Below, piece after piece: positions 1 through 60,150 of a stretch of 60,150 nt of DNA. The stretch lies in IMG/VR virus record IMGVR_UViG_3300046385_000041, positions 1-60,150 of that record; one strand, written 5' to 3'. Under the pieces are notes generated by a model. It saw nothing but the letters and a program-made list of their open reading frames with translations. It made no database searches and was not told the origin of the DNA. The position numbers and the translations under genes were made by a program. Every line of letters begins with the position of its first letter. The first letter of the stretch is position 1. The stretch is from a virus (lineage: Duplodnaviria; Caudoviricetes).

Positions 1-11
1 CATAGATACAC

Positions 12-1559
12 ATGGCAATTATACAAAGTTACCCTATAAATTATAATGTTAAGGATACAGACCTATTATTAGGTATAACTAACATTGCACCTAGCGGTAA
101 TCCTATATATCAAACAAAGAGTTTTAGGGTATCCGATATCCGAGGCGGTGGCGGCGGAGGTGGATCTATAACAATAGGTATTGGTAATGGGCTTACTTTG
201 CAAGGAAGTGTGTTATCGCTTGGATTAGCCGATGTTTTTGAAAATGGTGCATTAAGCTCAGATGATTGGTTAACATTCAACAGCAAGCAGGCACCATTAA
301 TAGGTGATGGATTAGTTAAGTCTACAGGTGGCACTATTTCATATATAACTGATAATACATCTAATTGGAACACTGCTTATAATGACAAGATTAATAGTAT
401 TGCTGTAACAGGTACTACAACAAAAACGTTAACATTAACACAACAGGACGGCGGTACATTAACTACATCTTGGACAGATGATGGTTCAAGTATTACTTTA
501 ACTACACTTGGAACATCAGGTGCGGCTACTTTAGTTAACAATGTTCTAAATATACCACAATACAGTGGAGGAAGCAGCGGCGTTACTTCTTTTAATACAA
601 GAACAGGAGCTGTAACTTTAAGCTCTGGAGACGTTACAACAGCTATAGGGTATACACCGTATAATAATACAAATCCAAACGGTTATATAACAGCATCGTC
701 TGAAAGTGTATTAACTAATAAAACTGGTAATATAAGTCAATGGACAAATAACTCTGGTTATTTAACTGGTATAACTTCACTTCAGGTTACTACTGCTTTA
801 GGGTTTACGCCTTATAACGCAACTAACCCAAATGGTTATATTAGTGGAATTACTAGTGGTATGGTTACTACCGCCTTGGGATTTACGCCATATGACAGCA
901 CGAATCCAAGTGGATATATAACAGCATCGTCTTCAAGTGCGTTGACAAATAAATCTGGTAATATAAGCCAATGGACTAATAACTCAGGGTACCTTACGGG
1001 CATAACATCTGGGCAGGTTACTGGGGCATTGGGTTACACCCCTTATAATTCCACCAATCCAAATGGTTACATCAGTAGTATCACAAGTGGGAATGTTACT
1101 ACCGCATTAGGTTATACGCCTTATAATAGTTCAAACCCGAGTGGTTATATTAGCGGTATTAATAGTTCAATGGTAACATCTGCTCTCGGGTACACGCCTT
1201 ACAATTCAACTAATCCAGCGTCTTACGCAACAACAACCCAATTAAACAATGGATTGGCATTATACTTACCATTAACAGGAGGAACTGTTTCTGGTAATAT
1301 AACTTCAGCAGGTGGTTTTTTTAACTCTGATATTAGGCTAAAAGATATAATATCTAGGGATGGCGATGTTGTGGTGTTTAAATGGAAAGACGGTAGAGAT
1401 GATAAAACACATATAGGTTATATTGCTCAAGAGGTTCAAGAGATATTCCCTGACGCTATTAATGAGGGTGAAGATGGAATGTTGTCTGTAAACTATACAG
1501 AAGTTTTAGTTGCTAAAATAGCGGAATTGGAAAAAAGAATTAAACAACTAGAGAAATAA
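12..1559 (+). CDS. Tail fibre protein with LG(Y/F)TPY repeats and C-terminal intramolecular chaperone (peptidase S74-like)
   Basis: Gly/Thr/Ser-rich; six (L/I)G(Y/F)TPYxxxNPxxY repeats; SDIRLKD...GYIAQEV...V(N)Y motif and terminal coiled coil. Confidence 0.8.
   Translation: MAIIQSYPINYNVKDTDLLLGITNIAPSGNPIYQTKSFRVSDIRGGGGGGGSITIGIGNGLTLQGSVLSLGLADVFENGALSSDDWLTFNSKQAPLIGDGLVKSTGGTISYITDNTSNWNTAYNDKINSIAVTGTTTKTLTLTQQDGGTLTTSWTDDGSSITLTTLGTSGAATLVNNVLNIPQYSGGSSGVTSFNTRTGAVTLSSGDVTTAIGYTPYNNTNPNGYITASSESVLTNKTGNISQWTNNSGYLTGITSLQVTTALGFTPYNATNPNGYISGITSGMVTTALGFTPYDSTNPSGYITASSSSALTNKSGNISQWTNNSGYLTGITSGQVTGALGYTPYNSTNPNGYISSITSGNVTTALGYTPYNSSNPSGYISGINSSMVTSALGYTPYNSTNPASYATTTQLNNGLALYLPLTGGTVSGNITSAGGFFNSDIRLKDIISRDGDVVVFKWKDGRDDKTHIGYIAQEVQEIFPDAINEGEDGMLSVNYTEVLVAKIAELEKRIKQLEK
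640..1225 (+). repeat. Intragenic tandem peptide repeats in tail fibre shaft
   Basis: 6x A(L/I)G(Y/F)TPY(N/D)xxNPxxY and 2x LTNK(T/S)GNISQWTNNSGYLTGITS read from the translation. Confidence 0.85.
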
Positions 1560-2023
1560 TGAGTTGGAGTAGTTTAGGGGATAACCAAATGGTTAGCTTC
1601 ACAGATGCGCAAACAAGTCCTTTTACATTAAATCCTGGGCAAAGTTATGTTACATCAAATAAATGTATGACAAAGCTAGAAGCCTTAACTATGTTTGGAT
1701 TGGAAGCAGGATTTATGGCGACCTACGGGCCAGACCAGCTTGTGCCAAAAGTACAATGGGTAGCTACCGAATTAGTATACACATACTATGGAACATTGTA
1801 CGCTCAAAATCCTTGTGACCCTATGGTATATGTTTATTATGGAAGTAATGGGCAATGGTATTCTGAGGTTAGTGGAAGCTATTATGGAATTACTTACGCT
1901 TGTCAATATGCATATTATGATCCTGGGGCCGACACCTACGTTTACAGTGTATATTACTTAGAACCAAGCAACGCTACGCCGGTTTATTATGGAACAACAA
2001 CATCACCGTGCCCACCTTTTTAA
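1559..2023 (+). CDS. Hypothetical tail-associated protein (Tyr/Cys-rich C-terminus)
   Basis: Stop/start overlap with the fibre gene; context only. Confidence 0.55.
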   Translation: MSWSSLGDNQMVSFTDAQTSPFTLNPGQSYVTSNKCMTKLEALTMFGLEAGFMATYGPDQLVPKVQWVATELVYTYYGTLYAQNPCDPMVYVYYGSNGQWYSEVSGSYYGITYACQYAYYDPGADTYVYSVYYLEPSNATPVYYGTTTSPCPPF

Positions 2024-2033
2024 AAAATAAAAA

Positions 2034-2321
2034 ATGAAGATACAGCAAATTCAATTCCCTTTGAGCATCGGTACGGCTGATACTCTATCTACTCAGGTAA
2101 AAAAAGATCTAGATGCGGAAGATTATACAATAGTGTACTACGCTTTTATAGATACTACACAAACATCAGAATTAAATGATGGTAACGAAATACCTAATAA
2201 GATGTTGCATGCTAGCAGCCTAAGATTAGATGGTGAAAGTTACATTGAATATAAAAATGATAATAGTAAACTAGATTCTATAATTGCTTCCATGTTAGGT
2301 GTAGTAATAATTGAGGAATAA
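2034..2321 (+). CDS. Hypothetical protein (possible fibre assembly factor)
   Basis: ORF in tail cluster with A-rich start region. Confidence 0.5.
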   Translation: MKIQQIQFPLSIGTADTLSTQVKKDLDAEDYTIVYYAFIDTTQTSELNDGNEIPNKMLHASSLRLDGESYIEYKNDNSKLDSIIASMLGVVIIEE

Positions 2322-2349
2322 TAAATAGTTTATAAAATAAAACAATAAT

Positions 2350-3045
2350 ATGGCAATAGGAAATTCATATCCGATAGATAAAGATGTCGAGGATAAAGAC
2401 CTGGTGCTTGGAACGGATTATGGTAGTAATAGAACAGTAAACTTCCCAATGGAGGATATTGCTGACTACTTAAATAAGAAAGGTAAAATATCAATAGCCG
2501 GTCAAACTACTTGGAAATTTGTTACATCAAATCCAATAAGTGGTACTATATCTATGGTTAACGGTGCTGGTAACGGAATGCCGTTTAGTAATATAACCTA
2601 TCTCCTAATGTCTATTTATGATATGAGCACGCAGCGAGTAGTTGAGTTCATTGATTATCTTGTTGGATCCCAAGTTCTATTAGCACAACAAAAGAAAGCA
2701 ACGCAGTTCGGTCATTATGAAGTTGTGAATTACGAGCCTACTAGTGATCCATTACTATATAGGTTAACATTGGAATACATTGGTGGTAATGGCACAATAA
2801 AGGAAAACACTTATTACGACCTAGCTACTTTTGTACCGTTTTCAACAGGAGACAAAACATTCGTATTCACACAAGACACACCGGCAAATCCGTGGATTAT
2901 TGCGCACGACTTAGATAAATTCCCATCGGTATCAATGGTATTATCAACAGGGCAAGCTGGCATTGCTGATGTGACATATATAGACGAAAATAACTTAACA
3001 ATAACTTTTTCTGGAGATGAATCTGGAAAAGCATATATGAACTAA
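2350..3045 (+). CDS. Tail structural/adaptor protein
   Basis: N-terminus MAIGNSYPIDKDVEDKDLVLG resembles that of ORF 12; C-terminal W-I-x-H-x-L beta domain. Confidence 0.6.
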   Translation: MAIGNSYPIDKDVEDKDLVLGTDYGSNRTVNFPMEDIADYLNKKGKISIAGQTTWKFVTSNPISGTISMVNGAGNGMPFSNITYLLMSIYDMSTQRVVEFIDYLVGSQVLLAQQKKATQFGHYEVVNYEPTSDPLLYRLTLEYIGGNGTIKENTYYDLATFVPFSTGDKTFVFTQDTPANPWIIAHDLDKFPSVSMVLSTGQAGIADVTYIDENNLTITFSGDESGKAYMN

Positions 3046-3047
3046 CT

Positions 3048-4373
3048 ATGGCAATACAGTTTTTAAATAATTTAAACATCAACGACAACCAACTGCTTAA
3101 TGCAAAGGTTCAAGTTGCATCTACAGCGCCAACTGCTGCTAAAGGACAAATATATCTTGATAGTACAACCAATGTAAATACACTGAAATACCATGACGGA
3201 TCACAATGGATAGGTTTAAAGCAAGTAAATCTAAATAATAGCACATTTGTTAGCTTAGCTAATTTAAGTGCGACAGGGAGCAATGTAATAAGCCTAGAAG
3301 CTAGTCTATCAGCTACAGGAACTGCGAGCAGTACGACATTCCTTAGAGGTGATAATACTTGGGGTACTCCAATAGGCGCATTGTATACTTTACCGGTTGC
3401 TGCTGGAGGATCAAATTCCGCTGTAATAAGTTTAACTGAGCAAACGCTTTCAACACAAGTTGTATCTGATGTAACTTTTAACGGCACAACAAATGGTGTA
3501 AAAATCACTGAGTCTACCGGTAATAACGGTTCAATAACTATTGGTCTACAAGACAGTATTACTTTAGTTGGAACATTGACTGTACAAGGAACTGGCCAAT
3601 CTAGTTTTGCGGGACAAGTTACAATTCCAGCAGTGCCAATTGCAAGCACTGATGCAGCAAGTAAAGCTTACGTTGACAACTCTGTAACCGGCGCTTTAGT
3701 ATTCCAAGGGGGGTATGATGCTGCCACAAATACACCAAACTTAGATTCACCGCCAACTGGCACAATCAAGAAAGGATTTATGTGGACCGTTACGGTTGAT
3801 GGGTCATTCTTTACCGAACAAGTTAGAGTTGGTGATTCATTAATAGCTAACAAAGACACACCTACTACTTTAGCGGATTGGACAACAGTTCAAAGTAATA
3901 TTGACTTAGCTACGCTTACGACTGTAGGTCTAGGCAATGTTAATGCTGGGTCTGGAATCGGGGTTGCTTATTCTGCTGGTACTGCCGCAGTAACAAACAC
4001 CGACAAAGGTTCTTCTCAGAATATATTTAAAAATATTTTAGCCTCGGGGCAAACTACATTAGTTGCAACTTCCAACAATGATAGCATCATATTATATCCT
4101 GGCAATGGAATAGCTATAACAACGGATGCAGCTACGAACACAATTGAGATTGCGTCAACGTATACACCGCCAACAATATCTTATGCAACAACAATATCCG
4201 CAACTGCAACAGTTACTCATAACTTGAATACGAAAGACGTAATAGTTCAATTATATGATACTGTTACATCTGACACAGTATATGCAGACATTACTAGAGC
4301 TAGTGTGAATACGATTACTGTTACATTCTCTGCTGTTCCAACAAATCCAATTAGAGTATTGGTACAAAAATAA
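3048..4373 (+). CDS. Tail fibre/structural protein
   Basis: TFLRGDNTW, DAASKAYVD and VTHNLNT motifs typical of phage fibre proteins. Confidence 0.7.
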   Translation: MAIQFLNNLNINDNQLLNAKVQVASTAPTAAKGQIYLDSTTNVNTLKYHDGSQWIGLKQVNLNNSTFVSLANLSATGSNVISLEASLSATGTASSTTFLRGDNTWGTPIGALYTLPVAAGGSNSAVISLTEQTLSTQVVSDVTFNGTTNGVKITESTGNNGSITIGLQDSITLVGTLTVQGTGQSSFAGQVTIPAVPIASTDAASKAYVDNSVTGALVFQGGYDAATNTPNLDSPPTGTIKKGFMWTVTVDGSFFTEQVRVGDSLIANKDTPTTLADWTTVQSNIDLATLTTVGLGNVNAGSGIGVAYSAGTAAVTNTDKGSSQNIFKNILASGQTTLVATSNNDSIILYPGNGIAITTDAATNTIEIASTYTPPTISYATTISATATVTHNLNTKDVIVQLYDTVTSDTVYADITRASVNTITVTFSAVPTNPIRVLVQK

Positions 4374-4383
4374 AACATAGTAT

Positions 4384-7332
4384 ATGAAATTTAAAAGTGA
4401 TATAGAGGTCCAAGCGGGTCTGAAGGATTCTTCAGGTGCAAATGGCTCAGCTGGACAAGTATTATCATCTAATGGTAGCACTGTTAGCTGGGTAAATGAA
4501 ACTACAGTTGCTAGTGACGTTCAGAATGAGGTAAAAGCCGGCGTTGCGATAAACAAAGGGCAGGCTGTGTATGTAACTGGCGCTGACGGGACAAATATAA
4601 TTGTTGGGTTAGCTTCAAATACTACTGAAGCAACTTCTTCTAAAACTTTAGGATTACTTAATGCTACAGTTGCTATTAATGGATTTGCTGATGTTGTACA
4701 AATAGGTAGATTAGCAGGGCTTAATACTTCGGCAGCTACAGTGGGTGATCCAGTATGGTTGGGAACAAACGGGAATCTTATTTATGGATTAGCAAATAAG
4801 CCTTACGCTCCCGCTCACTTAGTTTTTATAGGAGTTGTTACTAGAGTAAATTCCAACAACGGAGAGATATTTATAAATGTACAAAACGGTTTTGAATTAA
4901 ACGAGATTCACGATGTAGACATTAAAACTAACGTTCCAATTAATGGTGATGTATTAGGATATGATGGAACATTGTGGGTTAATAAGACAATTGCAGAATG
5001 GTTAGGTTATACACCGGCTGATGATGCTTTAGTAGTACATAAAGCGGGAACTGAAACTATAACTGGTAGTAAAACATTTACAAGTCCTGTTATTATAAAT
5101 AAAGCAACTGCAAATACAGATGCTATTTTACTTAATGTTGGTGGAAATCAACAAGGAAGACTTACTATAAATAATGACGGTGGTTTTGATTTATTCACAT
5201 CAACCGATTTTAGCGGTTATGGTATTAACTTTGATGCTAATGATAGTAATGGACTTTTGTTCTATGCGGACAATCCAAATATGGCTAAGTTCATTGTTGG
5301 AGATAACTATAATATATCACAACAAGATTTATATTCAACAAAGTTTATAAAATTAGGCGGAACTGCTGATCAATATTTAAAAGCTGATGGATCAGTATCC
5401 ACAGCAATGAACTCTAGGGTAGAAGTAAACTTTATAACTACCGCTGGGCAAACAACATTTGTTACACCTTACGAGGTTGGGCAGGTTGAGGTTTATTACA
5501 ATGGTTCTAAATTATATCCAGATGAATTTGTAGCAACTAACGGTACAACTATTGTATTAGTTACACCGGCTACGTTAAATGCACAGATAAGTATTGTTAA
5601 ATTTGTATCTTCATTTAATACAACATCGATTAGAACCGAAACAGTATTTACAACAACAGGTGGTCAAACTACATTTAGTGTAAACTATGCTATCGGTCAG
5701 GTCGATGTATTTTATAACGGATCAAAATTGAGTCCTGCTGAATTTACAGCAGTTAATGGAACATCTGTTGTATTAGGATTTGCTTGTGCTGCTGGTGAAA
5801 GTATTGTAATTAATAGTTATGTTAATCAAGTTAGCGGAGCTTCAGGTACTGCTAATTATATGACTAAATTTACCGGAGCAGCTTCTTTAGGTAATAGTAC
5901 ATTAATAGACAATGGAACTAGTGTTAGTTTAACAAATGCGGACTCAAGGCTTTACGGTGGAACAAATGCAGGCAGGTTTATTATAGGAAATCCTAGTGTT
6001 AATACTTATTTAGCTGTATACGGTAGTACACATGCAACTTTACCAAACTTTGCACAATTTATAGTTAATAATATTCCTTCGCTTAATATGTTAGCAAGCG
6101 GAGCTATTGGAATTGGCACTTCCTCACCTGGAACAACGTCATCATCCAATATTTTATTGGGATTTGTTAATGGTAGTAATATACAAGCAAGAAATGAGGT
6201 TGCTCAAATTGCAATGTCTTCAAACATAAATGGGGATTGGTATGCTCCAACCTATAAAAATAGCGGGTATGCATCACAAATTTATGCTGACGCAAACGGC
6301 GGAACAATAGGATTAAGAATAGCTCCTAGTGGTACAGCGGGAGCATCAATATCATGGAATCAGCCGGCTGTTTATGTTACAAGCGCAAATAATGTAATTA
6401 TAGGCGGCTCAACAGACGCGGGATACAAACTTGACGTTAATGGTACAGGTAGATTTACAGGTAATTTATTTTTACCATCATTAACTACAGGGTATTTAAC
6501 TAAAGTAGGAACAAGTGGATTAATAACATTTAGTAAATTATATGAAAATTCATTTGGAGGTATTCAAATAAATAACACAGATACAAACGGAGCTCAATAT
6601 TATAGTTTAAGAGTTGGTCCAAGAGGTAACAACGATGGAATTTCTTCAACTTGGCATATACCTTCAAATGCTTCTCCTACAGTTGGATGGGCTACAAGCG
6701 CAAGTTCAACATTTTATAGTATTGCAACTTTAGCAGACGATGTAACAAGATTGCATATCACTTCAGGTGGTAACGTAGGAATAGGAACAATTATACCTGA
6801 CGCAAGGCTTCACTTAAGAGGAGCAAGTTCTTTTAATAGACTTACTCAAATGTCTCCAACTGGAGCAAGCACAGATGCAGTTAATTTAATAGCATCAACA
6901 AATCCTTCAGGTAGTGATCAATGGTGGAGTTGGGGGGTTAGTAATGACGATTCTTATAGAATAGTTAAAGGAACTGATTTATCAGGCACTGGTGTTAAAG
7001 TAACTGTAGGTTCTACGTCTTGGACTTCTTCTTCTGACATTAGAATTAAAAATGTAATTGGAAAAGTTGAAAATGCTTTAGAAAAAATAGATACGTTATC
7101 TCCTATATTTTACGAATTAAAAGATGACAAATTAAAAACTAAAAGAGTTGGTTTAATAGCGCAAGAAGTTTATGAAGTTTTACCTGAATCAGTAGATAAA
7201 CCTATAAAAGAAGAAGATGTTTGGGGGGTTAGATATACCGAATTAATACCTCTTTTAGTAGCGTCTATACAAGAACAACAAGCTCAAATCAAAGAATTAC
7301 AAGACGAATTAGTTTTGTTAAAAAATAAATAA
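4384..7332 (+). CDS. Long tail fibre with C-terminal intramolecular chaperone
   Basis: GNVGIGT-type repeats; SSDIRIK...GLIAQEV...VRY S74 motif; duplicated GQTTF domains. Confidence 0.8.
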   Translation: MKFKSDIEVQAGLKDSSGANGSAGQVLSSNGSTVSWVNETTVASDVQNEVKAGVAINKGQAVYVTGADGTNIIVGLASNTTEATSSKTLGLLNATVAINGFADVVQIGRLAGLNTSAATVGDPVWLGTNGNLIYGLANKPYAPAHLVFIGVVTRVNSNNGEIFINVQNGFELNEIHDVDIKTNVPINGDVLGYDGTLWVNKTIAEWLGYTPADDALVVHKAGTETITGSKTFTSPVIINKATANTDAILLNVGGNQQGRLTINNDGGFDLFTSTDFSGYGINFDANDSNGLLFYADNPNMAKFIVGDNYNISQQDLYSTKFIKLGGTADQYLKADGSVSTAMNSRVEVNFITTAGQTTFVTPYEVGQVEVYYNGSKLYPDEFVATNGTTIVLVTPATLNAQISIVKFVSSFNTTSIRTETVFTTTGGQTTFSVNYAIGQVDVFYNGSKLSPAEFTAVNGTSVVLGFACAAGESIVINSYVNQVSGASGTANYMTKFTGAASLGNSTLIDNGTSVSLTNADSRLYGGTNAGRFIIGNPSVNTYLAVYGSTHATLPNFAQFIVNNIPSLNMLASGAIGIGTSSPGTTSSSNILLGFVNGSNIQARNEVAQIAMSSNINGDWYAPTYKNSGYASQIYADANGGTIGLRIAPSGTAGASISWNQPAVYVTSANNVIIGGSTDAGYKLDVNGTGRFTGNLFLPSLTTGYLTKVGTSGLITFSKLYENSFGGIQINNTDTNGAQYYSLRVGPRGNNDGISSTWHIPSNASPTVGWATSASSTFYSIATLADDVTRLHITSGGNVGIGTIIPDARLHLRGASSFNRLTQMSPTGASTDAVNLIASTNPSGSDQWWSWGVSNDDSYRIVKGTDLSGTGVKVTVGSTSWTSSSDIRIKNVIGKVENALEKIDTLSPIFYELKDDKLKTKRVGLIAQEVYEVLPESVDKPIKEEDVWGVRYTELIPLLVASIQEQQAQIKELQDELVLLKNK

Positions 7333-7333
7333 T

Positions 7334-8377
7334 ATGGGATTAACTAAAGACTTAGGTGCTTTACCAAGAGCAATAACGGTATCTAGTGCTAATAATGTTG
7401 GAATTGGTGCGGCTGGACCAAGTACTCTTTTGCAAATTGGTACAGGAGGTGGTGCTGGGGCTACTAATTCAATAGCCTACTTAGGAGGGTACAGTAGTGG
7501 CGTATCTCAGTTAAGATACATTATGAATCATAACGGTGCGGCAAATGCTGGAATAGGCACGCCATCAGCTGGTGGTATTTTATTTGGATACGGGTTAGTT
7601 GACGGTACTGTATCAGGTGAATGGATGAGAATTAATACTTCTGGCAACGTAGGAATTGGCGAATCTAATCCGCAAGCAAGACTACATGTGGCAAGGACAG
7701 ATTCTGGAGAAGTTTCTAGATTTTCAGCGCCAAACGGATATATTCCATATATTTTAATAGGTAGGCCAGATGCTACAAATGAAGGTTTAAAATTGAGTTA
7801 TGACTCTAATACAGGAAATACAAGTTTTGAAACTGTATCATCTCACAATATACTATTTAAAAACAACAATACCGAACGTATGCGTATCACTTCAGGTGGT
7901 AATGTAACTATTGGAGATACAACAACAAACAATACAGGTAAATTTAACTACGCGAGTCCCGGGGTTGGTTCTTTTAACGGGGTGGTAGAGTTATATCATA
8001 GTACCTCAAATGTAAATGGATCAGGTTTTGTAAATTTCTACGTAAATAGTTCTGTTATTGGTTCAATTGGTCAATCAGGCACAACAGGTGTAACTTATAA
8101 CACAACATCTGATTATAGACTTAAAGAAGATTTTAAAGATTACTCAGGGTTAGATTTAGTATCTAAAATTAAAACTTATGACTATAAATGGAAATCTTGT
8201 GAAGATAGAATGTATGGGGTAATTGCCCACGAATTGCAAGAGGTAGTGCCTTATGCGGTAACAGGTGAAAAAGATGCTGAACAAATGCAAGGTGTAGATT
8301 ACTCAAAATTAGTGCCTATTTTAGTTCAAGCAATACAAGAATTAACTGCTAGATTAGAAATCTTAGAAAACAAATAA
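7334..8377 (+). CDS. Tail fibre / receptor-binding protein with intramolecular chaperone
   Basis: ERMRITSGGNV repeats; TSDYRLKE...GVIAHELQ...VDYSKLVP. Confidence 0.8.
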   Translation: MGLTKDLGALPRAITVSSANNVGIGAAGPSTLLQIGTGGGAGATNSIAYLGGYSSGVSQLRYIMNHNGAANAGIGTPSAGGILFGYGLVDGTVSGEWMRINTSGNVGIGESNPQARLHVARTDSGEVSRFSAPNGYIPYILIGRPDATNEGLKLSYDSNTGNTSFETVSSHNILFKNNNTERMRITSGGNVTIGDTTTNNTGKFNYASPGVGSFNGVVELYHSTSNVNGSGFVNFYVNSSVIGSIGQSGTTGVTYNTTSDYRLKEDFKDYSGLDLVSKIKTYDYKWKSCEDRMYGVIAHELQEVVPYAVTGEKDAEQMQGVDYSKLVPILVQAIQELTARLEILENK

Positions 8378-8378
8378 T

Positions 8379-9635
8379 ATGGGACTAAATAGAAATTTAG
8401 GGAATCTAACAGAGGTTATAAAGGAGAGTAGTGGTAAGATAGGTATTGGAGTAACTCCTGAAAACAAATTGCAAGTTACAGATAATTTAGGTTCTATTAC
8501 TGATCCAACTGTATACAGACCTATTGCTAATTTTTATAGTGGAGGGAATTCTAGTGCTTTTGGGTTAACTATTGGCTCTAGACCATTAAACGCTAACGTA
8601 GATCAAGGTGGTTACGTACAAAGTAATTCTTCTGTAATTTATAGAGCCGGGCTTAACCACATATTTCAAAGCGGCGGTAGTTTTACAGAAAGTATGCGTA
8701 TATTCTCAAACGGAAACATTTACATAGGGTCATCATCGTCTGACGCTGGGTATAAACTTGACGTTAATGGCACAACTAGAATTGGATCTGCTTTAACAGT
8801 TAATACCGATGGTGGATTTGGAATTGCAAGAACAGGCAATAATGCTGGATCAACAGTTGTTAATATAATTGGATCTTCGCAAAGTTCAACATCAGCTCAA
8901 TTAAATTTAACACAGGTATGGAATGGAGTTTCGTATCCTGTAGTATTAAGAAATACATACAACACAACAGCTGGGGCAGCTTCAAGTGTATTTACTTTAT
9001 CAACATCTCAATATAATGGGTCTATTGGGGGGGCTGAATTAACTGAAAGATTTAGAATTGACGGGAATACAGGTAACATAGGTATTGGGACAGCAAACAC
9101 GCCGTCTGAAAAATTAACTCTTGACAGTGGTAATATTAAGTTAGGCACACAAGGTAGAGTTATATTTAATAGAGCTGATAATGCAATTTTCACTCAATTA
9201 TATGACGCTGGCGCTTATTTTGTTTTAGATAATAGAAATGGAAATGGATTTGATTTTCAATCGGCTGGAACAAGTCATATGAGAATACTTCCTGACGGAT
9301 CTACAAACAATAAAAGCGTAAAGACTCAATATGCTGCTGGATATTCAGATATAGGATCTACTTTCTATGTAGATTTTGTTGCGTACCAATCCAGTGTTTA
9401 TAAAATAATGTCTGGAATAACGCACTGGAGCGCTGGGTATGGTGCGTATCTTGAAACTATACAATTTAATGATGCATATACAAATATATCCAATATAGTT
9501 ATAGCCAACCACACTAGTGTAAACGGCGGTAGTTGGTCAATAAGTAGACCAAATAATTATACGATAAGAGTTACTCATAATGCGGGGACCTACGCAGCTT
9601 ATGGTAACTGGTGGATTGAAGTTATAGGAACATAA
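8379..9635 (+). CDS. Tail fibre / receptor-binding protein
   Basis: GNIGIGT and YKLDVNG repeats; N-terminus similar to ORF 7334. Confidence 0.75.
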   Translation: MGLNRNLGNLTEVIKESSGKIGIGVTPENKLQVTDNLGSITDPTVYRPIANFYSGGNSSAFGLTIGSRPLNANVDQGGYVQSNSSVIYRAGLNHIFQSGGSFTESMRIFSNGNIYIGSSSSDAGYKLDVNGTTRIGSALTVNTDGGFGIARTGNNAGSTVVNIIGSSQSSTSAQLNLTQVWNGVSYPVVLRNTYNTTAGAASSVFTLSTSQYNGSIGGAELTERFRIDGNTGNIGIGTANTPSEKLTLDSGNIKLGTQGRVIFNRADNAIFTQLYDAGAYFVLDNRNGNGFDFQSAGTSHMRILPDGSTNNKSVKTQYAAGYSDIGSTFYVDFVAYQSSVYKIMSGITHWSAGYGAYLETIQFNDAYTNISNIVIANHTSVNGGSWSISRPNNYTIRVTHNAGTYAAYGNWWIEVIGT

Positions 9636-9645
9636 AAAAATAATT

Positions 9646-9846
9646 ATGATAGTAATATATAATAAAAGCAAAAAGGTGATTATGACTTGTTCTGCCTTAG
9701 AAAATATAAAAGCTTATATAGAAGACAATAAGTTAGAATATATAGAATCAAAAGAAAATATGGATCTAGTTAATTTTGAATATAAAATTATTAATGGAGA
9801 AATTATAAAGGGTGATCCAACTCAAAAGCCTGAAATCTTAGAATAA
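9646..9846 (+). CDS. Small hypothetical protein (possible fibre chaperone)
   Basis: Follows the only fibre in the 4384-9635 group lacking an S74 domain; context only. Confidence 0.45.
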   Translation: MIVIYNKSKKVIMTCSALENIKAYIEDNKLEYIESKENMDLVNFEYKIINGEIIKGDPTQKPEILE

Positions 9847-9868
9847 ACAAACAAACAAAACAAATAAT

Positions 9869-10195
9869 ATGAAGAAAATTGAAGCAGTATCCATTTGGGA
9901 TAACGGAACAGTACAACAAGCAACTATCTTAAATGCTTATGCAGTAAATGTATCATTAAATACATCCGCTACATTTTATTACTCTTTACTATCCAAAACA
10001 GAAGAAGGAAATGTAAGTACACAACTAGCTCAAGGGAACTTGACAATGTCTGGAGAAGACTATTCTCAATGGGATGCAGATACATTTGCATGGGATTGGA
10101 TTGCTGAACAACTTAATCTTGTTATTACAGGAGAGTACGTTCCGCCAGTTTTATCAGAACCAACACCTATTGTCGAAGAAGTTATTGTTGAATAA
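9869..10195 (+). CDS. Hypothetical protein
   Basis: Clean ORF at end of tail cluster. Confidence 0.6.
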   Translation: MKKIEAVSIWDNGTVQQATILNAYAVNVSLNTSATFYYSLLSKTEEGNVSTQLAQGNLTMSGEDYSQWDADTFAWDWIAEQLNLVITGEYVPPVLSEPTPIVEEVIVE

Positions 10196-10332
10196 TGGCA
10201 AAAGCAAAAAACGAATCTATTAAGTTAGATAAGAAGAAAATAAGTAGACCTGGCGTGCATTCAAAATCCCAAACATCTACTTTGAAAGAATCTAAGAATT
10301 ACAAAAAATCTTATAAAGGTCAAGGAAGATAA
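10195..10332 (+). CDS. Small basic protein (45 aa, ends KNYKKSYKGQGR), absent from the ORF track
   Basis: TAATG overlaps at both ends fill the gap exactly; Lys-rich. Confidence 0.7.
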   Translation: MAKAKNESIKLDKKKISRPGVHSKSQTSTLKESKNYKKSYKGQGR

Positions 10333-10532
10333 TGAGCAATAGAGAAAAAGTAGATTTGTTTTTAAGCAAATGGGTTAGCAGAAAGTTAACGGTATTTGGC
10401 ATAGCTTCCGTAGCTTTGTTTTCTGGAAGTATAGAAAGTAATGATTGGGTGGTAATAGCTACAGCTTATATATCGCTACAAGGAGTGACAGATATTGTGG
10501 AACGTATATATAAAATTAAGCATGAACAATAA
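10332..10532 (+). CDS. Putative holin
   Basis: Two hydrophobic segments, SRKL motif, upstream of endolysin. Confidence 0.6.
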   Translation: MSNREKVDLFLSKWVSRKLTVFGIASVALFSGSIESNDWVVIATAYISLQGVTDIVERIYKIKHEQ

Positions 10533-10692
10533 CGATCTGAAAATAGGAATTATAAACACCATATCAATGGCATTAAGTTTTTCAAATATTGAAAACACTT
10601 TAAAAATAGTGTTATTAGTATTCTCAATATTATATACCGGATTGAAAATATTCGAGACAATGAGAAATAAAAACAATAGCAAAGATATTTAA
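10522..10692 (+). CDS. Putative second holin/antiholin
   Basis: Hydrophobic helix LKIVLLVFSILYTGLKIF with basic tail; ATG at 10522 preferred. Confidence 0.55.
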   Translation: MNNNDLKIGIINTISMALSFSNIENTLKIVLLVFSILYTGLKIFETMRNKNNSKDI

Positions 10693-10707
10693 TTAAATTA
10701 AAAACCA

Positions 10708-11166
10708 ATGCAATTATCTAAAAACCTATCATTAGCCGAAATGATTATTAGTGCAGAGGCAAAAAGAAAAGGTATATCTAATATGCCAAGCGATGACCAT
10801 TTAGCTAATATGAAAAAGTTAGCCATTAATATATTCCAACCTATTAGAGATCATTTTAAAGAGCCAATACATATATCTTCAGGTTATAGAAGCTTAGCCT
10901 TAAACAAAGCAATAAAAGGCGCTGCATCAAGTCAACACTGTTCAGGAGAAGCTATGGATATAGATATGGACGGTACAACAATATCAAATGCTCAAATTTT
11001 TGATTATATTAAAAAGAATTTAAACTTTGATCAATTAATATGGGAATTTGGTACAGATGCAAATCCTGATTGGGTGCATGTATCATACGAATCAACTGGT
11101 AAGCAAAGAAAACAAATACTTAAAGCAATAAAGAAAAATGGCAAAGCGTCTTATATTAATTATTAG
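10708..11166 (+). CDS. Endolysin, peptidase M15 family
   Basis: SSGYRS, SQHxxGEAxD and WVHVS Zn-peptidase motifs. Confidence 0.9.
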   Translation: MQLSKNLSLAEMIISAEAKRKGISNMPSDDHLANMKKLAINIFQPIRDHFKEPIHISSGYRSLALNKAIKGAASSQHCSGEAMDIDMDGTTISNAQIFDYIKKNLNFDQLIWEFGTDANPDWVHVSYESTGKQRKQILKAIKKNGKASYINY

Positions 11167-11611
11167 TTTATTATTGTTTGTTTCTTGTGCATCAAGAAAG
11201 GTTGCAATAGTAAAAGAAGAAATTAAAACTGTTGTTGATAGTGTTGTAATTGTAAAAGTTGATGGTACTTATGTAAAAGAAAATAATGTAGTAACAGAGG
11301 ATTGCGAAGAAGAAATAGAATACAAACCTTTAGATACATTGAAGCCAATGGTTATTGATGGTAAACAATACGTCAATACCATTATAAAGTTAAAAAAGAA
11401 AAAAAGTATTAAGGTAGACAAAACCAAAGTAACAAGCAAAGTATCTTCTGTAAAAAAGTTAAATGTAAAAAGAGAAGATTCTAAAAAGTTAATTAATAAA
11501 AAAATTGACAAAAAAGCAAACTACTGGATGTATCTTTGGTTTTTAATACCTGTAGCTATTATAATTGTTTTAGAAAAATACGGTAGGCCACTGTTTACCT
11601 TAAGCAGGTAA
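11138..11611 (+). CDS. Putative unimolecular spanin
   Basis: Lipoprotein signal (FVSC lipobox) plus C-terminal TM helix, overlapping the endolysin gene. Confidence 0.65.
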   Translation: MAKRLILIISLLLFVSCASRKVAIVKEEIKTVVDSVVIVKVDGTYVKENNVVTEDCEEEIEYKPLDTLKPMVIDGKQYVNTIIKLKKKKSIKVDKTKVTSKVSSVKKLNVKREDSKKLINKKIDKKANYWMYLWFLIPVAIIIVLEKYGRPLFTLSR

Positions 11612-11625
11612 GATTATCGTAAAAC

Positions 11626-11642
11626 ATGTAATATATAAACTA
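11626..11642 (+). promoter_or_regulatory. Putative late promoter motif (GTAATA-type)
   Basis: ATGTAATATATAAACTA; similar motif at 15243, 25400, 31231, all in intergenic gaps. Confidence 0.45.
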
Positions 11643-11665
11643 TATCAATTTAATCAAATAAAATT

Positions 11666-13210
11666 ATGTCAGACGCTATAGTCAAAAATTTAAGCTTCGG
11701 AAAAGAAGCAAGCGACAAAGTGTTCGCTGGAATAGAAAAGCTAGCTAAAGCAGTTAGCTCTACGTTAGGGGCAAGCGGTAAGTGTGTTCTTTTAGAAGAC
11801 GCTGCTGGAAGACCTGTAATTACAAAAGATGGTGTATCAGTTGCAGATTCAATTATTTTGTTAGATCCTGTTGAAAATATGGGTGCAACATTATTAAAAG
11901 AGGCAGCTAGAAAAACAGTTAGAGAAGCAGGAGATGGAACAACAACCGCTACAGTATTAGCGCATTCAATTTTAAAGAATGCTTATGCTGTTGAAAATCC
12001 TAATGCCAGAGAAATTAAAGAAGGAATCAATACAGGTATTGAAAATGTAATTAAGTACCTTGATAGCGTATCAATAAAGGTTGATGATAAAATGCTTGAT
12101 CAAATAGCCACTATATCAACTAATAATGATCCTGAATTAGGTAAGTTAGTTGGAGATGCTTTCAGATCAGTAGGTAACACGGGAATTGTTATGATGGAAA
12201 CATCAGTAGAGCCTGATTGTAGCTTACAAGTAGTTGAAGGTGTTCAATGTGATATGGGATTAACTAATACGCATTTCATTACCAATCAAAAAAATAAAAC
12301 AGCAGAATTAGATAATCCATTAGTATTACTAGTTGAATCTCCAATTGAAAGCATAAGACAAATTCAATCAGTATTAGAGTTTGTTATAAAGAATAATAAA
12401 TCATTACTTATTATTGCTGATTTAGATCAAACGGTATTGTCAGCATTGGCAATGAACAAATCAAAAGGTAACATAAAAGTAAACGTTATCAACGCGCCAA
12501 CATACGGAATTAATAGAAAAGAGATCTTTGACGATCTTGCTTTATTGACAGGTGCTACATTAATAAACGAAGACTTAGGTGACGACTTAGATTTAATACA
12601 GCCAGAATTATTAGGTTCATGTATTAAGAGTGTTACAAACCACGAAGAGACTATCCTACACGTCGGTGAAACTAAGCCGGAAGTTTTGGAAATTATTGAT
12701 GAAGTTAAAAAGTCATTGACTGAAAACTTACAAAGTAATACTGTAATTAAACTAGAAAAAAGATTAGCGCGTTTAACAGCTAAAATAGCTATTGTTAAAG
12801 TTGGAGCTAACTCAGAAATAGAATTAAAAGAAAAAGCAGATAGAATTGAAGATGCAATCTGCGCAACAAAAGCCGCTATTAAAGAAGGTATTGTTCCAGG
12901 AGGAGGTATTGCATTATTAAATGCATCATATAATGTAGACGCTAAAACATTAGGCGAAGAAATATTATTAGATTCAATTAGAGCACCATTTAATACTATA
13001 TTAGAGAATGCTGGTATTGATGTTGTTTCATTAGATCCGGTATCTAAAACAGGTTATGGTCTTAATGTAATAACAAACAAGACTGTTAATATGATTGAAG
13101 CTGGTATTATTGATCCGTTATTAGTTACTAAAAGCGCTTTAAGAAATGCTGGATCAGTAGCTACAACAATTCTGTCAACTGATTGCGTAATCAATAATAT
13201 GAGAATGTAA
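11666..13210 (+). CDS. groEL: Phage chaperonin GroEL
   Basis: ITKDGV, GDGTTTA, RIEDA, GIVPGGG, GIIDP motifs; no GGM tail. Confidence 0.97.
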   Translation: MSDAIVKNLSFGKEASDKVFAGIEKLAKAVSSTLGASGKCVLLEDAAGRPVITKDGVSVADSIILLDPVENMGATLLKEAARKTVREAGDGTTTATVLAHSILKNAYAVENPNAREIKEGINTGIENVIKYLDSVSIKVDDKMLDQIATISTNNDPELGKLVGDAFRSVGNTGIVMMETSVEPDCSLQVVEGVQCDMGLTNTHFITNQKNKTAELDNPLVLLVESPIESIRQIQSVLEFVIKNNKSLLIIADLDQTVLSALAMNKSKGNIKVNVINAPTYGINRKEIFDDLALLTGATLINEDLGDDLDLIQPELLGSCIKSVTNHEETILHVGETKPEVLEIIDEVKKSLTENLQSNTVIKLEKRLARLTAKIAIVKVGANSEIELKEKADRIEDAICATKAAIKEGIVPGGGIALLNASYNVDAKTLGEEILLDSIRAPFNTILENAGIDVVSLDPVSKTGYGLNVITNKTVNMIEAGIIDPLLVTKSALRNAGSVATTILSTDCVINNMRM

Positions 13211-13470
13211 TGAGAGCAGTAGGTAAGAATTTAGTTATACAAAAAATAAAAGAAGGTACAACTGCTACAAAAGGCGGTTTACTTCTAGCAGAAAGCCAGC
13301 GAGATGATATTAGATATATTGAAGGAAAAGTGCTTCATGTTGGTAGTGAAGTGGTTGGAGTTAAAGAACTCGATACTATATTTTATGATAGACATGCTGG
13401 GCATAAAATAGAATACAATAAAGAAACATACTATATTATCAAACTAACTGATGTAGTCGTTGTGTTATGA
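13210..13470 (+). CDS. groES: Co-chaperonin GroES
   Basis: TKGGLLL mobile loop, GKVLHVG; directly after groEL. Confidence 0.9.
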   Translation: MRAVGKNLVIQKIKEGTTATKGGLLLAESQRDDIRYIEGKVLHVGSEVVGVKELDTIFYDRHAGHKIEYNKETYYIIKLTDVVVVL

Positions 13471-13925
13471 TAAGGCTTGATGCTTCCGATGTTAAAGAAC
13501 TTGGGTTATTAAAACATTATAGGATTATACGCAGATGGGCATGTAGGAACAATGATTTGACGGATGCTGATTTAGAATTGCTAATCTATTTTGATTGCAT
13601 GGATTTCTTTACAAAACAAGATTATAAGATAGGTACTTATGCATATAGTTGGGACAATAAACGCTGGAACAATTTATTAAAAGAAGGTTGGATCGTGGTA
13701 TGGAGACCCAGAAACCACACAACTCAAAAATATAATATATATAAAGTTTCATTCAAGTGTAAACAACTAATAAGCAAGATGTACCGTATAATGCTTGGTA
13801 AGGAAGATATACCAACAAGTAGTAGAAATACTATAATGAAAGGAAAAACATACACAGACACAGTAATGATTACTGCAATAGAAAATACTAACAAAGACAA
13901 AACAAGACACAGTTATGATAAATGA
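13467..13925 (+). CDS. Hypothetical protein (possible winged-helix)
   Basis: LTDADLELLIY...NLLKEGWI...YKVS pattern. Confidence 0.55.
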   Translation: MIRLDASDVKELGLLKHYRIIRRWACRNNDLTDADLELLIYFDCMDFFTKQDYKIGTYAYSWDNKRWNNLLKEGWIVVWRPRNHTTQKYNIYKVSFKCKQLISKMYRIMLGKEDIPTSSRNTIMKGKTYTDTVMITAIENTNKDKTRHSYDK

Positions 13926-14160
13926 CGTATACAACAACCAAGCGGTTGATATTATGGCGGGTGAACCTACTCCGGGAAACCCCGCAACTATGCAGCCAAA
14001 CGGAATTAACCCACAGGCATTTACAAATCAAGGTGCAATAGACAGTATGTTTGGTCAAGCTAATCCGGGAACTTTCACAAGATCCGTAGGTATCAACCCT
14101 CCAGCCGGAGTTGCTCAATCAATTGTACCACCTTACGACTTAAACAACCAACAATTATGA
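13915..14160 (+). CDS. Small hypothetical protein
   Basis: Overlapping start/stop chain. Confidence 0.55.
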   Translation: MINDVYNNQAVDIMAGEPTPGNPATMQPNGINPQAFTNQGAIDSMFGQANPGTFTRSVGINPPAGVAQSIVPPYDLNNQQL

Positions 14161-14375
14161 AATTAGACGCAAGAAAACATCCAATGACTCCTTTTGATAA
14201 GGAAGCTGCTTTATCAGGAGTTGGAGCCAACGCTATTTGGGACGGTCCACTAGACACTACAGCTTTACCAAAAGGTATGGGATCAAGTAGCGGTAAAGAT
14301 GGTATTATACTTAATAACATTAAACCACAATACAATGCTCAGCCAATTACGCAAAGAGCAAAACCTAAATTCTAG
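14157..14375 (+). CDS. Small hypothetical protein
   Basis: ATGA overlap with previous ORF. Confidence 0.6.
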   Translation: MKLDARKHPMTPFDKEAALSGVGANAIWDGPLDTTALPKGMGSSSGKDGIILNNIKPQYNAQPITQRAKPKF

Positions 14376-14378
14376 GCT

Positions 14379-14762
14379 ATGTCTTTAGATATAGTAAAGA
14401 AAAATAGTAGCTCTCCTTTTCAACTACAAAGAAGTATGGTTGATCAAGGAGGAGCTGGAGGAGCATACGAATCAGGAGGGTATAATCCAGACGCAGTTTA
14501 TAATAATGATGCAGCTAATGCAGCTGTTGAATCATTAGGCAAAGTTGTTGGAGCAGCCATATATGCAAAGAGCCAAGAGAAAAAAGAAAAAGATCCTAAG
14601 GTTGCTGAGCAGAATGCTATTAAATCGGAAGCAAGCAAAACCTTTAAAGTTAAGAAAGATTCCGAATTATTCAATGCTTCAAAGACATTTAAAAGCAATC
14701 AGCAAGCAACGGACGAAGTTGTTAGCAATTGGAATTCATCTAAAAAAATAACTAAAAAATAA
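14379..14762 (+). CDS. Small low-complexity protein
   Basis: SSPFQL motif; operon spacing. Confidence 0.55.
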   Translation: MSLDIVKKNSSSPFQLQRSMVDQGGAGGAYESGGYNPDAVYNNDAANAAVESLGKVVGAAIYAKSQEKKEKDPKVAEQNAIKSEASKTFKVKKDSELFNASKTFKSNQQATDEVVSNWNSSKKITKK

Positions 14763-14769
14763 AAGCATT

Positions 14770-14922
14770 ATGGCAATTAAAAAGAAAATTGTAGAAAAAG
14801 CAACTGGAGAAAAATATGCATCTAAAGCTGCTATGGCTAAGCACGAAAAAAAAGAGTCTAAGTCAATGCAGAAAAAAGAAGCTATGAAAGGTAAGTCTCC
14901 TGCTAAAATGAAAAAATGCTAA
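14770..14922 (+). CDS. Small Lys-rich protein (50 aa, ends KSPAKMKKC), absent from the ORF track
   Basis: ATG 14770 to TAA 14922 fills the gap. Confidence 0.65.
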   Translation: MAIKKKIVEKATGEKYASKAAMAKHEKKESKSMQKKEAMKGKSPAKMKKC

Positions 14923-14923
14923 T

Positions 14924-15238
14924 ATGGCATTTATAATGAAGGGATCTCCGTACAACGCGGTTAATACCCCTATTTATAGTGTTGATATGGATGATAACAT
15001 TTTAGGTATGGCTCAGAATAATGGAACTATACTTGTAAACAAAAATGTTTCTCCATTAGAATTAAAGAAAAGCAAAACCGTAGAGCATGAGATGGTGCAC
15101 ATCGACCAAATGAAAAGGGGTGATTTAGATTATACTGATTCTCATGTTATATGGAAAGGCAAAAAATATGCAAGAGCATCTATGAAAGAAGGCAATAAGA
15201 AATTACCTTGGGAGATGGAAGCTTATAAAAAGCAGTAA
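14924..15238 (+). CDS. Small zincin-like metalloprotease
   Basis: HEMVH (HExxH) plus downstream PWEMEAY glutamate. Confidence 0.7.
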   Translation: MAFIMKGSPYNAVNTPIYSVDMDDNILGMAQNNGTILVNKNVSPLELKKSKTVEHEMVHIDQMKRGDLDYTDSHVIWKGKKYARASMKEGNKKLPWEMEAYKKQ

Positions 15239-15242
15239 TTAC

Positions 15243-15259
15243 ACGTAATACTAATAATA
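15243..15259 (+). promoter_or_regulatory. Putative late promoter motif
   Basis: ACGTAATACTAATAATA, recurring intergenic motif. Confidence 0.5.
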
Positions 15260-15273
15260 AATAAAGACATAAA

Positions 15274-15783
15274 ATGGCATTTACACAAAAACCAGGAAGA
15301 ACTCCTTTCTTAAAAACAGGTAATGGTCTTCCGTCAGCATTAAGACAAATTAACGGTGAAGATAAAAAAGGTAACCCTAATGGTTATAATCCAAAAACAT
15401 CTCCAGTGCCAAACGCTGAAAATAAAGGAGCATACGAAAAAACATTAGATAAAACTAAAACCAATATTTTTCTAAGAGGTGGCGATAAAAAAATCATCAA
15501 GTCTGCTAGAATTGGATCAAAAGATGCTGAAGCTATTGAAAACGAATACACTAAAGTAAAAGCTGATACTGAATCTAGAAGAAAAGAAAACTCAAACTTC
15601 TTGAATTCTAGAATGACTACTGGAGAAACTGCGGATAAAAATCTTAAGTCTCCAATGAAACAAAAGGTTAGCAAGAAAACCGCTTACGATATTAAAGAAG
15701 CAAGCAACCAAAAATTAAAGCCAGGCGCTAGAAAACATTACGCTGAGAATGCTCAAGCAGCAATGAAAAATAAAAAGAAATAA
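15274..15783 (+). CDS. Basic low-complexity protein (possible internal head protein)
   Basis: Lys-rich; KSPMKQ motif. Confidence 0.55.
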   Translation: MAFTQKPGRTPFLKTGNGLPSALRQINGEDKKGNPNGYNPKTSPVPNAENKGAYEKTLDKTKTNIFLRGGDKKIIKSARIGSKDAEAIENEYTKVKADTESRRKENSNFLNSRMTTGETADKNLKSPMKQKVSKKTAYDIKEASNQKLKPGARKHYAENAQAAMKNKKK

Positions 15784-15809
15784 ATTAATAAACAATTAAA
15801 TTAAATAAA

Positions 15810-16079
15810 ATGTCAGAAACAAAAAAGATTACAGCCGAACAATTAGAAACACTTGTTAAAACGCAAAGAGAACTTAACGAAATATTAGTGAACGTAGGGG
15901 TTTTAGAATCACAAAAGCACGGTTTATTACATCAGTTAGCTGAAGTTAATAAAACTAGCGAAGAATTCAAAGCTGAACTGCAAGAGCAATACGGATCTAT
16001 CAATATTAACTTAGAGGATGGTTCTTATACATTGGCAGAGGAGAATAAAGAAGAGCCTGCTAAGCTTGACATAGTGTAA
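15810..16079 (+). CDS. Coiled-coil hypothetical protein
   Basis: Heptad pattern followed by YGSININLEDGSY. Confidence 0.65.
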   Translation: MSETKKITAEQLETLVKTQRELNEILVNVGVLESQKHGLLHQLAEVNKTSEEFKAELQEQYGSININLEDGSYTLAEENKEEPAKLDIV

Positions 16080-16081
16080 TA

Positions 16082-16309
16082 ATGGAAGCAGTTATTAGGA
16101 AGATAAGTATTGGTACGGACTATAAGAACGAGGCAATGCACTATTCCATCGGACAACAAGTGTACGGAGGTCATGAGATTGCTTATATAAAGTCAGATCA
16201 AATTGATTCTTCTTATAACATTTATATAAAAAAAGGAGACGAAGTTATGCCTTGGAAAAAATTTAATTCCAACATGGCCATCTCTGTGGAATACGATTTG
16301 GAATATTAA
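16082..16309 (+). CDS. Hypothetical protein
   Basis: Operon spacing. Confidence 0.65.
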   Translation: MEAVIRKISIGTDYKNEAMHYSIGQQVYGGHEIAYIKSDQIDSSYNIYIKKGDEVMPWKKFNSNMAISVEYDLEY

Positions 16310-16917
16310 TGAAAAGTGTATTTAATTTTATCGTTAAGCCTGTTGGTGAAAGATACGATAATAAAATTAAAGTAGGAGACAAAGAGCTTATACTAAATAC
16401 TAAAATAGAAAGTTTTAAATCTGTGAATAACTTAGCGGAGGTAATATCTACCCCGCTAGCTTATTCAACTGACATAAAAGTTGGTGATATTATTGTTATA
16501 CATCATAATGTTTTTAGAAGATTCTATGACATTAGAGGTAATCAAAAGAATAGTAGAGCTTTTTTTATGGATGATTTATACTTCTGTGATTTAGACCAAA
16601 TTTATTTATATAAGTCTGATGACAAATGGAAGACATTTGGTGACAGATGTTTTATAAAGCCATTAAAAAATAATGACCATTTAAAGCTTGATAAAGAACA
16701 AAAGCTTATTGGTATATTAAAATACGGAAATAACTCCTTAGAAGCGATGAAAATCAACAAAGGAGATCTTGTAGGTTATACTCCTTATGGTGAATTTGAT
16801 TTTATCATAGAAGGGGAGCGCCTTTATTGTATGAAATCTAATGATATTGTAATTAAGTATGAACGTAAAGGAGACGAAGCAATCTATAATCCAAGCTGGG
16901 CACAAAGCGGTTCTTGA
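16309..16917 (+). CDS. Tandem GroES-like fold protein
   Basis: Two halves each with (F/C)xIKP...(V/K)GD(I/L)(I/V); second ends IEGERLYCMKSNDI like the GroES C-terminus. Confidence 0.6.
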   Translation: MKSVFNFIVKPVGERYDNKIKVGDKELILNTKIESFKSVNNLAEVISTPLAYSTDIKVGDIIVIHHNVFRRFYDIRGNQKNSRAFFMDDLYFCDLDQIYLYKSDDKWKTFGDRCFIKPLKNNDHLKLDKEQKLIGILKYGNNSLEAMKINKGDLVGYTPYGEFDFIIEGERLYCMKSNDIVIKYERKGDEAIYNPSWAQSGS

Positions 16918-17134
16918 ATTAATCAAGGTTGCTGAAGAAGCTATTTTGGATAACGGTGAAGACGATTTGTCTGCCGATAAATTAAAAAATGCTGCGGCTA
17001 CAAAAAAGCTAGCTATATTCGATGCTTTTGAAATATTAAGTCGCATTGAAGAAGAAGAAAAACTATTAGCAGAAGTAGATAAAGAAGCGGATACTAAAGT
17101 TTTTAAAGGGTTTGCAGAAGGGAGATCTAAATAA
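16859..17134 (+). CDS. Putative terminase small subunit
   Basis: Small helical protein coupled (TAATG) to TerL. Confidence 0.5.
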   Translation: MNVKETKQSIIQAGHKAVLELIKVAEEAILDNGEDDLSADKLKNAAATKKLAIFDAFEILSRIEEEEKLLAEVDKEADTKVFKGFAEGRSK

Positions 17135-19353
17135 TGTACGAGCAAACACTATATAAGATAATACCGGACTATATAAAGTCTAGTGTTATTAAACAGAATA
17201 ATCGCTTAAATAAGTGGAAATATGGATACAATAAAGACCATGATGTGGTTGTTATTAGTAAAACTGGAAAGATTGGTGAAGTCATTGAAATCCAGAATTT
17301 AAAGATAGCATTGCCATTAGCGGAGAACGCGTATTCAAGATCTGCTAAAAAAGAAGAACAGTATTGGGAGCAAATGGACTACCCAAAAGAAATAAGTAAA
17401 ATAAAAAGCACATTCGATTGGAATAAGCAACCAGATTCTTTTAAAGATAGATGGTATGATTACATCGACAGTGAGTTTAAATATAGAGAAGAAGGTTTAT
17501 TCTTCTACAACAATGGAGCTCCAACTTATATAACAGGTACACATTATATGTATTTGCAGTGGAGCAAGATTGATATTGGAGCACCCGATTATAGAGAATC
17601 GAATAGATTATTCTTTATATTCTGGGAAGCTTGTAAAGCCGATGTAAGATGTTACGGAATGTGCTATTTAAAGAATAGACGTTCTGGATTTTCATTTATG
17701 TCATCTGCTGAGTTGGTTAATCAAGCAACTATATCTAGTGATTCCAGATTTGGTATATTATCAAAGTCTGGAGCTGATGCCAAGAAAATGTTTACAGACA
17801 AGGTTGTACCTATATCTATTAATTATCCGTTCTTTTTCAAACCTATCCAGGACGGTATGGATAGACCTAAAACAGAATTAGCATATAGAATACCAGCATC
17901 TAAATTAACAAGAAAGAAGTTAGATTCTAACGACAAAGTTGAAGAGATGGATGGCTTGGATACAACTATTGACTGGAAAAACACAGGAGATAACAGTTAT
18001 GATGGTGAAAAATTAAAACTGTTAGTTCATGATGAGAGTGGGAAATGGGAAAAACCAGATAATATATTAAATAACTGGCGCGTTACAAAAACGTGTTTAC
18101 GTTTAGGATCAAGAGTTATTGGTAAATGTATGATGGGTTCTACCTCGAATGCTTTGGACAAAGGAGGAGAGAATTTTAAAACACTTTATTACAATTCAGA
18201 TGTTACGAAAAGAAACCGCAATGGACAGACTAGTTCAGGATTATATAGTTTGTTCATACCTATGGAATGGTCGTACGAGGGATTCATTGATACTTATGGC
18301 TTACCTGTCTTCGACACTCCAGAAAAACCAATCAAAGGTGTTGACGGAAACGAAATAGAATACGGTGTTATTGAACACTGGCAAAATGAGGTAGATGGTT
18401 TAAAGTCTGATCAAGACGGATTAAACGAATACTATCGTCAGTTCCCAAGAACAGAGCAACATGCATTTCGTGACGAAACAAAACAATCTTTATTCAATCT
18501 TACAAAGATCTATGAACAAATAGATTACAATGAAGATTTACGTAATACAGAGGTTATTACAAGAGGTAGTTTTCAATGGGAAAACGGTATACCTGACACA
18601 AGAGTTATATTCTATCCTAATAAAGACGGAAGATTCCTAGTTTCTTGGATTCCGCCATATCACCTACAAAATAATGTTATTATTAAGAATGGGATAAAAT
18701 ATCCTGGCAACGAGCACTTAGGCGCGTTTGGATGTGACCCTTATGATATATCGGGTACAGTAGATGGAAAAGGATCTAATGGAGCATTAAGCGGACTTAC
18801 TAAGTTTTCAATGGATGATGTTCCACCTAATACATTCTTTTTAGAATACATTGCTAGGCCACAAACAGCTGAGATATTTTTTGAAGAAGTTTTGATGGCA
18901 TGCATATTTTATGGTATGCCAATACTAGCAGAAAATAACAAACCAAGATTACTATTTCATTTTAAAAGAAGAGGTTACAGAGGATTTTCTATGAACAGAC
19001 CTGATAAGGTTTGGAATAAACTATCTATAACAGAAAAGGATATTGGAGGAATACCAAACTCAAGTGAAGACATAAAGCAAGCTCACGCTGCTGCAATTGA
19101 ATCTTACATAGAAGATTTTGTTGGTTTCACTGAAAATGGTTATGGTAACATGTATTTCAATAAAACTTTAAATGATTGGTCTAGGTTTAATATAAATGAT
19201 CGAACAAAATATGATGCGGCTATTAGTTCAGGGTTAGCTATAATGGCGTGTAATAGAAATAGATATGTGCCAACAGCTCCTGTAAATAGACAGACATACA
19301 ACTTAGGAATTAAAAAATACGACAATACAGGTTCTTTATCAAAAATATACTAA
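17134..19353 (+). CDS. terL: Terminase large subunit
   Basis: Walker A KNRRSGFS, Walker B LVHDESGK, GSTS motif III, nuclease GCDPYD. Confidence 0.92.
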   Translation: MYEQTLYKIIPDYIKSSVIKQNNRLNKWKYGYNKDHDVVVISKTGKIGEVIEIQNLKIALPLAENAYSRSAKKEEQYWEQMDYPKEISKIKSTFDWNKQPDSFKDRWYDYIDSEFKYREEGLFFYNNGAPTYITGTHYMYLQWSKIDIGAPDYRESNRLFFIFWEACKADVRCYGMCYLKNRRSGFSFMSSAELVNQATISSDSRFGILSKSGADAKKMFTDKVVPISINYPFFFKPIQDGMDRPKTELAYRIPASKLTRKKLDSNDKVEEMDGLDTTIDWKNTGDNSYDGEKLKLLVHDESGKWEKPDNILNNWRVTKTCLRLGSRVIGKCMMGSTSNALDKGGENFKTLYYNSDVTKRNRNGQTSSGLYSLFIPMEWSYEGFIDTYGLPVFDTPEKPIKGVDGNEIEYGVIEHWQNEVDGLKSDQDGLNEYYRQFPRTEQHAFRDETKQSLFNLTKIYEQIDYNEDLRNTEVITRGSFQWENGIPDTRVIFYPNKDGRFLVSWIPPYHLQNNVIIKNGIKYPGNEHLGAFGCDPYDISGTVDGKGSNGALSGLTKFSMDDVPPNTFFLEYIARPQTAEIFFEEVLMACIFYGMPILAENNKPRLLFHFKRRGYRGFSMNRPDKVWNKLSITEKDIGGIPNSSEDIKQAHAAAIESYIEDFVGFTENGYGNMYFNKTLNDWSRFNINDRTKYDAAISSGLAIMACNRNRYVPTAPVNRQTYNLGIKKYDNTGSLSKIY

Positions 19354-21759
19354 ATGAATATATACACAAATACAAATAGCGCTTTTCCAAGTCAGGTAGT
19401 ACCAGACGCAGTTAAGGCTTCTGAAGAATATGGCTTACAGGTATCACGTGCTATAGAGCAAGAGTGGTTTGACCAAGGCCGTACTACTCAGAACAGGTAT
19501 TTATCTAATTGGAATAATTTCCACCAATTAAGGTTATATGCTAGAGGAGAGCAGTCTGTACAAAAATATAAAGATGAATTAGCCACAAATGGTGATATTT
19601 CATATTTAAACTTAGATTGGAAACCAGTTCCTATTGTGTCTAAATTCGTGGACATCGTTGTTAATGGTATGTCTCAAAAAGGTTACGATATAAAAGCTTA
19701 CGCTCAAGATCCAGAATCTTTAAAATCTAAAACAAATTACGCACAGTCAATCTTGCGTGATATGTATGCTCAAGATCTTATTGCAAAAGCAAATGAACTT
19801 ACAGGAGAAAACTTACAGAACTCACCCTTAGCTAAAGACGAATTGCCTGAAACTAAAGAAGAGTTAGAATTGCACATGCAACTTAGTTACAAGCAGTCGG
19901 TTGAGATTGCTGAAGAAGAGGCTATCAATAATACATTGGCTCAAAACAAATGGGACGAGACAAGACGTAGATTAAACTACGACTTAGCTGTACTAGGTAT
20001 CGCTTGTGCTAAAACAAACTTTAACGTGAGTGAAGGTATTAAAACAGAATATGTTGATCCAGCTTACTTAGTTTACTCTTACACAGAAGATCCAAACTTT
20101 GAAGACATATATTATGTTGGGGAAGTTAAAGCTGTTACAATACCAGAATTAAAAATGCAATTTCCTCATTTATCAGAAGAGGAATTATATAAGATTCAAC
20201 AAATGCCCGGCAACAGACAGTATATAACTGGATGGGGCAATTATGACGAAAATACTGTTCAAGTATTATACTTTGAGTATAAAACTTATATGAACCAAGT
20301 ATTTAAAATAAAATACGGTGAAAACGGGATGGAGAAGGTAATTGAAAAGACCGACGATTTCAATCCACCGCCAAGTGACAAATTTGATAGAGTATCTAGA
20401 ACAATTGAAGTATTATATACAGGAGCAAAAATCTTGGGTACTAATACAATGTTGGAGTGGAAGCTATCTGAAAATATGTCTAGGCCTTTTGCTAATATGA
20501 CTAAGGTCGAAATGAATTATGTTATCACGGCGCCTAGAATGTACAAAGGAAGAATTGATTCCCTTGTTAATAAGATTACTGGGTTTGCCGATATGATTCA
20601 ATTAACTCACTTGAAGTTACAACAAGTAATGTCAAAAATGGTACCAGATGGTGTCTTTGTTGATGTTGATGGTTTAGCTGAAGTTGATTTAGGTAATGGC
20701 ACAAACTACAATCCAGCGGAAGCATTGAATATGTATTTCCAAACCGGTAGTATCATTGGTAGATCATTATCTCAAGATGGAGGAATGAATCCTGGTAAAG
20801 TGCCTATTCAAGAGCTTAGTAGTTCATCTGGTCAAGCTAAGATTGCATCGCTTATACAAACTTACCAATACTATTTGCAATTGATAAGAGATGTTACGGG
20901 ACTTAATGAAGCACGCGACGGAAGCATGGCTGATAAAGATACGCTTGTAGGATTGCAAAAGATGGCTGCTAACGCATCAAATACCGCTACTAGACATATA
21001 TTACAGTCTAGCCTTTATTTGACTCTTAGAACGTGTGAAAACATATCTCTTAGAATTGCGGATTGTCTTGATTATCCTTTATTAGCTAAAGTATTAGAAG
21101 AGAGCATTACTACATATAATGTGGAAACATTAAAAGAGATTAAATATTTAAACCTTTATGAGTTTGGTATTTATTTAGAGTTAGAACCAGACGAAGAAGA
21201 AAAAGCGTTGCTTGAACAAAACATTCAAGTTGCTCTTCAAACTGGAGGTATTGATTTAGACGATGCTATTGATATCCGTCAAATCAAAAACTTAAAGTTA
21301 GCTAACCAAACTCTTAAGTACAGAAAGAAAAAGAAACAAGCTGCCGCGCAAGCTGCTCAAATGGCTAACATTCAAGCACAAGCGCAATCAAATCAAGAGA
21401 CAGCAGAAAAAGCTGCATTATTTGAAGTACAAAAGCAACAAGCGTTAACTCAAGAAACAGTTAATGTGGAGCAAGCTAAGTCTCAGTTTGAAATACAAAG
21501 AATGCAAACAGAAGCTGAAATTAAGAAACAGCTTATGGAATTACAGTATCAATACGATATGCAGTTAGCACAAATCAAAGCGCAAACAATTGATAAAAAT
21601 TTACAAGCTGCTGAAGATAGAAAAGATGCTAGAACAAAAATACAAGCTACACAGCAATCAGAATTAATAGATCAACGTAAAAACAATTCGTTACCTAAAG
21701 ATTTTGAAACACAAGATGATGGCTTTTCAGGAGATCTAAATGCAATGTTAGGAATGTAA
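19354..21759 (+). CDS. Portal protein
   Basis: About 800 aa after TerL; PIVSKFVDIVV motif; Gln-rich C-terminal coiled coil (barrel). Confidence 0.85.
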   Translation: MNIYTNTNSAFPSQVVPDAVKASEEYGLQVSRAIEQEWFDQGRTTQNRYLSNWNNFHQLRLYARGEQSVQKYKDELATNGDISYLNLDWKPVPIVSKFVDIVVNGMSQKGYDIKAYAQDPESLKSKTNYAQSILRDMYAQDLIAKANELTGENLQNSPLAKDELPETKEELELHMQLSYKQSVEIAEEEAINNTLAQNKWDETRRRLNYDLAVLGIACAKTNFNVSEGIKTEYVDPAYLVYSYTEDPNFEDIYYVGEVKAVTIPELKMQFPHLSEEELYKIQQMPGNRQYITGWGNYDENTVQVLYFEYKTYMNQVFKIKYGENGMEKVIEKTDDFNPPPSDKFDRVSRTIEVLYTGAKILGTNTMLEWKLSENMSRPFANMTKVEMNYVITAPRMYKGRIDSLVNKITGFADMIQLTHLKLQQVMSKMVPDGVFVDVDGLAEVDLGNGTNYNPAEALNMYFQTGSIIGRSLSQDGGMNPGKVPIQELSSSSGQAKIASLIQTYQYYLQLIRDVTGLNEARDGSMADKDTLVGLQKMAANASNTATRHILQSSLYLTLRTCENISLRIADCLDYPLLAKVLEESITTYNVETLKEIKYLNLYEFGIYLELEPDEEEKALLEQNIQVALQTGGIDLDDAIDIRQIKNLKLANQTLKYRKKKKQAAAQAAQMANIQAQAQSNQETAEKAALFEVQKQQALTQETVNVEQAKSQFEIQRMQTEAEIKKQLMELQYQYDMQLAQIKAQTIDKNLQAAEDRKDARTKIQATQQSELIDQRKNNSLPKDFETQDDGFSGDLNAMLGM

Positions 21760-21792
21760 TACCATTATTAACCAATTTTATATTATTATATC

Positions 21793-22965
21793 ATGTCAGA
21801 AGTAGTTAAACAAGAAGGCGACTTTAAAATGCCAAAGCCAAAAAAACCTAGAAATTTAAATAAGCAACCAGAGGTTACAAAAGTTGACTTAGCTGAAAAG
21901 AAGGTTGAACAAGAAGTTACAAAAGTAATTATACCTAATACCGAAGCAGATGCCGTTCAAGAACAAAGCACAACAGAAAGCGTGTTACACACAGAACAAC
22001 CCGAATTGGGATTGCAAGAAGTGGAGCAAGGAAACGAAGGGACCTTTGAAAATGTTATTGAAGAAATATCAAGCGAAGAGGTAGACACTAAAGCAATTGA
22101 ACAAGAGGTAGCTCATCATGTGCAAGAACAAATCAATACTGGTAAACCATTACCAGAAAATATTGAGAAGCTTGTTAGCTTTATGGAAGAGACCGGAGGT
22201 ACTATCGAGGATTATGCTAGATTAAACATCGACTATAATTCAATAAATAGCGAAACGTTGCTTAGAGAATACTATAAAAAATCAAGACCGCATTTAGACT
22301 TAGAGGAAATACAATTCCTTATGGAGGACGAATTTAGTTATGATGAAGAATTAGATGATGAGCGAGACATCAGAAAGAAAAAACTCGCATTTAAAGAGGA
22401 GGTTGCAAAAGCAAAATACTTTTTGGAAGATCTTAAGAATAAATATTACGACGAAATCAAGTTGAGACCGGGCGTATCTAAAGAACAACAAGAGGCATTT
22501 GAATTTTTTAACCGATACAAGAAGGACGAAGAGCAGAATGCTGCAAAACACGCAAGGTTTAAACAGAATACTAAAAGCTTATTTAACAATGAATTCAAAG
22601 GTTTTGAATATAGTGTTGGAGAAAAAAGATTTAGATATGGAGTACAAAACCATGAGCAAGTTGCAGAGAAGCAATCAGACATTAGCAATTTCTTAGGGAA
22701 GTTCCTAGATAAAGAAGGTAATATTGCTGATACATCTGGTTACCACAAAGCTCTTTACACCGCAATGAACGCAGATAAAATTGCACAACACTTTTACGAA
22801 CAAGGAAAAGCGGATGCAGTTAAAGAAGTGGTTAGCAGTTCTAAGAATCAAGCATCAACACAGCCAAGACAAGCTCCTGGGGATGTTTTTGTAAACGGTT
22901 TAAAAGTTAAAGCTATCAGCGGTTTTGATTCTTCTAAATTAAGAATACAAACAAAAAAATTTTAA
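21793..22965 (+). CDS. Putative capsid scaffolding protein
   Basis: Acidic, helical, between portal and MCP. Confidence 0.6.
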   Translation: MSEVVKQEGDFKMPKPKKPRNLNKQPEVTKVDLAEKKVEQEVTKVIIPNTEADAVQEQSTTESVLHTEQPELGLQEVEQGNEGTFENVIEEISSEEVDTKAIEQEVAHHVQEQINTGKPLPENIEKLVSFMEETGGTIEDYARLNIDYNSINSETLLREYYKKSRPHLDLEEIQFLMEDEFSYDEELDDERDIRKKKLAFKEEVAKAKYFLEDLKNKYYDEIKLRPGVSKEQQEAFEFFNRYKKDEEQNAAKHARFKQNTKSLFNNEFKGFEYSVGEKRFRYGVQNHEQVAEKQSDISNFLGKFLDKEGNIADTSGYHKALYTAMNADKIAQHFYEQGKADAVKEVVSSSKNQASTQPRQAPGDVFVNGLKVKAISGFDSSKLRIQTKKF

Positions 22966-22984
22966 ACATTAAACATTAAAAACT

Positions 22985-24427
22985 ATGGCAGCAATTAGCC
23001 CGGCATTCGGTTCGATTAAACCGAGTCAAAAACAACAAGCGTTAGAAACTAACTACTTAAACTTTACAGATGGTAGTGGTAATGATTTCGCACAGCAATA
23101 TTTACCAGAAATCTACGAAGCTGAAGTAGAGCGTTACGGAAACAGAACTTTATCTGGATTCTTACGTATGGTAGGGGCAGAGATGCCAATGTCTTCTGAT
23201 CAAGTAGTTTGGTCTGAACAAAATAGATTACACATTGCTTACAAAGATGTATCTTGTGCTTCTGCTACAACTTTAACTTTTACAGTTGGTGGATCAGGTG
23301 CTAACTTTGTAGAGAATGTTATCTCAGTAGGACAAACTTTAGTAGTTATGAGCCCGTCAACAGGTAAAGAACTTAAAGTTTATGTTACAGCTTCTACAAC
23401 TGCTTCTACAACTGCTACAGTTACAGTTAAGCCTTATACTCAATTAGATTTGACTACAGGTGCTGGAAACGTTGTTAACTTTGCTTCTGCTACAAACCTT
23501 AAAATCTTTGTTTACGGTTCTGAATTCAAAAAAGGAACTACAGATGCTTCTTTAAACTCTGTTACTCCTTCTTTTACTCAGTACTCTAACTCTCCAATCA
23601 TCATCAAATCTAAATATGCTATCAATGGTTCTGATACTGCTCAGATCGGATGGGTTGAAGTTGCTACTGAAGATGGAACAAGTGGATACTTATGGTATTT
23701 GAAAGCTGAAGCTGAAACAAGATTACGTTTCGAAGATTACTTAGAAATGTCAGTTATTGAAGGTGAATTAGTTTCTGGAGGTTCTACTTTAGGATCAGGA
23801 AATGGATTGAAAGGTACTGAAGGTTTATTTGCTGCTGTTAAAAGTAGAGGTAACGTTGTAAACAATTTCTCTGCTTCTTCTGGATTAGCTGATTTTGATT
23901 CAATCTTGAAAAACTTGGATACTCAAGGAGCTATTGAAGAAAACATGTTCTTCTTGAACCGCGCTACTTCTCTTGACTTTGACGATATGTTAGCTTCTTT
24001 ATCTGCTGGTTCCGCTGGTGGTGTTGCTTACGGATTGTTTGAAAACTCTGAGCAAATGGCTTTGAACTTAGGATTCTCTGGATTCCGTCGTGGATCTTAT
24101 GATTTCTACAAAACTGATTGGAAATATTTGAATGATGCATCTACTCGTGGAGGTATGGCTAATACTGCAATTGACGGTATCCTTATTCCTGCTGGAACAT
24201 CTACAGTATACGATCAACAATTAGGAACTAACATCCGTCGTCCATTCTTACACGTTCGTTATAGAGCTAACCAAGCTGATGACAGACGTATGAAAAACTG
24301 GATCACTGGATCTGTTGGAGGTGCTTACACTTCTGATCTTGATGCAATGGAGGTACACTTCTTGTCTGAAAGATGTTTAGTTACTCAAGGTGCAAACAAC
24401 TTCGTATTGTTTACAGCTTCTGTATAA
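22985..24427 (+). CDS. Major capsid protein
   Basis: 480 aa, strongly biased codon usage, TEGLF motif, followed by a strong terminator. Confidence 0.88.
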   Translation: MAAISPAFGSIKPSQKQQALETNYLNFTDGSGNDFAQQYLPEIYEAEVERYGNRTLSGFLRMVGAEMPMSSDQVVWSEQNRLHIAYKDVSCASATTLTFTVGGSGANFVENVISVGQTLVVMSPSTGKELKVYVTASTTASTTATVTVKPYTQLDLTTGAGNVVNFASATNLKIFVYGSEFKKGTTDASLNSVTPSFTQYSNSPIIIKSKYAINGSDTAQIGWVEVATEDGTSGYLWYLKAEAETRLRFEDYLEMSVIEGELVSGGSTLGSGNGLKGTEGLFAAVKSRGNVVNNFSASSGLADFDSILKNLDTQGAIEENMFFLNRATSLDFDDMLASLSAGSAGGVAYGLFENSEQMALNLGFSGFRRGSYDFYKTDWKYLNDASTRGGMANTAIDGILIPAGTSTVYDQQLGTNIRRPFLHVRYRANQADDRRMKNWITGSVGGAYTSDLDAMEVHFLSERCLVTQGANNFVLFTASV

Positions 24428-24433
24428 TTCTTT

Positions 24434-24480
24434 GGTGATATTACCCTCGTTGAAACTACGGGGGTAATTATTACCTTTTT
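24434..24480 (+). terminator. Rho-independent terminator after MCP
   Basis: ATTACCCTCGT/ACGGGGGTAAT stem, extended by GGTGAT/ATTACC, then T-tract. Confidence 0.75.
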
Positions 24481-24507
24481 AAAAAAATTATTAAATTATA
24501 TTATATT

Positions 24508-25398
24508 ATGGCAATTGCAAAAAAAGAAAATGCACCGATGAGTGCAAAAGTAGATAACACAACTCAGGACGTTGATATGGTTAATGAAATAGAAGTTAAC
24601 GAAAAAGTTGAAGTTACCACTAAAAAAGAACAAGCATATAAAGAAGTTAAACCTTCTAAACCAGCATGGGAAATTAAAGATAGAACTTATGTTATAGCTG
24701 ATAGTCATGCTCCACTAACGTATACCCTTCAAAGTAAACACACTGCTAGATACCCATTAATTTGGGTTGACAAAGTAACAGGAGAACAAGAAGAGTTACG
24801 ATATGCTACAAATCAAAATTCCCCGTTAGTTAGCCAACAAAAAGGTCAGGTAACTTTGGGACATATTATGTTTGAGAACGGTGTATTAAACGTTCCAAAA
24901 GAAAAACAAAATTTGCAAAAATTACTTTCATTATACCATCCAGGACTTGGTGCTAAATACACAGAGTTTGATCCTACGGCTGAAGCTGAAGATGATTTAG
25001 ATTGGTTAGAATTAGAAGTAGACGCTATGAGAATGGCTTTTGAAATGGATATAGACGAAGCTGAAGCTATTGTTAGAGTAGAAGTTGGATCTAGAGTTAA
25101 TAAGATGAGCTCTAAAGAAATAAAAAGAGACTTACTATTGTTTGCTAAAAGAAATCCAGCATTATTCGTAGAGCTTGCAAATGATGATAACGTACAGCTT
25201 AGAAACTTAGCTATTAGAGCTACCGAAGCAAATATTATAACTTTATCACAAGACCAAAGAACTTTTTCTTGGACTGAGAATGATAGAAAATTAATGACAG
25301 TGCCATTTGATGAAAATCCATACTCAGCAATGGCGGCTTTCTTTAAGACAGATGAAGGTGTTCAAGTCTTTAGGTCTATAGAGAAAAAACTTAAATAA
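24508..25398 (+). CDS. Hypothetical protein downstream of MCP
   Basis: Long ORF in head cluster. Confidence 0.7.
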   Translation: MAIAKKENAPMSAKVDNTTQDVDMVNEIEVNEKVEVTTKKEQAYKEVKPSKPAWEIKDRTYVIADSHAPLTYTLQSKHTARYPLIWVDKVTGEQEELRYATNQNSPLVSQQKGQVTLGHIMFENGVLNVPKEKQNLQKLLSLYHPGLGAKYTEFDPTAEAEDDLDWLELEVDAMRMAFEMDIDEAEAIVRVEVGSRVNKMSSKEIKRDLLLFAKRNPALFVELANDDNVQLRNLAIRATEANIITLSQDQRTFSWTENDRKLMTVPFDENPYSAMAAFFKTDEGVQVFRSIEKKLK

Positions 25399-25399
25399 T

Positions 25400-25453
25400 A
25401 CGTAATATTAATATATAGGCGGTTATTGTACTTAAAACTGCAATAACTGCCTA
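25400..25453 (+). promoter_or_regulatory. Putative late promoter followed by long hairpin
   Basis: ACGTAATATTAATATATA then TAGGCGGTTATTG/CAATAACTGCCTA stem without T-tract. Confidence 0.5.
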
Positions 25454-25475
25454 AATATTATAATAAATACAACAG

Positions 25476-26243
25476 ATGGCAATAAATGTAGATACAGTTT
25501 ACAAAACAGTTTTATCGATATTAAATAAGGAGCAACGTGGCTACATGACTCCCCAAGAATTCAATAAAACAGCAACACAAGTACAACTTGAAATATTCGA
25601 ACAATATTTTGATGACTTAAATCAACAACTCCGCGCACCTCAAAGTGACCAGGATTATGCTGATAGAGTTGCAAATATTGAAGAGAAGATGTCTATATTT
25701 GAAACCACAGGTTTATGTACATATACAGCAAATAGTGCAGGCGGATATTTTTCTTTGCCTACAACTGATGCGTATGGAGTAACATATTCACCGTATAGAT
25801 TGGGCTCTTTAGCTTATAGAAATGTATACGGCACTAGCATAGGGCCTTTGGAAGAGTTACAGAGATCGGAATTTTATTATATACAGAATTCTAGATTAAC
25901 AGCATCGACATTAAAGAACCCGACTTTCTTAAGAGAATCAAATAGAATAGTAGTAGCTCCAAGCTCTATTATAACCAATATAACAGCAAACTATATTAGA
26001 AAACCATTAGATCCTGTTTGGGGTTTTACCGTTGGATCTAGAGGTCAATATATTTACAACCCAGCAGCATACGTTCCAGGAACACCAGCTACAGGTTCAA
26101 GAAACTTTGAATTGCACGAGTCAGAACAAACAAGAGTTATAATCAAGATATTAATGTACGCAGGTATAATAATAAAAGATCCACAAATTGTTCAAGCGGC
26201 TGCTCAGCAATCACAATTAGAAGATATAAACTCTAAAAGCTAA
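25476..26243 (+). CDS. Tail ring / head-tail adaptor protein
   Basis: LNKEQRGYMTPQEFN start, YIRKPxDP, FELHxSE; position typical of crAss-like ring proteins. Confidence 0.6.
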   Translation: MAINVDTVYKTVLSILNKEQRGYMTPQEFNKTATQVQLEIFEQYFDDLNQQLRAPQSDQDYADRVANIEEKMSIFETTGLCTYTANSAGGYFSLPTTDAYGVTYSPYRLGSLAYRNVYGTSIGPLEELQRSEFYYIQNSRLTASTLKNPTFLRESNRIVVAPSSIITNITANYIRKPLDPVWGFTVGSRGQYIYNPAAYVPGTPATGSRNFELHESEQTRVIIKILMYAGIIIKDPQIVQAAAQQSQLEDINSKS

Positions 26244-26250
26244 ATAGACT

Positions 26251-27483
26251 ATGCCGATGCCTAATGGTGGTTTAATTACCGAAACAAACAGACAATACTA
26301 CGAAGGAGCCCAAGGGTTTATAGCTGACGGAACTCAAAAAACATTTACAACTACATTTGATACCAATTTAATATTTGGTTCTTACAATCCAAACGAAACT
26401 AATTATGCTTTAAATAACTTTAAGTTATATGTAAGCCCTAATGGTTACGCAGAAACTTGGACAGAATATACATCTGCTTATTCGATAGTTGGTAACACAA
26501 TAACCACAGTAGCAACATTACCAGCCGGTACAAACGTAGTGGTTCAATTAAAAGTGTTAAGCGGTGGTAATTACGGAACACCTTCTTTACCAGGCAGTTA
26601 TGCTTACGGTAATACAACAGAAGATAACTACGGATCATACGCTTATATAACATTAGATGAGATTGTTAATAATTTTATGATTGCTTATGTTGGTAATGGT
26701 AAACTTGTTAGCTCTGCAAAAAAAACAGATGTAATATTCCACGCAAAACGTAGCCTACAAGAATTCAGTTACGACGTTTTAAAAAGCGTAAAATCCCAAG
26801 AGCTAACCGTACCGCCAAATTTAAGTATTGTTATACCTCAGGATTACGTTAACTATGTACGTATGTCATGGATAGATTGGCACGGTGTTAAACATATTAT
26901 ATACCCAAGTAATAATATTACAATAGACCCTTCTGAAACGCCTGTACAAGATGACTTAGGTGTTCCAGTTCAAGATGATTTCAATTCAAACATCGAGGGT
27001 ACTTCAATAACAGAGGAAAGATGGGATACTCATAATGGGGGTCTTGAGTCTTATGACTTAGGAGCATTTGTTGGGGATTGGAGAAACGGAGATCAATGGG
27101 TTCAGAGTGCTTGGTATGGCAGAAAATACGGACTAGATCCGCAATTTGCTAATATGAATGGTTACTTTACTATTAATGATCGTGAAGGTAAAATATCTTT
27201 TAGTAGTAATTTAGTACATAGACTTATAGTATTAGAATACATATCTGATGGATTAGCTTATGAAATGGATTCAAAGGTTCCTAAGATGGCTGAAGAAGCT
27301 ATGTATTCTTACATCTTACACGCTATTATAGCAACCAAAGCTAATCAACCAGAATACTTGGTACAACGTCTTAAACAAGAGAAAAACGCTAAATTAAGAA
27401 ATGCTAAGATAAGATTATCTAATATTAAATTAGAAGAAATAACTCAAGTTTTAAGAGGTCAGTCTAAGTGGATTAAACACTAA
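26251..27483 (+). CDS. Tail ring / adaptor protein
   Basis: IPQDYVNYV and LEYISDG motifs of adaptor-type proteins. Confidence 0.6.
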   Translation: MPMPNGGLITETNRQYYEGAQGFIADGTQKTFTTTFDTNLIFGSYNPNETNYALNNFKLYVSPNGYAETWTEYTSAYSIVGNTITTVATLPAGTNVVVQLKVLSGGNYGTPSLPGSYAYGNTTEDNYGSYAYITLDEIVNNFMIAYVGNGKLVSSAKKTDVIFHAKRSLQEFSYDVLKSVKSQELTVPPNLSIVIPQDYVNYVRMSWIDWHGVKHIIYPSNNITIDPSETPVQDDLGVPVQDDFNSNIEGTSITEERWDTHNGGLESYDLGAFVGDWRNGDQWVQSAWYGRKYGLDPQFANMNGYFTINDREGKISFSSNLVHRLIVLEYISDGLAYEMDSKVPKMAEEAMYSYILHAIIATKANQPEYLVQRLKQEKNAKLRNAKIRLSNIKLEEITQVLRGQSKWIKH

Positions 27484-27487
27484 TTAT

Positions 27488-30400
27488 ATGATAGAAATTA
27501 AAAATAATTTTCTAGCATCTAAAATGAATAAAGACATTGACGATAGGCTATTACCAAAAAACCAATATAGGAATGCGGTAAATCTTGAAATCAATAGATC
27601 TGAAAATTCAGATGCGGGAACAGTACAAAATATATTAGGTAATGTCTTGGCGTTGAATGGTAACTTTAGAAGCATCACAAACACTAATGACTTAGACTGT
27701 ATAGGTGCTTACGCGGATCCATCGAATGATACATTGTATATATTCTTGACAAACAATGTTAATAGTAATTACAATAAGCTTGCTAAGAATTTTATATATT
27801 CTTATAATGCGCTTGCACAGCAATCTACATTATTAGTTCAAGGTGCTTTTTTAAACTTTTCAAAAAATTCACCAGTAATTGGTATCAACGTATTAGAAAA
27901 CTTTTTATTCTGGACGGATAATAGAAATCAACCCAGAAAAATAAACATTACAAAAGCTTTAGCAAATTCAGCATATTATACCATAGAGGAACAAATATCT
28001 GTAGCAAAGCCAAACCCATTGCAACCACCATTCTTATATAAAGAAAGTACAAAAACCGGTTCACCATCAGCACCTAAGTACGAAACTACAATGTACAATG
28101 TTGCTGACGCTCTATTGCCTACTGGGCAAACCAATCCATACTATGATGCAGATTATATTGGAGACGCTGCTTATCTTGAAGACAAGTTTGTTAGATTTAG
28201 TTATAGATACAAATTTGAGGACGGCGAGTATTCAATTATTGCGCCATTCACACAAATAGCATATATACCAAGACAAGATGGATACTTTATGTATACACCG
28301 CCAGCATCACCAGGTGGAGAACCTGTAAAAGATGACGAAACAGCCGCGTATAGATCTACTATTGTAAACTTTATGCAGAACAAAGTTGATCAAGTAAAAT
28401 TACAAATTGATCTACCGACACCTGCTAATCAATTGCTTTCTACGCTTAAAATAGCTGAAATAGAAATACTATATAAGGATGCAAACGAAGTAGCGGTAAG
28501 TGTTATAGATTCTATATCTACCACATCGTTCACTACTGGTACTACAGTATACGAATACGTATATGATTCCAAAAAACCATATAAGACATTACCAACAAAG
28601 GATCTAATCCGTGTTAATGATATAGTTCCAATAAAAGCATTAGGGCAAGAAATTATAAGCAATAGAGTTGTTTATAGTAATTACCAGAACAAAGCATCAT
28701 ATCCAAAGTATCTTAATTATAACGTTGGGGTTGGTAATAAAAGTTCTTTTATAAACAGAACTAGTAGAACTAGTAAAATAGAATATCCAAATCATTCCGT
28801 AAAACAGAATAGAAATTATCAAGTTGGTATTATACTTGGTGACAAGTTTGGTAGAGAGTCAGGCGTTATATTGTCTGACGCTATTACATCTATTGACGCA
28901 AGACAGTTTGGAGCATCATCTTTATATTTTGGATATAGAGATGCAACAAAAACAGCTCCTTCTAATTATCCTGGATCTGCGTTAAAAGTTCTTTTTAATA
29001 ACAAGATTGATAATGGACCAGCCGGATGGCCTGGTTTGTATAATGGTGATCCAACTAGTGATAACTATAATCCACTTGGTTGGTATTCATATAAGATTGT
29101 TGTAAAACAAACGGAACAGGATTACTACAATGTATACTTGCCCGGGTTTATGGCAGCATACCCAGACAACCAAACATTAGAGCTAGGTAAGACGTCGCAC
29201 ATAGTATTAATTAACGACAATATAAACAAAGTACCAAGAGACTTAACGGAGGTTGGACCTGCTCAATTGCAATTTAGAAGTAGTGCGGTTTTATATCCTA
29301 GAGTAAATAATAATACTGCAGCGTATAATAACCAACAGTTTTACCCAGGTAATACATATTCATTAGCTAGCACAATTGCGACTAATAATTCTTTGTTTTT
29401 TCCTAATAACGTTTTGCCTACCTCTCCAAATGCTGGATTTAATCAATTTTATCAATTAAATTCAGATCCGCTTATAGCTAGGCTAGCAACACCATCATTA
29501 CTTGGAGTAATATCTACAAGCAATGTTATAAATTTATCTGTTGCAGAAACAAAGCCGTTTGATTCTAAATTAGATATATATTGGGAGACTTCAACTTGTG
29601 GTATTATATCAGAGTTAAACACTTTAATAGACCAAGGCGTTGCGGGGGCAACAGAGATGACTAGTGAAACAGGTGTGCTATTAGAAAGTAAACCTAATAC
29701 TTCGTCTACGCAGGTTATTAACAGCATGCGTTTTTACGATGACTTAGGTAACCCTGTTTTATTAAGTGATGAAGAGGTAGAATTAACATCAGTCGTTAAT
29801 GCTGCTGGTGATAATATAACAAGCAAGTTTGCGTTACAAAACACAGCTACAGATGGTGTATTTCAAATTATAGCTAATACATCAAGTTATTTTACTTATC
29901 AATTGCCACTTACAAAAAATCAATATAAGTTCAATGTAAGGAGTAGTAGTGGTATACCTTTAGAAGTTGTGGATTACGAAGTTGATATGACACTTACAAA
30001 TGTTGTACCAACAATAACATATCCGGCTTCTGGAACAGTATTTACTTTTAATGAAGATATAGGCACACAAATAGTTACAACATTCTCCGGAGTAAACGGA
30101 TCAGCAGATACTGCTAATAACCAATTAGACTTAAGTTGGTCTTTGGTTGGCGCGGACTCAAACTTTTCAATATCTAGCGGAGGTGTATTAACTGCCAATA
30201 CAAACGGATTAGCTCCTAATGATTATAGTGTAACAGTTAGATTATCTGATGCTGGAGCATCGGTTACAAGATCAATTACAGTTAGGATAGCAGAGGTTCC
30301 GGCTTTATATATGTTGTCTGGTGGATCTAGCGGAGCTTCATTTACATATTATGATGCAACCAATACAGCACAATATGCTGAATTAGGACCTGGAGTTACA

Positions 30401-30718
30401 ATAGCTAGATGTATGTTTGGTTCATCAAAACCAGCATCTGCAACATATATAAGTCCTTGTACTACTATTCCAACGGGATGTGCGATATTCACATTAAGCG
30501 GTGGATCAAGCGGAAGATCATTTACATTTACGCCAATTGGAGAATCGGTTACAACATTAAATGTTCCAGCGAATGCATCGACAACATTAAGAATACAAAC
30601 ACCGTATAATACGATTGGAGCATTACAAAAAACAGGTACAGTACAAGGCGGAGAAACCTGCCCTACTAACGCTGACTATGCTAGATCTGATTATTCATTA
30701 TTCGATTATTTCACTTAA
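27488..30718 (+). CDS. Tail nozzle/muzzle (stabilisation) protein, N-terminal part, with C-terminal cadherin/Ig-like extension
   Basis: MNKDIDDRLLPKNQYRNAVN start, LFWTDNRNQPRKINI, RFSYRYKF; WSLVG...FSISSGGVL...YSVTVRLSD near the end. Confidence 0.7.
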   Translation: MIEIKNNFLASKMNKDIDDRLLPKNQYRNAVNLEINRSENSDAGTVQNILGNVLALNGNFRSITNTNDLDCIGAYADPSNDTLYIFLTNNVNSNYNKLAKNFIYSYNALAQQSTLLVQGAFLNFSKNSPVIGINVLENFLFWTDNRNQPRKINITKALANSAYYTIEEQISVAKPNPLQPPFLYKESTKTGSPSAPKYETTMYNVADALLPTGQTNPYYDADYIGDAAYLEDKFVRFSYRYKFEDGEYSIIAPFTQIAYIPRQDGYFMYTPPASPGGEPVKDDETAAYRSTIVNFMQNKVDQVKLQIDLPTPANQLLSTLKIAEIEILYKDANEVAVSVIDSISTTSFTTGTTVYEYVYDSKKPYKTLPTKDLIRVNDIVPIKALGQEIISNRVVYSNYQNKASYPKYLNYNVGVGNKSSFINRTSRTSKIEYPNHSVKQNRNYQVGIILGDKFGRESGVILSDAITSIDARQFGASSLYFGYRDATKTAPSNYPGSALKVLFNNKIDNGPAGWPGLYNGDPTSDNYNPLGWYSYKIVVKQTEQDYYNVYLPGFMAAYPDNQTLELGKTSHIVLINDNINKVPRDLTEVGPAQLQFRSSAVLYPRVNNNTAAYNNQQFYPGNTYSLASTIATNNSLFFPNNVLPTSPNAGFNQFYQLNSDPLIARLATPSLLGVISTSNVINLSVAETKPFDSKLDIYWETSTCGIISELNTLIDQGVAGATEMTSETGVLLESKPNTSSTQVINSMRFYDDLGNPVLLSDEEVELTSVVNAAGDNITSKFALQNTATDGVFQIIANTSSYFTYQLPLTKNQYKFNVRSSSGIPLEVVDYEVDMTLTNVVPTITYPASGTVFTFNEDIGTQIVTTFSGVNGSADTANNQLDLSWSLVGADSNFSISSGGVLTANTNGLAPNDYSVTVRLSDAGASVTRSITVRIAEVPALYMLSGGSSGASFTYYDATNTAQYAELGPGVTIARCMFGSSKPASATYISPCTTIPTGCAIFTLSGGSSGRSFTFTPIGESVTTLNVPANASTTLRIQTPYNTIGALQKTGTVQGGETCPTNADYARSDYSLFDYFT

Positions 30719-30730
30719 AAATATAAAAAA

Positions 30731-31168
30731 ATGACAAGAGCACAAGTAGAAAATTCAATAAACATTAACTTAGCTAGCGGGAGTAACATCCTAGCTAGCG
30801 AGCATAGACAAGTTGAAAACGATATATTAGACTATATAGACACGCAAATTTTAGATGTTAGAAGTCAAAATAAATTAAAATTTATACATTCAGTTCCGGT
30901 TCAAATACCAGGACAGCCAACCGGGGATGTTCCGGCTTCCGGTGGATCACAGGTTATTACATTCCCAGGCAGTATTGTATTACCAAATGTTGATTATATT
31001 GTTGTTGGAACATTAGGGGTTTCGTCTGGAAGTACTAATCTTGATCAAGACACTACTGTATTGTTTACAATATCAGCTAAAGGATTGGATCAAATTAGTG
31101 TTACGTATCACGAAACAGATTCTTATGCTCAGCATTTGTACTTCCAATTTGCCGTATTCCAAAACTAG
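30731..31168 (+). CDS. Small structural/fibre-like protein
   Basis: ORF inserted between the two muzzle-like genes. Confidence 0.55.
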   Translation: MTRAQVENSININLASGSNILASEHRQVENDILDYIDTQILDVRSQNKLKFIHSVPVQIPGQPTGDVPASGGSQVITFPGSIVLPNVDYIVVGTLGVSSGSTNLDQDTTVLFTISAKGLDQISVTYHETDSYAQHLYFQFAVFQN

Positions 31169-31180
31169 ATTATTTTATTG

Positions 31181-31247
31181 CACGGGTGTCTATTAGATTA
31201 GGCATCCGTGTTGTAAACCAAGTTATAAATAAGTAATAATAAAAGTA
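31181..31247 (+). promoter_or_regulatory. Hairpin plus putative late promoter
   Basis: CACGGGTGTCTA/TAGGCATCCGTG stem (31181-31210); AAGTAATAATAAAAGTA at 31231. Confidence 0.45.
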
Positions 31248-32716
31248 TGGCAGCAGTAGTAGAAGTTAAATATTTTAATACCTTTTTGTTAAAAAAAGTA
31301 TTTGCAAATGGAGATACACCAGTTTTTGGTGGTTCGTTTGGCGTACCTGCTCCATTGAATGGTAGTTGGCCAGCTCCTGGAATGACTTTAAGCGTAGCAA
31401 AGGAATGGCTTATAGAAGAATCTAGAATACAAGGAGGATATAATAATTCATCAGTAGATTTTGGAGCAAAAGCATATATTGTTGAAGATGATAATGTATC
31501 GTCAATAAGGGATAGCTCGTTAATATATTCTGGAATATTTAATTCTAGAACAGGCATTAATAATACCAATGTATTCTCAGCGGGCGAGGAAATAACAAAA
31601 AGCGTTGATCCAGCTAATGGATCTATACAAAGACTTTACGCAGAAGACACTAACTTAATAATACTACAAGAAAATAAAGTTAGTAGAGCATTGATAGACA
31701 AAGATGCAATATACTCAGCAGAAGGAGAAGGAACAGTTACATCATCAACCGCTGTAATTGGGCAGGTTCAAGCTTATGCCGGTAACTATGGCATTAGTAA
31801 GGACCCTGAGAGTTTTGCTGTTTATGGCTATCGAAAATACTTTACAGACAGATATAGAAATGCGGTTATAAGATTATCTCAAGATGGTATAACTGAAATA
31901 TCACAGTATGGTATGACTGACTGGTTTAGAGATGAGTTTGCTAGTATAGATGCTCCTGGATTACCAGGAAAAGTTATTGGTGGTTGGGATGTTTATAATA
32001 AAGAATATGTATTATCTTTACAACCAAATATAAATAACACAGAAGACGCAGCATATCACACATTGTCGTTTAGTGAAGATGCACAGGGGTTCCCTGCGTT
32101 TTTTACGTATAAACCTTCGCAAATAATAAGCTTAAAAAATAAGTTTTATACTTTACATAACGGAGCACTTTGGAGACATTATAATGAAGCTCCTAATACA
32201 AGATGTAATTTTTACGGCGTGCAATATGATTGCAGCGTTCAATTTATATTCAACGATAATCCAAGCAATGTTAAAATATTTAAAACCGCAAATTACGAAG
32301 GTAGTAATGGATGGCAAATAGATACATTTGTTTCTGATCTTACAGGTAAAGATTACTTAGCTAGCACTAATAGTTATGTTAATTCATACGACGCAGTTGG
32401 TATAAAGAATAATAACACTAGTCCTGCTGTATTTAGTTATACTGCTGGGGCTTATGATGATTATGGTAATTCATATCCATCAACGTTATATCCTCCGATA
32501 AACAGAGCTGGGTTTGACAGAAAAGAAAATAAATATATGGCTGTTCTAATAAATAAAAGTGAGCCAAACCAAGAAGAGATTTCGTGGGGTGAAGATATAT
32601 CCGGAATTAAAGGATACTTTGCTACTGTTACAATGTCTCTTGATGGGGTTACAGATGTTGGAGGAGCAAAAGAATTGTTTTCTGTTTCAACAGGATGTGA
32701 TTACTCAACATATTAA
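31247..32716 (+). CDS. Tail nozzle/muzzle protein, C-terminal part
   Basis: GSIQRL, YGISKDPESFA, YFTD, VIRLSQDGITEIS beta-propeller motifs. Confidence 0.7.
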   Translation: MAAVVEVKYFNTFLLKKVFANGDTPVFGGSFGVPAPLNGSWPAPGMTLSVAKEWLIEESRIQGGYNNSSVDFGAKAYIVEDDNVSSIRDSSLIYSGIFNSRTGINNTNVFSAGEEITKSVDPANGSIQRLYAEDTNLIILQENKVSRALIDKDAIYSAEGEGTVTSSTAVIGQVQAYAGNYGISKDPESFAVYGYRKYFTDRYRNAVIRLSQDGITEISQYGMTDWFRDEFASIDAPGLPGKVIGGWDVYNKEYVLSLQPNINNTEDAAYHTLSFSEDAQGFPAFFTYKPSQIISLKNKFYTLHNGALWRHYNEAPNTRCNFYGVQYDCSVQFIFNDNPSNVKIFKTANYEGSNGWQIDTFVSDLTGKDYLASTNSYVNSYDAVGIKNNNTSPAVFSYTAGAYDDYGNSYPSTLYPPINRAGFDRKENKYMAVLINKSEPNQEEISWGEDISGIKGYFATVTMSLDGVTDVGGAKELFSVSTGCDYSTY

Positions 32717-32731
32717 ATTAAATTAAATTAA

Positions 32732-33139
32732 ATGGAATTACAAGCAAGAACACTTAAAGAATCAGATTGGGAAACAATGCAGTCATGGTGGAAAGCCTGG
32801 GGCTGGCCTGAGATGAGTAAAGATTTGATGCCACTAAATGGGTTAGGCGGATTAATGATTGAGAAGGAAGGTAAAGCAATAGCCTCTGGCTTTTTGTATT
32901 TAACAAATTCAAAGGTTGCATGGACAGAATGGATTGTATCCGATCCTGAATATAGACAAGAAGATAGAGTTGATGCTTTGACTATGCTTGTTAGTGGATT
33001 GGAAGAAATCGCCGTTGCTGCTGGTTATCAAATAATATTAAGTGTTGGTAGAAATAAAGGTTTATTGAATATACATAAAGAATTAGGATACACGGTTGAT
33101 GATTCTCCGTCGTATGAAATATCGAAAAAAATAGCATAA
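32732..33139 (+). CDS. GNAT-fold protein (position equivalent to T7 gp13)
   Basis: GNAT-like pattern ending HKELGY; sits between nozzle and ejection genes. Confidence 0.55.
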   Translation: MELQARTLKESDWETMQSWWKAWGWPEMSKDLMPLNGLGGLMIEKEGKAIASGFLYLTNSKVAWTEWIVSDPEYRQEDRVDALTMLVSGLEEIAVAAGYQIILSVGRNKGLLNIHKELGYTVDDSPSYEISKKIA

Positions 33140-33140
33140 T

Positions 33141-34088
33141 ATGGCAGTAGTAGCAGCAATAGGAGCAGGCGTGGCGGTTGCAGGCGGACTAATATCCGCT
33201 AATCAATCTAAACAAGCCGCAAAAGGTTTTGCAAATGATGCAAAGCGTAAAGAATGGGAACTTCAGGAATTAAAGAATAAGAGACAGGCTATCCCTAATC
33301 CTTACGAAAATGTAAAGGATCTTAGCTCTATTGCTACAGATACAAGTTTACTAGCCAAAGACCTAAGCGGAATGGTAACTGACCTAAGCGGCATTAATAA
33401 AGATGTTAGCGGTATGGCTACTAATCTTAGCGGTATGATTACTAATCCATACGAAAGTATTGGTGTTGCTACTCAAGCAGCTGAGATGCAAATTGAAGAA
33501 GCTGATATATCATTAGCTAATACATTAGATACTTTAAGAGCGACTGGTTCAGGCGCAGGAGGAGCTACTGCATTAGCACAGGCTGCATTACAGAGCAAAA
33601 AAGGTGTTGCTGCTAGTATAGAGTCACAAGAAGCAGCTAATGAGAAACTAAAAGCTCAAGGGCGTGCTGAAATGCAACAAGCAAAAATGGCTGAAGCTCA
33701 GAGAGTGCAAAACTTACAAATGAGCGAAGCGCAAAGATTGCAGAGCGGTCAGTTTAGCGAAGCTCAAAGAGTTCAGATGGCTGGAGTTAGCGAGGCTGGC
33801 AGATTACAAAATTTACAGATGTCAGAAGCAGAAAGGCTGCAGGGTATTAAGCTGAATGAAGCAGCTAGATTGCAACAAGCGGAAATCGAAGGAACTAAAT
33901 TCCAATATGGCGAACAAGAATCTAGGGATATAGCAGAATTAAATAGAATATCAGGACAACAAGCTCAAGCGCAAGCTAATCAGGCAGCGGCAAAACAATC
34001 TCAAAATTCAGCATATGGATCTATAGCAAGTGGGCTAGGAAGTATTGCTGGAGGCGTTTTAGCCGGAGGTTATGCAGGTAAAAAATAA
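33141..34088 (+). CDS. Internal virion/ejection protein
   Basis: Gly/Ala hydrophobic termini, Gln/Ala-rich coiled coil with 7-aa and 11-aa repeats. Confidence 0.65.
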   Translation: MAVVAAIGAGVAVAGGLISANQSKQAAKGFANDAKRKEWELQELKNKRQAIPNPYENVKDLSSIATDTSLLAKDLSGMVTDLSGINKDVSGMATNLSGMITNPYESIGVATQAAEMQIEEADISLANTLDTLRATGSGAGGATALAQAALQSKKGVAASIESQEAANEKLKAQGRAEMQQAKMAEAQRVQNLQMSEAQRLQSGQFSEAQRVQMAGVSEAGRLQNLQMSEAERLQGIKLNEAARLQQAEIEGTKFQYGEQESRDIAELNRISGQQAQAQANQAAAKQSQNSAYGSIASGLGSIAGGVLAGGYAGKK

Positions 34089-34114
34089 GCCAAGTAAATT
34101 AAAAAATATAGATA

Positions 34115-35548
34115 ATGGGGTATTACGAAAATCCACCGATAATTAATATGAATCCAGGAGCAGATAAAATTGCCTCTGGATTTGCAAGCGCTGCTAATTC
34201 TATAGCTGAAGCCTTAATAAAAAGAGGCGATAGACTAAGAGAAGAGGAAAAAGAGGAGAAACTAACAATAAAAAAACTACAGGAGGAAAAAAATAAAGTA
34301 GACCTTTACTATAATGACCATATGTCAAACTTTAGTAAAGATCAACCTCAAGGTAATCCTATATCTGAGCAATCAAAAGCTTTGTTGCAACAGAAAATTC
34401 AAATGGCGGCAGATGCTAGAATTGCATTGACAATGGAAACCAACGCTACAAAACGTCAGGAATATTTAAAAACCATAAGAAATGCTGAAAGTTTTATGGA
34501 TGTAGCGGGTAAGTTTGGTAAAACTGCTGCCGGTGAAATTTTAACATATAAGCAAACGCCTGGAATCGCAATGAATACTCCTGGCGGTTGGGCTATAAAT
34601 TCAGATGATACTAATCTTGGCAAAACAACTAATACTTTAAATGTTTTAGCTGGTTTAACGCAGGATTATGAAAGCCACAATATAGAATTAATTGACAAAG
34701 GCGACACTTTTGCTGTTAAGGTAACTGGTAAGAAAAAGAGCGGGGAGACTTTTGAAAACATTATTAATGCTAGCGACTATCTAAATTCTGACGGTAGTGG
34801 TACAGGTGGGTTTTTACAAAAAGTTGAAAATGTAGATGAGTTTAGAGATTTAGCCAAAAAAAATATAGTAAACGAAAAAGGAATTATTCTAGAAAACTTT
34901 CTTGGTTCCGCGACAGAAACCGTTAGACTTGAAAGTAAAGGTGATGCTTATCAGATAAATGGAGCTAGACGATTAAACGAAGAAAAAATTAGAAAAGAAA
35001 TTAGATCGCAAGCAGATGTAAAAGCGGCTGGATATATAAGAGCCAATGATCAAGCCAGCCTTAGAGCATTAATTAATTCTACTTTAGGTAAAGGCCCTTC
35101 ATATTATGACAAGTATTTTAAAGGTATAATTGACCCTGAAAGACAAACGCAAGAATTAGCTGCTTTATTAGAAGAAAATGCGTTCCAATCTTTTGTTGGC
35201 GGCTATGAAACTACAAAAGAAGGTGATAAAACGATTTACTGGGGTGGCAATGGAAAACCTGTAATGGTACCAAAAGAAAAGAAAACTTTAGGCGGATCTT
35301 CAAGTAAAACTACCGGAGCAGGTAAAACTACTGGTACAATTAAAAATCAACAAGCTTTTAATAAAAGAGTAGAAAACTTGATTAAAACTAAAAAAGGCGG
35401 TATTTCTAAAGGAGGATTTACATTAGGCTTATTGGATGGAAAATGGGCTTTATATGATAAAGATGGCGCGCCAAAAGTTGGAACAGAAAATATCACTAGC
35501 CCTAGCGCATTGGCAACATACATTGGATATGCGCCTGAATTACCTTAA
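34115..35548 (+). CDS. Internal virion/ejection protein
   Basis: Second of three increasing-size genes after the nozzle. Confidence 0.55.
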   Translation: MGYYENPPIINMNPGADKIASGFASAANSIAEALIKRGDRLREEEKEEKLTIKKLQEEKNKVDLYYNDHMSNFSKDQPQGNPISEQSKALLQQKIQMAADARIALTMETNATKRQEYLKTIRNAESFMDVAGKFGKTAAGEILTYKQTPGIAMNTPGGWAINSDDTNLGKTTNTLNVLAGLTQDYESHNIELIDKGDTFAVKVTGKKKSGETFENIINASDYLNSDGSGTGGFLQKVENVDEFRDLAKKNIVNEKGIILENFLGSATETVRLESKGDAYQINGARRLNEEKIRKEIRSQADVKAAGYIRANDQASLRALINSTLGKGPSYYDKYFKGIIDPERQTQELAALLEENAFQSFVGGYETTKEGDKTIYWGGNGKPVMVPKEKKTLGGSSSKTTGAGKTTGTIKNQQAFNKRVENLIKTKKGGISKGGFTLGLLDGKWALYDKDGAPKVGTENITSPSALATYIGYAPELP

Positions 35549-35565
35549 TACTAAATATAATAAAC

Positions 35566-38500
35566 ATGTCTATATACACTTATAACGGAGCAGAATTTTC
35601 AGAAGAAGATGTAATTGCTAAAGCAAAAGAAAAAGGTATGGATTTAGATTCATATATTAATAAATTTGGCATTGAGAAAACTGATGCGGAAGGTCCGGGA
35701 AAGAAGAAACCCGTTGTAGCAAAGGGTGCAACTGTAGCGGGAACAAAAAATACGGCATCCAAATCGGCAAAACCTTCGTCGGTATCACAAGATAATCCTT
35801 TTGGCAAAGTAAAAATATTTGATCCGTTAAATATTACTAAAAATGCTTTAGACAATGCGCAAATTGCAAAAAACCCATCAAAACCAGTTAGCGTAAAAAA
35901 ACCATCATCTACTATTAAACCATATTCAGAATACAAAAATGAATATGAAGAAAATAAGCAAAAAGAAGAGGAGGGTACATTTTCAAATTATTTAAAAGAA
36001 TCTTTTGATTCCGCAGTGTCTACAGCTGTAAAATCAATATATAAGACACCTGAATATGTTTATAATGCCGCAGCTTCCATAACAAATCCAATAGTTGAAG
36101 CAATAGGCGATATTGTTGGCGAAGATGTTGTCCCTACATCCGCTGATAAAATAATGAAAGAATATGGTATTCGTAATATACCGGCGGATATTTTAGCAAA
36201 AAGAATAAAGCAATCTGATAAAATTATACAAGAATATAGCGCAAAAAACGGTGGTGATCCTTTAACCGCTATAGAAAACGGAAATTATTTAGGAGCTGCA
36301 AAACTTATAGCTGGAGGAACTGTTCAATCTTTTCCTATGATGGCTGCTGCTATGTTAAGCGGTGGGAGTACTACTGCTTTAGCGGGTATAGCTGCATCAA
36401 CTGCCGTATCTAAAGCTGATCAATTAGAACAAGAAAATCCAGAAATGGGGTTAGGAGAGAGAACTATAAATTCTGCTACGTCTGGTTTATTAGAAAGTTA
36501 CTTGGGTCATTTATTTACCGGAGCATCTGGCGCTGCAGTTAGTAAAATTTTGGAAAAGCAAGGAACCGAAATTGGGTCTAAATTAATCTCAAACGGATTA
36601 GTTAATACTTTAGCTAATGCGATAGAAAAAAATCCATTAATAGGCGTTTTAGGGGAAGTTGTAGAAGAAGGGGCTGTTGAATTAGGTAATCAATTAAACG
36701 ATATAAAATCCGGCATTAGAAAAGAGTTAGATTACAGAGCTATAGCAAATAATGGCATTATTGCAACCGGTATGGCTGGTACAAATACGGTGCCTATTTA
36801 TGCGGCTAAAGGTTATATGAAATCAAAAGAATATAATCAGCTTAAGAATGTAAATAAGGAAATACATAGTTTAAGCAGTCAATTATCCAACCCTTATGTA
36901 AATAAAGATGATAAAAAAATAATATCTTCTAGAATAGCAAGATTAGCGGATGAAAATAAAGCTATAGCAGGAAAATCTCTTGAGAAAATTAAAGCTTTAC
37001 CTATTAGTGTAAAAACAGAAATTAACACTATAAACTCTGATTTAGATAATATAAAAAATAAATATTTAAATATAATTGATAATTCAGAAATACCTGCTGA
37101 AGCACAAAAGGGTATGATTGACGAGTTATCTTTACAAGCTAAAGAATTACATAATAGAAAGGCTAGCATAATAGAAGGCAATTATATATATGATGATTTT
37201 AGAAAATTGCCTATAGCGGAGCAAGATAAATTCAAAGAGACGGCAAATAACATACTTGCTAAAGAGTCAGGCCAAGAAGAAGGTATGTTTAAACCTTCTA
37301 AAGACGAAATAGATCGCAAAGCCGTTGAAATTTACAATGAGGATCTACGCGTTAAAGGCCTTGCAAAAGAAGTTGAATTAGTACAAAAGTTAATAGAGCC
37401 TGGTAATATCGGTGAGATTGTTAATGGCATTGGTAAAAATAAACCTGTTGAGATATTTGAAACTCCAGAGGATTTACAAAAAGCATACGCTGACTATATG
37501 CTGGCTAGCGGTGATACTGAAGAAGTTAGAGATGTAACCAACGAAATTGGTTTTATGCTTGGCAATCAAGTTGTAATTAACAAAAAAATAGCAGAGACAT
37601 TTCAAGAAGGTAGTACCGTTGGCAGGCACGAATTATTACATAAAATATTAAAATCATCTTTTAGTGACGCAGTTGAAGGCCAAAAATTAAAAGATAAATT
37701 TTTATCGGTATTAAGTAAAAAAGAAAGGGATGTTATTGACAAAAGACTTGAAGATAGAGAATACACAAAAAAATATTTAGATAGTTCTCCTGATGAATAT
37801 TTAACACAGTTTTTCGAAGCTTTGGAAGCAAAGGAAATTGAATATGGTGATAGATCATTTTTGAACATGTGGAAATCATTTATGCAGCCTATATATCAAA
37901 AACTAGGTTTTAGAAAATTAGATTTTAAAAGCGGTTCAGATGTATATAATTTTGTAAAGGATTATCACAAAAGCGTTGCTAAAAGTGGATTATCAGAAAG
38001 AGCAAAGTCATTACTTGAAAAAGGTAAAACTATTGAATCAGATGTTAAATCTTCTAGAGCACAATCTGAAATATTAAAACAGGAATTAATAAAATTAAAT
38101 GAAAATGAATTTGAATATGATCCTGATGATTTTGAAAAGCAAGTAGAAAATCTTGAGTTTAAAATTAAAAGGGAAATTGAAAAAGAAAAGTCTAACCCTA
38201 AAGTGGAAACCGTTAAAAAAGAAGTTTTAACAGAAGAAGACGAAGTAAAAGAAATAATAAAAGAAAATAGAGCTTCTGTAGCTTCTGATAAAGTTCAAAA
38301 AATTTACGAATTAAAAGGGAAAGAAGGCGCTCAAGATATTATAAATTTGTTTAAACCTATTACTAAAAAAATAGTTGATAAACGAAGAGATGCCCCCGAT
38401 TTTGATCGTGAATTATTAACAGATGAAATTGAAACTGGGGTAGGTGGAATTTTAGATTTAATTACAAAATATAATCCTGAATCCGGAATTCCATTAGCGG

Positions 38501-41500
38501 CTTATATTAATAAATATTTGCCAGTAAGAGCTATTGCTACTTCAAAAAGATTACTTGGTAAAGAATTTAGCAAAGATGTTACAGAAGAAAAAGCCTTAAT
38601 GGCTGAAGAAACTGTTCCTGAGGTAAAAGAAAAACAAAAGTATGCAAATGCATTGGAATCAAAAGTTTTTAGCAAAGAAGCTATTGAAACGATTAATAAA
38701 AAGATATTAAGCGTTGTTAGAACTTTGAAATCTAAAATTGATGCACCTGTATCTATAAATAGAACTATTACGCCATTAATTGCTGAAATTAGAGATGAAA
38801 TTGGCAAGCAAGTTGATATTGACGTTAAAACCGCAATGGGTGGTAAAAAAGATAATCAACTTAAAAATTGGTTATTAAAGAATAAGAAATATATTCTTGA
38901 AAATATGACCACAACGTGGTTAATGGGATTAGATGGTAAAGGTGGTATACCACAAGCTATTCAAAAACAAATTGATGGTAAGTGGGTTAATTACCCTGAA
39001 TGGGTCGGAAAGAAAATAGATAGAGAATCCGTTGCAACTGATAGCGCAGGCAGAACTTCCGGAGCCGAACTTGTTAGAAGATTACCTAACGTTGCTAATA
39101 ATATTTCTAATGAAGATTTTTTAAGTAATGTTTTAGAACCATCAGGAAATCCTATAAGAGGTAGAAAAGAATCATTAGCTAAAGCAATAGCTGAAGAAAC
39201 TTCATTTGATATTATATTAAATGATTTTGAAAATGATGGTCCTATTTTTCAGGCATTTGAGACTAATCAAGAAAGACAGGGTGTAGAAGTTAAAGAAGTA
39301 ATAAAAACAGATTTTTTAAGACAGGTTGAAAGGGGTAATATTAAGTTTTCATTAAGCCCAAAAGCTAAAGAAGAATTTAATGATAGCGTTGATGAAATGT
39401 TTGAAGCCATTAGTTTAAAGGGCAGAATAACTAAAGCTAAATTAAGACGCATTGTTAATAATGTTTTTCCTGATTGGACGCAAGACGATAAAGACGAAGT
39501 AACCAATAAATTTGGCACATATATAAGATCTGCGATTCAAACTATAGGAAGAAAATATAGAGAAAAAGAAACGATTAAAGCTGCAAAAGTAAAAGATGCT
39601 ATACGCGCATTTACAGATAGTGTTGATGATGGCGTTGCAATTGGTGTACGCTTAGGCGTTCCGTCTGTAACTGCTAATCTTAAGAATAGCGAGCACATAA
39701 AAGAATTGCAAGATATAAATATTGATTTTGGACAGCAATTATTAAAAGACGTTGGTCAACGCGAAGGTTTAGAATTATTAGCTTCTTTTTGGTATCCTTC
39801 TGTTGCAGGAAGAACTAAAGACGAATCTAAATCTATATTTAAAGGCAAAGGAAGTTTCAGACAATTTTTACAAGATATTCAAGATGGATTTGATAATAAA
39901 ATTAAATTTGAAGATTTGAATATTGATAGAAAAAGTAATGCTGTAACTAAGGAAATGGTTGATGGGAATATTTCTGCAGAAAGTAAAGCTAATGATCTTA
40001 GAGTATCAGGAAATGCATGGGACTTTACTAATAGATCTGTAGAATTTTTTGCTAAAGAAGTAAAAGATCCAAATAATGGATATTCAAACAAGCATTTAGC
40101 TTCATTACTAACGATGCTAATCTATGAAAGAAACTCCGCTTTAAGAAGTGCAGCGCCAGCCACCGGAGTAATCGTAGATCCTAGAATTAAAAATATTAAA
40201 AAATACGATTATGACCACTCTGTTCCTGCTAGATATGTATTGTCTAGGCTAATGGATAAATATGTTGATGGTAAAGATGTTGATTTAAATAAGCTTAAAA
40301 AAGATTATATTGTTACTGTTATACCTTTAACAATGACCGAGTCTTTAAAAAATGCTGGATTACAATCAATGATGCCGTATGACTACAAAGATGGAGATGG
40401 AGCGGATTCTAGATTGCAATATGGGAATAAGGACATTTCTAGAATGATTAAATTTAGTTTATCAACAAAAGCTAATTTAAAATGGGAGAATAATTTAGGA
40501 GTTACTTCCGCCGATTTCAAAGTAGGTAAATATAATTATACTATAAAAACAGCACCTATAAAAAGTTATGGTATTGAAGGCGAACCAGGAATGGATAAAA
40601 CTTTTAAAAAAATAGCTAATAATTTAGAAATACCTTTAACGCAATTAACAAATAATAAAAATTTTAATTGGGTATCATTTGCAGAGGAAAACGGTGGAAA
40701 TGGAATTTTAAATACAGGTAATGCGTTTAAAGTATTCGGAATTGTTACCAACGGGCTTATTGATTATATTGAAAAAAATAATATAGAGGGAATTGCTTTT
40801 AGCGCAGACTCCACAGAACCAAGTCGCGTTAGACTATATAAAACATTAGCTAGCACAATAGGGGCCAAACTAGGGTGGGAGTACACTGCTGTAGATTCAG
40901 AAACCAAAGAAAATGGAATTGTTTTTGTAGTAAATTCTTCTAATTCGGACTCGTTCAAAAATCAATCCGAGATACAACAAGGAAAAATTAAATTTAGCAA
41001 AGCAATATCTCCAACATTTAATAAAATAATAGAAGAGAATAAAGGAATAGAGGATTACAAAAACTTCTCCGACATTGTAGCTAGAAGACGAGGCGCAGGT
41101 AAAAATAAGTTTGATATTTATGTCCCTGCTTCAGCGGCTGACTTTGAATTATTACTTTACAATTTTATGGGTGAGGGCAAAAAAGGTGAAGAACAAAAGA
41201 AATTTTTTACCGAAACATTATTAAAACCTTATGCTAATGGAAATGATTTAATGGATGCTGCAAGGCAATCTATTAAAAAAGAGTATAAACAATTATTAAA
41301 TGAGTTTACAGATGTAGCTAAGATGATTGAAAAAAGAACTCCAGATGGAGACTTTACTTACGATCAAGCAATTCGTGTTGCAATGTGGAATGATGAAGGT
41401 GCTGACATCCCAGGCTTATCACAACGCGACTCTAACAAGCTAACTACACTTGTTAACTCAGATCCAGAATTAAAAGCCTTTAAAGATGCTTTAATTGTAA

Positions 41501-43203
41501 CTGGGCGACAAGGTAGAGGTTGGATAAAACCTGAAGAATATTGGGATGCAAATACAATTATATCTGATTTACATAACTTAACTGAAGGTGAAGGTAGAAA
41601 GAAATTCTTGTCTGAATTTATTGCTAATGCTGAAGATATGTTTGGCAAATTTGAGAATGGTAAATTAGTTGGTCCTAATATAAACAAAGTTGAAGCTGTA
41701 TATGGTACAGATGTCAGAGAAGCTTTAGAAGATGTTTTATACAGAATGATAACTGGTAAAAACAAAAGCTTTGGTAAAGACAAAGAAACTAGTAATTGGG
41801 CTAATTGGGTGTCCGGATCTACAGGGGCGATTATGTTCTTGAATGTAAGATCCGCTGCATTGCAGTTGATTGGAGCAGTTAACTTCTTAAACTTAAGAGA
41901 CAACAATCCTTATGCTGCGGCTAAAGCATTTGCTAATCAAAAGCAATATTGGGAAGATTTTGCTACTATCTGGAATTCAGACAAAATGAAGGAAAGACGT
42001 GGCGGTTTAAAAGAAGATGTTGCTGCTGCTGAAATTGCTAATGCAGCTGCCGGTAGTAAAAACAAAGTTGGTGCTGTATTGTCTTATTTATTAAAAATAG
42101 GTTATACACCAACACAAATGGCTGATAGTTTTGCTATTGCTTCAGGAGGTGCTCCATTCTATAGAAATAGAATAAAGACTTATTTAAAGGATGGTATGAC
42201 CGAACAGGAAGCCGAAGAAGCTGCTTGGGACGACTTTACAAAAGTATCTGATGAGACACAACAATCTGGTGATCCAAGGGACATATCTAAACAGCAAGCT
42301 AGTCCTGCCGGTAGATTATTGTTGACATTCCAGAATACAGCGATGCAACAATCTCGTATTGTTAAAAAAGCGGTGCTTGATCTTAAGAACGGTAGAGGTG
42401 ACGCTAAAACAAACTTTGCTAAGATTGCTTATTATGTTGCAATTCAAAATACAATGTTTGCTGTACTGCAGCAAGGTTTATTTGCGGTTGCATTTGGTGA
42501 TGATGACGAAGACGAAGAGAAACCAGAACAAGAGAAAAAGCTAAATGAAAAATTATTCGATGTAGCTGATGGCGTGATCGATACTGTACTAAGAGGTACC
42601 GGATTTGCTGGCGGAATAGTAGCTACTGTAAAGAACATGGCTAAAAAGTATTTAGACGAAAGGGATAAAAAATTTAAAGCAGACTACGCAAAAGTTGTGC
42701 TTGAAGGTGCTAACCTTTCACCTCCAATTGGGTCTAAACTTAGAAAGCTTTACAGCGGACTTCAACAAACTAAATTTGATAAAGATTTAATTGAAAAAAG
42801 AGGTTGGGATGTAATGCAAGATGGCAGAGTTAAATTAAGCCCTAGCTATGGAGTAACCGGTAAAGTGGTTGAGGCATTTACGAATGTACCAATGGATCGT
42901 TTAGTTACAAAAGTAAATAATGCCTCCGAAGCTTTGAATTCTCAAAATACAACAATGCAGAGAATAATGGTGGGTTTAGGCTGGTCTCCTTATAGTGCTG
43001 GTATTGAAGATTCCGCTGGTGATAAAAAAATCAGAGAAGAAGCTAAAGCTAAAAGGAAAATAGAAGGAGTTGAAAAAGCTAAGGAAACTAGAGAAAGAAC
43101 TAAAGATTCTATTAGACAGCTTCCTGTATCTGAACAGCTAAGACTTAGAAAAGAAATGGCTTTGGATCGAAGAGAGAAAAGGAGAAGAAGAAAAATGGGT
43201 TAA
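35566..43203 (+). CDS. Giant polyvalent virion/ejection protein (zincin HExxH, sigma70 region-2-like, HNH-like domains)
   Basis: 2545 aa, last structural gene; RHELLH; sigma-r2-like segment aa 922-995; repeated IKFS linkers. Confidence 0.7.
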   Translation: MSIYTYNGAEFSEEDVIAKAKEKGMDLDSYINKFGIEKTDAEGPGKKKPVVAKGATVAGTKNTASKSAKPSSVSQDNPFGKVKIFDPLNITKNALDNAQIAKNPSKPVSVKKPSSTIKPYSEYKNEYEENKQKEEEGTFSNYLKESFDSAVSTAVKSIYKTPEYVYNAAASITNPIVEAIGDIVGEDVVPTSADKIMKEYGIRNIPADILAKRIKQSDKIIQEYSAKNGGDPLTAIENGNYLGAAKLIAGGTVQSFPMMAAAMLSGGSTTALAGIAASTAVSKADQLEQENPEMGLGERTINSATSGLLESYLGHLFTGASGAAVSKILEKQGTEIGSKLISNGLVNTLANAIEKNPLIGVLGEVVEEGAVELGNQLNDIKSGIRKELDYRAIANNGIIATGMAGTNTVPIYAAKGYMKSKEYNQLKNVNKEIHSLSSQLSNPYVNKDDKKIISSRIARLADENKAIAGKSLEKIKALPISVKTEINTINSDLDNIKNKYLNIIDNSEIPAEAQKGMIDELSLQAKELHNRKASIIEGNYIYDDFRKLPIAEQDKFKETANNILAKESGQEEGMFKPSKDEIDRKAVEIYNEDLRVKGLAKEVELVQKLIEPGNIGEIVNGIGKNKPVEIFETPEDLQKAYADYMLASGDTEEVRDVTNEIGFMLGNQVVINKKIAETFQEGSTVGRHELLHKILKSSFSDAVEGQKLKDKFLSVLSKKERDVIDKRLEDREYTKKYLDSSPDEYLTQFFEALEAKEIEYGDRSFLNMWKSFMQPIYQKLGFRKLDFKSGSDVYNFVKDYHKSVAKSGLSERAKSLLEKGKTIESDVKSSRAQSEILKQELIKLNENEFEYDPDDFEKQVENLEFKIKREIEKEKSNPKVETVKKEVLTEEDEVKEIIKENRASVASDKVQKIYELKGKEGAQDIINLFKPITKKIVDKRRDAPDFDRELLTDEIETGVGGILDLITKYNPESGIPLAAYINKYLPVRAIATSKRLLGKEFSKDVTEEKALMAEETVPEVKEKQKYANALESKVFSKEAIETINKKILSVVRTLKSKIDAPVSINRTITPLIAEIRDEIGKQVDIDVKTAMGGKKDNQLKNWLLKNKKYILENMTTTWLMGLDGKGGIPQAIQKQIDGKWVNYPEWVGKKIDRESVATDSAGRTSGAELVRRLPNVANNISNEDFLSNVLEPSGNPIRGRKESLAKAIAEETSFDIILNDFENDGPIFQAFETNQERQGVEVKEVIKTDFLRQVERGNIKFSLSPKAKEEFNDSVDEMFEAISLKGRITKAKLRRIVNNVFPDWTQDDKDEVTNKFGTYIRSAIQTIGRKYREKETIKAAKVKDAIRAFTDSVDDGVAIGVRLGVPSVTANLKNSEHIKELQDINIDFGQQLLKDVGQREGLELLASFWYPSVAGRTKDESKSIFKGKGSFRQFLQDIQDGFDNKIKFEDLNIDRKSNAVTKEMVDGNISAESKANDLRVSGNAWDFTNRSVEFFAKEVKDPNNGYSNKHLASLLTMLIYERNSALRSAAPATGVIVDPRIKNIKKYDYDHSVPARYVLSRLMDKYVDGKDVDLNKLKKDYIVTVIPLTMTESLKNAGLQSMMPYDYKDGDGADSRLQYGNKDISRMIKFSLSTKANLKWENNLGVTSADFKVGKYNYTIKTAPIKSYGIEGEPGMDKTFKKIANNLEIPLTQLTNNKNFNWVSFAEENGGNGILNTGNAFKVFGIVTNGLIDYIEKNNIEGIAFSADSTEPSRVRLYKTLASTIGAKLGWEYTAVDSETKENGIVFVVNSSNSDSFKNQSEIQQGKIKFSKAISPTFNKIIEENKGIEDYKNFSDIVARRRGAGKNKFDIYVPASAADFELLLYNFMGEGKKGEEQKKFFTETLLKPYANGNDLMDAARQSIKKEYKQLLNEFTDVAKMIEKRTPDGDFTYDQAIRVAMWNDEGADIPGLSQRDSNKLTTLVNSDPELKAFKDALIVTGRQGRGWIKPEEYWDANTIISDLHNLTEGEGRKKFLSEFIANAEDMFGKFENGKLVGPNINKVEAVYGTDVREALEDVLYRMITGKNKSFGKDKETSNWANWVSGSTGAIMFLNVRSAALQLIGAVNFLNLRDNNPYAAAKAFANQKQYWEDFATIWNSDKMKERRGGLKEDVAAAEIANAAAGSKNKVGAVLSYLLKIGYTPTQMADSFAIASGGAPFYRNRIKTYLKDGMTEQEAEEAAWDDFTKVSDETQQSGDPRDISKQQASPAGRLLLTFQNTAMQQSRIVKKAVLDLKNGRGDAKTNFAKIAYYVAIQNTMFAVLQQGLFAVAFGDDDEDEEKPEQEKKLNEKLFDVADGVIDTVLRGTGFAGGIVATVKNMAKKYLDERDKKFKADYAKVVLEGANLSPPIGSKLRKLYSGLQQTKFDKDLIEKRGWDVMQDGRVKLSPSYGVTGKVVEAFTNVPMDRLVTKVNNASEALNSQNTTMQRIMVGLGWSPYSAGIEDSAGDKKIREEAKAKRKIEGVEKAKETRERTKDSIRQLPVSEQLRLRKEMALDRREKRRRRKMG

Positions 43204-43240
43204 TGAAAAATAGGCACCATACCTAGAAATCCATGAATAG

Positions 43241-43272
43241 AAAAAGGGAAGCTTAACGGCCTCCCTTTTTTT
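43241..43272. terminator. Bidirectional terminator at convergence of the two arms
   Basis: AAAAAGGGAAGC-TTAACG-GCCTCCCTTTTTTT; stem fully paired (one G:U) on the - strand. Confidence 0.8.
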
Positions 43273-43843
43273 ATTTAATCTTATAAAACATTACAAATAC
43301 TTTTCTGCTATTTGTAAACTTATTTGGGTATTTACTGTGAAAGTAATTACATGGATATGATAATGCTCTATTTTGTTTGTGACCTATAACGGATTTTAAA
43401 TTCCATAAGGATTTATCATTAGCATCGGTATTTAATAGCCTATTATATTCCTTTTCATTTATATCTACAAACTTGTCTCCGTGTATTTTATGTTCCCAGA
43501 ACGCGGTACCGTTTAATTCATCCGTATTGTTATCAGATATAAACAATACTAAAGCTCTATCTGGTTGTTGTCCTTCTATGATTGAGTCATTATGTATACG
43601 CCAATCATCATCTTGATTTAATTTTGCCTCACGAAAAAAACCTAATATACATTCTATATTATTGTTTTCTAATTGCTCAACTTTACTAATAATAAGATCC
43701 AAAAATTCTTGACTAGGTATTTTAACCCAGAAAGATTTGCCGGGCATATCAACCTTGGTAAATTCCGCGGTGTCCTTGTTCAACAAATCTATAAGTTCCT
43801 GGTTTAAAAAATCATCTTTAATATATATCATATTATCCATCAC
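43271..43843 (-). CDS. 2OG-Fe(II) oxygenase-like protein (DUF6445-like)
   Basis: WRIHND (HxD), GTAFW, NRAL, YFHS (distal His), SRKVFVMF (2OG Arg). Confidence 0.75.
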   Translation of the reverse strand: MMDNMIYIKDDFLNQELIDLLNKDTAEFTKVDMPGKSFWVKIPSQEFLDLIISKVEQLENNNIECILGFFREAKLNQDDDWRIHNDSIIEGQQPDRALVLFISDNNTDELNGTAFWEHKIHGDKFVDINEKEYNRLLNTDANDKSLWNLKSVIGHKQNRALSYPCNYFHSKYPNKFTNSRKVFVMFYKIK

Positions 43844-45562
43844 CTAGCCATCGCAGCTCAGGCACCCTTCATCCATTGCTTTAGCAGCTAAGTCACCACG
43901 TAAAACAGATTCAGTACGCATATAATACAAAGTTTTAATTCCTTTTTTCCATGCATCCATGTGAACTTTATTAATCCACTTTGGTGTCGCTTCATTTGGA
44001 AAAGCTAAATTTAAACTAACGGATTGATCAATATATTGTTGTCTGATACCTGCTTGATTAACCAATTCTAACTGATTGATCTCTTTAAACGTTTTGAAAA
44101 CATCTTTAGCCGGTATGTCGTGATTAAACATAATATCATCGAGCTCGTCAATATCTTGAACAGAACCTCCATCAGCCAATATTTTTGCCCAAATTTCATC
44201 TGTATTAATTTTATGTTTTTTTAATAGTTTTACTAAGCTTGGATTTTTTCGAATGAAAGTACCTTTTGCACTTTGCTCGGTAAATACGTTAGCAGCCCAT
44301 GGCTCAATACCTGAAGATACGTTCCCACTAAGCTTACTATTGCTGACAGTAGGAGCAATGGCGCGAAGATGGGTATTACGCATACCAGTACCAACGCACC
44401 ATAAAGGTTCGCCATAAACTTCTGCAAGCGCTTTACTGGCTCGTTCGCTTTCAATTTTGAGTTGACTAAAGATTTTCCTTGTTTCATACTGTGCAAGCAA
44501 TCCTTCGAAGGGCAATCCTTTTTCTTGCAGGTATGTGTGCCATCCCAACACTCCAAGTCCAAGAGGCCTTCCCTTACTAGCCGATCTAACCGCATTTTCA
44601 AAGCCTCGTAATCCTTTTGCTCTTTGGATGAATTCTTCCATGACTCCGTCGAGAAACCAGATTGCGTCATAGATGAGGTTTGTGTCTTTCCATTCTTCAT
44701 ATTTTGCTAAATTTAATGATGATAAACAACATACAAAGCTATGTGTTTCATCGGTGTGTAATGTTATTTCACTGCATATATTAGTCATGTGTACTTTTAA
44801 CCCATGAGTTCTATAAGCTTGTGGATTTGATTTGTTTGTGTTTCCTTTAAACAAGACATAAGGTTCACCAGTTGCTTTACGTTTTCTGATAAGGGCACTC
44901 CACTTATCCCTTGCCTCATTATCTCCTTGTTCAAGCTTTCGCATGAATTTATCACCGACAACAACGCATTGATGTAAATTAAGAGATTGTCTGTTGACAT
45001 CGCCTTTTGGTTCTCTAATTTCAAGCCATTCCTTAAAATCTCCGTGTTCAATGTTGATATTAACAGAAGCTGCTCCTCTACGGACTGAGCCTTGGTTAGT
45101 TGCGAGGATAGTTGAGTCATATATTTTGCAGAAAGGTACAACTCCATCTGATGTTCCATTGCCTGTTATTTTAGCGCCAGCGGGTCTTATTTGATTAACT
45201 CCGATACCAACTCCACCGCCATGCTTAGCGAGTAGCATCATCTCTAAATTCTTTTGTCCAATATCTTGAATGCTGTCCGCAACATCAATACCAAAACAAC
45301 TGATTGGTAATCCACGATCCGTTCCTGTGTTTGATAATACAGGTGAAGCTAAACATAACCATCCATTCCAAATATATTCAAAAAACTTATCTGCTAATTC
45401 TGGTTTGTATAATCTTTTAGCAACAGTTGATGCAACGCGCATATAGGCGTCTTTTGGTGTTTCCCAAGGTAATAGATACCCTCCGGCAATTGTCTTCTTA
45501 TATACGTCCGTATTGGCCCAAACAGGGTAATCAACCCCAGGTTGCCATTCATTATTCCACAT
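43844..45562 (-). CDS. nrdA: Ribonucleotide reductase class I alpha subunit (short, no ATP cone)
   Basis: PISCF, TNICSEI, VCCLSSLNL, IAPTVS, KTLYY, C-terminal CLSC. Confidence 0.95.
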   Translation of the reverse strand: MWNNEWQPGVDYPVWANTDVYKKTIAGGYLLPWETPKDAYMRVASTVAKRLYKPELADKFFEYIWNGWLCLASPVLSNTGTDRGLPISCFGIDVADSIQDIGQKNLEMMLLAKHGGGVGIGVNQIRPAGAKITGNGTSDGVVPFCKIYDSTILATNQGSVRRGAASVNINIEHGDFKEWLEIREPKGDVNRQSLNLHQCVVVGDKFMRKLEQGDNEARDKWSALIRKRKATGEPYVLFKGNTNKSNPQAYRTHGLKVHMTNICSEITLHTDETHSFVCCLSSLNLAKYEEWKDTNLIYDAIWFLDGVMEEFIQRAKGLRGFENAVRSASKGRPLGLGVLGWHTYLQEKGLPFEGLLAQYETRKIFSQLKIESERASKALAEVYGEPLWCVGTGMRNTHLRAIAPTVSNSKLSGNVSSGIEPWAANVFTEQSAKGTFIRKNPSLVKLLKKHKINTDEIWAKILADGGSVQDIDELDDIMFNHDIPAKDVFKTFKEINQLELVNQAGIRQQYIDQSVSLNLAFPNEATPKWINKVHMDAWKKGIKTLYYMRTESVLRGDLAAKAMDEGCLSCDG

Positions 45563-45758
45563 TCAAACCTCCTTCTTCTGCTTTTGCTTTTTCTGTCAAC
45601 TCTTTAATAGCTTCTTCGTAACCCGGCATCAATTTAATTGTGCTTAATGTTCCAACTGCTAAATTAGTTAAATGTTGTTGCTCATCCATAACGCCTTGCA
45701 TTACTCTAATCATTGCATCAACTCTGTTTTTCATTTCAATTAATGTTTGTTCTTTCAT
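45552..45758 (-). CDS. Hypothetical protein
   Basis: ORF between nrdB and nrdA. Confidence 0.6.
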   Translation of the reverse strand: MKEQTLIEMKNRVDAMIRVMQGVMDEQQHLTNLAVGTLSTIKLMPGYEEAIKELTEKAKAEEGGLNVE

Positions 45759-45808
45759 TTTATTTAATTTTAATTACCATATATCTTATAATAGCCTGTC
45801 TACTTATA

Positions 45809-46783
45809 TTAATCACCCCAGATGTCTTCAAAATCTTCTCCTTCGTTTGCTTTACTGTAATCAGTAGGTCTAATAGCAAAGAAATCCGTATGTGTTACAC
45901 CGCCTGTTAAGTGATAGAACCAATCTAAATTTGATGCTGCCTCTTTATTAAATGGGAAATAAGATCCCAAATCTAAATAACCAAGCTCAACTAATTTTTC
46001 GTTTGTTCTTTTCTTTATGAACTGTATTAAGTCGTAAGATTTGATACCTTCAATTTCTCCAGCTTCAAACATCTTATCAATATACTTAATCTCTAATTCA
46101 ACCATTGTTTCTGCAGCTGTTATAACATCTTGTCTGCAATTTTCTAATAACGTAGGATCTTCTTCACACATGTGACGGAATAATTGGCATCCCATCTTAC
46201 TGTGCAGTGATTCATCACGTACGCTCCATTTCATTTGTTGCCCGATGCCTTTAAGTAAATTCCTTAATTGAAAAGAATATAATACAGCGAAAGCAGAATA
46301 AAGACTAACCCCTTCAGCGAAAGCGCTAAATACAGCAAGAGAGCGCCCAATATCAACTGTACTCCTACCTTCTGTTGCAACCAGGTTAGCAAACCTTTCA
46401 GCCGTTGCAGGCTCGTGTAAAAAAGCTTTGAAATCATCTAATCCTAATGTTTCATTTAAATAACTATATGCTACAGCGTGAATAGTTTCTTGAGAACCAA
46501 ACAGCATTGCCATTTGTTGTATCTCATGCTTAGGAAACCATTTAACCACACTTTGTGTCCAGTAATCTGATACCGCGCACTCTGTCTGAGCGAAACCTAG
46601 CAGGATATTACCTACTAGATTCTTTTCAGACTCGCTTAGCTTTTCATTCCAGTCTTTCACATCGCCAGACATACTGATCTCTGTATGCAACCAAAATGCT
46701 TGAGCTTGCTTTAACCAACCTTCTGTGTAGTATATAGGGAATTCAAACGGTTTGTACTCAATTCTTTTGTCAAATAATCCCAT
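45809..46783 (-). CDS. nrdB: Ribonucleotide reductase class I beta subunit
   Basis: QETIHAVAY, AEGVSLYSAF, RDESLH, C-terminal DFF...Y. Confidence 0.95.
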   Translation of the reverse strand: MGLFDKRIEYKPFEFPIYYTEGWLKQAQAFWLHTEISMSGDVKDWNEKLSESEKNLVGNILLGFAQTECAVSDYWTQSVVKWFPKHEIQQMAMLFGSQETIHAVAYSYLNETLGLDDFKAFLHEPATAERFANLVATEGRSTVDIGRSLAVFSAFAEGVSLYSAFAVLYSFQLRNLLKGIGQQMKWSVRDESLHSKMGCQLFRHMCEEDPTLLENCRQDVITAAETMVELEIKYIDKMFEAGEIEGIKSYDLIQFIKKRTNEKLVELGYLDLGSYFPFNKEAASNLDWFYHLTGGVTHTDFFAIRPTDYSKANEGEDFEDIWGD

Positions 46784-46791
46784 ATATATAT

Positions 46792-46959
46792 TTATTTATA
46801 AATTTCTAAAGCAATATCAATAAACGGCAAGTATAATACGTGCAACTTTGATTCATCATATTCATAAGTTCTAATTCCAAATAATATACCCGGATAAATT
46901 CCTACGGATAATTCCCACGCTTTAGGCTCCTCTACTTCTACTTTTTTCTTTCTTGTCAT
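46792..46959 (-). CDS. Small hypothetical protein (55 aa), absent from the ORF track
   Basis: MTRKKK...YPGILFGIRTY...LYLPFIDIALEIYK. Confidence 0.6.
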   Translation of the reverse strand: MTRKKKVEVEEPKAWELSVGIYPGILFGIRTYEYDESKLHVLYLPFIDIALEIYK

Positions 46960-46965
46960 AATTAT

Positions 46966-47133
46966 TTATTTAGCATTGTTATATTGTTCTATTACTTCGA
47001 GCAACTCTTTATATATCACTTTGCCTTTATTAGCAAAGGACCAAGCTACCCATTTATCTATTTGTCTTTCGGCATATTTTTTCCTTGCCTCATGTTTCTT
47101 TCTAATAGAATCATTTGTATTGTTTCTTTGCAT
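46966..47133 (-). CDS. Small hypothetical protein (55 aa), absent from the ORF track
   Basis: MQRNN...YAERQIDKWVAWSF...; fills the gap. Confidence 0.55.
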   Translation of the reverse strand: MQRNNTNDSIRKKHEARKKYAERQIDKWVAWSFANKGKVIYKELLEVIEQYNNAK

Positions 47134-47151
47134 TCTAATTGTTATTTAGTA

Positions 47152-47748
47152 TTATAACTTATTATATTTAAGTTTTTCTATAGCTACTTTGCGATTTGAT
47201 TTTCTTTTATTTGTATATGATAAATCTATAATGCCATTTAGCCGTTTTATAGTGCTTTTACAAATACCAGTAGACCGATTGCATTCCGCTATAGAGCAAT
47301 ATTCAATTCCTTCCCAAACAACTTTTTTCCTAGCGGGTTGGGATATTTTGTTTTGCAATATAGAATTTTTAGTATGTTTCATACCGACTCTTTTTTTATG
47401 CCCATTTTGAGGCATATTTTTACCTTTATTAGGATGATGTTTGCCATACATTGGATTTTTAGAACCAACTCTGTTATAAGGTTTATTAATACAATTACCG
47501 CCACCTTCGCATACATTGGTTAAATTTTTTAATCCTATTAAATCTATTAAAATTTCCTCGATAGTATAAGCTTGTTCCTCTGATAGATTATCAATTAATT
47601 TAATAACTTCCCAATTTGGATATTTATTTATAGTATTATTCCAATGGAGATTCCTATGGGCTTTAGAATATGCTCTTTTTCCGCACCCTTTGCCTATATA
47701 AAAAATCCCGTTTTCATTAACATGCATGTATATATAATATTTACCCAT
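47152..47748 (-). CDS. Free-standing GIY-YIG homing endonuclease with NUMOD-type DNA-binding motifs
   Basis: YYIY...FYIGKG...R, conserved E and N; NPMYGKHH and GMKHT NUMOD3-like motifs. Confidence 0.85.
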   Translation of the reverse strand: MGKYYIYMHVNENGIFYIGKGCGKRAYSKAHRNLHWNNTINKYPNWEVIKLIDNLSEEQAYTIEEILIDLIGLKNLTNVCEGGGNCINKPYNRVGSKNPMYGKHHPNKGKNMPQNGHKKRVGMKHTKNSILQNKISQPARKKVVWEGIEYCSIAECNRSTGICKSTIKRLNGIIDLSYTNKRKSNRKVAIEKLKYNKL

Positions 47749-47785
47749 AATATTTATTTATTATATTTGTCTATAATATATATAA

Positions 47786-48253
47786 TCACTCGTTTGTACT
47801 ACCTTTTACTTTATTAATATAATTTTTTATTATACGAATTGCTTCATCACACTCTACTTGCGACTGCGGTTTTAATAATAATCTACCAGGGTCATTCTTA
47901 CGTACCCAATCTTTAAATAATTTATATCTTAACGGAAAACTTTCATTAGCCCTTCCTTTTGTTTCGCAAGTCCACCCATCACCTTCAAAGTCTGGCGTAT
48001 ATTTAATGCCTAATATTTTTTTATTCCCTCTATCTATAAACTCTCCTTTTCCGTTAGATTGCCTTTCAATAGAACTACTATTGAACAGGAATGTGTCTAA
48101 CAATTGATATGTTTTGCCTTCGTATTTAAAATCAATACCAGCATCTTTCAATGCCTTGTACATATACTTTTCAAGTCCGGAAGCAAAGGTTATGCCGTCA
48201 TACATAACCTTTTTTGCTACTACCGGCCCTTTCTTTCTGCTAATTTTCTTCAT
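47786..48253 (-). CDS. T7 endonuclease I-like resolvase
   Basis: FASGLE, YTPDF, ETKG motifs. Confidence 0.8.
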   Translation of the reverse strand: MKKISRKKGPVVAKKVMYDGITFASGLEKYMYKALKDAGIDFKYEGKTYQLLDTFLFNSSSIERQSNGKGEFIDRGNKKILGIKYTPDFEGDGWTCETKGRANESFPLRYKLFKDWVRKNDPGRLLLKPQSQVECDEAIRIIKNYINKVKGSTNE

Positions 48254-48545
48254 CTATTGTATATGAGAAACCATTAGCCTCCGTCCATTTTTCAGCGTCT
48301 TTAACATCTATTTTTAAAAGCTCTAATTCTTCTTTTATATTAGTAACTTCTTCTTTAAGACGTTGAACATATAAGACGGCATCCATTAATTCTTCTTGGA
48401 AATGATTAAGCCAAGTGTGCATATCTGATTTGTCATCGCGTAATGTTTTACCATACTTTGCAAATCCAACATCCGATCTTGATACAAATTTGTCTACTAC
48501 ATTTTCAACAACCGGATCTCTAAATATTATTTCTTTCTTTGTCAT
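48240..48545 (-). CDS. All-alpha NTP pyrophosphohydrolase-like protein
   Basis: RSxxGxxKYG...WLNHFQEELMDAVLY. Confidence 0.6.
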   Translation of the reverse strand: MTKKEIIFRDPVVENVVDKFVSRSDVGFAKYGKTLRDDKSDMHTWLNHFQEELMDAVLYVQRLKEEVTNIKEELELLKIDVKDAEKWTEANGFSYTIDEEN

Positions 48546-49462
48546 TACAATGTACTATTAAATGTGTTTGTTGTGCTGCCTTTTGCTGTATTAGTTAGCC
48601 CAGTGTAATAAGCATGTCTAGCCTGAGTAACATTATTTTTAACAAACGTACCATTTTGCATCGATCCTTTTCTATTCTTAATTTCATCATAAGCTGCATC
48701 AATACACTCCTCAACTTTAAACCCTAATAGATATGCTAAGTTAGTTAATACAACAATTGAATCACCAATACCATCTTTTTGTTCTTCTTTATTGCCATTA
48801 AGAATAGCTTTAGATAATTCACCAACTTCCTCAATAAGCTTTACAAATTGTGTTTTAGGATCGCCACTGGCATATATGCCTCTTTCTTGCGCCCAAGACC
48901 TAATTTCTTTAAATCTATTAGTTTTTTTGCTAGTTTTTTCTTTAAATTCAATTTGTTGTTTTGGTAAAGTAGCAATTAATCTATTGTCTACCGTTGCATT
49001 TGTTGGCAATAATTTTAAGTATTCACTTAATGCTTTATTATAAACGTACGATCTATTAGGATTGTACATCGATGTTCTTACATTTGTCATGATCCAATCT
49101 ACAATAGTAGGAGTCAATTTAAAATTTCCATAAGGAGAAGTAATTATTTCCCCAATGTTGTCCATAAGCTGCCCTTTTAATTTACTTACAGGGCATGCAA
49201 ATGTAATTGTTTGTTCTGTTACGTTTGTTTCCATTTTATTTAATTTAAGTTTATTCATTAATTCTTTATAGGAATGCAAGTCTATCTTATAGCCGTAGAG
49301 TAATTGAAGCTCTGCCTCCTTTGCTGATATATAATCTATATCTTCGCTAGAGTCCAGAACTTCGTATTCGGATGGCTGGTACCCTTGTTGTACCGTAATT
49401 CTATTATTAAGATTACGTGTAACTCCTATCTTTTTCCCTAATATATGGTAAATATAAAACAT
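48545..49462 (-). CDS. GIY-YIG-like N-terminus fused to MazG-like NTP pyrophosphohydrolase
   Basis: FYIYHI..KKIGVT...R N-terminus; KLIEEVGEL...DGIGD...IKNRKG C-terminus; ATG at 49462 preferred. Confidence 0.75.
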   Translation of the reverse strand: MFYIYHILGKKIGVTRNLNNRITVQQGYQPSEYEVLDSSEDIDYISAKEAELQLLYGYKIDLHSYKELMNKLKLNKMETNVTEQTITFACPVSKLKGQLMDNIGEIITSPYGNFKLTPTIVDWIMTNVRTSMYNPNRSYVYNKALSEYLKLLPTNATVDNRLIATLPKQQIEFKEKTSKKTNRFKEIRSWAQERGIYASGDPKTQFVKLIEEVGELSKAILNGNKEEQKDGIGDSIVVLTNLAYLLGFKVEECIDAAYDEIKNRKGSMQNGTFVKNNVTQARHAYYTGLTNTAKGSTTNTFNSTL

Positions 49463-49472
49463 TCTTTTGAAT

Positions 49473-50240
49473 TTACACTGCAACTGCAGCAGTTATTTTT
49501 GGCCCGTGTTGATAATTTTTTATTTCCAACTTTCCATCTTTATAAGTATACTCTGGAGATAAGAATGTTTCTTGTTCTAAATACTGTTTTACAGTATTAA
49601 TTTGATTCTTATAAATGTGGGCATCAATTATTTGCATTTCAAGTCTAGATGCTTTATATCCTGTTTGTTCTGCAATATATAATTGTATTTGAGCAAACAA
49701 AGCAACATCATAAGGTATACCTAATAACACATCTCCCGATCTTTGAACAACAAACATATTCAATTCATCACCTTCAACAAAGAATTGAAAATATAAATAA
49801 CAAGGTGGCAATGCCATCTCTTCAAGTTGTAATGGATTCCATAAACTAATAATGTGTCTTCTGCTGTCTGGAGTCGTTTTAAGGTTGTTTATAAGGATCG
49901 CAAGTTGATCATAATATTCACCATTGAAATTCCTTAATTGATGCCCATAAACAGGCCCTAAATCTCCATTCTCATCTGCCCAAGCATCCCAAATTTTAAT
50001 GCCATTATCTTGAAACCTTTTTATATTTGTTTCGCCGTTAATAAACCAATCAAACTCTGTCTTAAATGTTTTTTCAAACATCTTTCTACCGGTTAATAAA
50101 GGAAAACCCTCTTTAAGATCTATCTTCAAACTTTCATTGAATAATGAATAAGATCCAACACCTGTTCTGTCGTTTCTGAAATGACCCATACTTAATATAT
50201 CTTTTAATATATTTCTGTATTGGTATTCATAACTACTCAT
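49473..50240 (-). CDS. thyA: Thymidylate synthase-family enzyme with dCMP-type active site (possible dCMP methylase)
   Basis: DRTGVG, GFPLLT, LGPVYG, SRR, PPC, QRSGD, DAHIY; PYD instead of PFN and PCY instead of PCH; ATG at 50240 preferred. Confidence 0.9.
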   Translation of the reverse strand: MSSYEYQYRNILKDILSMGHFRNDRTGVGSYSLFNESLKIDLKEGFPLLTGRKMFEKTFKTEFDWFINGETNIKRFQDNGIKIWDAWADENGDLGPVYGHQLRNFNGEYYDQLAILINNLKTTPDSRRHIISLWNPLQLEEMALPPCYLYFQFFVEGDELNMFVVQRSGDVLLGIPYDVALFAQIQLYIAEQTGYKASRLEMQIIDAHIYKNQINTVKQYLEQETFLSPEYTYKDGKLEIKNYQHGPKITAAVAV

Positions 50241-50499
50241 TCTTTTTGTACTTTTCATAATAATATAGATAATATTTAAACATTTGATTCCATAAAGTAG
50301 TTTTAGTATGTACATCTGGGCTTCTATTCTTTTTGCCGTTTATAGTAATATCTAAATACCACTTAGTTGTGCTTTCAGCAAATGGCGCTATAAAGATATT
50401 ATTTCTAACGCACCACATCATTGCTTCTTGCTCTTTAGCACTTTGTATATAGTTACCCATATCAATTTGCCCTTTCCTAACTTTAGTTCCACTACCCAT
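50233..50499 (-). CDS. Hypothetical protein
   Basis: Operon spacing. Confidence 0.6.
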   Translation of the reverse strand: MGSGTKVRKGQIDMGNYIQSAKEQEAMMWCVRNNIFIAPFAESTTKWYLDITINGKKNRSPDVHTKTTLWNQMFKYYLYYYEKYKKNE

Positions 50500-52215
50500 T
50501 TATTCCCACGGCAACTTTTCGCCTGATACATCTAATGGAACGTGAGGTATAAAGCATCCTGAGTTTGGTTCCCATTTGAAATGGGCTTCAGCACCATTCT
50601 CACCAAGATTTTGAAACTTAACTTTTAATACTTTACATTTAACAGTTTTGTTTTCATAATCTCTATGGACTAATAATCCGTGATAAGATGCATCGTACCA
50701 TTCTCCACCACCTTTAATGTTATACATTGTAGGCTCTTCAATCTTACCATCAGAACCTTTATACATTTTAGTAGGATGCGCAACAATAAATACTAATACA
50801 TCGTACTTTTTAGCAAAGATTTCAATCTTCTGTAAGTATTCCATTGTATACTTATTGACATCTTCTGTTTTAGCATCAACATCTCTTACTTTATTGAATG
50901 GATCTATAACTAAGCATTTAATACCTTTACGCTTAACTAATTCAGCACCTTTACGCAATACAGATTCTAAAGTGTAGCGTTCCATATCGATGTGAAAGAA
51001 ATTAGCATTGCAATGATCCGCTATTTGGTTCCAACGATCACCACCAATATCATCTTGTGACGGCATACCTTCCCAAACTTTACGCATTAATTTGTGCGCG
51101 TGTAAGTAAGCTGGTGTATTTTCAGGAGATGCGAATGCGGTTTTCCATCCGTAGTTTCGATTATAGCCCACAACCATCTGGTCGACAAAATCACTTTTAC
51201 CGGAAGACGGAATACCAGTGACAGTAATGAATTGGCCAGTATAAGTTGAAAAGATTTCATCAAAATTAGGAAGGCCAACTTGAAATCCCGGTTTAAAACC
51301 GTTACGAACAAAGTCAGTAACTTCATTTTCGAGATCTCTAAATGTGACAACGTTCTCAAGTGGTACAGGCTTTGCTCTTGAAATTCTTTGTGATAGTCTT
51401 TCCTTTCCATACTTTAATAAATATTCATTTGCATCTTTACAGTCTTCAAATGTAGCTAAGTAACATATTTCAGATCCTAATCTTCTGACTAATTCAACTT
51501 GCAATGCTTGACCTGCTTCGTCTGAATCAACCGCTATAATTATTTTTGATTTGTCTTCGAAATAATCAATGCAACTATCTAAGTAGTCAAGATTATTATT
51601 ATTAAGAGTAGCCCCGTTAGGAACAGATATTGCATTTGTTATTCCTGCTTCGTGCAGCGCGAGCACATCCATTTCGCCTTCAACAATAACACAATACTCG
51701 TAGCCCACAATACTATTAATATTGTAGAAAACTTTTTCAGCGCCTTTATATAGTTTAAAATTCTTTCTACCATCTCTATACTTAACATTTATAAGTTGAT
51801 CTCCTATAAAGTAATTAAACCTTATTACGTTTTCAACCTTACTCGTTTGTGGCATGAATTCTGAGCCCTCGGTAACCTTAAGTTCTGTTAATGTGTCTTT
51901 TGAAATTCCTCTTGTTTTGAACCATTCTTCAACTTTTGAACTGACTTCGTGTATAGCAACCGGTTCAGGTTTCTCATATACTTTTTCAGATTTACCTTTA
52001 CGTTGGTAAGTGTGTAGTTGAAATGTTTTATTACAATTGTGGCAGGTTCCGATACCACGTTGCCAATCATAGCTAGCGCATTTGGCTTTTTCATTCTTTG
52101 GTTTTCTATCGGGCGAACATATAGGGCATATACCACTAGTTTTCCCCTCGTCAACCTTATGTACATTAAATGTGTCTATTAAAAACCCGTTAATTTCAAC
52201 TGTCTCTACATTCAT
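50500..52215 (-). CDS. Primase-helicase (T7 gp4/Twinkle-like)
   Basis: CPIC...CHNC Zn finger, TOPRIM EGEMD/DSD/KDANE, Walker A GIPSSGKS, VIDP, VAHP. Confidence 0.93.
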   Translation of the reverse strand: MNVETVEINGFLIDTFNVHKVDEGKTSGICPICSPDRKPKNEKAKCASYDWQRGIGTCHNCNKTFQLHTYQRKGKSEKVYEKPEPVAIHEVSSKVEEWFKTRGISKDTLTELKVTEGSEFMPQTSKVENVIRFNYFIGDQLINVKYRDGRKNFKLYKGAEKVFYNINSIVGYEYCVIVEGEMDVLALHEAGITNAISVPNGATLNNNNLDYLDSCIDYFEDKSKIIIAVDSDEAGQALQVELVRRLGSEICYLATFEDCKDANEYLLKYGKERLSQRISRAKPVPLENVVTFRDLENEVTDFVRNGFKPGFQVGLPNFDEIFSTYTGQFITVTGIPSSGKSDFVDQMVVGYNRNYGWKTAFASPENTPAYLHAHKLMRKVWEGMPSQDDIGGDRWNQIADHCNANFFHIDMERYTLESVLRKGAELVKRKGIKCLVIDPFNKVRDVDAKTEDVNKYTMEYLQKIEIFAKKYDVLVFIVAHPTKMYKGSDGKIEEPTMYNIKGGGEWYDASYHGLLVHRDYENKTVKCKVLKVKFQNLGENGAEAHFKWEPNSGCFIPHVPLDVSGEKLPWE

Positions 52216-52332
52216 AGGAAAAAATTTAATTTGTTAATGTCTTATATTATGGACATTTTAGCTTGTTTTGCACTAAATATGATGCGCTAAGATATAAAAA
52301 ATATTATAACGCATCATAAGTAATACAATTTT

Positions 52333-52384
52333 TTTAAGGCTATAACCTTAAATTTTTATTTTACTTTAAGGCTATAACCTTAAA
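52333..52384. repeat. Direct repeat of a 20-bp near-palindrome
   Basis: TTTAAGGCTATAACCTTAAA at 52333-52352 and 52365-52384. Confidence 0.85.
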
Positions 52385-52694
52385 ACGGTAGATCATCTTC
52401 AACAACTGCTGCTGCTCTTTGTGTTACTAGTTGTCCAGCATCTTGTCTTGGTGCAGCTGCAACATTTGTTCCATTAGTCCATACAACCTTAACATTTCCT
52501 AAGTATACTTTCGCCATCTTAGCGTCACGTTCTTCTTTGGACTGTTCAACAAGGACTGGACCTTGATTGCCAAATTGATCCACCTCGTCGTTAAGTGTAA
52601 TGGTAATAGGAAGATACTTCCCTTTAGCCCCGTCAATTATTTTATTTTTTGGAATTGCATTAAGATTAATGCTGGTTTTAATTATACTCGCCAT
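52380..52694 (-). CDS. Putative single-stranded DNA-binding protein
   Basis: Acidic EDDLPF C-terminal tail; GKY...D.FGN...YLGN pattern. Confidence 0.7.
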   Translation of the reverse strand: MASIIKTSINLNAIPKNKIIDGAKGKYLPITITLNDEVDQFGNQGPVLVEQSKEERDAKMAKVYLGNVKVVWTNGTNVAAAPRQDAGQLVTQRAAAVVEDDLPF

Positions 52695-52698
52695 TTTT

Positions 52699-53058
52699 TT
52701 AAAGTTTTAATTGTTTATTATTAGTTAAATATTCTACTGCTTTTAATACACCTTCTAAATTATCACCTAAAAATCCAATGCCTGAATTACAAGACATGCA
52801 TAATATGCCTCTTATTTTATTTGTTTCATGGCAATGATCAATATATGTAGATCTTTTATCAAGTGTTTCTTTACCGCAACAATGACAATTATTACTATCC
52901 ATTAATGATTGAGCTTGATCCAAAGTTATTTTATAATTTCTAGCTCTAGAATATAAACATTCACACGTTTTACATCTTGATTTTAATCCGCCAGTATCTG
53001 GCCTATTATAAAAATCGGTTAATGGTAATTTTAATTTGCAATATGTGCAGGTTTTCAT
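52699..53058 (-). CDS. Endonuclease VII-like HNH nuclease
   Basis: CxxC pairs; IDHCH...RGILCxxCNxGIG. Confidence 0.85.
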   Translation of the reverse strand: MKTCTYCKLKLPLTDFYNRPDTGGLKSRCKTCECLYSRARNYKITLDQAQSLMDSNNCHCCGKETLDKRSTYIDHCHETNKIRGILCMSCNSGIGFLGDNLEGVLKAVEYLTNNKQLKL

Positions 53059-53066
53059 TTGATCTC

Positions 53067-53258
53067 TTAGTTATTTAATTGTAGGTTGTTAAACATTCTT
53101 CTCATTTGATCTTTAGTAGCTCCTGAATTTCTTCTTAAGTTATCAATAGCTTTTAAATGATTTTGTCCTTTGTAGAACTCTGTTTCTGGTCTTGTTAAAC
53201 CTGATACTGTACAAACTCTTGTTGCAACAGTTTCTTTTGTGTTTCTCTTGTTACTCAT
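53067..53258 (-). CDS. Small hypothetical protein
   Basis: ORF in operon. Confidence 0.55.
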   Translation of the reverse strand: MSNKRNTKETVATRVCTVSGLTRPETEFYKGQNHLKAIDNLRRNSGATKDQMRRMFNNLQLNN

Positions 53259-53278
53259 TTTATTTAATTTAATTGTTA

Positions 53279-53530
53279 TTATTTATTTGGTAATTTTTTA
53301 TGCTCATTAAAATATTGTTCTACTTGAGCCGGATCGTTATAATATTCTTCAATTCTGGAAAGCATACTAACTATGCTTTCAAAAACAAACGTTTGACAAC
53401 CAATTGATATTGAATAACCATTAGCAACTGGATTAATAGTTATTTGTCTAGGTACAATTTGATTAACATAAATTGTATTGTTTGATGTTAATGTAGCAGC
53501 GTTAGTGCTGTAGGCTGAAATAAGGCTCAT
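53279..53530 (-). CDS. Small hypothetical protein
   Basis: ORF in operon. Confidence 0.55.
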   Translation of the reverse strand: MSLISAYSTNAATLTSNNTIYVNQIVPRQITINPVANGYSISIGCQTFVFESIVSMLSRIEEYYNDPAQVEQYFNEHKKLPNK

Positions 53531-53532
53531 AA

Positions 53533-54264
53533 TTATAATGTTTTAGTTAATAGATGCTGCTGAGGATCAAAGTCTTCAGTCTTAAAAAATAAATTGTATG
53601 CATCAATAGCTTTTAATACTTTATCTTCTCCTCCTTGTAAAAACTTATCAGAACAGTCAAAGATACCAATTTGATGCGACTTTTTATCTATTGCAATGAA
53701 AATTAAATCGTAACCAAACAACTTTTTATAAATGTATGCTTGACTATCGTAATTATATTTCTTTGCAGAATAAGCAAACCCAGATAGATCTGATGTTGTT
53801 TTAAGATCGACTATCAAACCCTCATCGTGGTTTATAATATCGGCCTTACCTTTCCACATTGTACCTTCAATAGGTGTAACCCCAGGAACTTCATACTCAA
53901 CATTGAAACCTCTTATAAGACCTTCGCATACTTTGTTAGCTAACATTTTATCTTTCAGTAGTTCGATATTATCAACTTCGTGTTGTAATAAACAAATCTC
54001 ACCGCCAGATAACTCCTTGTAAACGTTAGTGTTACGAGTCGTTGTATTAATTATCTTGTATTTATGTAGCTTATCGGGTTCCAATATTGCAGTGTGAAAA
54101 TAACCGCCAATTGCAAAATTTGGATTAGGTGGTTGTGGCGCATTCATCTCTAACGGATTAGTTAGTAATGAACTTATATTAGAGTTGCTAAGAAATTGTT
54201 TTCCGAACTCACCGTAATAATGTTGATCATCTCTTAGCTTCTCTAAAATTTCTTCTTTAGTCAT
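53533..54264 (-). CDS. PD-(D/E)xK exonuclease, RecE/DUF3799-like
   Basis: LSNS, GxxFHxxILEP, KGKAD...IVDLKTT, YxYxxQAxxY. Confidence 0.85.
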   Translation of the reverse strand: MTKEEILEKLRDDQHYYGEFGKQFLSNSNISSLLTNPLEMNAPQPPNPNFAIGGYFHTAILEPDKLHKYKIINTTTRNTNVYKELSGGEICLLQHEVDNIELLKDKMLANKVCEGLIRGFNVEYEVPGVTPIEGTMWKGKADIINHDEGLIVDLKTTSDLSGFAYSAKKYNYDSQAYIYKKLFGYDLIFIAIDKKSHQIGIFDCSDKFLQGGEDKVLKAIDAYNLFFKTEDFDPQQHLLTKTL

Positions 54265-54818
54265 TAAATTAATTTTTTAAGTTCTGCTATTGCTTTTGGG
54301 TCTACATCGTACTTATTTAGAATAGTATCTAATGTCGCTTGATCTTTCACGTAAGCTTTAGCTTTATCAAATGTCTCTGTACCTACTTCAATCTTAACTT
54401 TTGGTTTTGGATCTGCTTTTCCGTGATCAGGATCTTGAGTATCATCAATCAAGAATAGATTACCTAAAGCATACTTCTTACCATAACTAGATGCTGAACC
54501 AAACTTCTGTGGCATTTGCATACCTTTCTGATCAAGATCAACACCAACAACAGCTGTCGCATGTATTTCGGTAAGATTATCAGATATAGTTGCGGTTGAT
54601 TTCAACATTGGAAATTCTAAAAACTTACTGTCAATTAATTCTTCCGTCACTGTTACTGATACTCCTAATCTTAATAAAAATGGTTTTGTTGCTTCTAGTA
54701 TGTCCTCTGCCGATCTAAAATTGTACTTACCAAAAGAATTGAATCTAGATTTCTTAGCTTTAAATTCTGTTTGAATGACTGCTAACTTTTCATTCAAAGA
54801 CATTGTCTCATTTTTCAT
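54264..54818 (-). CDS. ERF-family single-strand annealing recombinase
   Basis: NSFGKYNFRSAEDI, QxxGSASSYGKKYAL, DDxxDPD. Confidence 0.85.
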   Translation of the reverse strand: MKNETMSLNEKLAVIQTEFKAKKSRFNSFGKYNFRSAEDILEATKPFLLRLGVSVTVTEELIDSKFLEFPMLKSTATISDNLTEIHATAVVGVDLDQKGMQMPQKFGSASSYGKKYALGNLFLIDDTQDPDHGKADPKPKVKIEVGTETFDKAKAYVKDQATLDTILNKYDVDPKAIAELKKLI

Positions 54819-54844
54819 GGATATTTAATTTAATTGTTTACGTT

Positions 54845-55612
54845 TCAAAGATAATCAATAACTTGATTCGCATCTACATTATCAACTAATTTTTTTATTG
54901 CTTGCTTTTTAATCTCTGATATTCTAACATAAGCGCTAGCTCCATCTATATTTAATATTTCAGCGATCTCATTAGCTGAATGTTTATCGCAGTCTAAACC
55001 ATAACTTAATCTTAATACCTCGAACTCTTTGTCATCTAAATGTTTCTTAAGTAAGCTAGTTAAGTAAGCATTCATTAAACCTATATTGTATACCTCTGAT
55101 TGATCTGGTATTTGATACAACATATTCTCTTCATCGTCATCATCAATTTGTTCATCGATGCTTAAAAATATTGAATTAAAAAACATTGCAACTAATGTAT
55201 GGTCCTTGCTGTTATCTTTTCTTATTTCATTTAGCTTATGCTCTGGGATCTTAATTGAGCCTCTGTTAATATCTATAGCTCTTCTAATTGATCCTTTAAT
55301 TCTTTTAGATAGAAACGACTTAAGCGTACTTTCTTTATGCTCACTTTGATTTACTGTGTCCCATTCTATTTTGTCAACAGCTTGTATTAAACCTATTGAA
55401 CCATATTGAATTAAATCTGTTATATCAAGTACCCCTGACGCCTGCTGGCTAGTGGAAAACTTTCTTGCAATATTTTCAACAAATGGTAAGAACTTAATAA
55501 TTAACTCGTCTCGTGAACAACTAGCAGAAAACTCTTGTTCCGGAAATCTTTCTATCGAAGTATCTCGATCTTCTTTATACCTCAAATAATTATCTATATT
55601 ATAACTTTTCAT
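54845..55612 (-). CDS. Phage sigma70-family factor (probable late sigma)
   Basis: Region 2 LPFVENIARKF...DLIQYGSIGLIQAVDK; region 4 VLRLSYGL...EIAEIL...RISEIKKQAIKKL. Confidence 0.9.
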   Translation of the reverse strand: MKSYNIDNYLRYKEDRDTSIERFPEQEFSASCSRDELIIKFLPFVENIARKFSTSQQASGVLDITDLIQYGSIGLIQAVDKIEWDTVNQSEHKESTLKSFLSKRIKGSIRRAIDINRGSIKIPEHKLNEIRKDNSKDHTLVAMFFNSIFLSIDEQIDDDDEENMLYQIPDQSEVYNIGLMNAYLTSLLKKHLDDKEFEVLRLSYGLDCDKHSANEIAEILNIDGASAYVRISEIKKQAIKKLVDNVDANQVIDYL

Positions 55613-55659
55613 ATTAAATAGTTTATTACCGAAGATACAGCTATTTAATTTACCTAATG

Positions 55660-55815
55660 CTAATTTTTTGCTAAAGTTTCTTTCTTCTTTGATTCCGCAT
55701 AGCCTTTACACTTATTACAAAGAACTTCGTCAGACCAACCTAAGTTAATTATACCATGGCAGCTATAACATAATGTAGCGCCTTCTACATTATTAAACTT
55801 ATGTATTGGTTTCAT
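55660..55815 (-). CDS. Small Zn-ribbon protein (51 aa), absent from the ORF track
   Basis: MKPIHKFNN...CYSC...CNKC. Confidence 0.55.
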   Translation of the reverse strand: MKPIHKFNNVEGATLCYSCHGIINLGWSDEVLCNKCKGYAESKKKETLAKN

Positions 55816-56059
55816 CTTCTAATATTTTTTTACAGTCAGCTATTGTACGTATTCCTTGATGCGAATTAGTTAAAGCATATACTTTTGTGTCATCTGGTAA
55901 TTTATCTGCAAGATTACTTAACCATCTAGAATTTTTATAACTACGAAAGAAAACATCATGAAAAAAGCTTTCACTTATATATGGCTGCAATTCTCCCTCT
56001 TCATCTAACAATATTGCATCGTCTACAGGATATAATGGTATTCCAAATTTTGTACTCAT
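55799..56059 (-). CDS. Hypothetical protein
   Basis: ORF in small-gene cluster. Confidence 0.55.
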   Translation of the reverse strand: MSTKFGIPLYPVDDAILLDEEGELQPYISESFFHDVFFRSYKNSRWLSNLADKLPDDTKVYALTNSHQGIRTIADCKKILEDETNT

Positions 56060-56061
56060 AA

Positions 56062-56286
56062 TTAATATTCGTTTTTATATTCAAATTCTACTTCATAACC
56101 TAATTTTTTTAACACAGCCTCTAATGAATTCTCAGTATCCATTCCTATATAACTATTATCGTATACTTCTGAATTAGGATGCTCTAATTTTTCTCCATTA
56201 AGATATAAATATGTTCCGTAATTATCGCAGCAACCATCACCACAAGTAGAATGCCAATCTTCAAATGTTATTTTTAATTTACTCAT
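56062..56286 (-). CDS. Hypothetical protein (CGDGCC motif)
   Basis: ORF in small-gene cluster. Confidence 0.6.
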   Translation of the reverse strand: MSKLKITFEDWHSTCGDGCCDNYGTYLYLNGEKLEHPNSEVYDNSYIGMDTENSLEAVLKKLGYEVEFEYKNEY

Positions 56287-56470
56287 CTTTTTCTTTTTTA
56301 TATTCTATTATAAATCCTATTAACACTATTATATTCATTCCGCATGACATTAGTATTTCGTGTATATCTTCATATATATTTATAGATAAATGAATGTGAC
56401 CTATTGTCCAGAACGGTATTGCTAAATTAGATGATACCCAAACTAATGTATATTTAACAAACTCTTTCAT
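56279..56470 (-). CDS. Small membrane protein
   Basis: Two hydrophobic segments. Confidence 0.55.
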   Translation of the reverse strand: MKEFVKYTLVWVSSNLAIPFWTIGHIHLSINIYEDIHEILMSCGMNIIVLIGFIIEYKKEKDE

Positions 56471-56495
56471 ATTTCATATTGCGATATGAGATGTG

Positions 56496-56666
56496 TTATT
56501 CTTTATATGTATCAGCTAATTCTATAATAGCTTTCTGAATTGTCTTTTCAGTGAATGTTGCTTGATATAATAACCCAATTATAATATCAAAATATTCATC
56601 AATATTTGCTCCTTCATGAGCTTCAACTGTAAATGTTTTACCGTATGTTTCTAATGTTAATTTCAT
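56496..56666 (-). CDS. Small hypothetical protein (56 aa), absent from the ORF track
   Basis: MKLTLETYGKTFTVE...; fills the gap. Confidence 0.55.
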   Translation of the reverse strand: MKLTLETYGKTFTVEAHEGANIDEYFDIIIGLLYQATFTEKTIQKAIIELADTYKE

Positions 56667-56667
56667 A

Positions 56668-56904
56668 TTATCTGTATTTTCTTATTAATTCAAATGTTTT
56701 TTTAATATCTGTTATCTTCATTTCTTCACGTTCGGACATCGGCATGAAAGATACTGTAAAGCCGTGATTTGCTAAATAGTAATCCTCTTTTTTAATTGCA
56801 TTACCATTTACTTTATAAAGATATACCCAAGGGTAATTACCAACTAATTCAATTTCAATGTTAATTGCTTTTAATCTTAAAACTAATCTATCTAATACAT
56901 TCAT
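56668..56904 (-). CDS. Hypothetical protein
   Basis: GNYPWVYL motif; ORF in cluster. Confidence 0.6.
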   Translation of the reverse strand: MNVLDRLVLRLKAINIEIELVGNYPWVYLYKVNGNAIKKEDYYLANHGFTVSFMPMSEREEMKITDIKKTFELIRKYR

Positions 56905-56923
56905 AATCCTTTTTCTTTTGGTG

Positions 56924-57553
56924 TCATAAGCTTTGGTTTAGTAATTCTTTTTCTTTTTTTAATTCGTTACTCATATTACGATGTATTGTTCTGGTTGTGC
57001 ATTGGAAATAATCCGCAATCTTTTTAATTGTAATCTTTTGATCTGCATCGTGCATGTATAGCATTGCGTCATATATGTCCGAATCTGAGACTATTTTACT
57101 CTTGCCTGCTATTTGTCCAACTATAGATAGTTTCTCGTTTAAACTAAGCCCAGAATTGTCCTTAAATATAATCTTACGATTCTTATTTGGTGGCGGTTCT
57201 TCTAGGTCTTGTAAGCTAACATCGTAAACCATACTTTGTAATAATTGCTCGCTAACATTAAAAGTAACAAATCCGTTTGTTTTATCGCAGATAAACCTTG
57301 CGACCTCAATAAACTGATCTTGATTCATTTGATGATTAAGATACCATAAAACATATAAATGCCATTTTAAAGACTTGTATGTGGTTATCTTAGCTTTGCT
57401 TCTAAATAAATCGTAACATTCAAATGTGCCGTTTTCGTAATAGTCACCCCAGTCAAACTTTTGTGTTGGTTTATCTGTTATAGGATTTTGCCGATATATT
57501 ATTCTATTTTTATTCAAGTGTTCTAATTTTCTATCGTATTGCATATGTGACAT
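56924..57553 (-). CDS. Putative replication/DNA-binding protein with C-terminal HTH
   Basis: KITIKKIADYFQCTTRTIHR HTH; helical PriCT-like middle is tentative. Confidence 0.55.
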   Translation of the reverse strand: MSHMQYDRKLEHLNKNRIIYRQNPITDKPTQKFDWGDYYENGTFECYDLFRSKAKITTYKSLKWHLYVLWYLNHQMNQDQFIEVARFICDKTNGFVTFNVSEQLLQSMVYDVSLQDLEEPPPNKNRKIIFKDNSGLSLNEKLSIVGQIAGKSKIVSDSDIYDAMLYMHDADQKITIKKIADYFQCTTRTIHRNMSNELKKEKELLNQSL

Positions 57554-57690
57554 TAGCCTATTACTATTATTAATTAATTAGCTTACGTCACACTTTTCAT
57601 ATTCAACGATGCCATATAACGTTTCATAAATTATTTTCTCTTCGAGATATTCTTCAGCATACTGTTCAACAAGTTGTTTCGCTTTGCTCA

Positions 57691-57948
57691 TTATAATTCT
57701 TTTTTAAGTTCATCAATGCGTTCTTTTACGGCTTGCGCCTCAGTATATAATTCTTTTTCAATTAACCTATCAAGATGGGCCTGCAAGTTATCAATTCTAG
57801 TTTGAATATTTGTTGTACCTTTAATAGAAATATCCATTATAACTTGATCTTTCATTTCTAACATAAATTCTTTATCCCATTCTTCCTGCTTTTTTACTAG
57901 CTTTTGAAATACTAATTCCGCAATTCTTTCGATTTCTTCTTCTTTCAT
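57691..57948 (-). CDS. Coiled-coil protein with UVR-like C-terminal hairpin
   Basis: LIEKELYTEAQAVKERIDEL. Confidence 0.55.
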   Translation of the reverse strand: MKEEEIERIAELVFQKLVKKQEEWDKEFMLEMKDQVIMDISIKGTTNIQTRIDNLQAHLDRLIEKELYTEAQAVKERIDELKKEL

Positions 57949-57961
57949 ATTTTATTTGTTT

Positions 57962-58336
57962 TTAAAAGTTTACACCACATTTTTTACAGTAAGTAGTTAA
58001 GTCAAATGAATCGCTTGTTCTTACAAAATCGTGTTGACACCTTTGTTTTTTAGATTTTTCAAGCCATTCATTAAATTGAGATTCTTCTAAATTTAGCGTT
58101 GTGCATCCATTAAATGCTAATTTAAAGCCTTTATTAAAAGATTTTTCAATTTGTTGCTTTTCTACCTCTAATAATTCTTCATTTATTCTTTTAATTATTT
58201 CAACAAATGTAATACGAATTGCTTCTTTAACAACATCACGAATTAATTCATTATTAATTTCATCAAAAGATTCATTTATTTTAGCAAGACTTTGTTCTAA
58301 ATCTTCTTTTAAATCTTGCATTGCGGTTTGTTTCAT
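57962..58336 (-). CDS. Hypothetical early protein (C-terminal CxH...CxxC)
   Basis: MKQTAMQ start; directly downstream of promoter repeat. Confidence 0.6.
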   Translation of the reverse strand: MKQTAMQDLKEDLEQSLAKINESFDEINNELIRDVVKEAIRITFVEIIKRINEELLEVEKQQIEKSFNKGFKLAFNGCTTLNLEESQFNEWLEKSKKQRCQHDFVRTSDSFDLTTYCKKCGVNF

Positions 58337-58354
58337 ATTATTTGTTTTACATTT

Positions 58355-58388
58355 ATATTATCAATTAGCGTCCGTGTTTGGTTTGTAA
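58355..58388 (-). promoter_or_regulatory. Putative phage early promoter, copy 1
   Basis: TTACAAACCAAACACGGACGCTAATTGATAATAT; 27/34 identical to 59530-59563. Confidence 0.6.
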
Positions 58389-58394
58389 GACGCA

Positions 58395-58622
58395 TTAATT
58401 CACCTTATAATATTTAGGGTATTTATTTTTTGTTCTTAAATATTTTTTATGATTTTCAATTATACTTAATGCTTCATTGTATGTTTTATTATGTGAGTAT
58501 TTTTCGGTTATATTCCATGCATAATTATTTATATTATCTATAGATGCCCACGATAGGAAAAAGTGCTCTCTACATTGCGGTATAAAAATGTTATCTGCTA
58601 CTTGTTTAATTCTGTATTGCAT
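58395..58622 (-). CDS. Hypothetical early protein
   Basis: ORF in cluster. Confidence 0.5.
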   Translation of the reverse strand: MQYRIKQVADNIFIPQCREHFFLSWASIDNINNYAWNITEKYSHNKTYNEALSIIENHKKYLRTKNKYPKYYKVN

Positions 58623-58825
58623 AGTTTACTTTCTAATATTAAAAATTCGTTATCATTACTATAAGTGTAGTTGCCAATTAAACAACCTGCTTGTGATCTT
58701 GTATAAAGATATGTTTGAGATCGCTTGTTAAACGGCTTGATACCCAGTGTTTTAGCGCGTGACAATAATGTATCAGAGTTTATATTTGTATAACCTGAAA
58801 TATCTTCTAAACTGTATAATTCCAT
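58598..58825 (-). CDS. Small HTH-like protein
   Basis: YSLEDISGYTNINSDTLLSRAKTLGI resembles MerR/excisionase-type HTH. Confidence 0.45.
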   Translation of the reverse strand: MELYSLEDISGYTNINSDTLLSRAKTLGIKPFNKRSQTYLYTRSQAGCLIGNYTYSNDNEFLILESKLCNTELNK

Positions 58826-58827
58826 TA

Positions 58828-59070
58828 TTAAAATTTTGTATTAGCAAATAAGTAAGCTGCTTCGTAAAAGTGCATTCTAATTATAAAGCTATCGCCGTTT
58901 TTTAAATAGATAATGCATCGATCGTTATTTTCCATAGATGCTCTTATTGCTGCCACTTCAGATTCATTTATAACAGCTTCAGCCCAAATTGATTCTTTTG
59001 ATTCAACACCAAGATTAGCAAGATCTTTATTGTAAACTTCTATTTCTACTTGTATAAAACTATTTTCCAT
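58828..59070 (-). CDS. Hypothetical early protein
   Basis: ORF in cluster. Confidence 0.55.
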   Translation of the reverse strand: MENSFIQVEIEVYNKDLANLGVESKESIWAEAVINESEVAAIRASMENNDRCIIYLKNGDSFIIRMHFYEAAYLFANTKF

Positions 59071-59510
59071 TATTTATCTTTTAAGTGTGCTTTACCAATT
59101 GTATAATATTTTTGGTAACCATCAACAGCATCGGCCATTTTGTATTCGTCAGGCATACATTGCGGTGGATCACAAAAGTCGACAGCGTGTATAGCATGCG
59201 GTACATTAGAAAGAATCTCACGACACTTTGCAATAGTTAAATGATGTTTACCGTAACGTTTAGTATATTCAGCACCAAGAGCTAACATATATTCGTAGCA
59301 CCACATATAATTAGCCACTGATGATCGTACCCATACAGCAGATGGATGATTCATGTGGGTTTTTTTGTATGGAACATCGCCTGGATTACCAGCTAAATGA
59401 TGCGCTGTACAAAGCAATTGCGCTGCTTCTAAGACCATTTTAACAACATGCTTATTGTAATGTTGCTCAGCTGCTTTAACTGGATCTCTGTCTAAATAAA
59501 ATATATTCAT
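59070..59510 (-). CDS. Pyrimidine-dimer DNA glycosylase (DenV-like)
   Basis: MNIFYLD...KHVVKMxLExAQLL, YKKTHxNHP, EYTxRYGKxH, PQCMPDEYK. Confidence 0.8.
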   Translation of the reverse strand: MNIFYLDRDPVKAAEQHYNKHVVKMVLEAAQLLCTAHHLAGNPGDVPYKKTHMNHPSAVWVRSSVANYMWCYEYMLALGAEYTKRYGKHHLTIAKCREILSNVPHAIHAVDFCDPPQCMPDEYKMADAVDGYQKYYTIGKAHLKDK

Positions 59511-59529
59511 AGTTTGTTTTTTTATATTA

Positions 59530-59563
59530 ATATTATCAATTGTTATTCGTATTTGTTTTGTAA
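59530..59563 (-). promoter_or_regulatory. Putative phage early promoter, copy 2
   Basis: TTACAAAACAAATACGAATAACAATTGATAATAT. Confidence 0.6.
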
Positions 59564-59564
59564 A

Positions 59565-59849
59565 CTACTCCTCGGTTTCAAAATAACACGGTATTTTTAA
59601 TTTAAAATTATCTTCAGTTTCTAATTCTAATATAGGCGTTGCAAAATAACTTCTATGAATACCAGCAATCTTTGTTCCTTTAGATAATTTATTTGTGAAC
59701 TTACCGTCTTCCCATATAGTTTCAGCAGTCCAAAACCAATCTTCTTCCATGCCAAGTGACGCAGATATTAATTGCCCAAATCCTTGATCAGATAAGTATT
59801 GTTTTATAGTTGCTTTCGCTTTTTTGTAATCATAATTTTTGTAATACAT
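59565..59849 (-). CDS. Hypothetical early protein
   Basis: LGMEEDWFWTA motif; clean ORF. Confidence 0.6.
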   Translation of the reverse strand: MYYKNYDYKKAKATIKQYLSDQGFGQLISASLGMEEDWFWTAETIWEDGKFTNKLSKGTKIAGIHRSYFATPILELETEDNFKLKIPCYFETEE

Positions 59850-59869
59850 AGTGTTTGTTTTGTAAATTG

Positions 59870-59940
59870 TGACCGAGATAGGATTCGAACCTATATGTAG
59901 TAGGATTTCTACTATGCTTTACCAATTACGCCACTCGATC
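59870..59940 (-). tRNA. tRNA-like element with non-canonical anticodon arm
   Basis: Acceptor GATCGAG/CTCGGTC, T-arm ATAGG-TTCGAAT-CCTAT; anticodon loop GAAATCC lacks U33 and purine 37. Confidence 0.55.
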
Positions 59941-59945
59941 ATTTG

Positions 59946-60018
59946 TGGACCTAGTAGGATTCGAACCTACGACCTTGACATTATGAGTGTCCTGCTCTAA
60001 CCAACTGAGCATAAGTCC
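59946..60018 (-). tRNA. tRNA with CAT anticodon (Ile2 more likely than Met)
   Basis: GGACTTA/TAGGTCC acceptor, GCTC/GAGC D-stem, CTCATAA loop, GTAGG-TTCGAAT-CCTAC T-arm; no encoded CCA. Confidence 0.85.
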
Positions 60019-60025
60019 TTAAGTA

Positions 60026-60150
60026 TTACTGTTCAGCAATAATACTATCGTCACCAAATACTTCTGTAAAGTTATCCAGCATATATTCATCAAACTCTTC
60101 AGTCCAACGATCAAAATCTACATTAACATGATTAAGTACAAGCTGATTGT
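60026..60150 (-). CDS. Partial acidic hypothetical protein (5' end outside window)
   Basis: Open frame ...DFDRWTEEFDEYMLDNFTEVFGDDSIIAEQ*. Confidence 0.5.
   Translation of the reverse strand, partial: NQLVLNHVNVDFDRWTEEFDEYMLDNFTEVFGDDSIIAEQ

What the first reader, a model, noticed from the sequence alone, without database searches (positions are those of the whole stretch)
49473..50240. ThyA homolog with a dCMP-specific active site: candidate natural dCMP methylase / 5mC genome
Seen: QRSGDVLLGIPYDVALF aligns to E. coli QRSCDVFLGLPFNIASY, so Asn177 is Asp (codon 49707-49709). LPPCY replaces the usual PCH, so His147 is Tyr (49797-49799). The catalytic Cys, Arg and Glu residues and the LGPVYG Tyr are intact. 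Established: this Asn/Asp position determines dUMP versus dCMP specificity. T4 dCMP hydroxymethylase has Asp there, and engineered TS Asn->Asp mutants methylate dCMP, more so when the His is also changed. Inference: the enzyme makes 5-methyl-dCMP (or hm-dCMP), either for restriction-resistant DNA or as a deamination route to dTMP. An automatic annotation would likely just call it thyA.
Basis: partly seen in the sequence, partly recalled or inferred. Interest (0 to 1): 0.8.

Follow-up and report, generated by a model that had tools for sequence, protein, structure and literature searches.

The report
Phage ThyA-like predicted dCMP methylase
This phage gene looks like an ordinary thymidylate synthase but carries the published active-site signature of enzymes that methylate dCMP, so the phage probably builds 5-methylcytosine into its DNA, a strategy already known from other phages.

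Summary
Window 49473-50240 (minus strand) encodes a 255-aa thymidylate-synthase-family protein. It has Asp (GAT, 49707-49709) where E. coli ThyA has Asn177, and Tyr (TAT, 49797-49799) where it has His147. All other catalytic residues are kept. It also keeps Leu143, Asp169 and the ThyA C-terminal tail. By published residue rules this predicts 5-methyl-dCMP, not 5-hydroxymethyl- or 5-hydroxy-dCMP.

The signature is selected. All 120 listed homologues (64-100% identical) and all 81 DNA copies keep it, with synonymous codon changes. A MazG-type pyrophosphatase gene, the candidate dCTPase, lies just downstream in 80 of 80 related loci.

The carrier is a 94%-complete freshwater podophage related to Flavobacterium and Cellulophaga phages. 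Nineteen long relatives each have one TS gene. None has a dCMP deaminase, a family A or B DNA polymerase, or a thymidylate-kinase-type kinase.

The kind is known: phage Xp12, and metavirome Asp177 homologues shown to make 5mdC. This is a separate, ThyA-proper lineage, only 25% identical to the Xp12 enzyme. No activity or DNA-modification data exist for it.

The scan has flagged the same signature in other genomes. Verdict: a new member of a known kind, of modest interest.

The parts
49473..50240 (-). ThyA-family enzyme, 255 aa (stop codon included). Predicted dCMP C5-methylase (5-methyl-dCMP synthase).
   Evidence: PF00303 E 3.4e-79. 37% identical to E. coli ThyA over the full length. Signature L143/Y147/D169/D177.
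49707..49709 (-). Asp codon (GAT) at the position of E. coli Asn177, the pyrimidine-specificity residue.
   Evidence: Asp in 81 of 81 DNA copies (GAT 65, GAC 16).
49797..49799 (-). Tyr codon (TAT) at the position of E. coli His147, directly after the catalytic Cys codon at 49800-49802.
   Evidence: Tyr in 81 of 81 copies.
48545..49462 (-). Three-part protein of 305 aa: an N-terminal GIY-YIG-like part, a conserved middle part of unknown fold, and a C-terminal MazG-type NTP pyrophosphatase domain. Candidate dCTPase that supplies dCMP and depletes dCTP.
   Evidence: PF03819 MazG E 4.5e-5. phrog_1992 and phrog_715 MazG-like, E 4e-36 and 5e-30. AlphaFold model: residues about 176-265 match MazG/PRA-PH structures with Z 8-10. 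A homologue starts within 60 nt of the TS end in 78 of 80 loci and within 648 nt in all 80. Substrate not shown.
48240..48545 (-). Conserved 101-aa ORF after the MazG gene. Function unknown.
   Evidence: Present in 65 of 80 loci. Matches only PHROGs of unknown function. hhalign against the MazG family gives probability 0.3%. Atlas hits are all hypothetical proteins.
50233..50499 (-). 88-aa ORF whose stop overlaps the TS start. Function unknown.
   Evidence: Homologue upstream of TS in 48 of 80 loci, many of which are cut at that side. No Pfam or PHROG match.
43844..46783 (-). Ribonucleotide reductase large subunit (43844-45562) and small subunit (45809-46783), which supply deoxynucleotides.
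   Evidence: PF02867 E 1.4e-93 and PF00268 E 1e-55. Present in 12 of 80 related loci.
50500..52215 (-). Primase-helicase (Toprim plus DnaB-like), the only replication enzyme with a Walker A motif in the window.
   Evidence: Nearest cultured relative is Cellulophaga phage phi10:1, 44% identity.

Best explanation
The gene encodes a thymidylate-synthase-fold enzyme that has switched substrate from dUMP to dCMP and still transfers a methyl group. It takes dCMP and 5,10-methylene-tetrahydrofolate and gives 5-methyl-dCMP and dihydrofolate.

Proposed pathway:
1. The MazG-type pyrophosphatase encoded just downstream cleaves dCTP to dCMP. This feeds the methylase and lowers the dCTP pool.
2. The methylase makes 5-methyl-dCMP.
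3. Kinases, probably the host's, raise it to 5-methyl-dCTP.
4. The replisome incorporates it. The replisome is the phage primase-helicase with a polymerase that is not family A or B, so probably the host's.
5. The virion DNA then carries 5-methylcytosine in place of much or all cytosine, which blunts restriction.
6. dTMP would come from the host, because the phage has no second TS and no deaminase.

Shown here: family membership, the residue signature and its strict conservation, and the gene linkage to MazG.
Inferred: the substrate, the product, the MazG substrate, the kinase and polymerase steps, and the modified DNA.
For: (1) Residue signature, numbered on E. coli ThyA: N177D, H147Y, L143 kept, D169 kept, C-terminal tail kept.

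(2) Published rules (NAR 2026, PMC13326640, passages read): Asp177 gives dCMP preference. A bulky hydrophobic 143 goes with methyl products and Asp/Glu with hydroxymethyl products. D169N marks 5-hydroxy-dCMP synthases. My alignment reproduces these rules for T4 gp42 (D143, D177) and RB69 gp48 (E143, N169, D177).

(3) Positions 177 and 147 were the two positions most associated with cytosine-modified metavirome contigs (eLife 2021). In my own sample of 150 representatives, His147 is kept in 109 of 112 Asn177 proteins but in only 9 of 36 Asp177 proteins.

(4) Natural Asp177 homologues make 5mdC in vivo: Xp12, and 5 of 7 metavirome enzymes tested (bioRxiv 2024.12.05.627091).

(5) Selection: 120 of 120 homologues and 81 of 81 DNA copies keep Asp and Tyr through synonymous change.

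(6) Linkage: a MazG-type gene lies downstream in 80 of 80 loci. All-alpha NTP pyrophosphatase domains (PRA-PH) are among the top co-occurring domains of such TS genes in modified contigs.

(7) The protein lies in a clade of 37 tips (support 0.951), of which 35 have Asp177.

(8) The nearest deposited relatives of the phage lack any TS gene, so the module is an add-on rather than core metabolism.
Against: - No enzyme of this Tyr147/Asp177 lineage is known to me to have been assayed. It is only 25% identical to the verified Xp12 enzyme and falls outside its clade.
- No kinase for 5-methyl-dCMP was found. No Walker A motif occurs outside the primase-helicase, apart from an unconvincing match in the 101-aa ORF. 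PF02223 is in 0 of 19 records.
- The published in vivo assays co-expressed a phage dNMP kinase. From memory, Xp12 induces its own 5-methyl-dCMP kinase.
- No family A or B polymerase is present (0 of 19), so incorporation would rest on host enzymes.
- Two Asn177 sequences are nested in the Asp177 clade, so the switch is labile.
- Some C-containing palindromes remain under-represented: CATG at O/E 0.46, GGATCC 2 seen against 13.1 expected, GATATC 2 against 13.7. This would be unexpected if every C were protected, though many enzymes still cut 5mC DNA.
- The MazG substrate is unknown. Mammalian dCTPase of the same fold binds 5-methyl-dC nucleotides (PDB titles).
- No read data able to show modification were available.
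Confidence: 0.62

Rival explanations
1. The enzyme makes 5-methyl-dCMP, but this does not end up in DNA. A host dCMP deaminase turns it into dTMP, so the MazG-TS pair is a dCTP-to-dTTP shunt for an AT-rich genome (about 34% G+C).
For: No kinase for 5-methyl-dCMP was found. Deamination of 5-methyl-dC nucleotides to thymidine nucleotides is the role proposed for the Xp12-type deaminases. The window is AT-rich. Some C-containing palindromes are still avoided.
Against: The ordinary dCMP to dUMP to dTMP route gives the same result with an Asn177 enzyme, so there would be no reason to fix Asp177 and Tyr147 in 120 of 120 homologues. No phage deaminase is present in 0 of 19 records. In metaviromes Asp177 goes with modified DNA.
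Confidence: 0.12
2. Despite Asp177 it is still a working thymidylate synthase on dUMP, or it uses both dUMP and dCMP.
For: Every other ThyA residue, including the C-terminal tail, is kept, and identity to E. coli ThyA is 37%. It is the only TS gene in each of 19 records. TIGR03284 scores above its cut-off. Two Asn177 proteins sit inside the clade.
Against: [quoted passage not shown] Four NCBIfam ThyA equivalogs score below their cut-offs, for example 265.9 against 327. The coupled loss of His147 is typical of Asp177 enzymes.
Confidence: 0.12
3. It is a dCMP hydroxymethylase like T4 gp42 and the DNA carries 5-hydroxymethylcytosine, perhaps further decorated.
For: Asp177 is shared with T4 gp42. 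A 2OG-Fe(II)-oxygenase-fold gene is present in the window.
Against: Leu143 is kept rather than Asp/Glu, and the C-terminal tail and W80/W83 are kept. Identity to gp42 is 23%. No glycosyl-, carbamoyl- or other transferase was found among 40 ORFs scanned with Pfam. The oxygenase-like gene is in only 4 of 19 related records and matches small-molecule and prolyl hydroxylases, not TET/JBP.
Confidence: 0.08
4. It is a 5-hydroxy-dCMP synthase like RB69 gp48.
For: Asp177 is shared.
Against: The diagnostic D169N change is absent, since Asp169 is kept in 120 of 120 homologues. Leu143 is kept rather than Glu. No sugar-nucleotide or glycosyltransferase genes were found.
Confidence: 0.02

Closest known systems
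Xanthomonas phage Xp12 thymidylate synthase homologue (dCMP methylase; MT664984, QNN97214.1)
   Same: TS fold. Asp at 177 and His147 replaced. The G-[LI]-P-Y-D-V motif is shared. Reported to make 5mdC, and the phage DNA is fully 5mC.
   Different: Only 25% identical and outside the window protein's clade. Xp12 has Pro147 and Asn143, and its C-terminus does not align with ThyA's. Its neighbours are a dCMP deaminase, a DHFR-like gene and a HAD hydrolase. Here the neighbour is MazG and there is no deaminase.
Metavirome (MetaGPA) Asp177 thymidylate synthase homologues
   Same: Asp177 and a changed 147 are associated with cytosine-modified contigs. They co-occur with all-alpha NTP pyrophosphatase domains. 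Five of 7 tested made 5mdC.
   Different: Those tested were chosen for a neighbouring dCMP-deaminase gene, which this clade lacks. I could not see whether any tested enzyme has Tyr147, because the figures and supplements were not available.
Engineered E. coli ThyA N177D / L. casei TS N229D
   Same: A ThyA-proper scaffold with the single specificity change. The window protein is such a scaffold by descent (37% identical to E. coli ThyA).
   Different: The natural protein also has H147Y, F176Y and C168G and is kept by selection. The primary papers were not read, only cited passages.
T4 gp42 dCMP hydroxymethylase
   Same: Same superfamily, Asp at 177 and dCMP as substrate.
   Different: 23% identity. 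gp42 has Asp143 and its C-terminus does not align with ThyA's. The window protein keeps Leu143 and the tail.
Uncultured Mediterranean phage uvMED S28-C10 thyA (AP013540, BAQ94086.1)
   Same: The same L143/Y147/D169/D177 signature and about 41% identity.
   Different: It is an Autographiviridae genome. The gene sits between a dTMP-kinase-like gene and a dCMP deaminase, with an NTP pyrophosphohydrolase and DNA polymerase I nearby. That is the full set of companions, which this clade lacks.
E. coli ThyA (canonical thymidylate synthase)
   Same: 37% identity end to end. 9 of the 12 residues within 6 A of C5 listed are identical.
   Different: N177D, H147Y and C168G among those 12, plus F176Y beside them.

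Membership tests
Thymidylate synthase / pyrimidine hydroxymethylase superfamily (Pfam PF00303) | Profile match above the curated cut-off over the whole domain | tested here: met
   266.2 bits against 24.3, profile positions 2-266 of 266.
Thymidylate synthase / pyrimidine hydroxymethylase superfamily (Pfam PF00303) | Catalytic Cys146 and the phosphate/deoxyribose-binding residues (R21, R126, R127, R166, H207, Y209), plus E58 and Y94 | tested here: met
   All are identical to E. coli ThyA in the MAFFT alignment.
Canonical ThyA, dUMP to dTMP | Asn at position 177, which hydrogen-bonds to uracil | tested here: not met
   Asp.
Canonical ThyA, dUMP to dTMP | His at position 147 | tested here: not met
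   Tyr. His is present in 109 of 112 Asn177 representatives.
Canonical ThyA, dUMP to dTMP | NCBIfam equivalog scores above cut-off | tested here: inconclusive
   TIGR03284 scores 225.6 against 108.35 (above). NF002497 scores 265.9 against 327, and NF002496, NF002499 and NF002495 are also below.
Canonical ThyA, dUMP to dTMP | dUMP methylation and thyA complementation | not testable with these tools
   Needs an enzyme assay or genetics.
dCMP C5-methylase (5-methyl-dCMP synthase; function of the Xp12 and MetaGPA homologues) | Asp at position 177 | tested here: met
dCMP C5-methylase (5-methyl-dCMP synthase; function of the Xp12 and MetaGPA homologues) | No acidic residue at 143, and Asp169 kept, so neither the hydroxymethylase nor the hydroxylase signature | tested here: met
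   Leu143 and Asp169. Rules.
dCMP C5-methylase (5-methyl-dCMP synthase; function of the Xp12 and MetaGPA homologues) | Common descent with the verified Xp12 enzyme (same sequence clade) | tested here: not met
   25% identity. Xp12 falls outside the 37-tip clade and outside the ThyA-proper group in the FastTree. Function may be shared by convergence.
dCMP C5-methylase (5-methyl-dCMP synthase; function of the Xp12 and MetaGPA homologues) | Makes 5-methyl-dCMP from dCMP and methylene-THF | not testable with these tools
   Needs an assay.
dCMP C5-methylase (5-methyl-dCMP synthase; function of the Xp12 and MetaGPA homologues) | 5-methylcytosine in virion DNA | not testable with these tools
   All 24 runs found are kept as assembled contigs, which cannot show base modification.
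dCMP hydroxymethylase (T4 gp42 type) | Acidic residue (Asp/Glu) at position 143 | tested here: not met
   Leu here. T4 gp42 shows Asp in the same alignment.
dCMP hydroxymethylase (T4 gp42 type) | A companion transferase acting on the hydroxymethyl group (frequent, not obligatory) | tested here: not met
   None among 40 ORFs scanned with Pfam. About 20 short ORFs under 160 aa were not scanned.
5-hydroxy-dCMP synthase (RB69 gp48 type) | Asn at position 169 (D169N) | tested here: not met
   Asp169 here. RB69 gp48 shows Asn in the same alignment.

The most novel reading that the evidence does not exclude
A large clade of freshwater Bacteroidota podophages replaces cytosine by 5-methylcytosine with a minimal module: a MazG-type dCTPase and a dCMP methylase derived independently from ThyA proper. 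It would do so without any phage DNA polymerase, dNMP kinase or deaminase, so a host replisome and host kinases would write an all-5mC genome. This would be an independent origin of dCMP methylation from the Xp12 lineage, and the first 5mC-substituted phages of this host phylum.
Probability: 0.3. Interest if true: 0.55.

Novelty: new member of a known kind. Interest (0 to 1): 0.3.

Why it matters
If the prediction holds, automatic annotation hides a widespread group of lake phages with 5mC-substituted DNA behind the name "thymidylate synthase".

- Such DNA changes how restriction, CRISPR and modification-dependent defences see the phage.
- It also affects how the DNA behaves in methylation-aware sequencing of metagenomes.
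- The clade would show how little phage machinery is needed for base substitution: one enzyme and one pyrophosphatase, with host kinases and polymerase.
- The enzymes are candidate ThyA-scaffold dCMP methylases for biotechnology.

The principle, the diagnostic residues and working examples are already published. The gain is in distribution and pathway economy, not a new mechanism.

Tried and rejected
**Neighbourhoods by exact protein look-up.** I used the search for related loci and the genome search instead.

**Direct evidence of modification.** The one run search gave 24 runs, all kept as contigs and mostly freshwater metagenomes.
- Laying X2, X16, X20 and X21 showed only that the phage is present without differences in a second DNA run.
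- Contigs of 90-99%-identical relatives in RNA libraries cover the gene. This does not prove transcription and says nothing on modification.

**Palindrome avoidance as a proxy for protected DNA.** CATG has O/E 0.46, GGCC 0.62, GGATCC is seen 2 times against 13.1 expected, and GATATC 2 against 13.7. GATC and GCGC are near 1. This is inconclusive either way.

**TET-like oxidation of 5mC.**
- The ORF at 43271-43843 has an HxD...H...R pattern and a weak DUF6445 match.
- Its model (pLDDT 89.8) matches HygX, proline hydroxylases and FtmOx1, with E about 2e-6 to 2e-5 and TM 0.5-0.6.
- It occurs in only 4 of 19 related records.
- I rejected it as part of the module. No TET/JBP entry was among the rows shown.

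**A second NTP pyrophosphatase.** The 101-aa ORF shows no profile similarity to the MazG family (hhalign probability 0.3%), no Pfam match, and only hypothetical proteins in the Atlas.

**A hidden kinase in the MazG protein.** Foldseek and VIA-align matched only the C-terminal MazG domain. Pfam gives only weak GIY-YIG-related hits there (MUG113 E 0.036, T5orf172 E 0.056).

**A cultured relative carrying the module.** The best tblastn identity in 50,697 phage records is 42%.
- Of four top records read, three are ordinary L/H/D/N enzymes. One, uvMED S28-C10, has the L/Y/D/D signature.
- The nearest records by terminase, MW202828 and a Flavobacterium elemovirus, have no TS gene.

**Cellular genomes.** Only 4 loci in 185,579 species' genomes encode close relatives. 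All are in MAG contigs: 3 labelled Bacteroidia or Bacteroidetes and 1 Opitutales. This is at best a weak host hint, and I did not check their residues.

**Literature.** Four searches were run.
- The 1990s mutagenesis papers and the Weigele and Raleigh review are not in the library. I cite them only through passages.
- Supplementary files and figures of the eLife, bioRxiv and NAR papers could not be seen. They may show whether a Tyr147 enzyme was already assayed.
- Polymerase families other than A and B, and kinase families other than PF02223, were not searched.
Full report
**What is there.** The window is a whole IMG/VR virus record of 60,150 bases, estimated 94% complete. On the minus strand, 49473-50240 encodes a 255-aa protein. 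It matches Pfam Thymidylat_synt end to end (E 3.4e-79) and PHROG 160 thymidylate synthase (E 7.7e-87). It is 37% identical to E. coli K-12 ThyA over its whole length, including the C-terminal tail (AAVAV against APVAI).

Alignments to solved thymidylate synthases, to E. coli ThyA, and a 275-sequence MAFFT alignment agree on the substitutions. The residue at E. coli Asn177 is Asp (GAT, 49707-49709) and the residue at His147 is Tyr (TAT, 49797-49799). R21, E58, W80, W83, Y94, R126, R127, L143, C146, Q165, R166, S167, D169, G173, H207 and Y209 are unchanged. F176 is Tyr and C168 is Gly.

**Is it more than chance?** The 120 best homologues listed by the metagenome protein search are 64-100% identical, and JGI names them "thymidylate synthase" where a name exists. 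All 120 have Leu143, Tyr147, Asp169 and Asp177, while only 74 of 255 columns are invariant.

At the DNA level, the window and 80 IMG/VR loci have an Asp codon in 81 of 81 copies (GAT 65, GAC 16) and a Tyr codon in 81 of 81. Asn is a single transition away. A second DNA run holds the stretch without differences. A co-occurring strain changes bases on both sides of the Asp codon, but none of the listed changes falls in it.

**What the residues mean, from papers read in passages.**
- eLife 2021 (PMC8670742) aligned 433 metavirome TS homologues. Positions 177 and 147 were the two most associated with cytosine-modified contigs: Asn in unmodified contigs and Asp in modified ones.
- bioRxiv 10.1101/2024.12.05.627091 reports that the Xp12 homologue and 5 of 7 metavirome homologues predicted from Asp177 produced 5mdC in E. 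coli when co-expressed with T4 dNMP kinase.
- NAR 2026 (PMC13326640) gives the finer rules. Asp177 gives dCMP preference. A bulky hydrophobic residue at 143 goes with methyl products and Asp/Glu with hydroxymethyl products. D169N marks 5-hydroxy-dCMP synthases.

My alignment reproduces these rules on the reference enzymes. T4 gp42 reads D143/T147/D169/D177 and RB69 gp48 reads E143/T147/N169/D177. The window protein reads L/Y/D/D, so the predicted product is 5-methyl-dCMP. One caveat applies: the verified Xp12 methylase aligns with Asn, not a hydrophobic residue, at 143. The 143 rule is therefore a correlation.

**Where it sits in the family.** In the 50%-clustered library, 15,290 proteins match at E up to 0.001. 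Of the best 150, 112 have Asn177 and 36 have Asp177. His147 is kept in 109 of 112 of the former and in 9 of 36 of the latter.

I built a FastTree from 167 sequences. These were 14 of the 120 near homologues, the 150 representatives, the query and 4 references, with 2 short rows dropped. The window protein lies in a 37-tip clade (support 0.951) nested in ThyA proper. Of those tips, 35 have Asp177 and 2 have His147/Asn177.

The Xp12 enzyme lies outside that clade and is 25% identical. T4 gp42 is 23% identical. So this is a separate lineage from the classical dCMP methylase. It is best described as a natural counterpart of the engineered N177D enzymes. An uncultured marine Autographiviridae genome (AP013540) carries the same L/Y/D/D signature, beside an NTP pyrophosphohydrolase, a dTMP-kinase-like gene, a dCMP deaminase and DNA polymerase I.

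**Gene context.** Downstream on the same strand lie, in order:
- a 305-aa protein whose C-terminal part is a MazG-type NTP pyrophosphatase (model and structure matches with Z 8-10 to MazG and PRA-PH). It also has a conserved GIY-YIG-like N-terminus (weak Pfam hits; invariant Y5, G13, R21, E49) and a middle part of unknown fold;
- a conserved 101-aa ORF of unknown function;
- a resolvase-like gene, a GIY-YIG homing-endonuclease-like gene and both ribonucleotide reductase subunits.

Upstream lie an 88-aa ORF that overlaps the TS start and a primase-helicase.

A MazG homologue follows the TS gene in 80 of 80 related loci, within 60 nt in 78 of them. In 75 of 80 it has the long three-part form, and in 5 of 80 it is the MazG domain alone. 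This is the pairing expected for a dCTPase that feeds and protects a dCMP-modifying pathway, as with T4 gp56 and gp42. Its substrate is not shown.

**What the phage lacks.** I searched 19 long records of the clade, the window included. Seventeen are at least 90% complete and 4 have terminal repeats.
- There is exactly one TS-family gene per record.
- None has a PF00383 or PF14437 deaminase.
- None has a family A or B DNA polymerase.
- None has a PF02223 kinase.
- In the window, the only convincing Walker A motif is in the primase-helicase.

Phosphorylation of 5-methyl-dCMP, its incorporation and the dTMP supply would therefore depend on the host or on unrecognised genes. This is the weakest link of the pathway and the main evidence against full substitution. 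It also rules out a phage-encoded deamination route to dTMP.

**The phage.**
- Structural genes include homologues of the crAss-type muzzle protein, and a terminase and portal.
- The terminase is 64% identical to a spring-water podovirus genome and 45% identical to Flavobacterium elemoviruses. Neither record has a TS gene.
- The primase-helicase is nearest to Cellulophaga, Riemerella, Tenacibaculum and Flavobacterium phages.
- The runs that hold the sequence are labelled freshwater metagenomes, apart from one crustacean metagenome.
- Close TS relatives in cellular assemblies are confined to 4 MAG contigs, 3 of them labelled Bacteroidia or Bacteroidetes.

A Bacteroidota host is therefore likely but not shown.

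**Verdict.** The dCMP-specific signature is real, selected and linked to a candidate dCTPase, and 5-methyl-dCMP is the product predicted by the published rules.

Natural dCMP methylases and the diagnostic value of positions 177 and 147 are already in print. No activity or DNA-modification evidence exists for this lineage. Notes of this scan flag the same signature in at least six other genomes, and one follow-up reached the same verdict.

I rate it a new member of a known kind. I give 0.62 confidence that it makes 5-methyl-dCMP that ends up as 5mC in virion DNA. The interest is modest. What is new is the lineage (ThyA proper, Tyr147), its abundance in lake phages, and the sparse pathway without a phage polymerase, kinase or deaminase.

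Noticed in passing
window 43271-43843 (-): A 190-aa ORF at the end of the nucleotide-metabolism operon with an HxD...H...R pattern. It has a weak DUF6445 match. Its confident model (pLDDT 89.8) matches 2OG-Fe(II) oxygenases such as HygX and proline hydroxylases. At least 723 homologues exist in metagenomes, but it is in only 4 of 19 records of this phage clade. Substrate unknown.
   Followed up: partly
window, whole record; G001-G018: No family A or B DNA polymerase in 19 of 19 long records of the clade, although each has a primase-helicase, an Erf annealing protein and an exonuclease. Either the host polymerase is used or a polymerase of an unrecognised kind is present.
   Followed up: partly
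window 11666-13210 (+) and 16309-16917 (+): A phage-encoded Cpn60/GroEL-family chaperonin (E 1.9e-53) and a 202-aa GroES-like protein (phrog_13932) lie upstream of the terminase.
   Followed up: no
window 27488-30718, 31247-32716 and 35566-43203 (+): Two proteins match the crAss-virus muzzle protein families (E 7e-12 and 1e-10). A 2545-aa ORF follows that has no Pfam match at all.
   Followed up: no
window 47152-47748 (-) and 52699-53058 (-): A LEM-3-like GIY-YIG endonuclease gene is present in only 2 of 80 related loci, and an endonuclease VII gene in 15 of 80. Both look like mobile or accessory insertions in the replication module.
   Followed up: no
window 48564-49003: Contigs of a co-occurring strain in a DNA run and in an RNA-library run skip 306-329 bases inside the middle part of the MazG-fusion gene. 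That part therefore varies in length between strains. This agrees with the 241-309-aa range seen in related loci.
   Followed up: partly
window 59869-60018 (-): Two tRNA genes, tRNA-Ile (anticodon AAT) and tRNA-Met (CAT). The tRNA-Met region is 88% identical to a tRNA-Met of Bacteroides phages DAC19-23.
   Followed up: no
window, whole: CATG is strongly under-represented (77 seen against 166 expected). GGATCC and GATATC are also rare (2 against 13-14 expected), while GATC is at expectation.
   Followed up: partly
L087 (AP013540.1 29394-36125): An uncultured marine Autographiviridae genome has a TS with the same L/Y/D/D signature. It lies in a block of NTP pyrophosphohydrolase, dTMP-kinase-like gene, TS, dCMP deaminase, primase-helicase and DNA polymerase I. 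This is a fuller version of the predicted 5mC pathway.
   Followed up: partly
window 54845-55612 (-): A 255-aa ORF with weak sigma-70 region 2 and region 4 matches (E 1.8e-5 and 2e-4), conserved in 33 of 80 loci. It may be a phage sigma factor.
   Followed up: no
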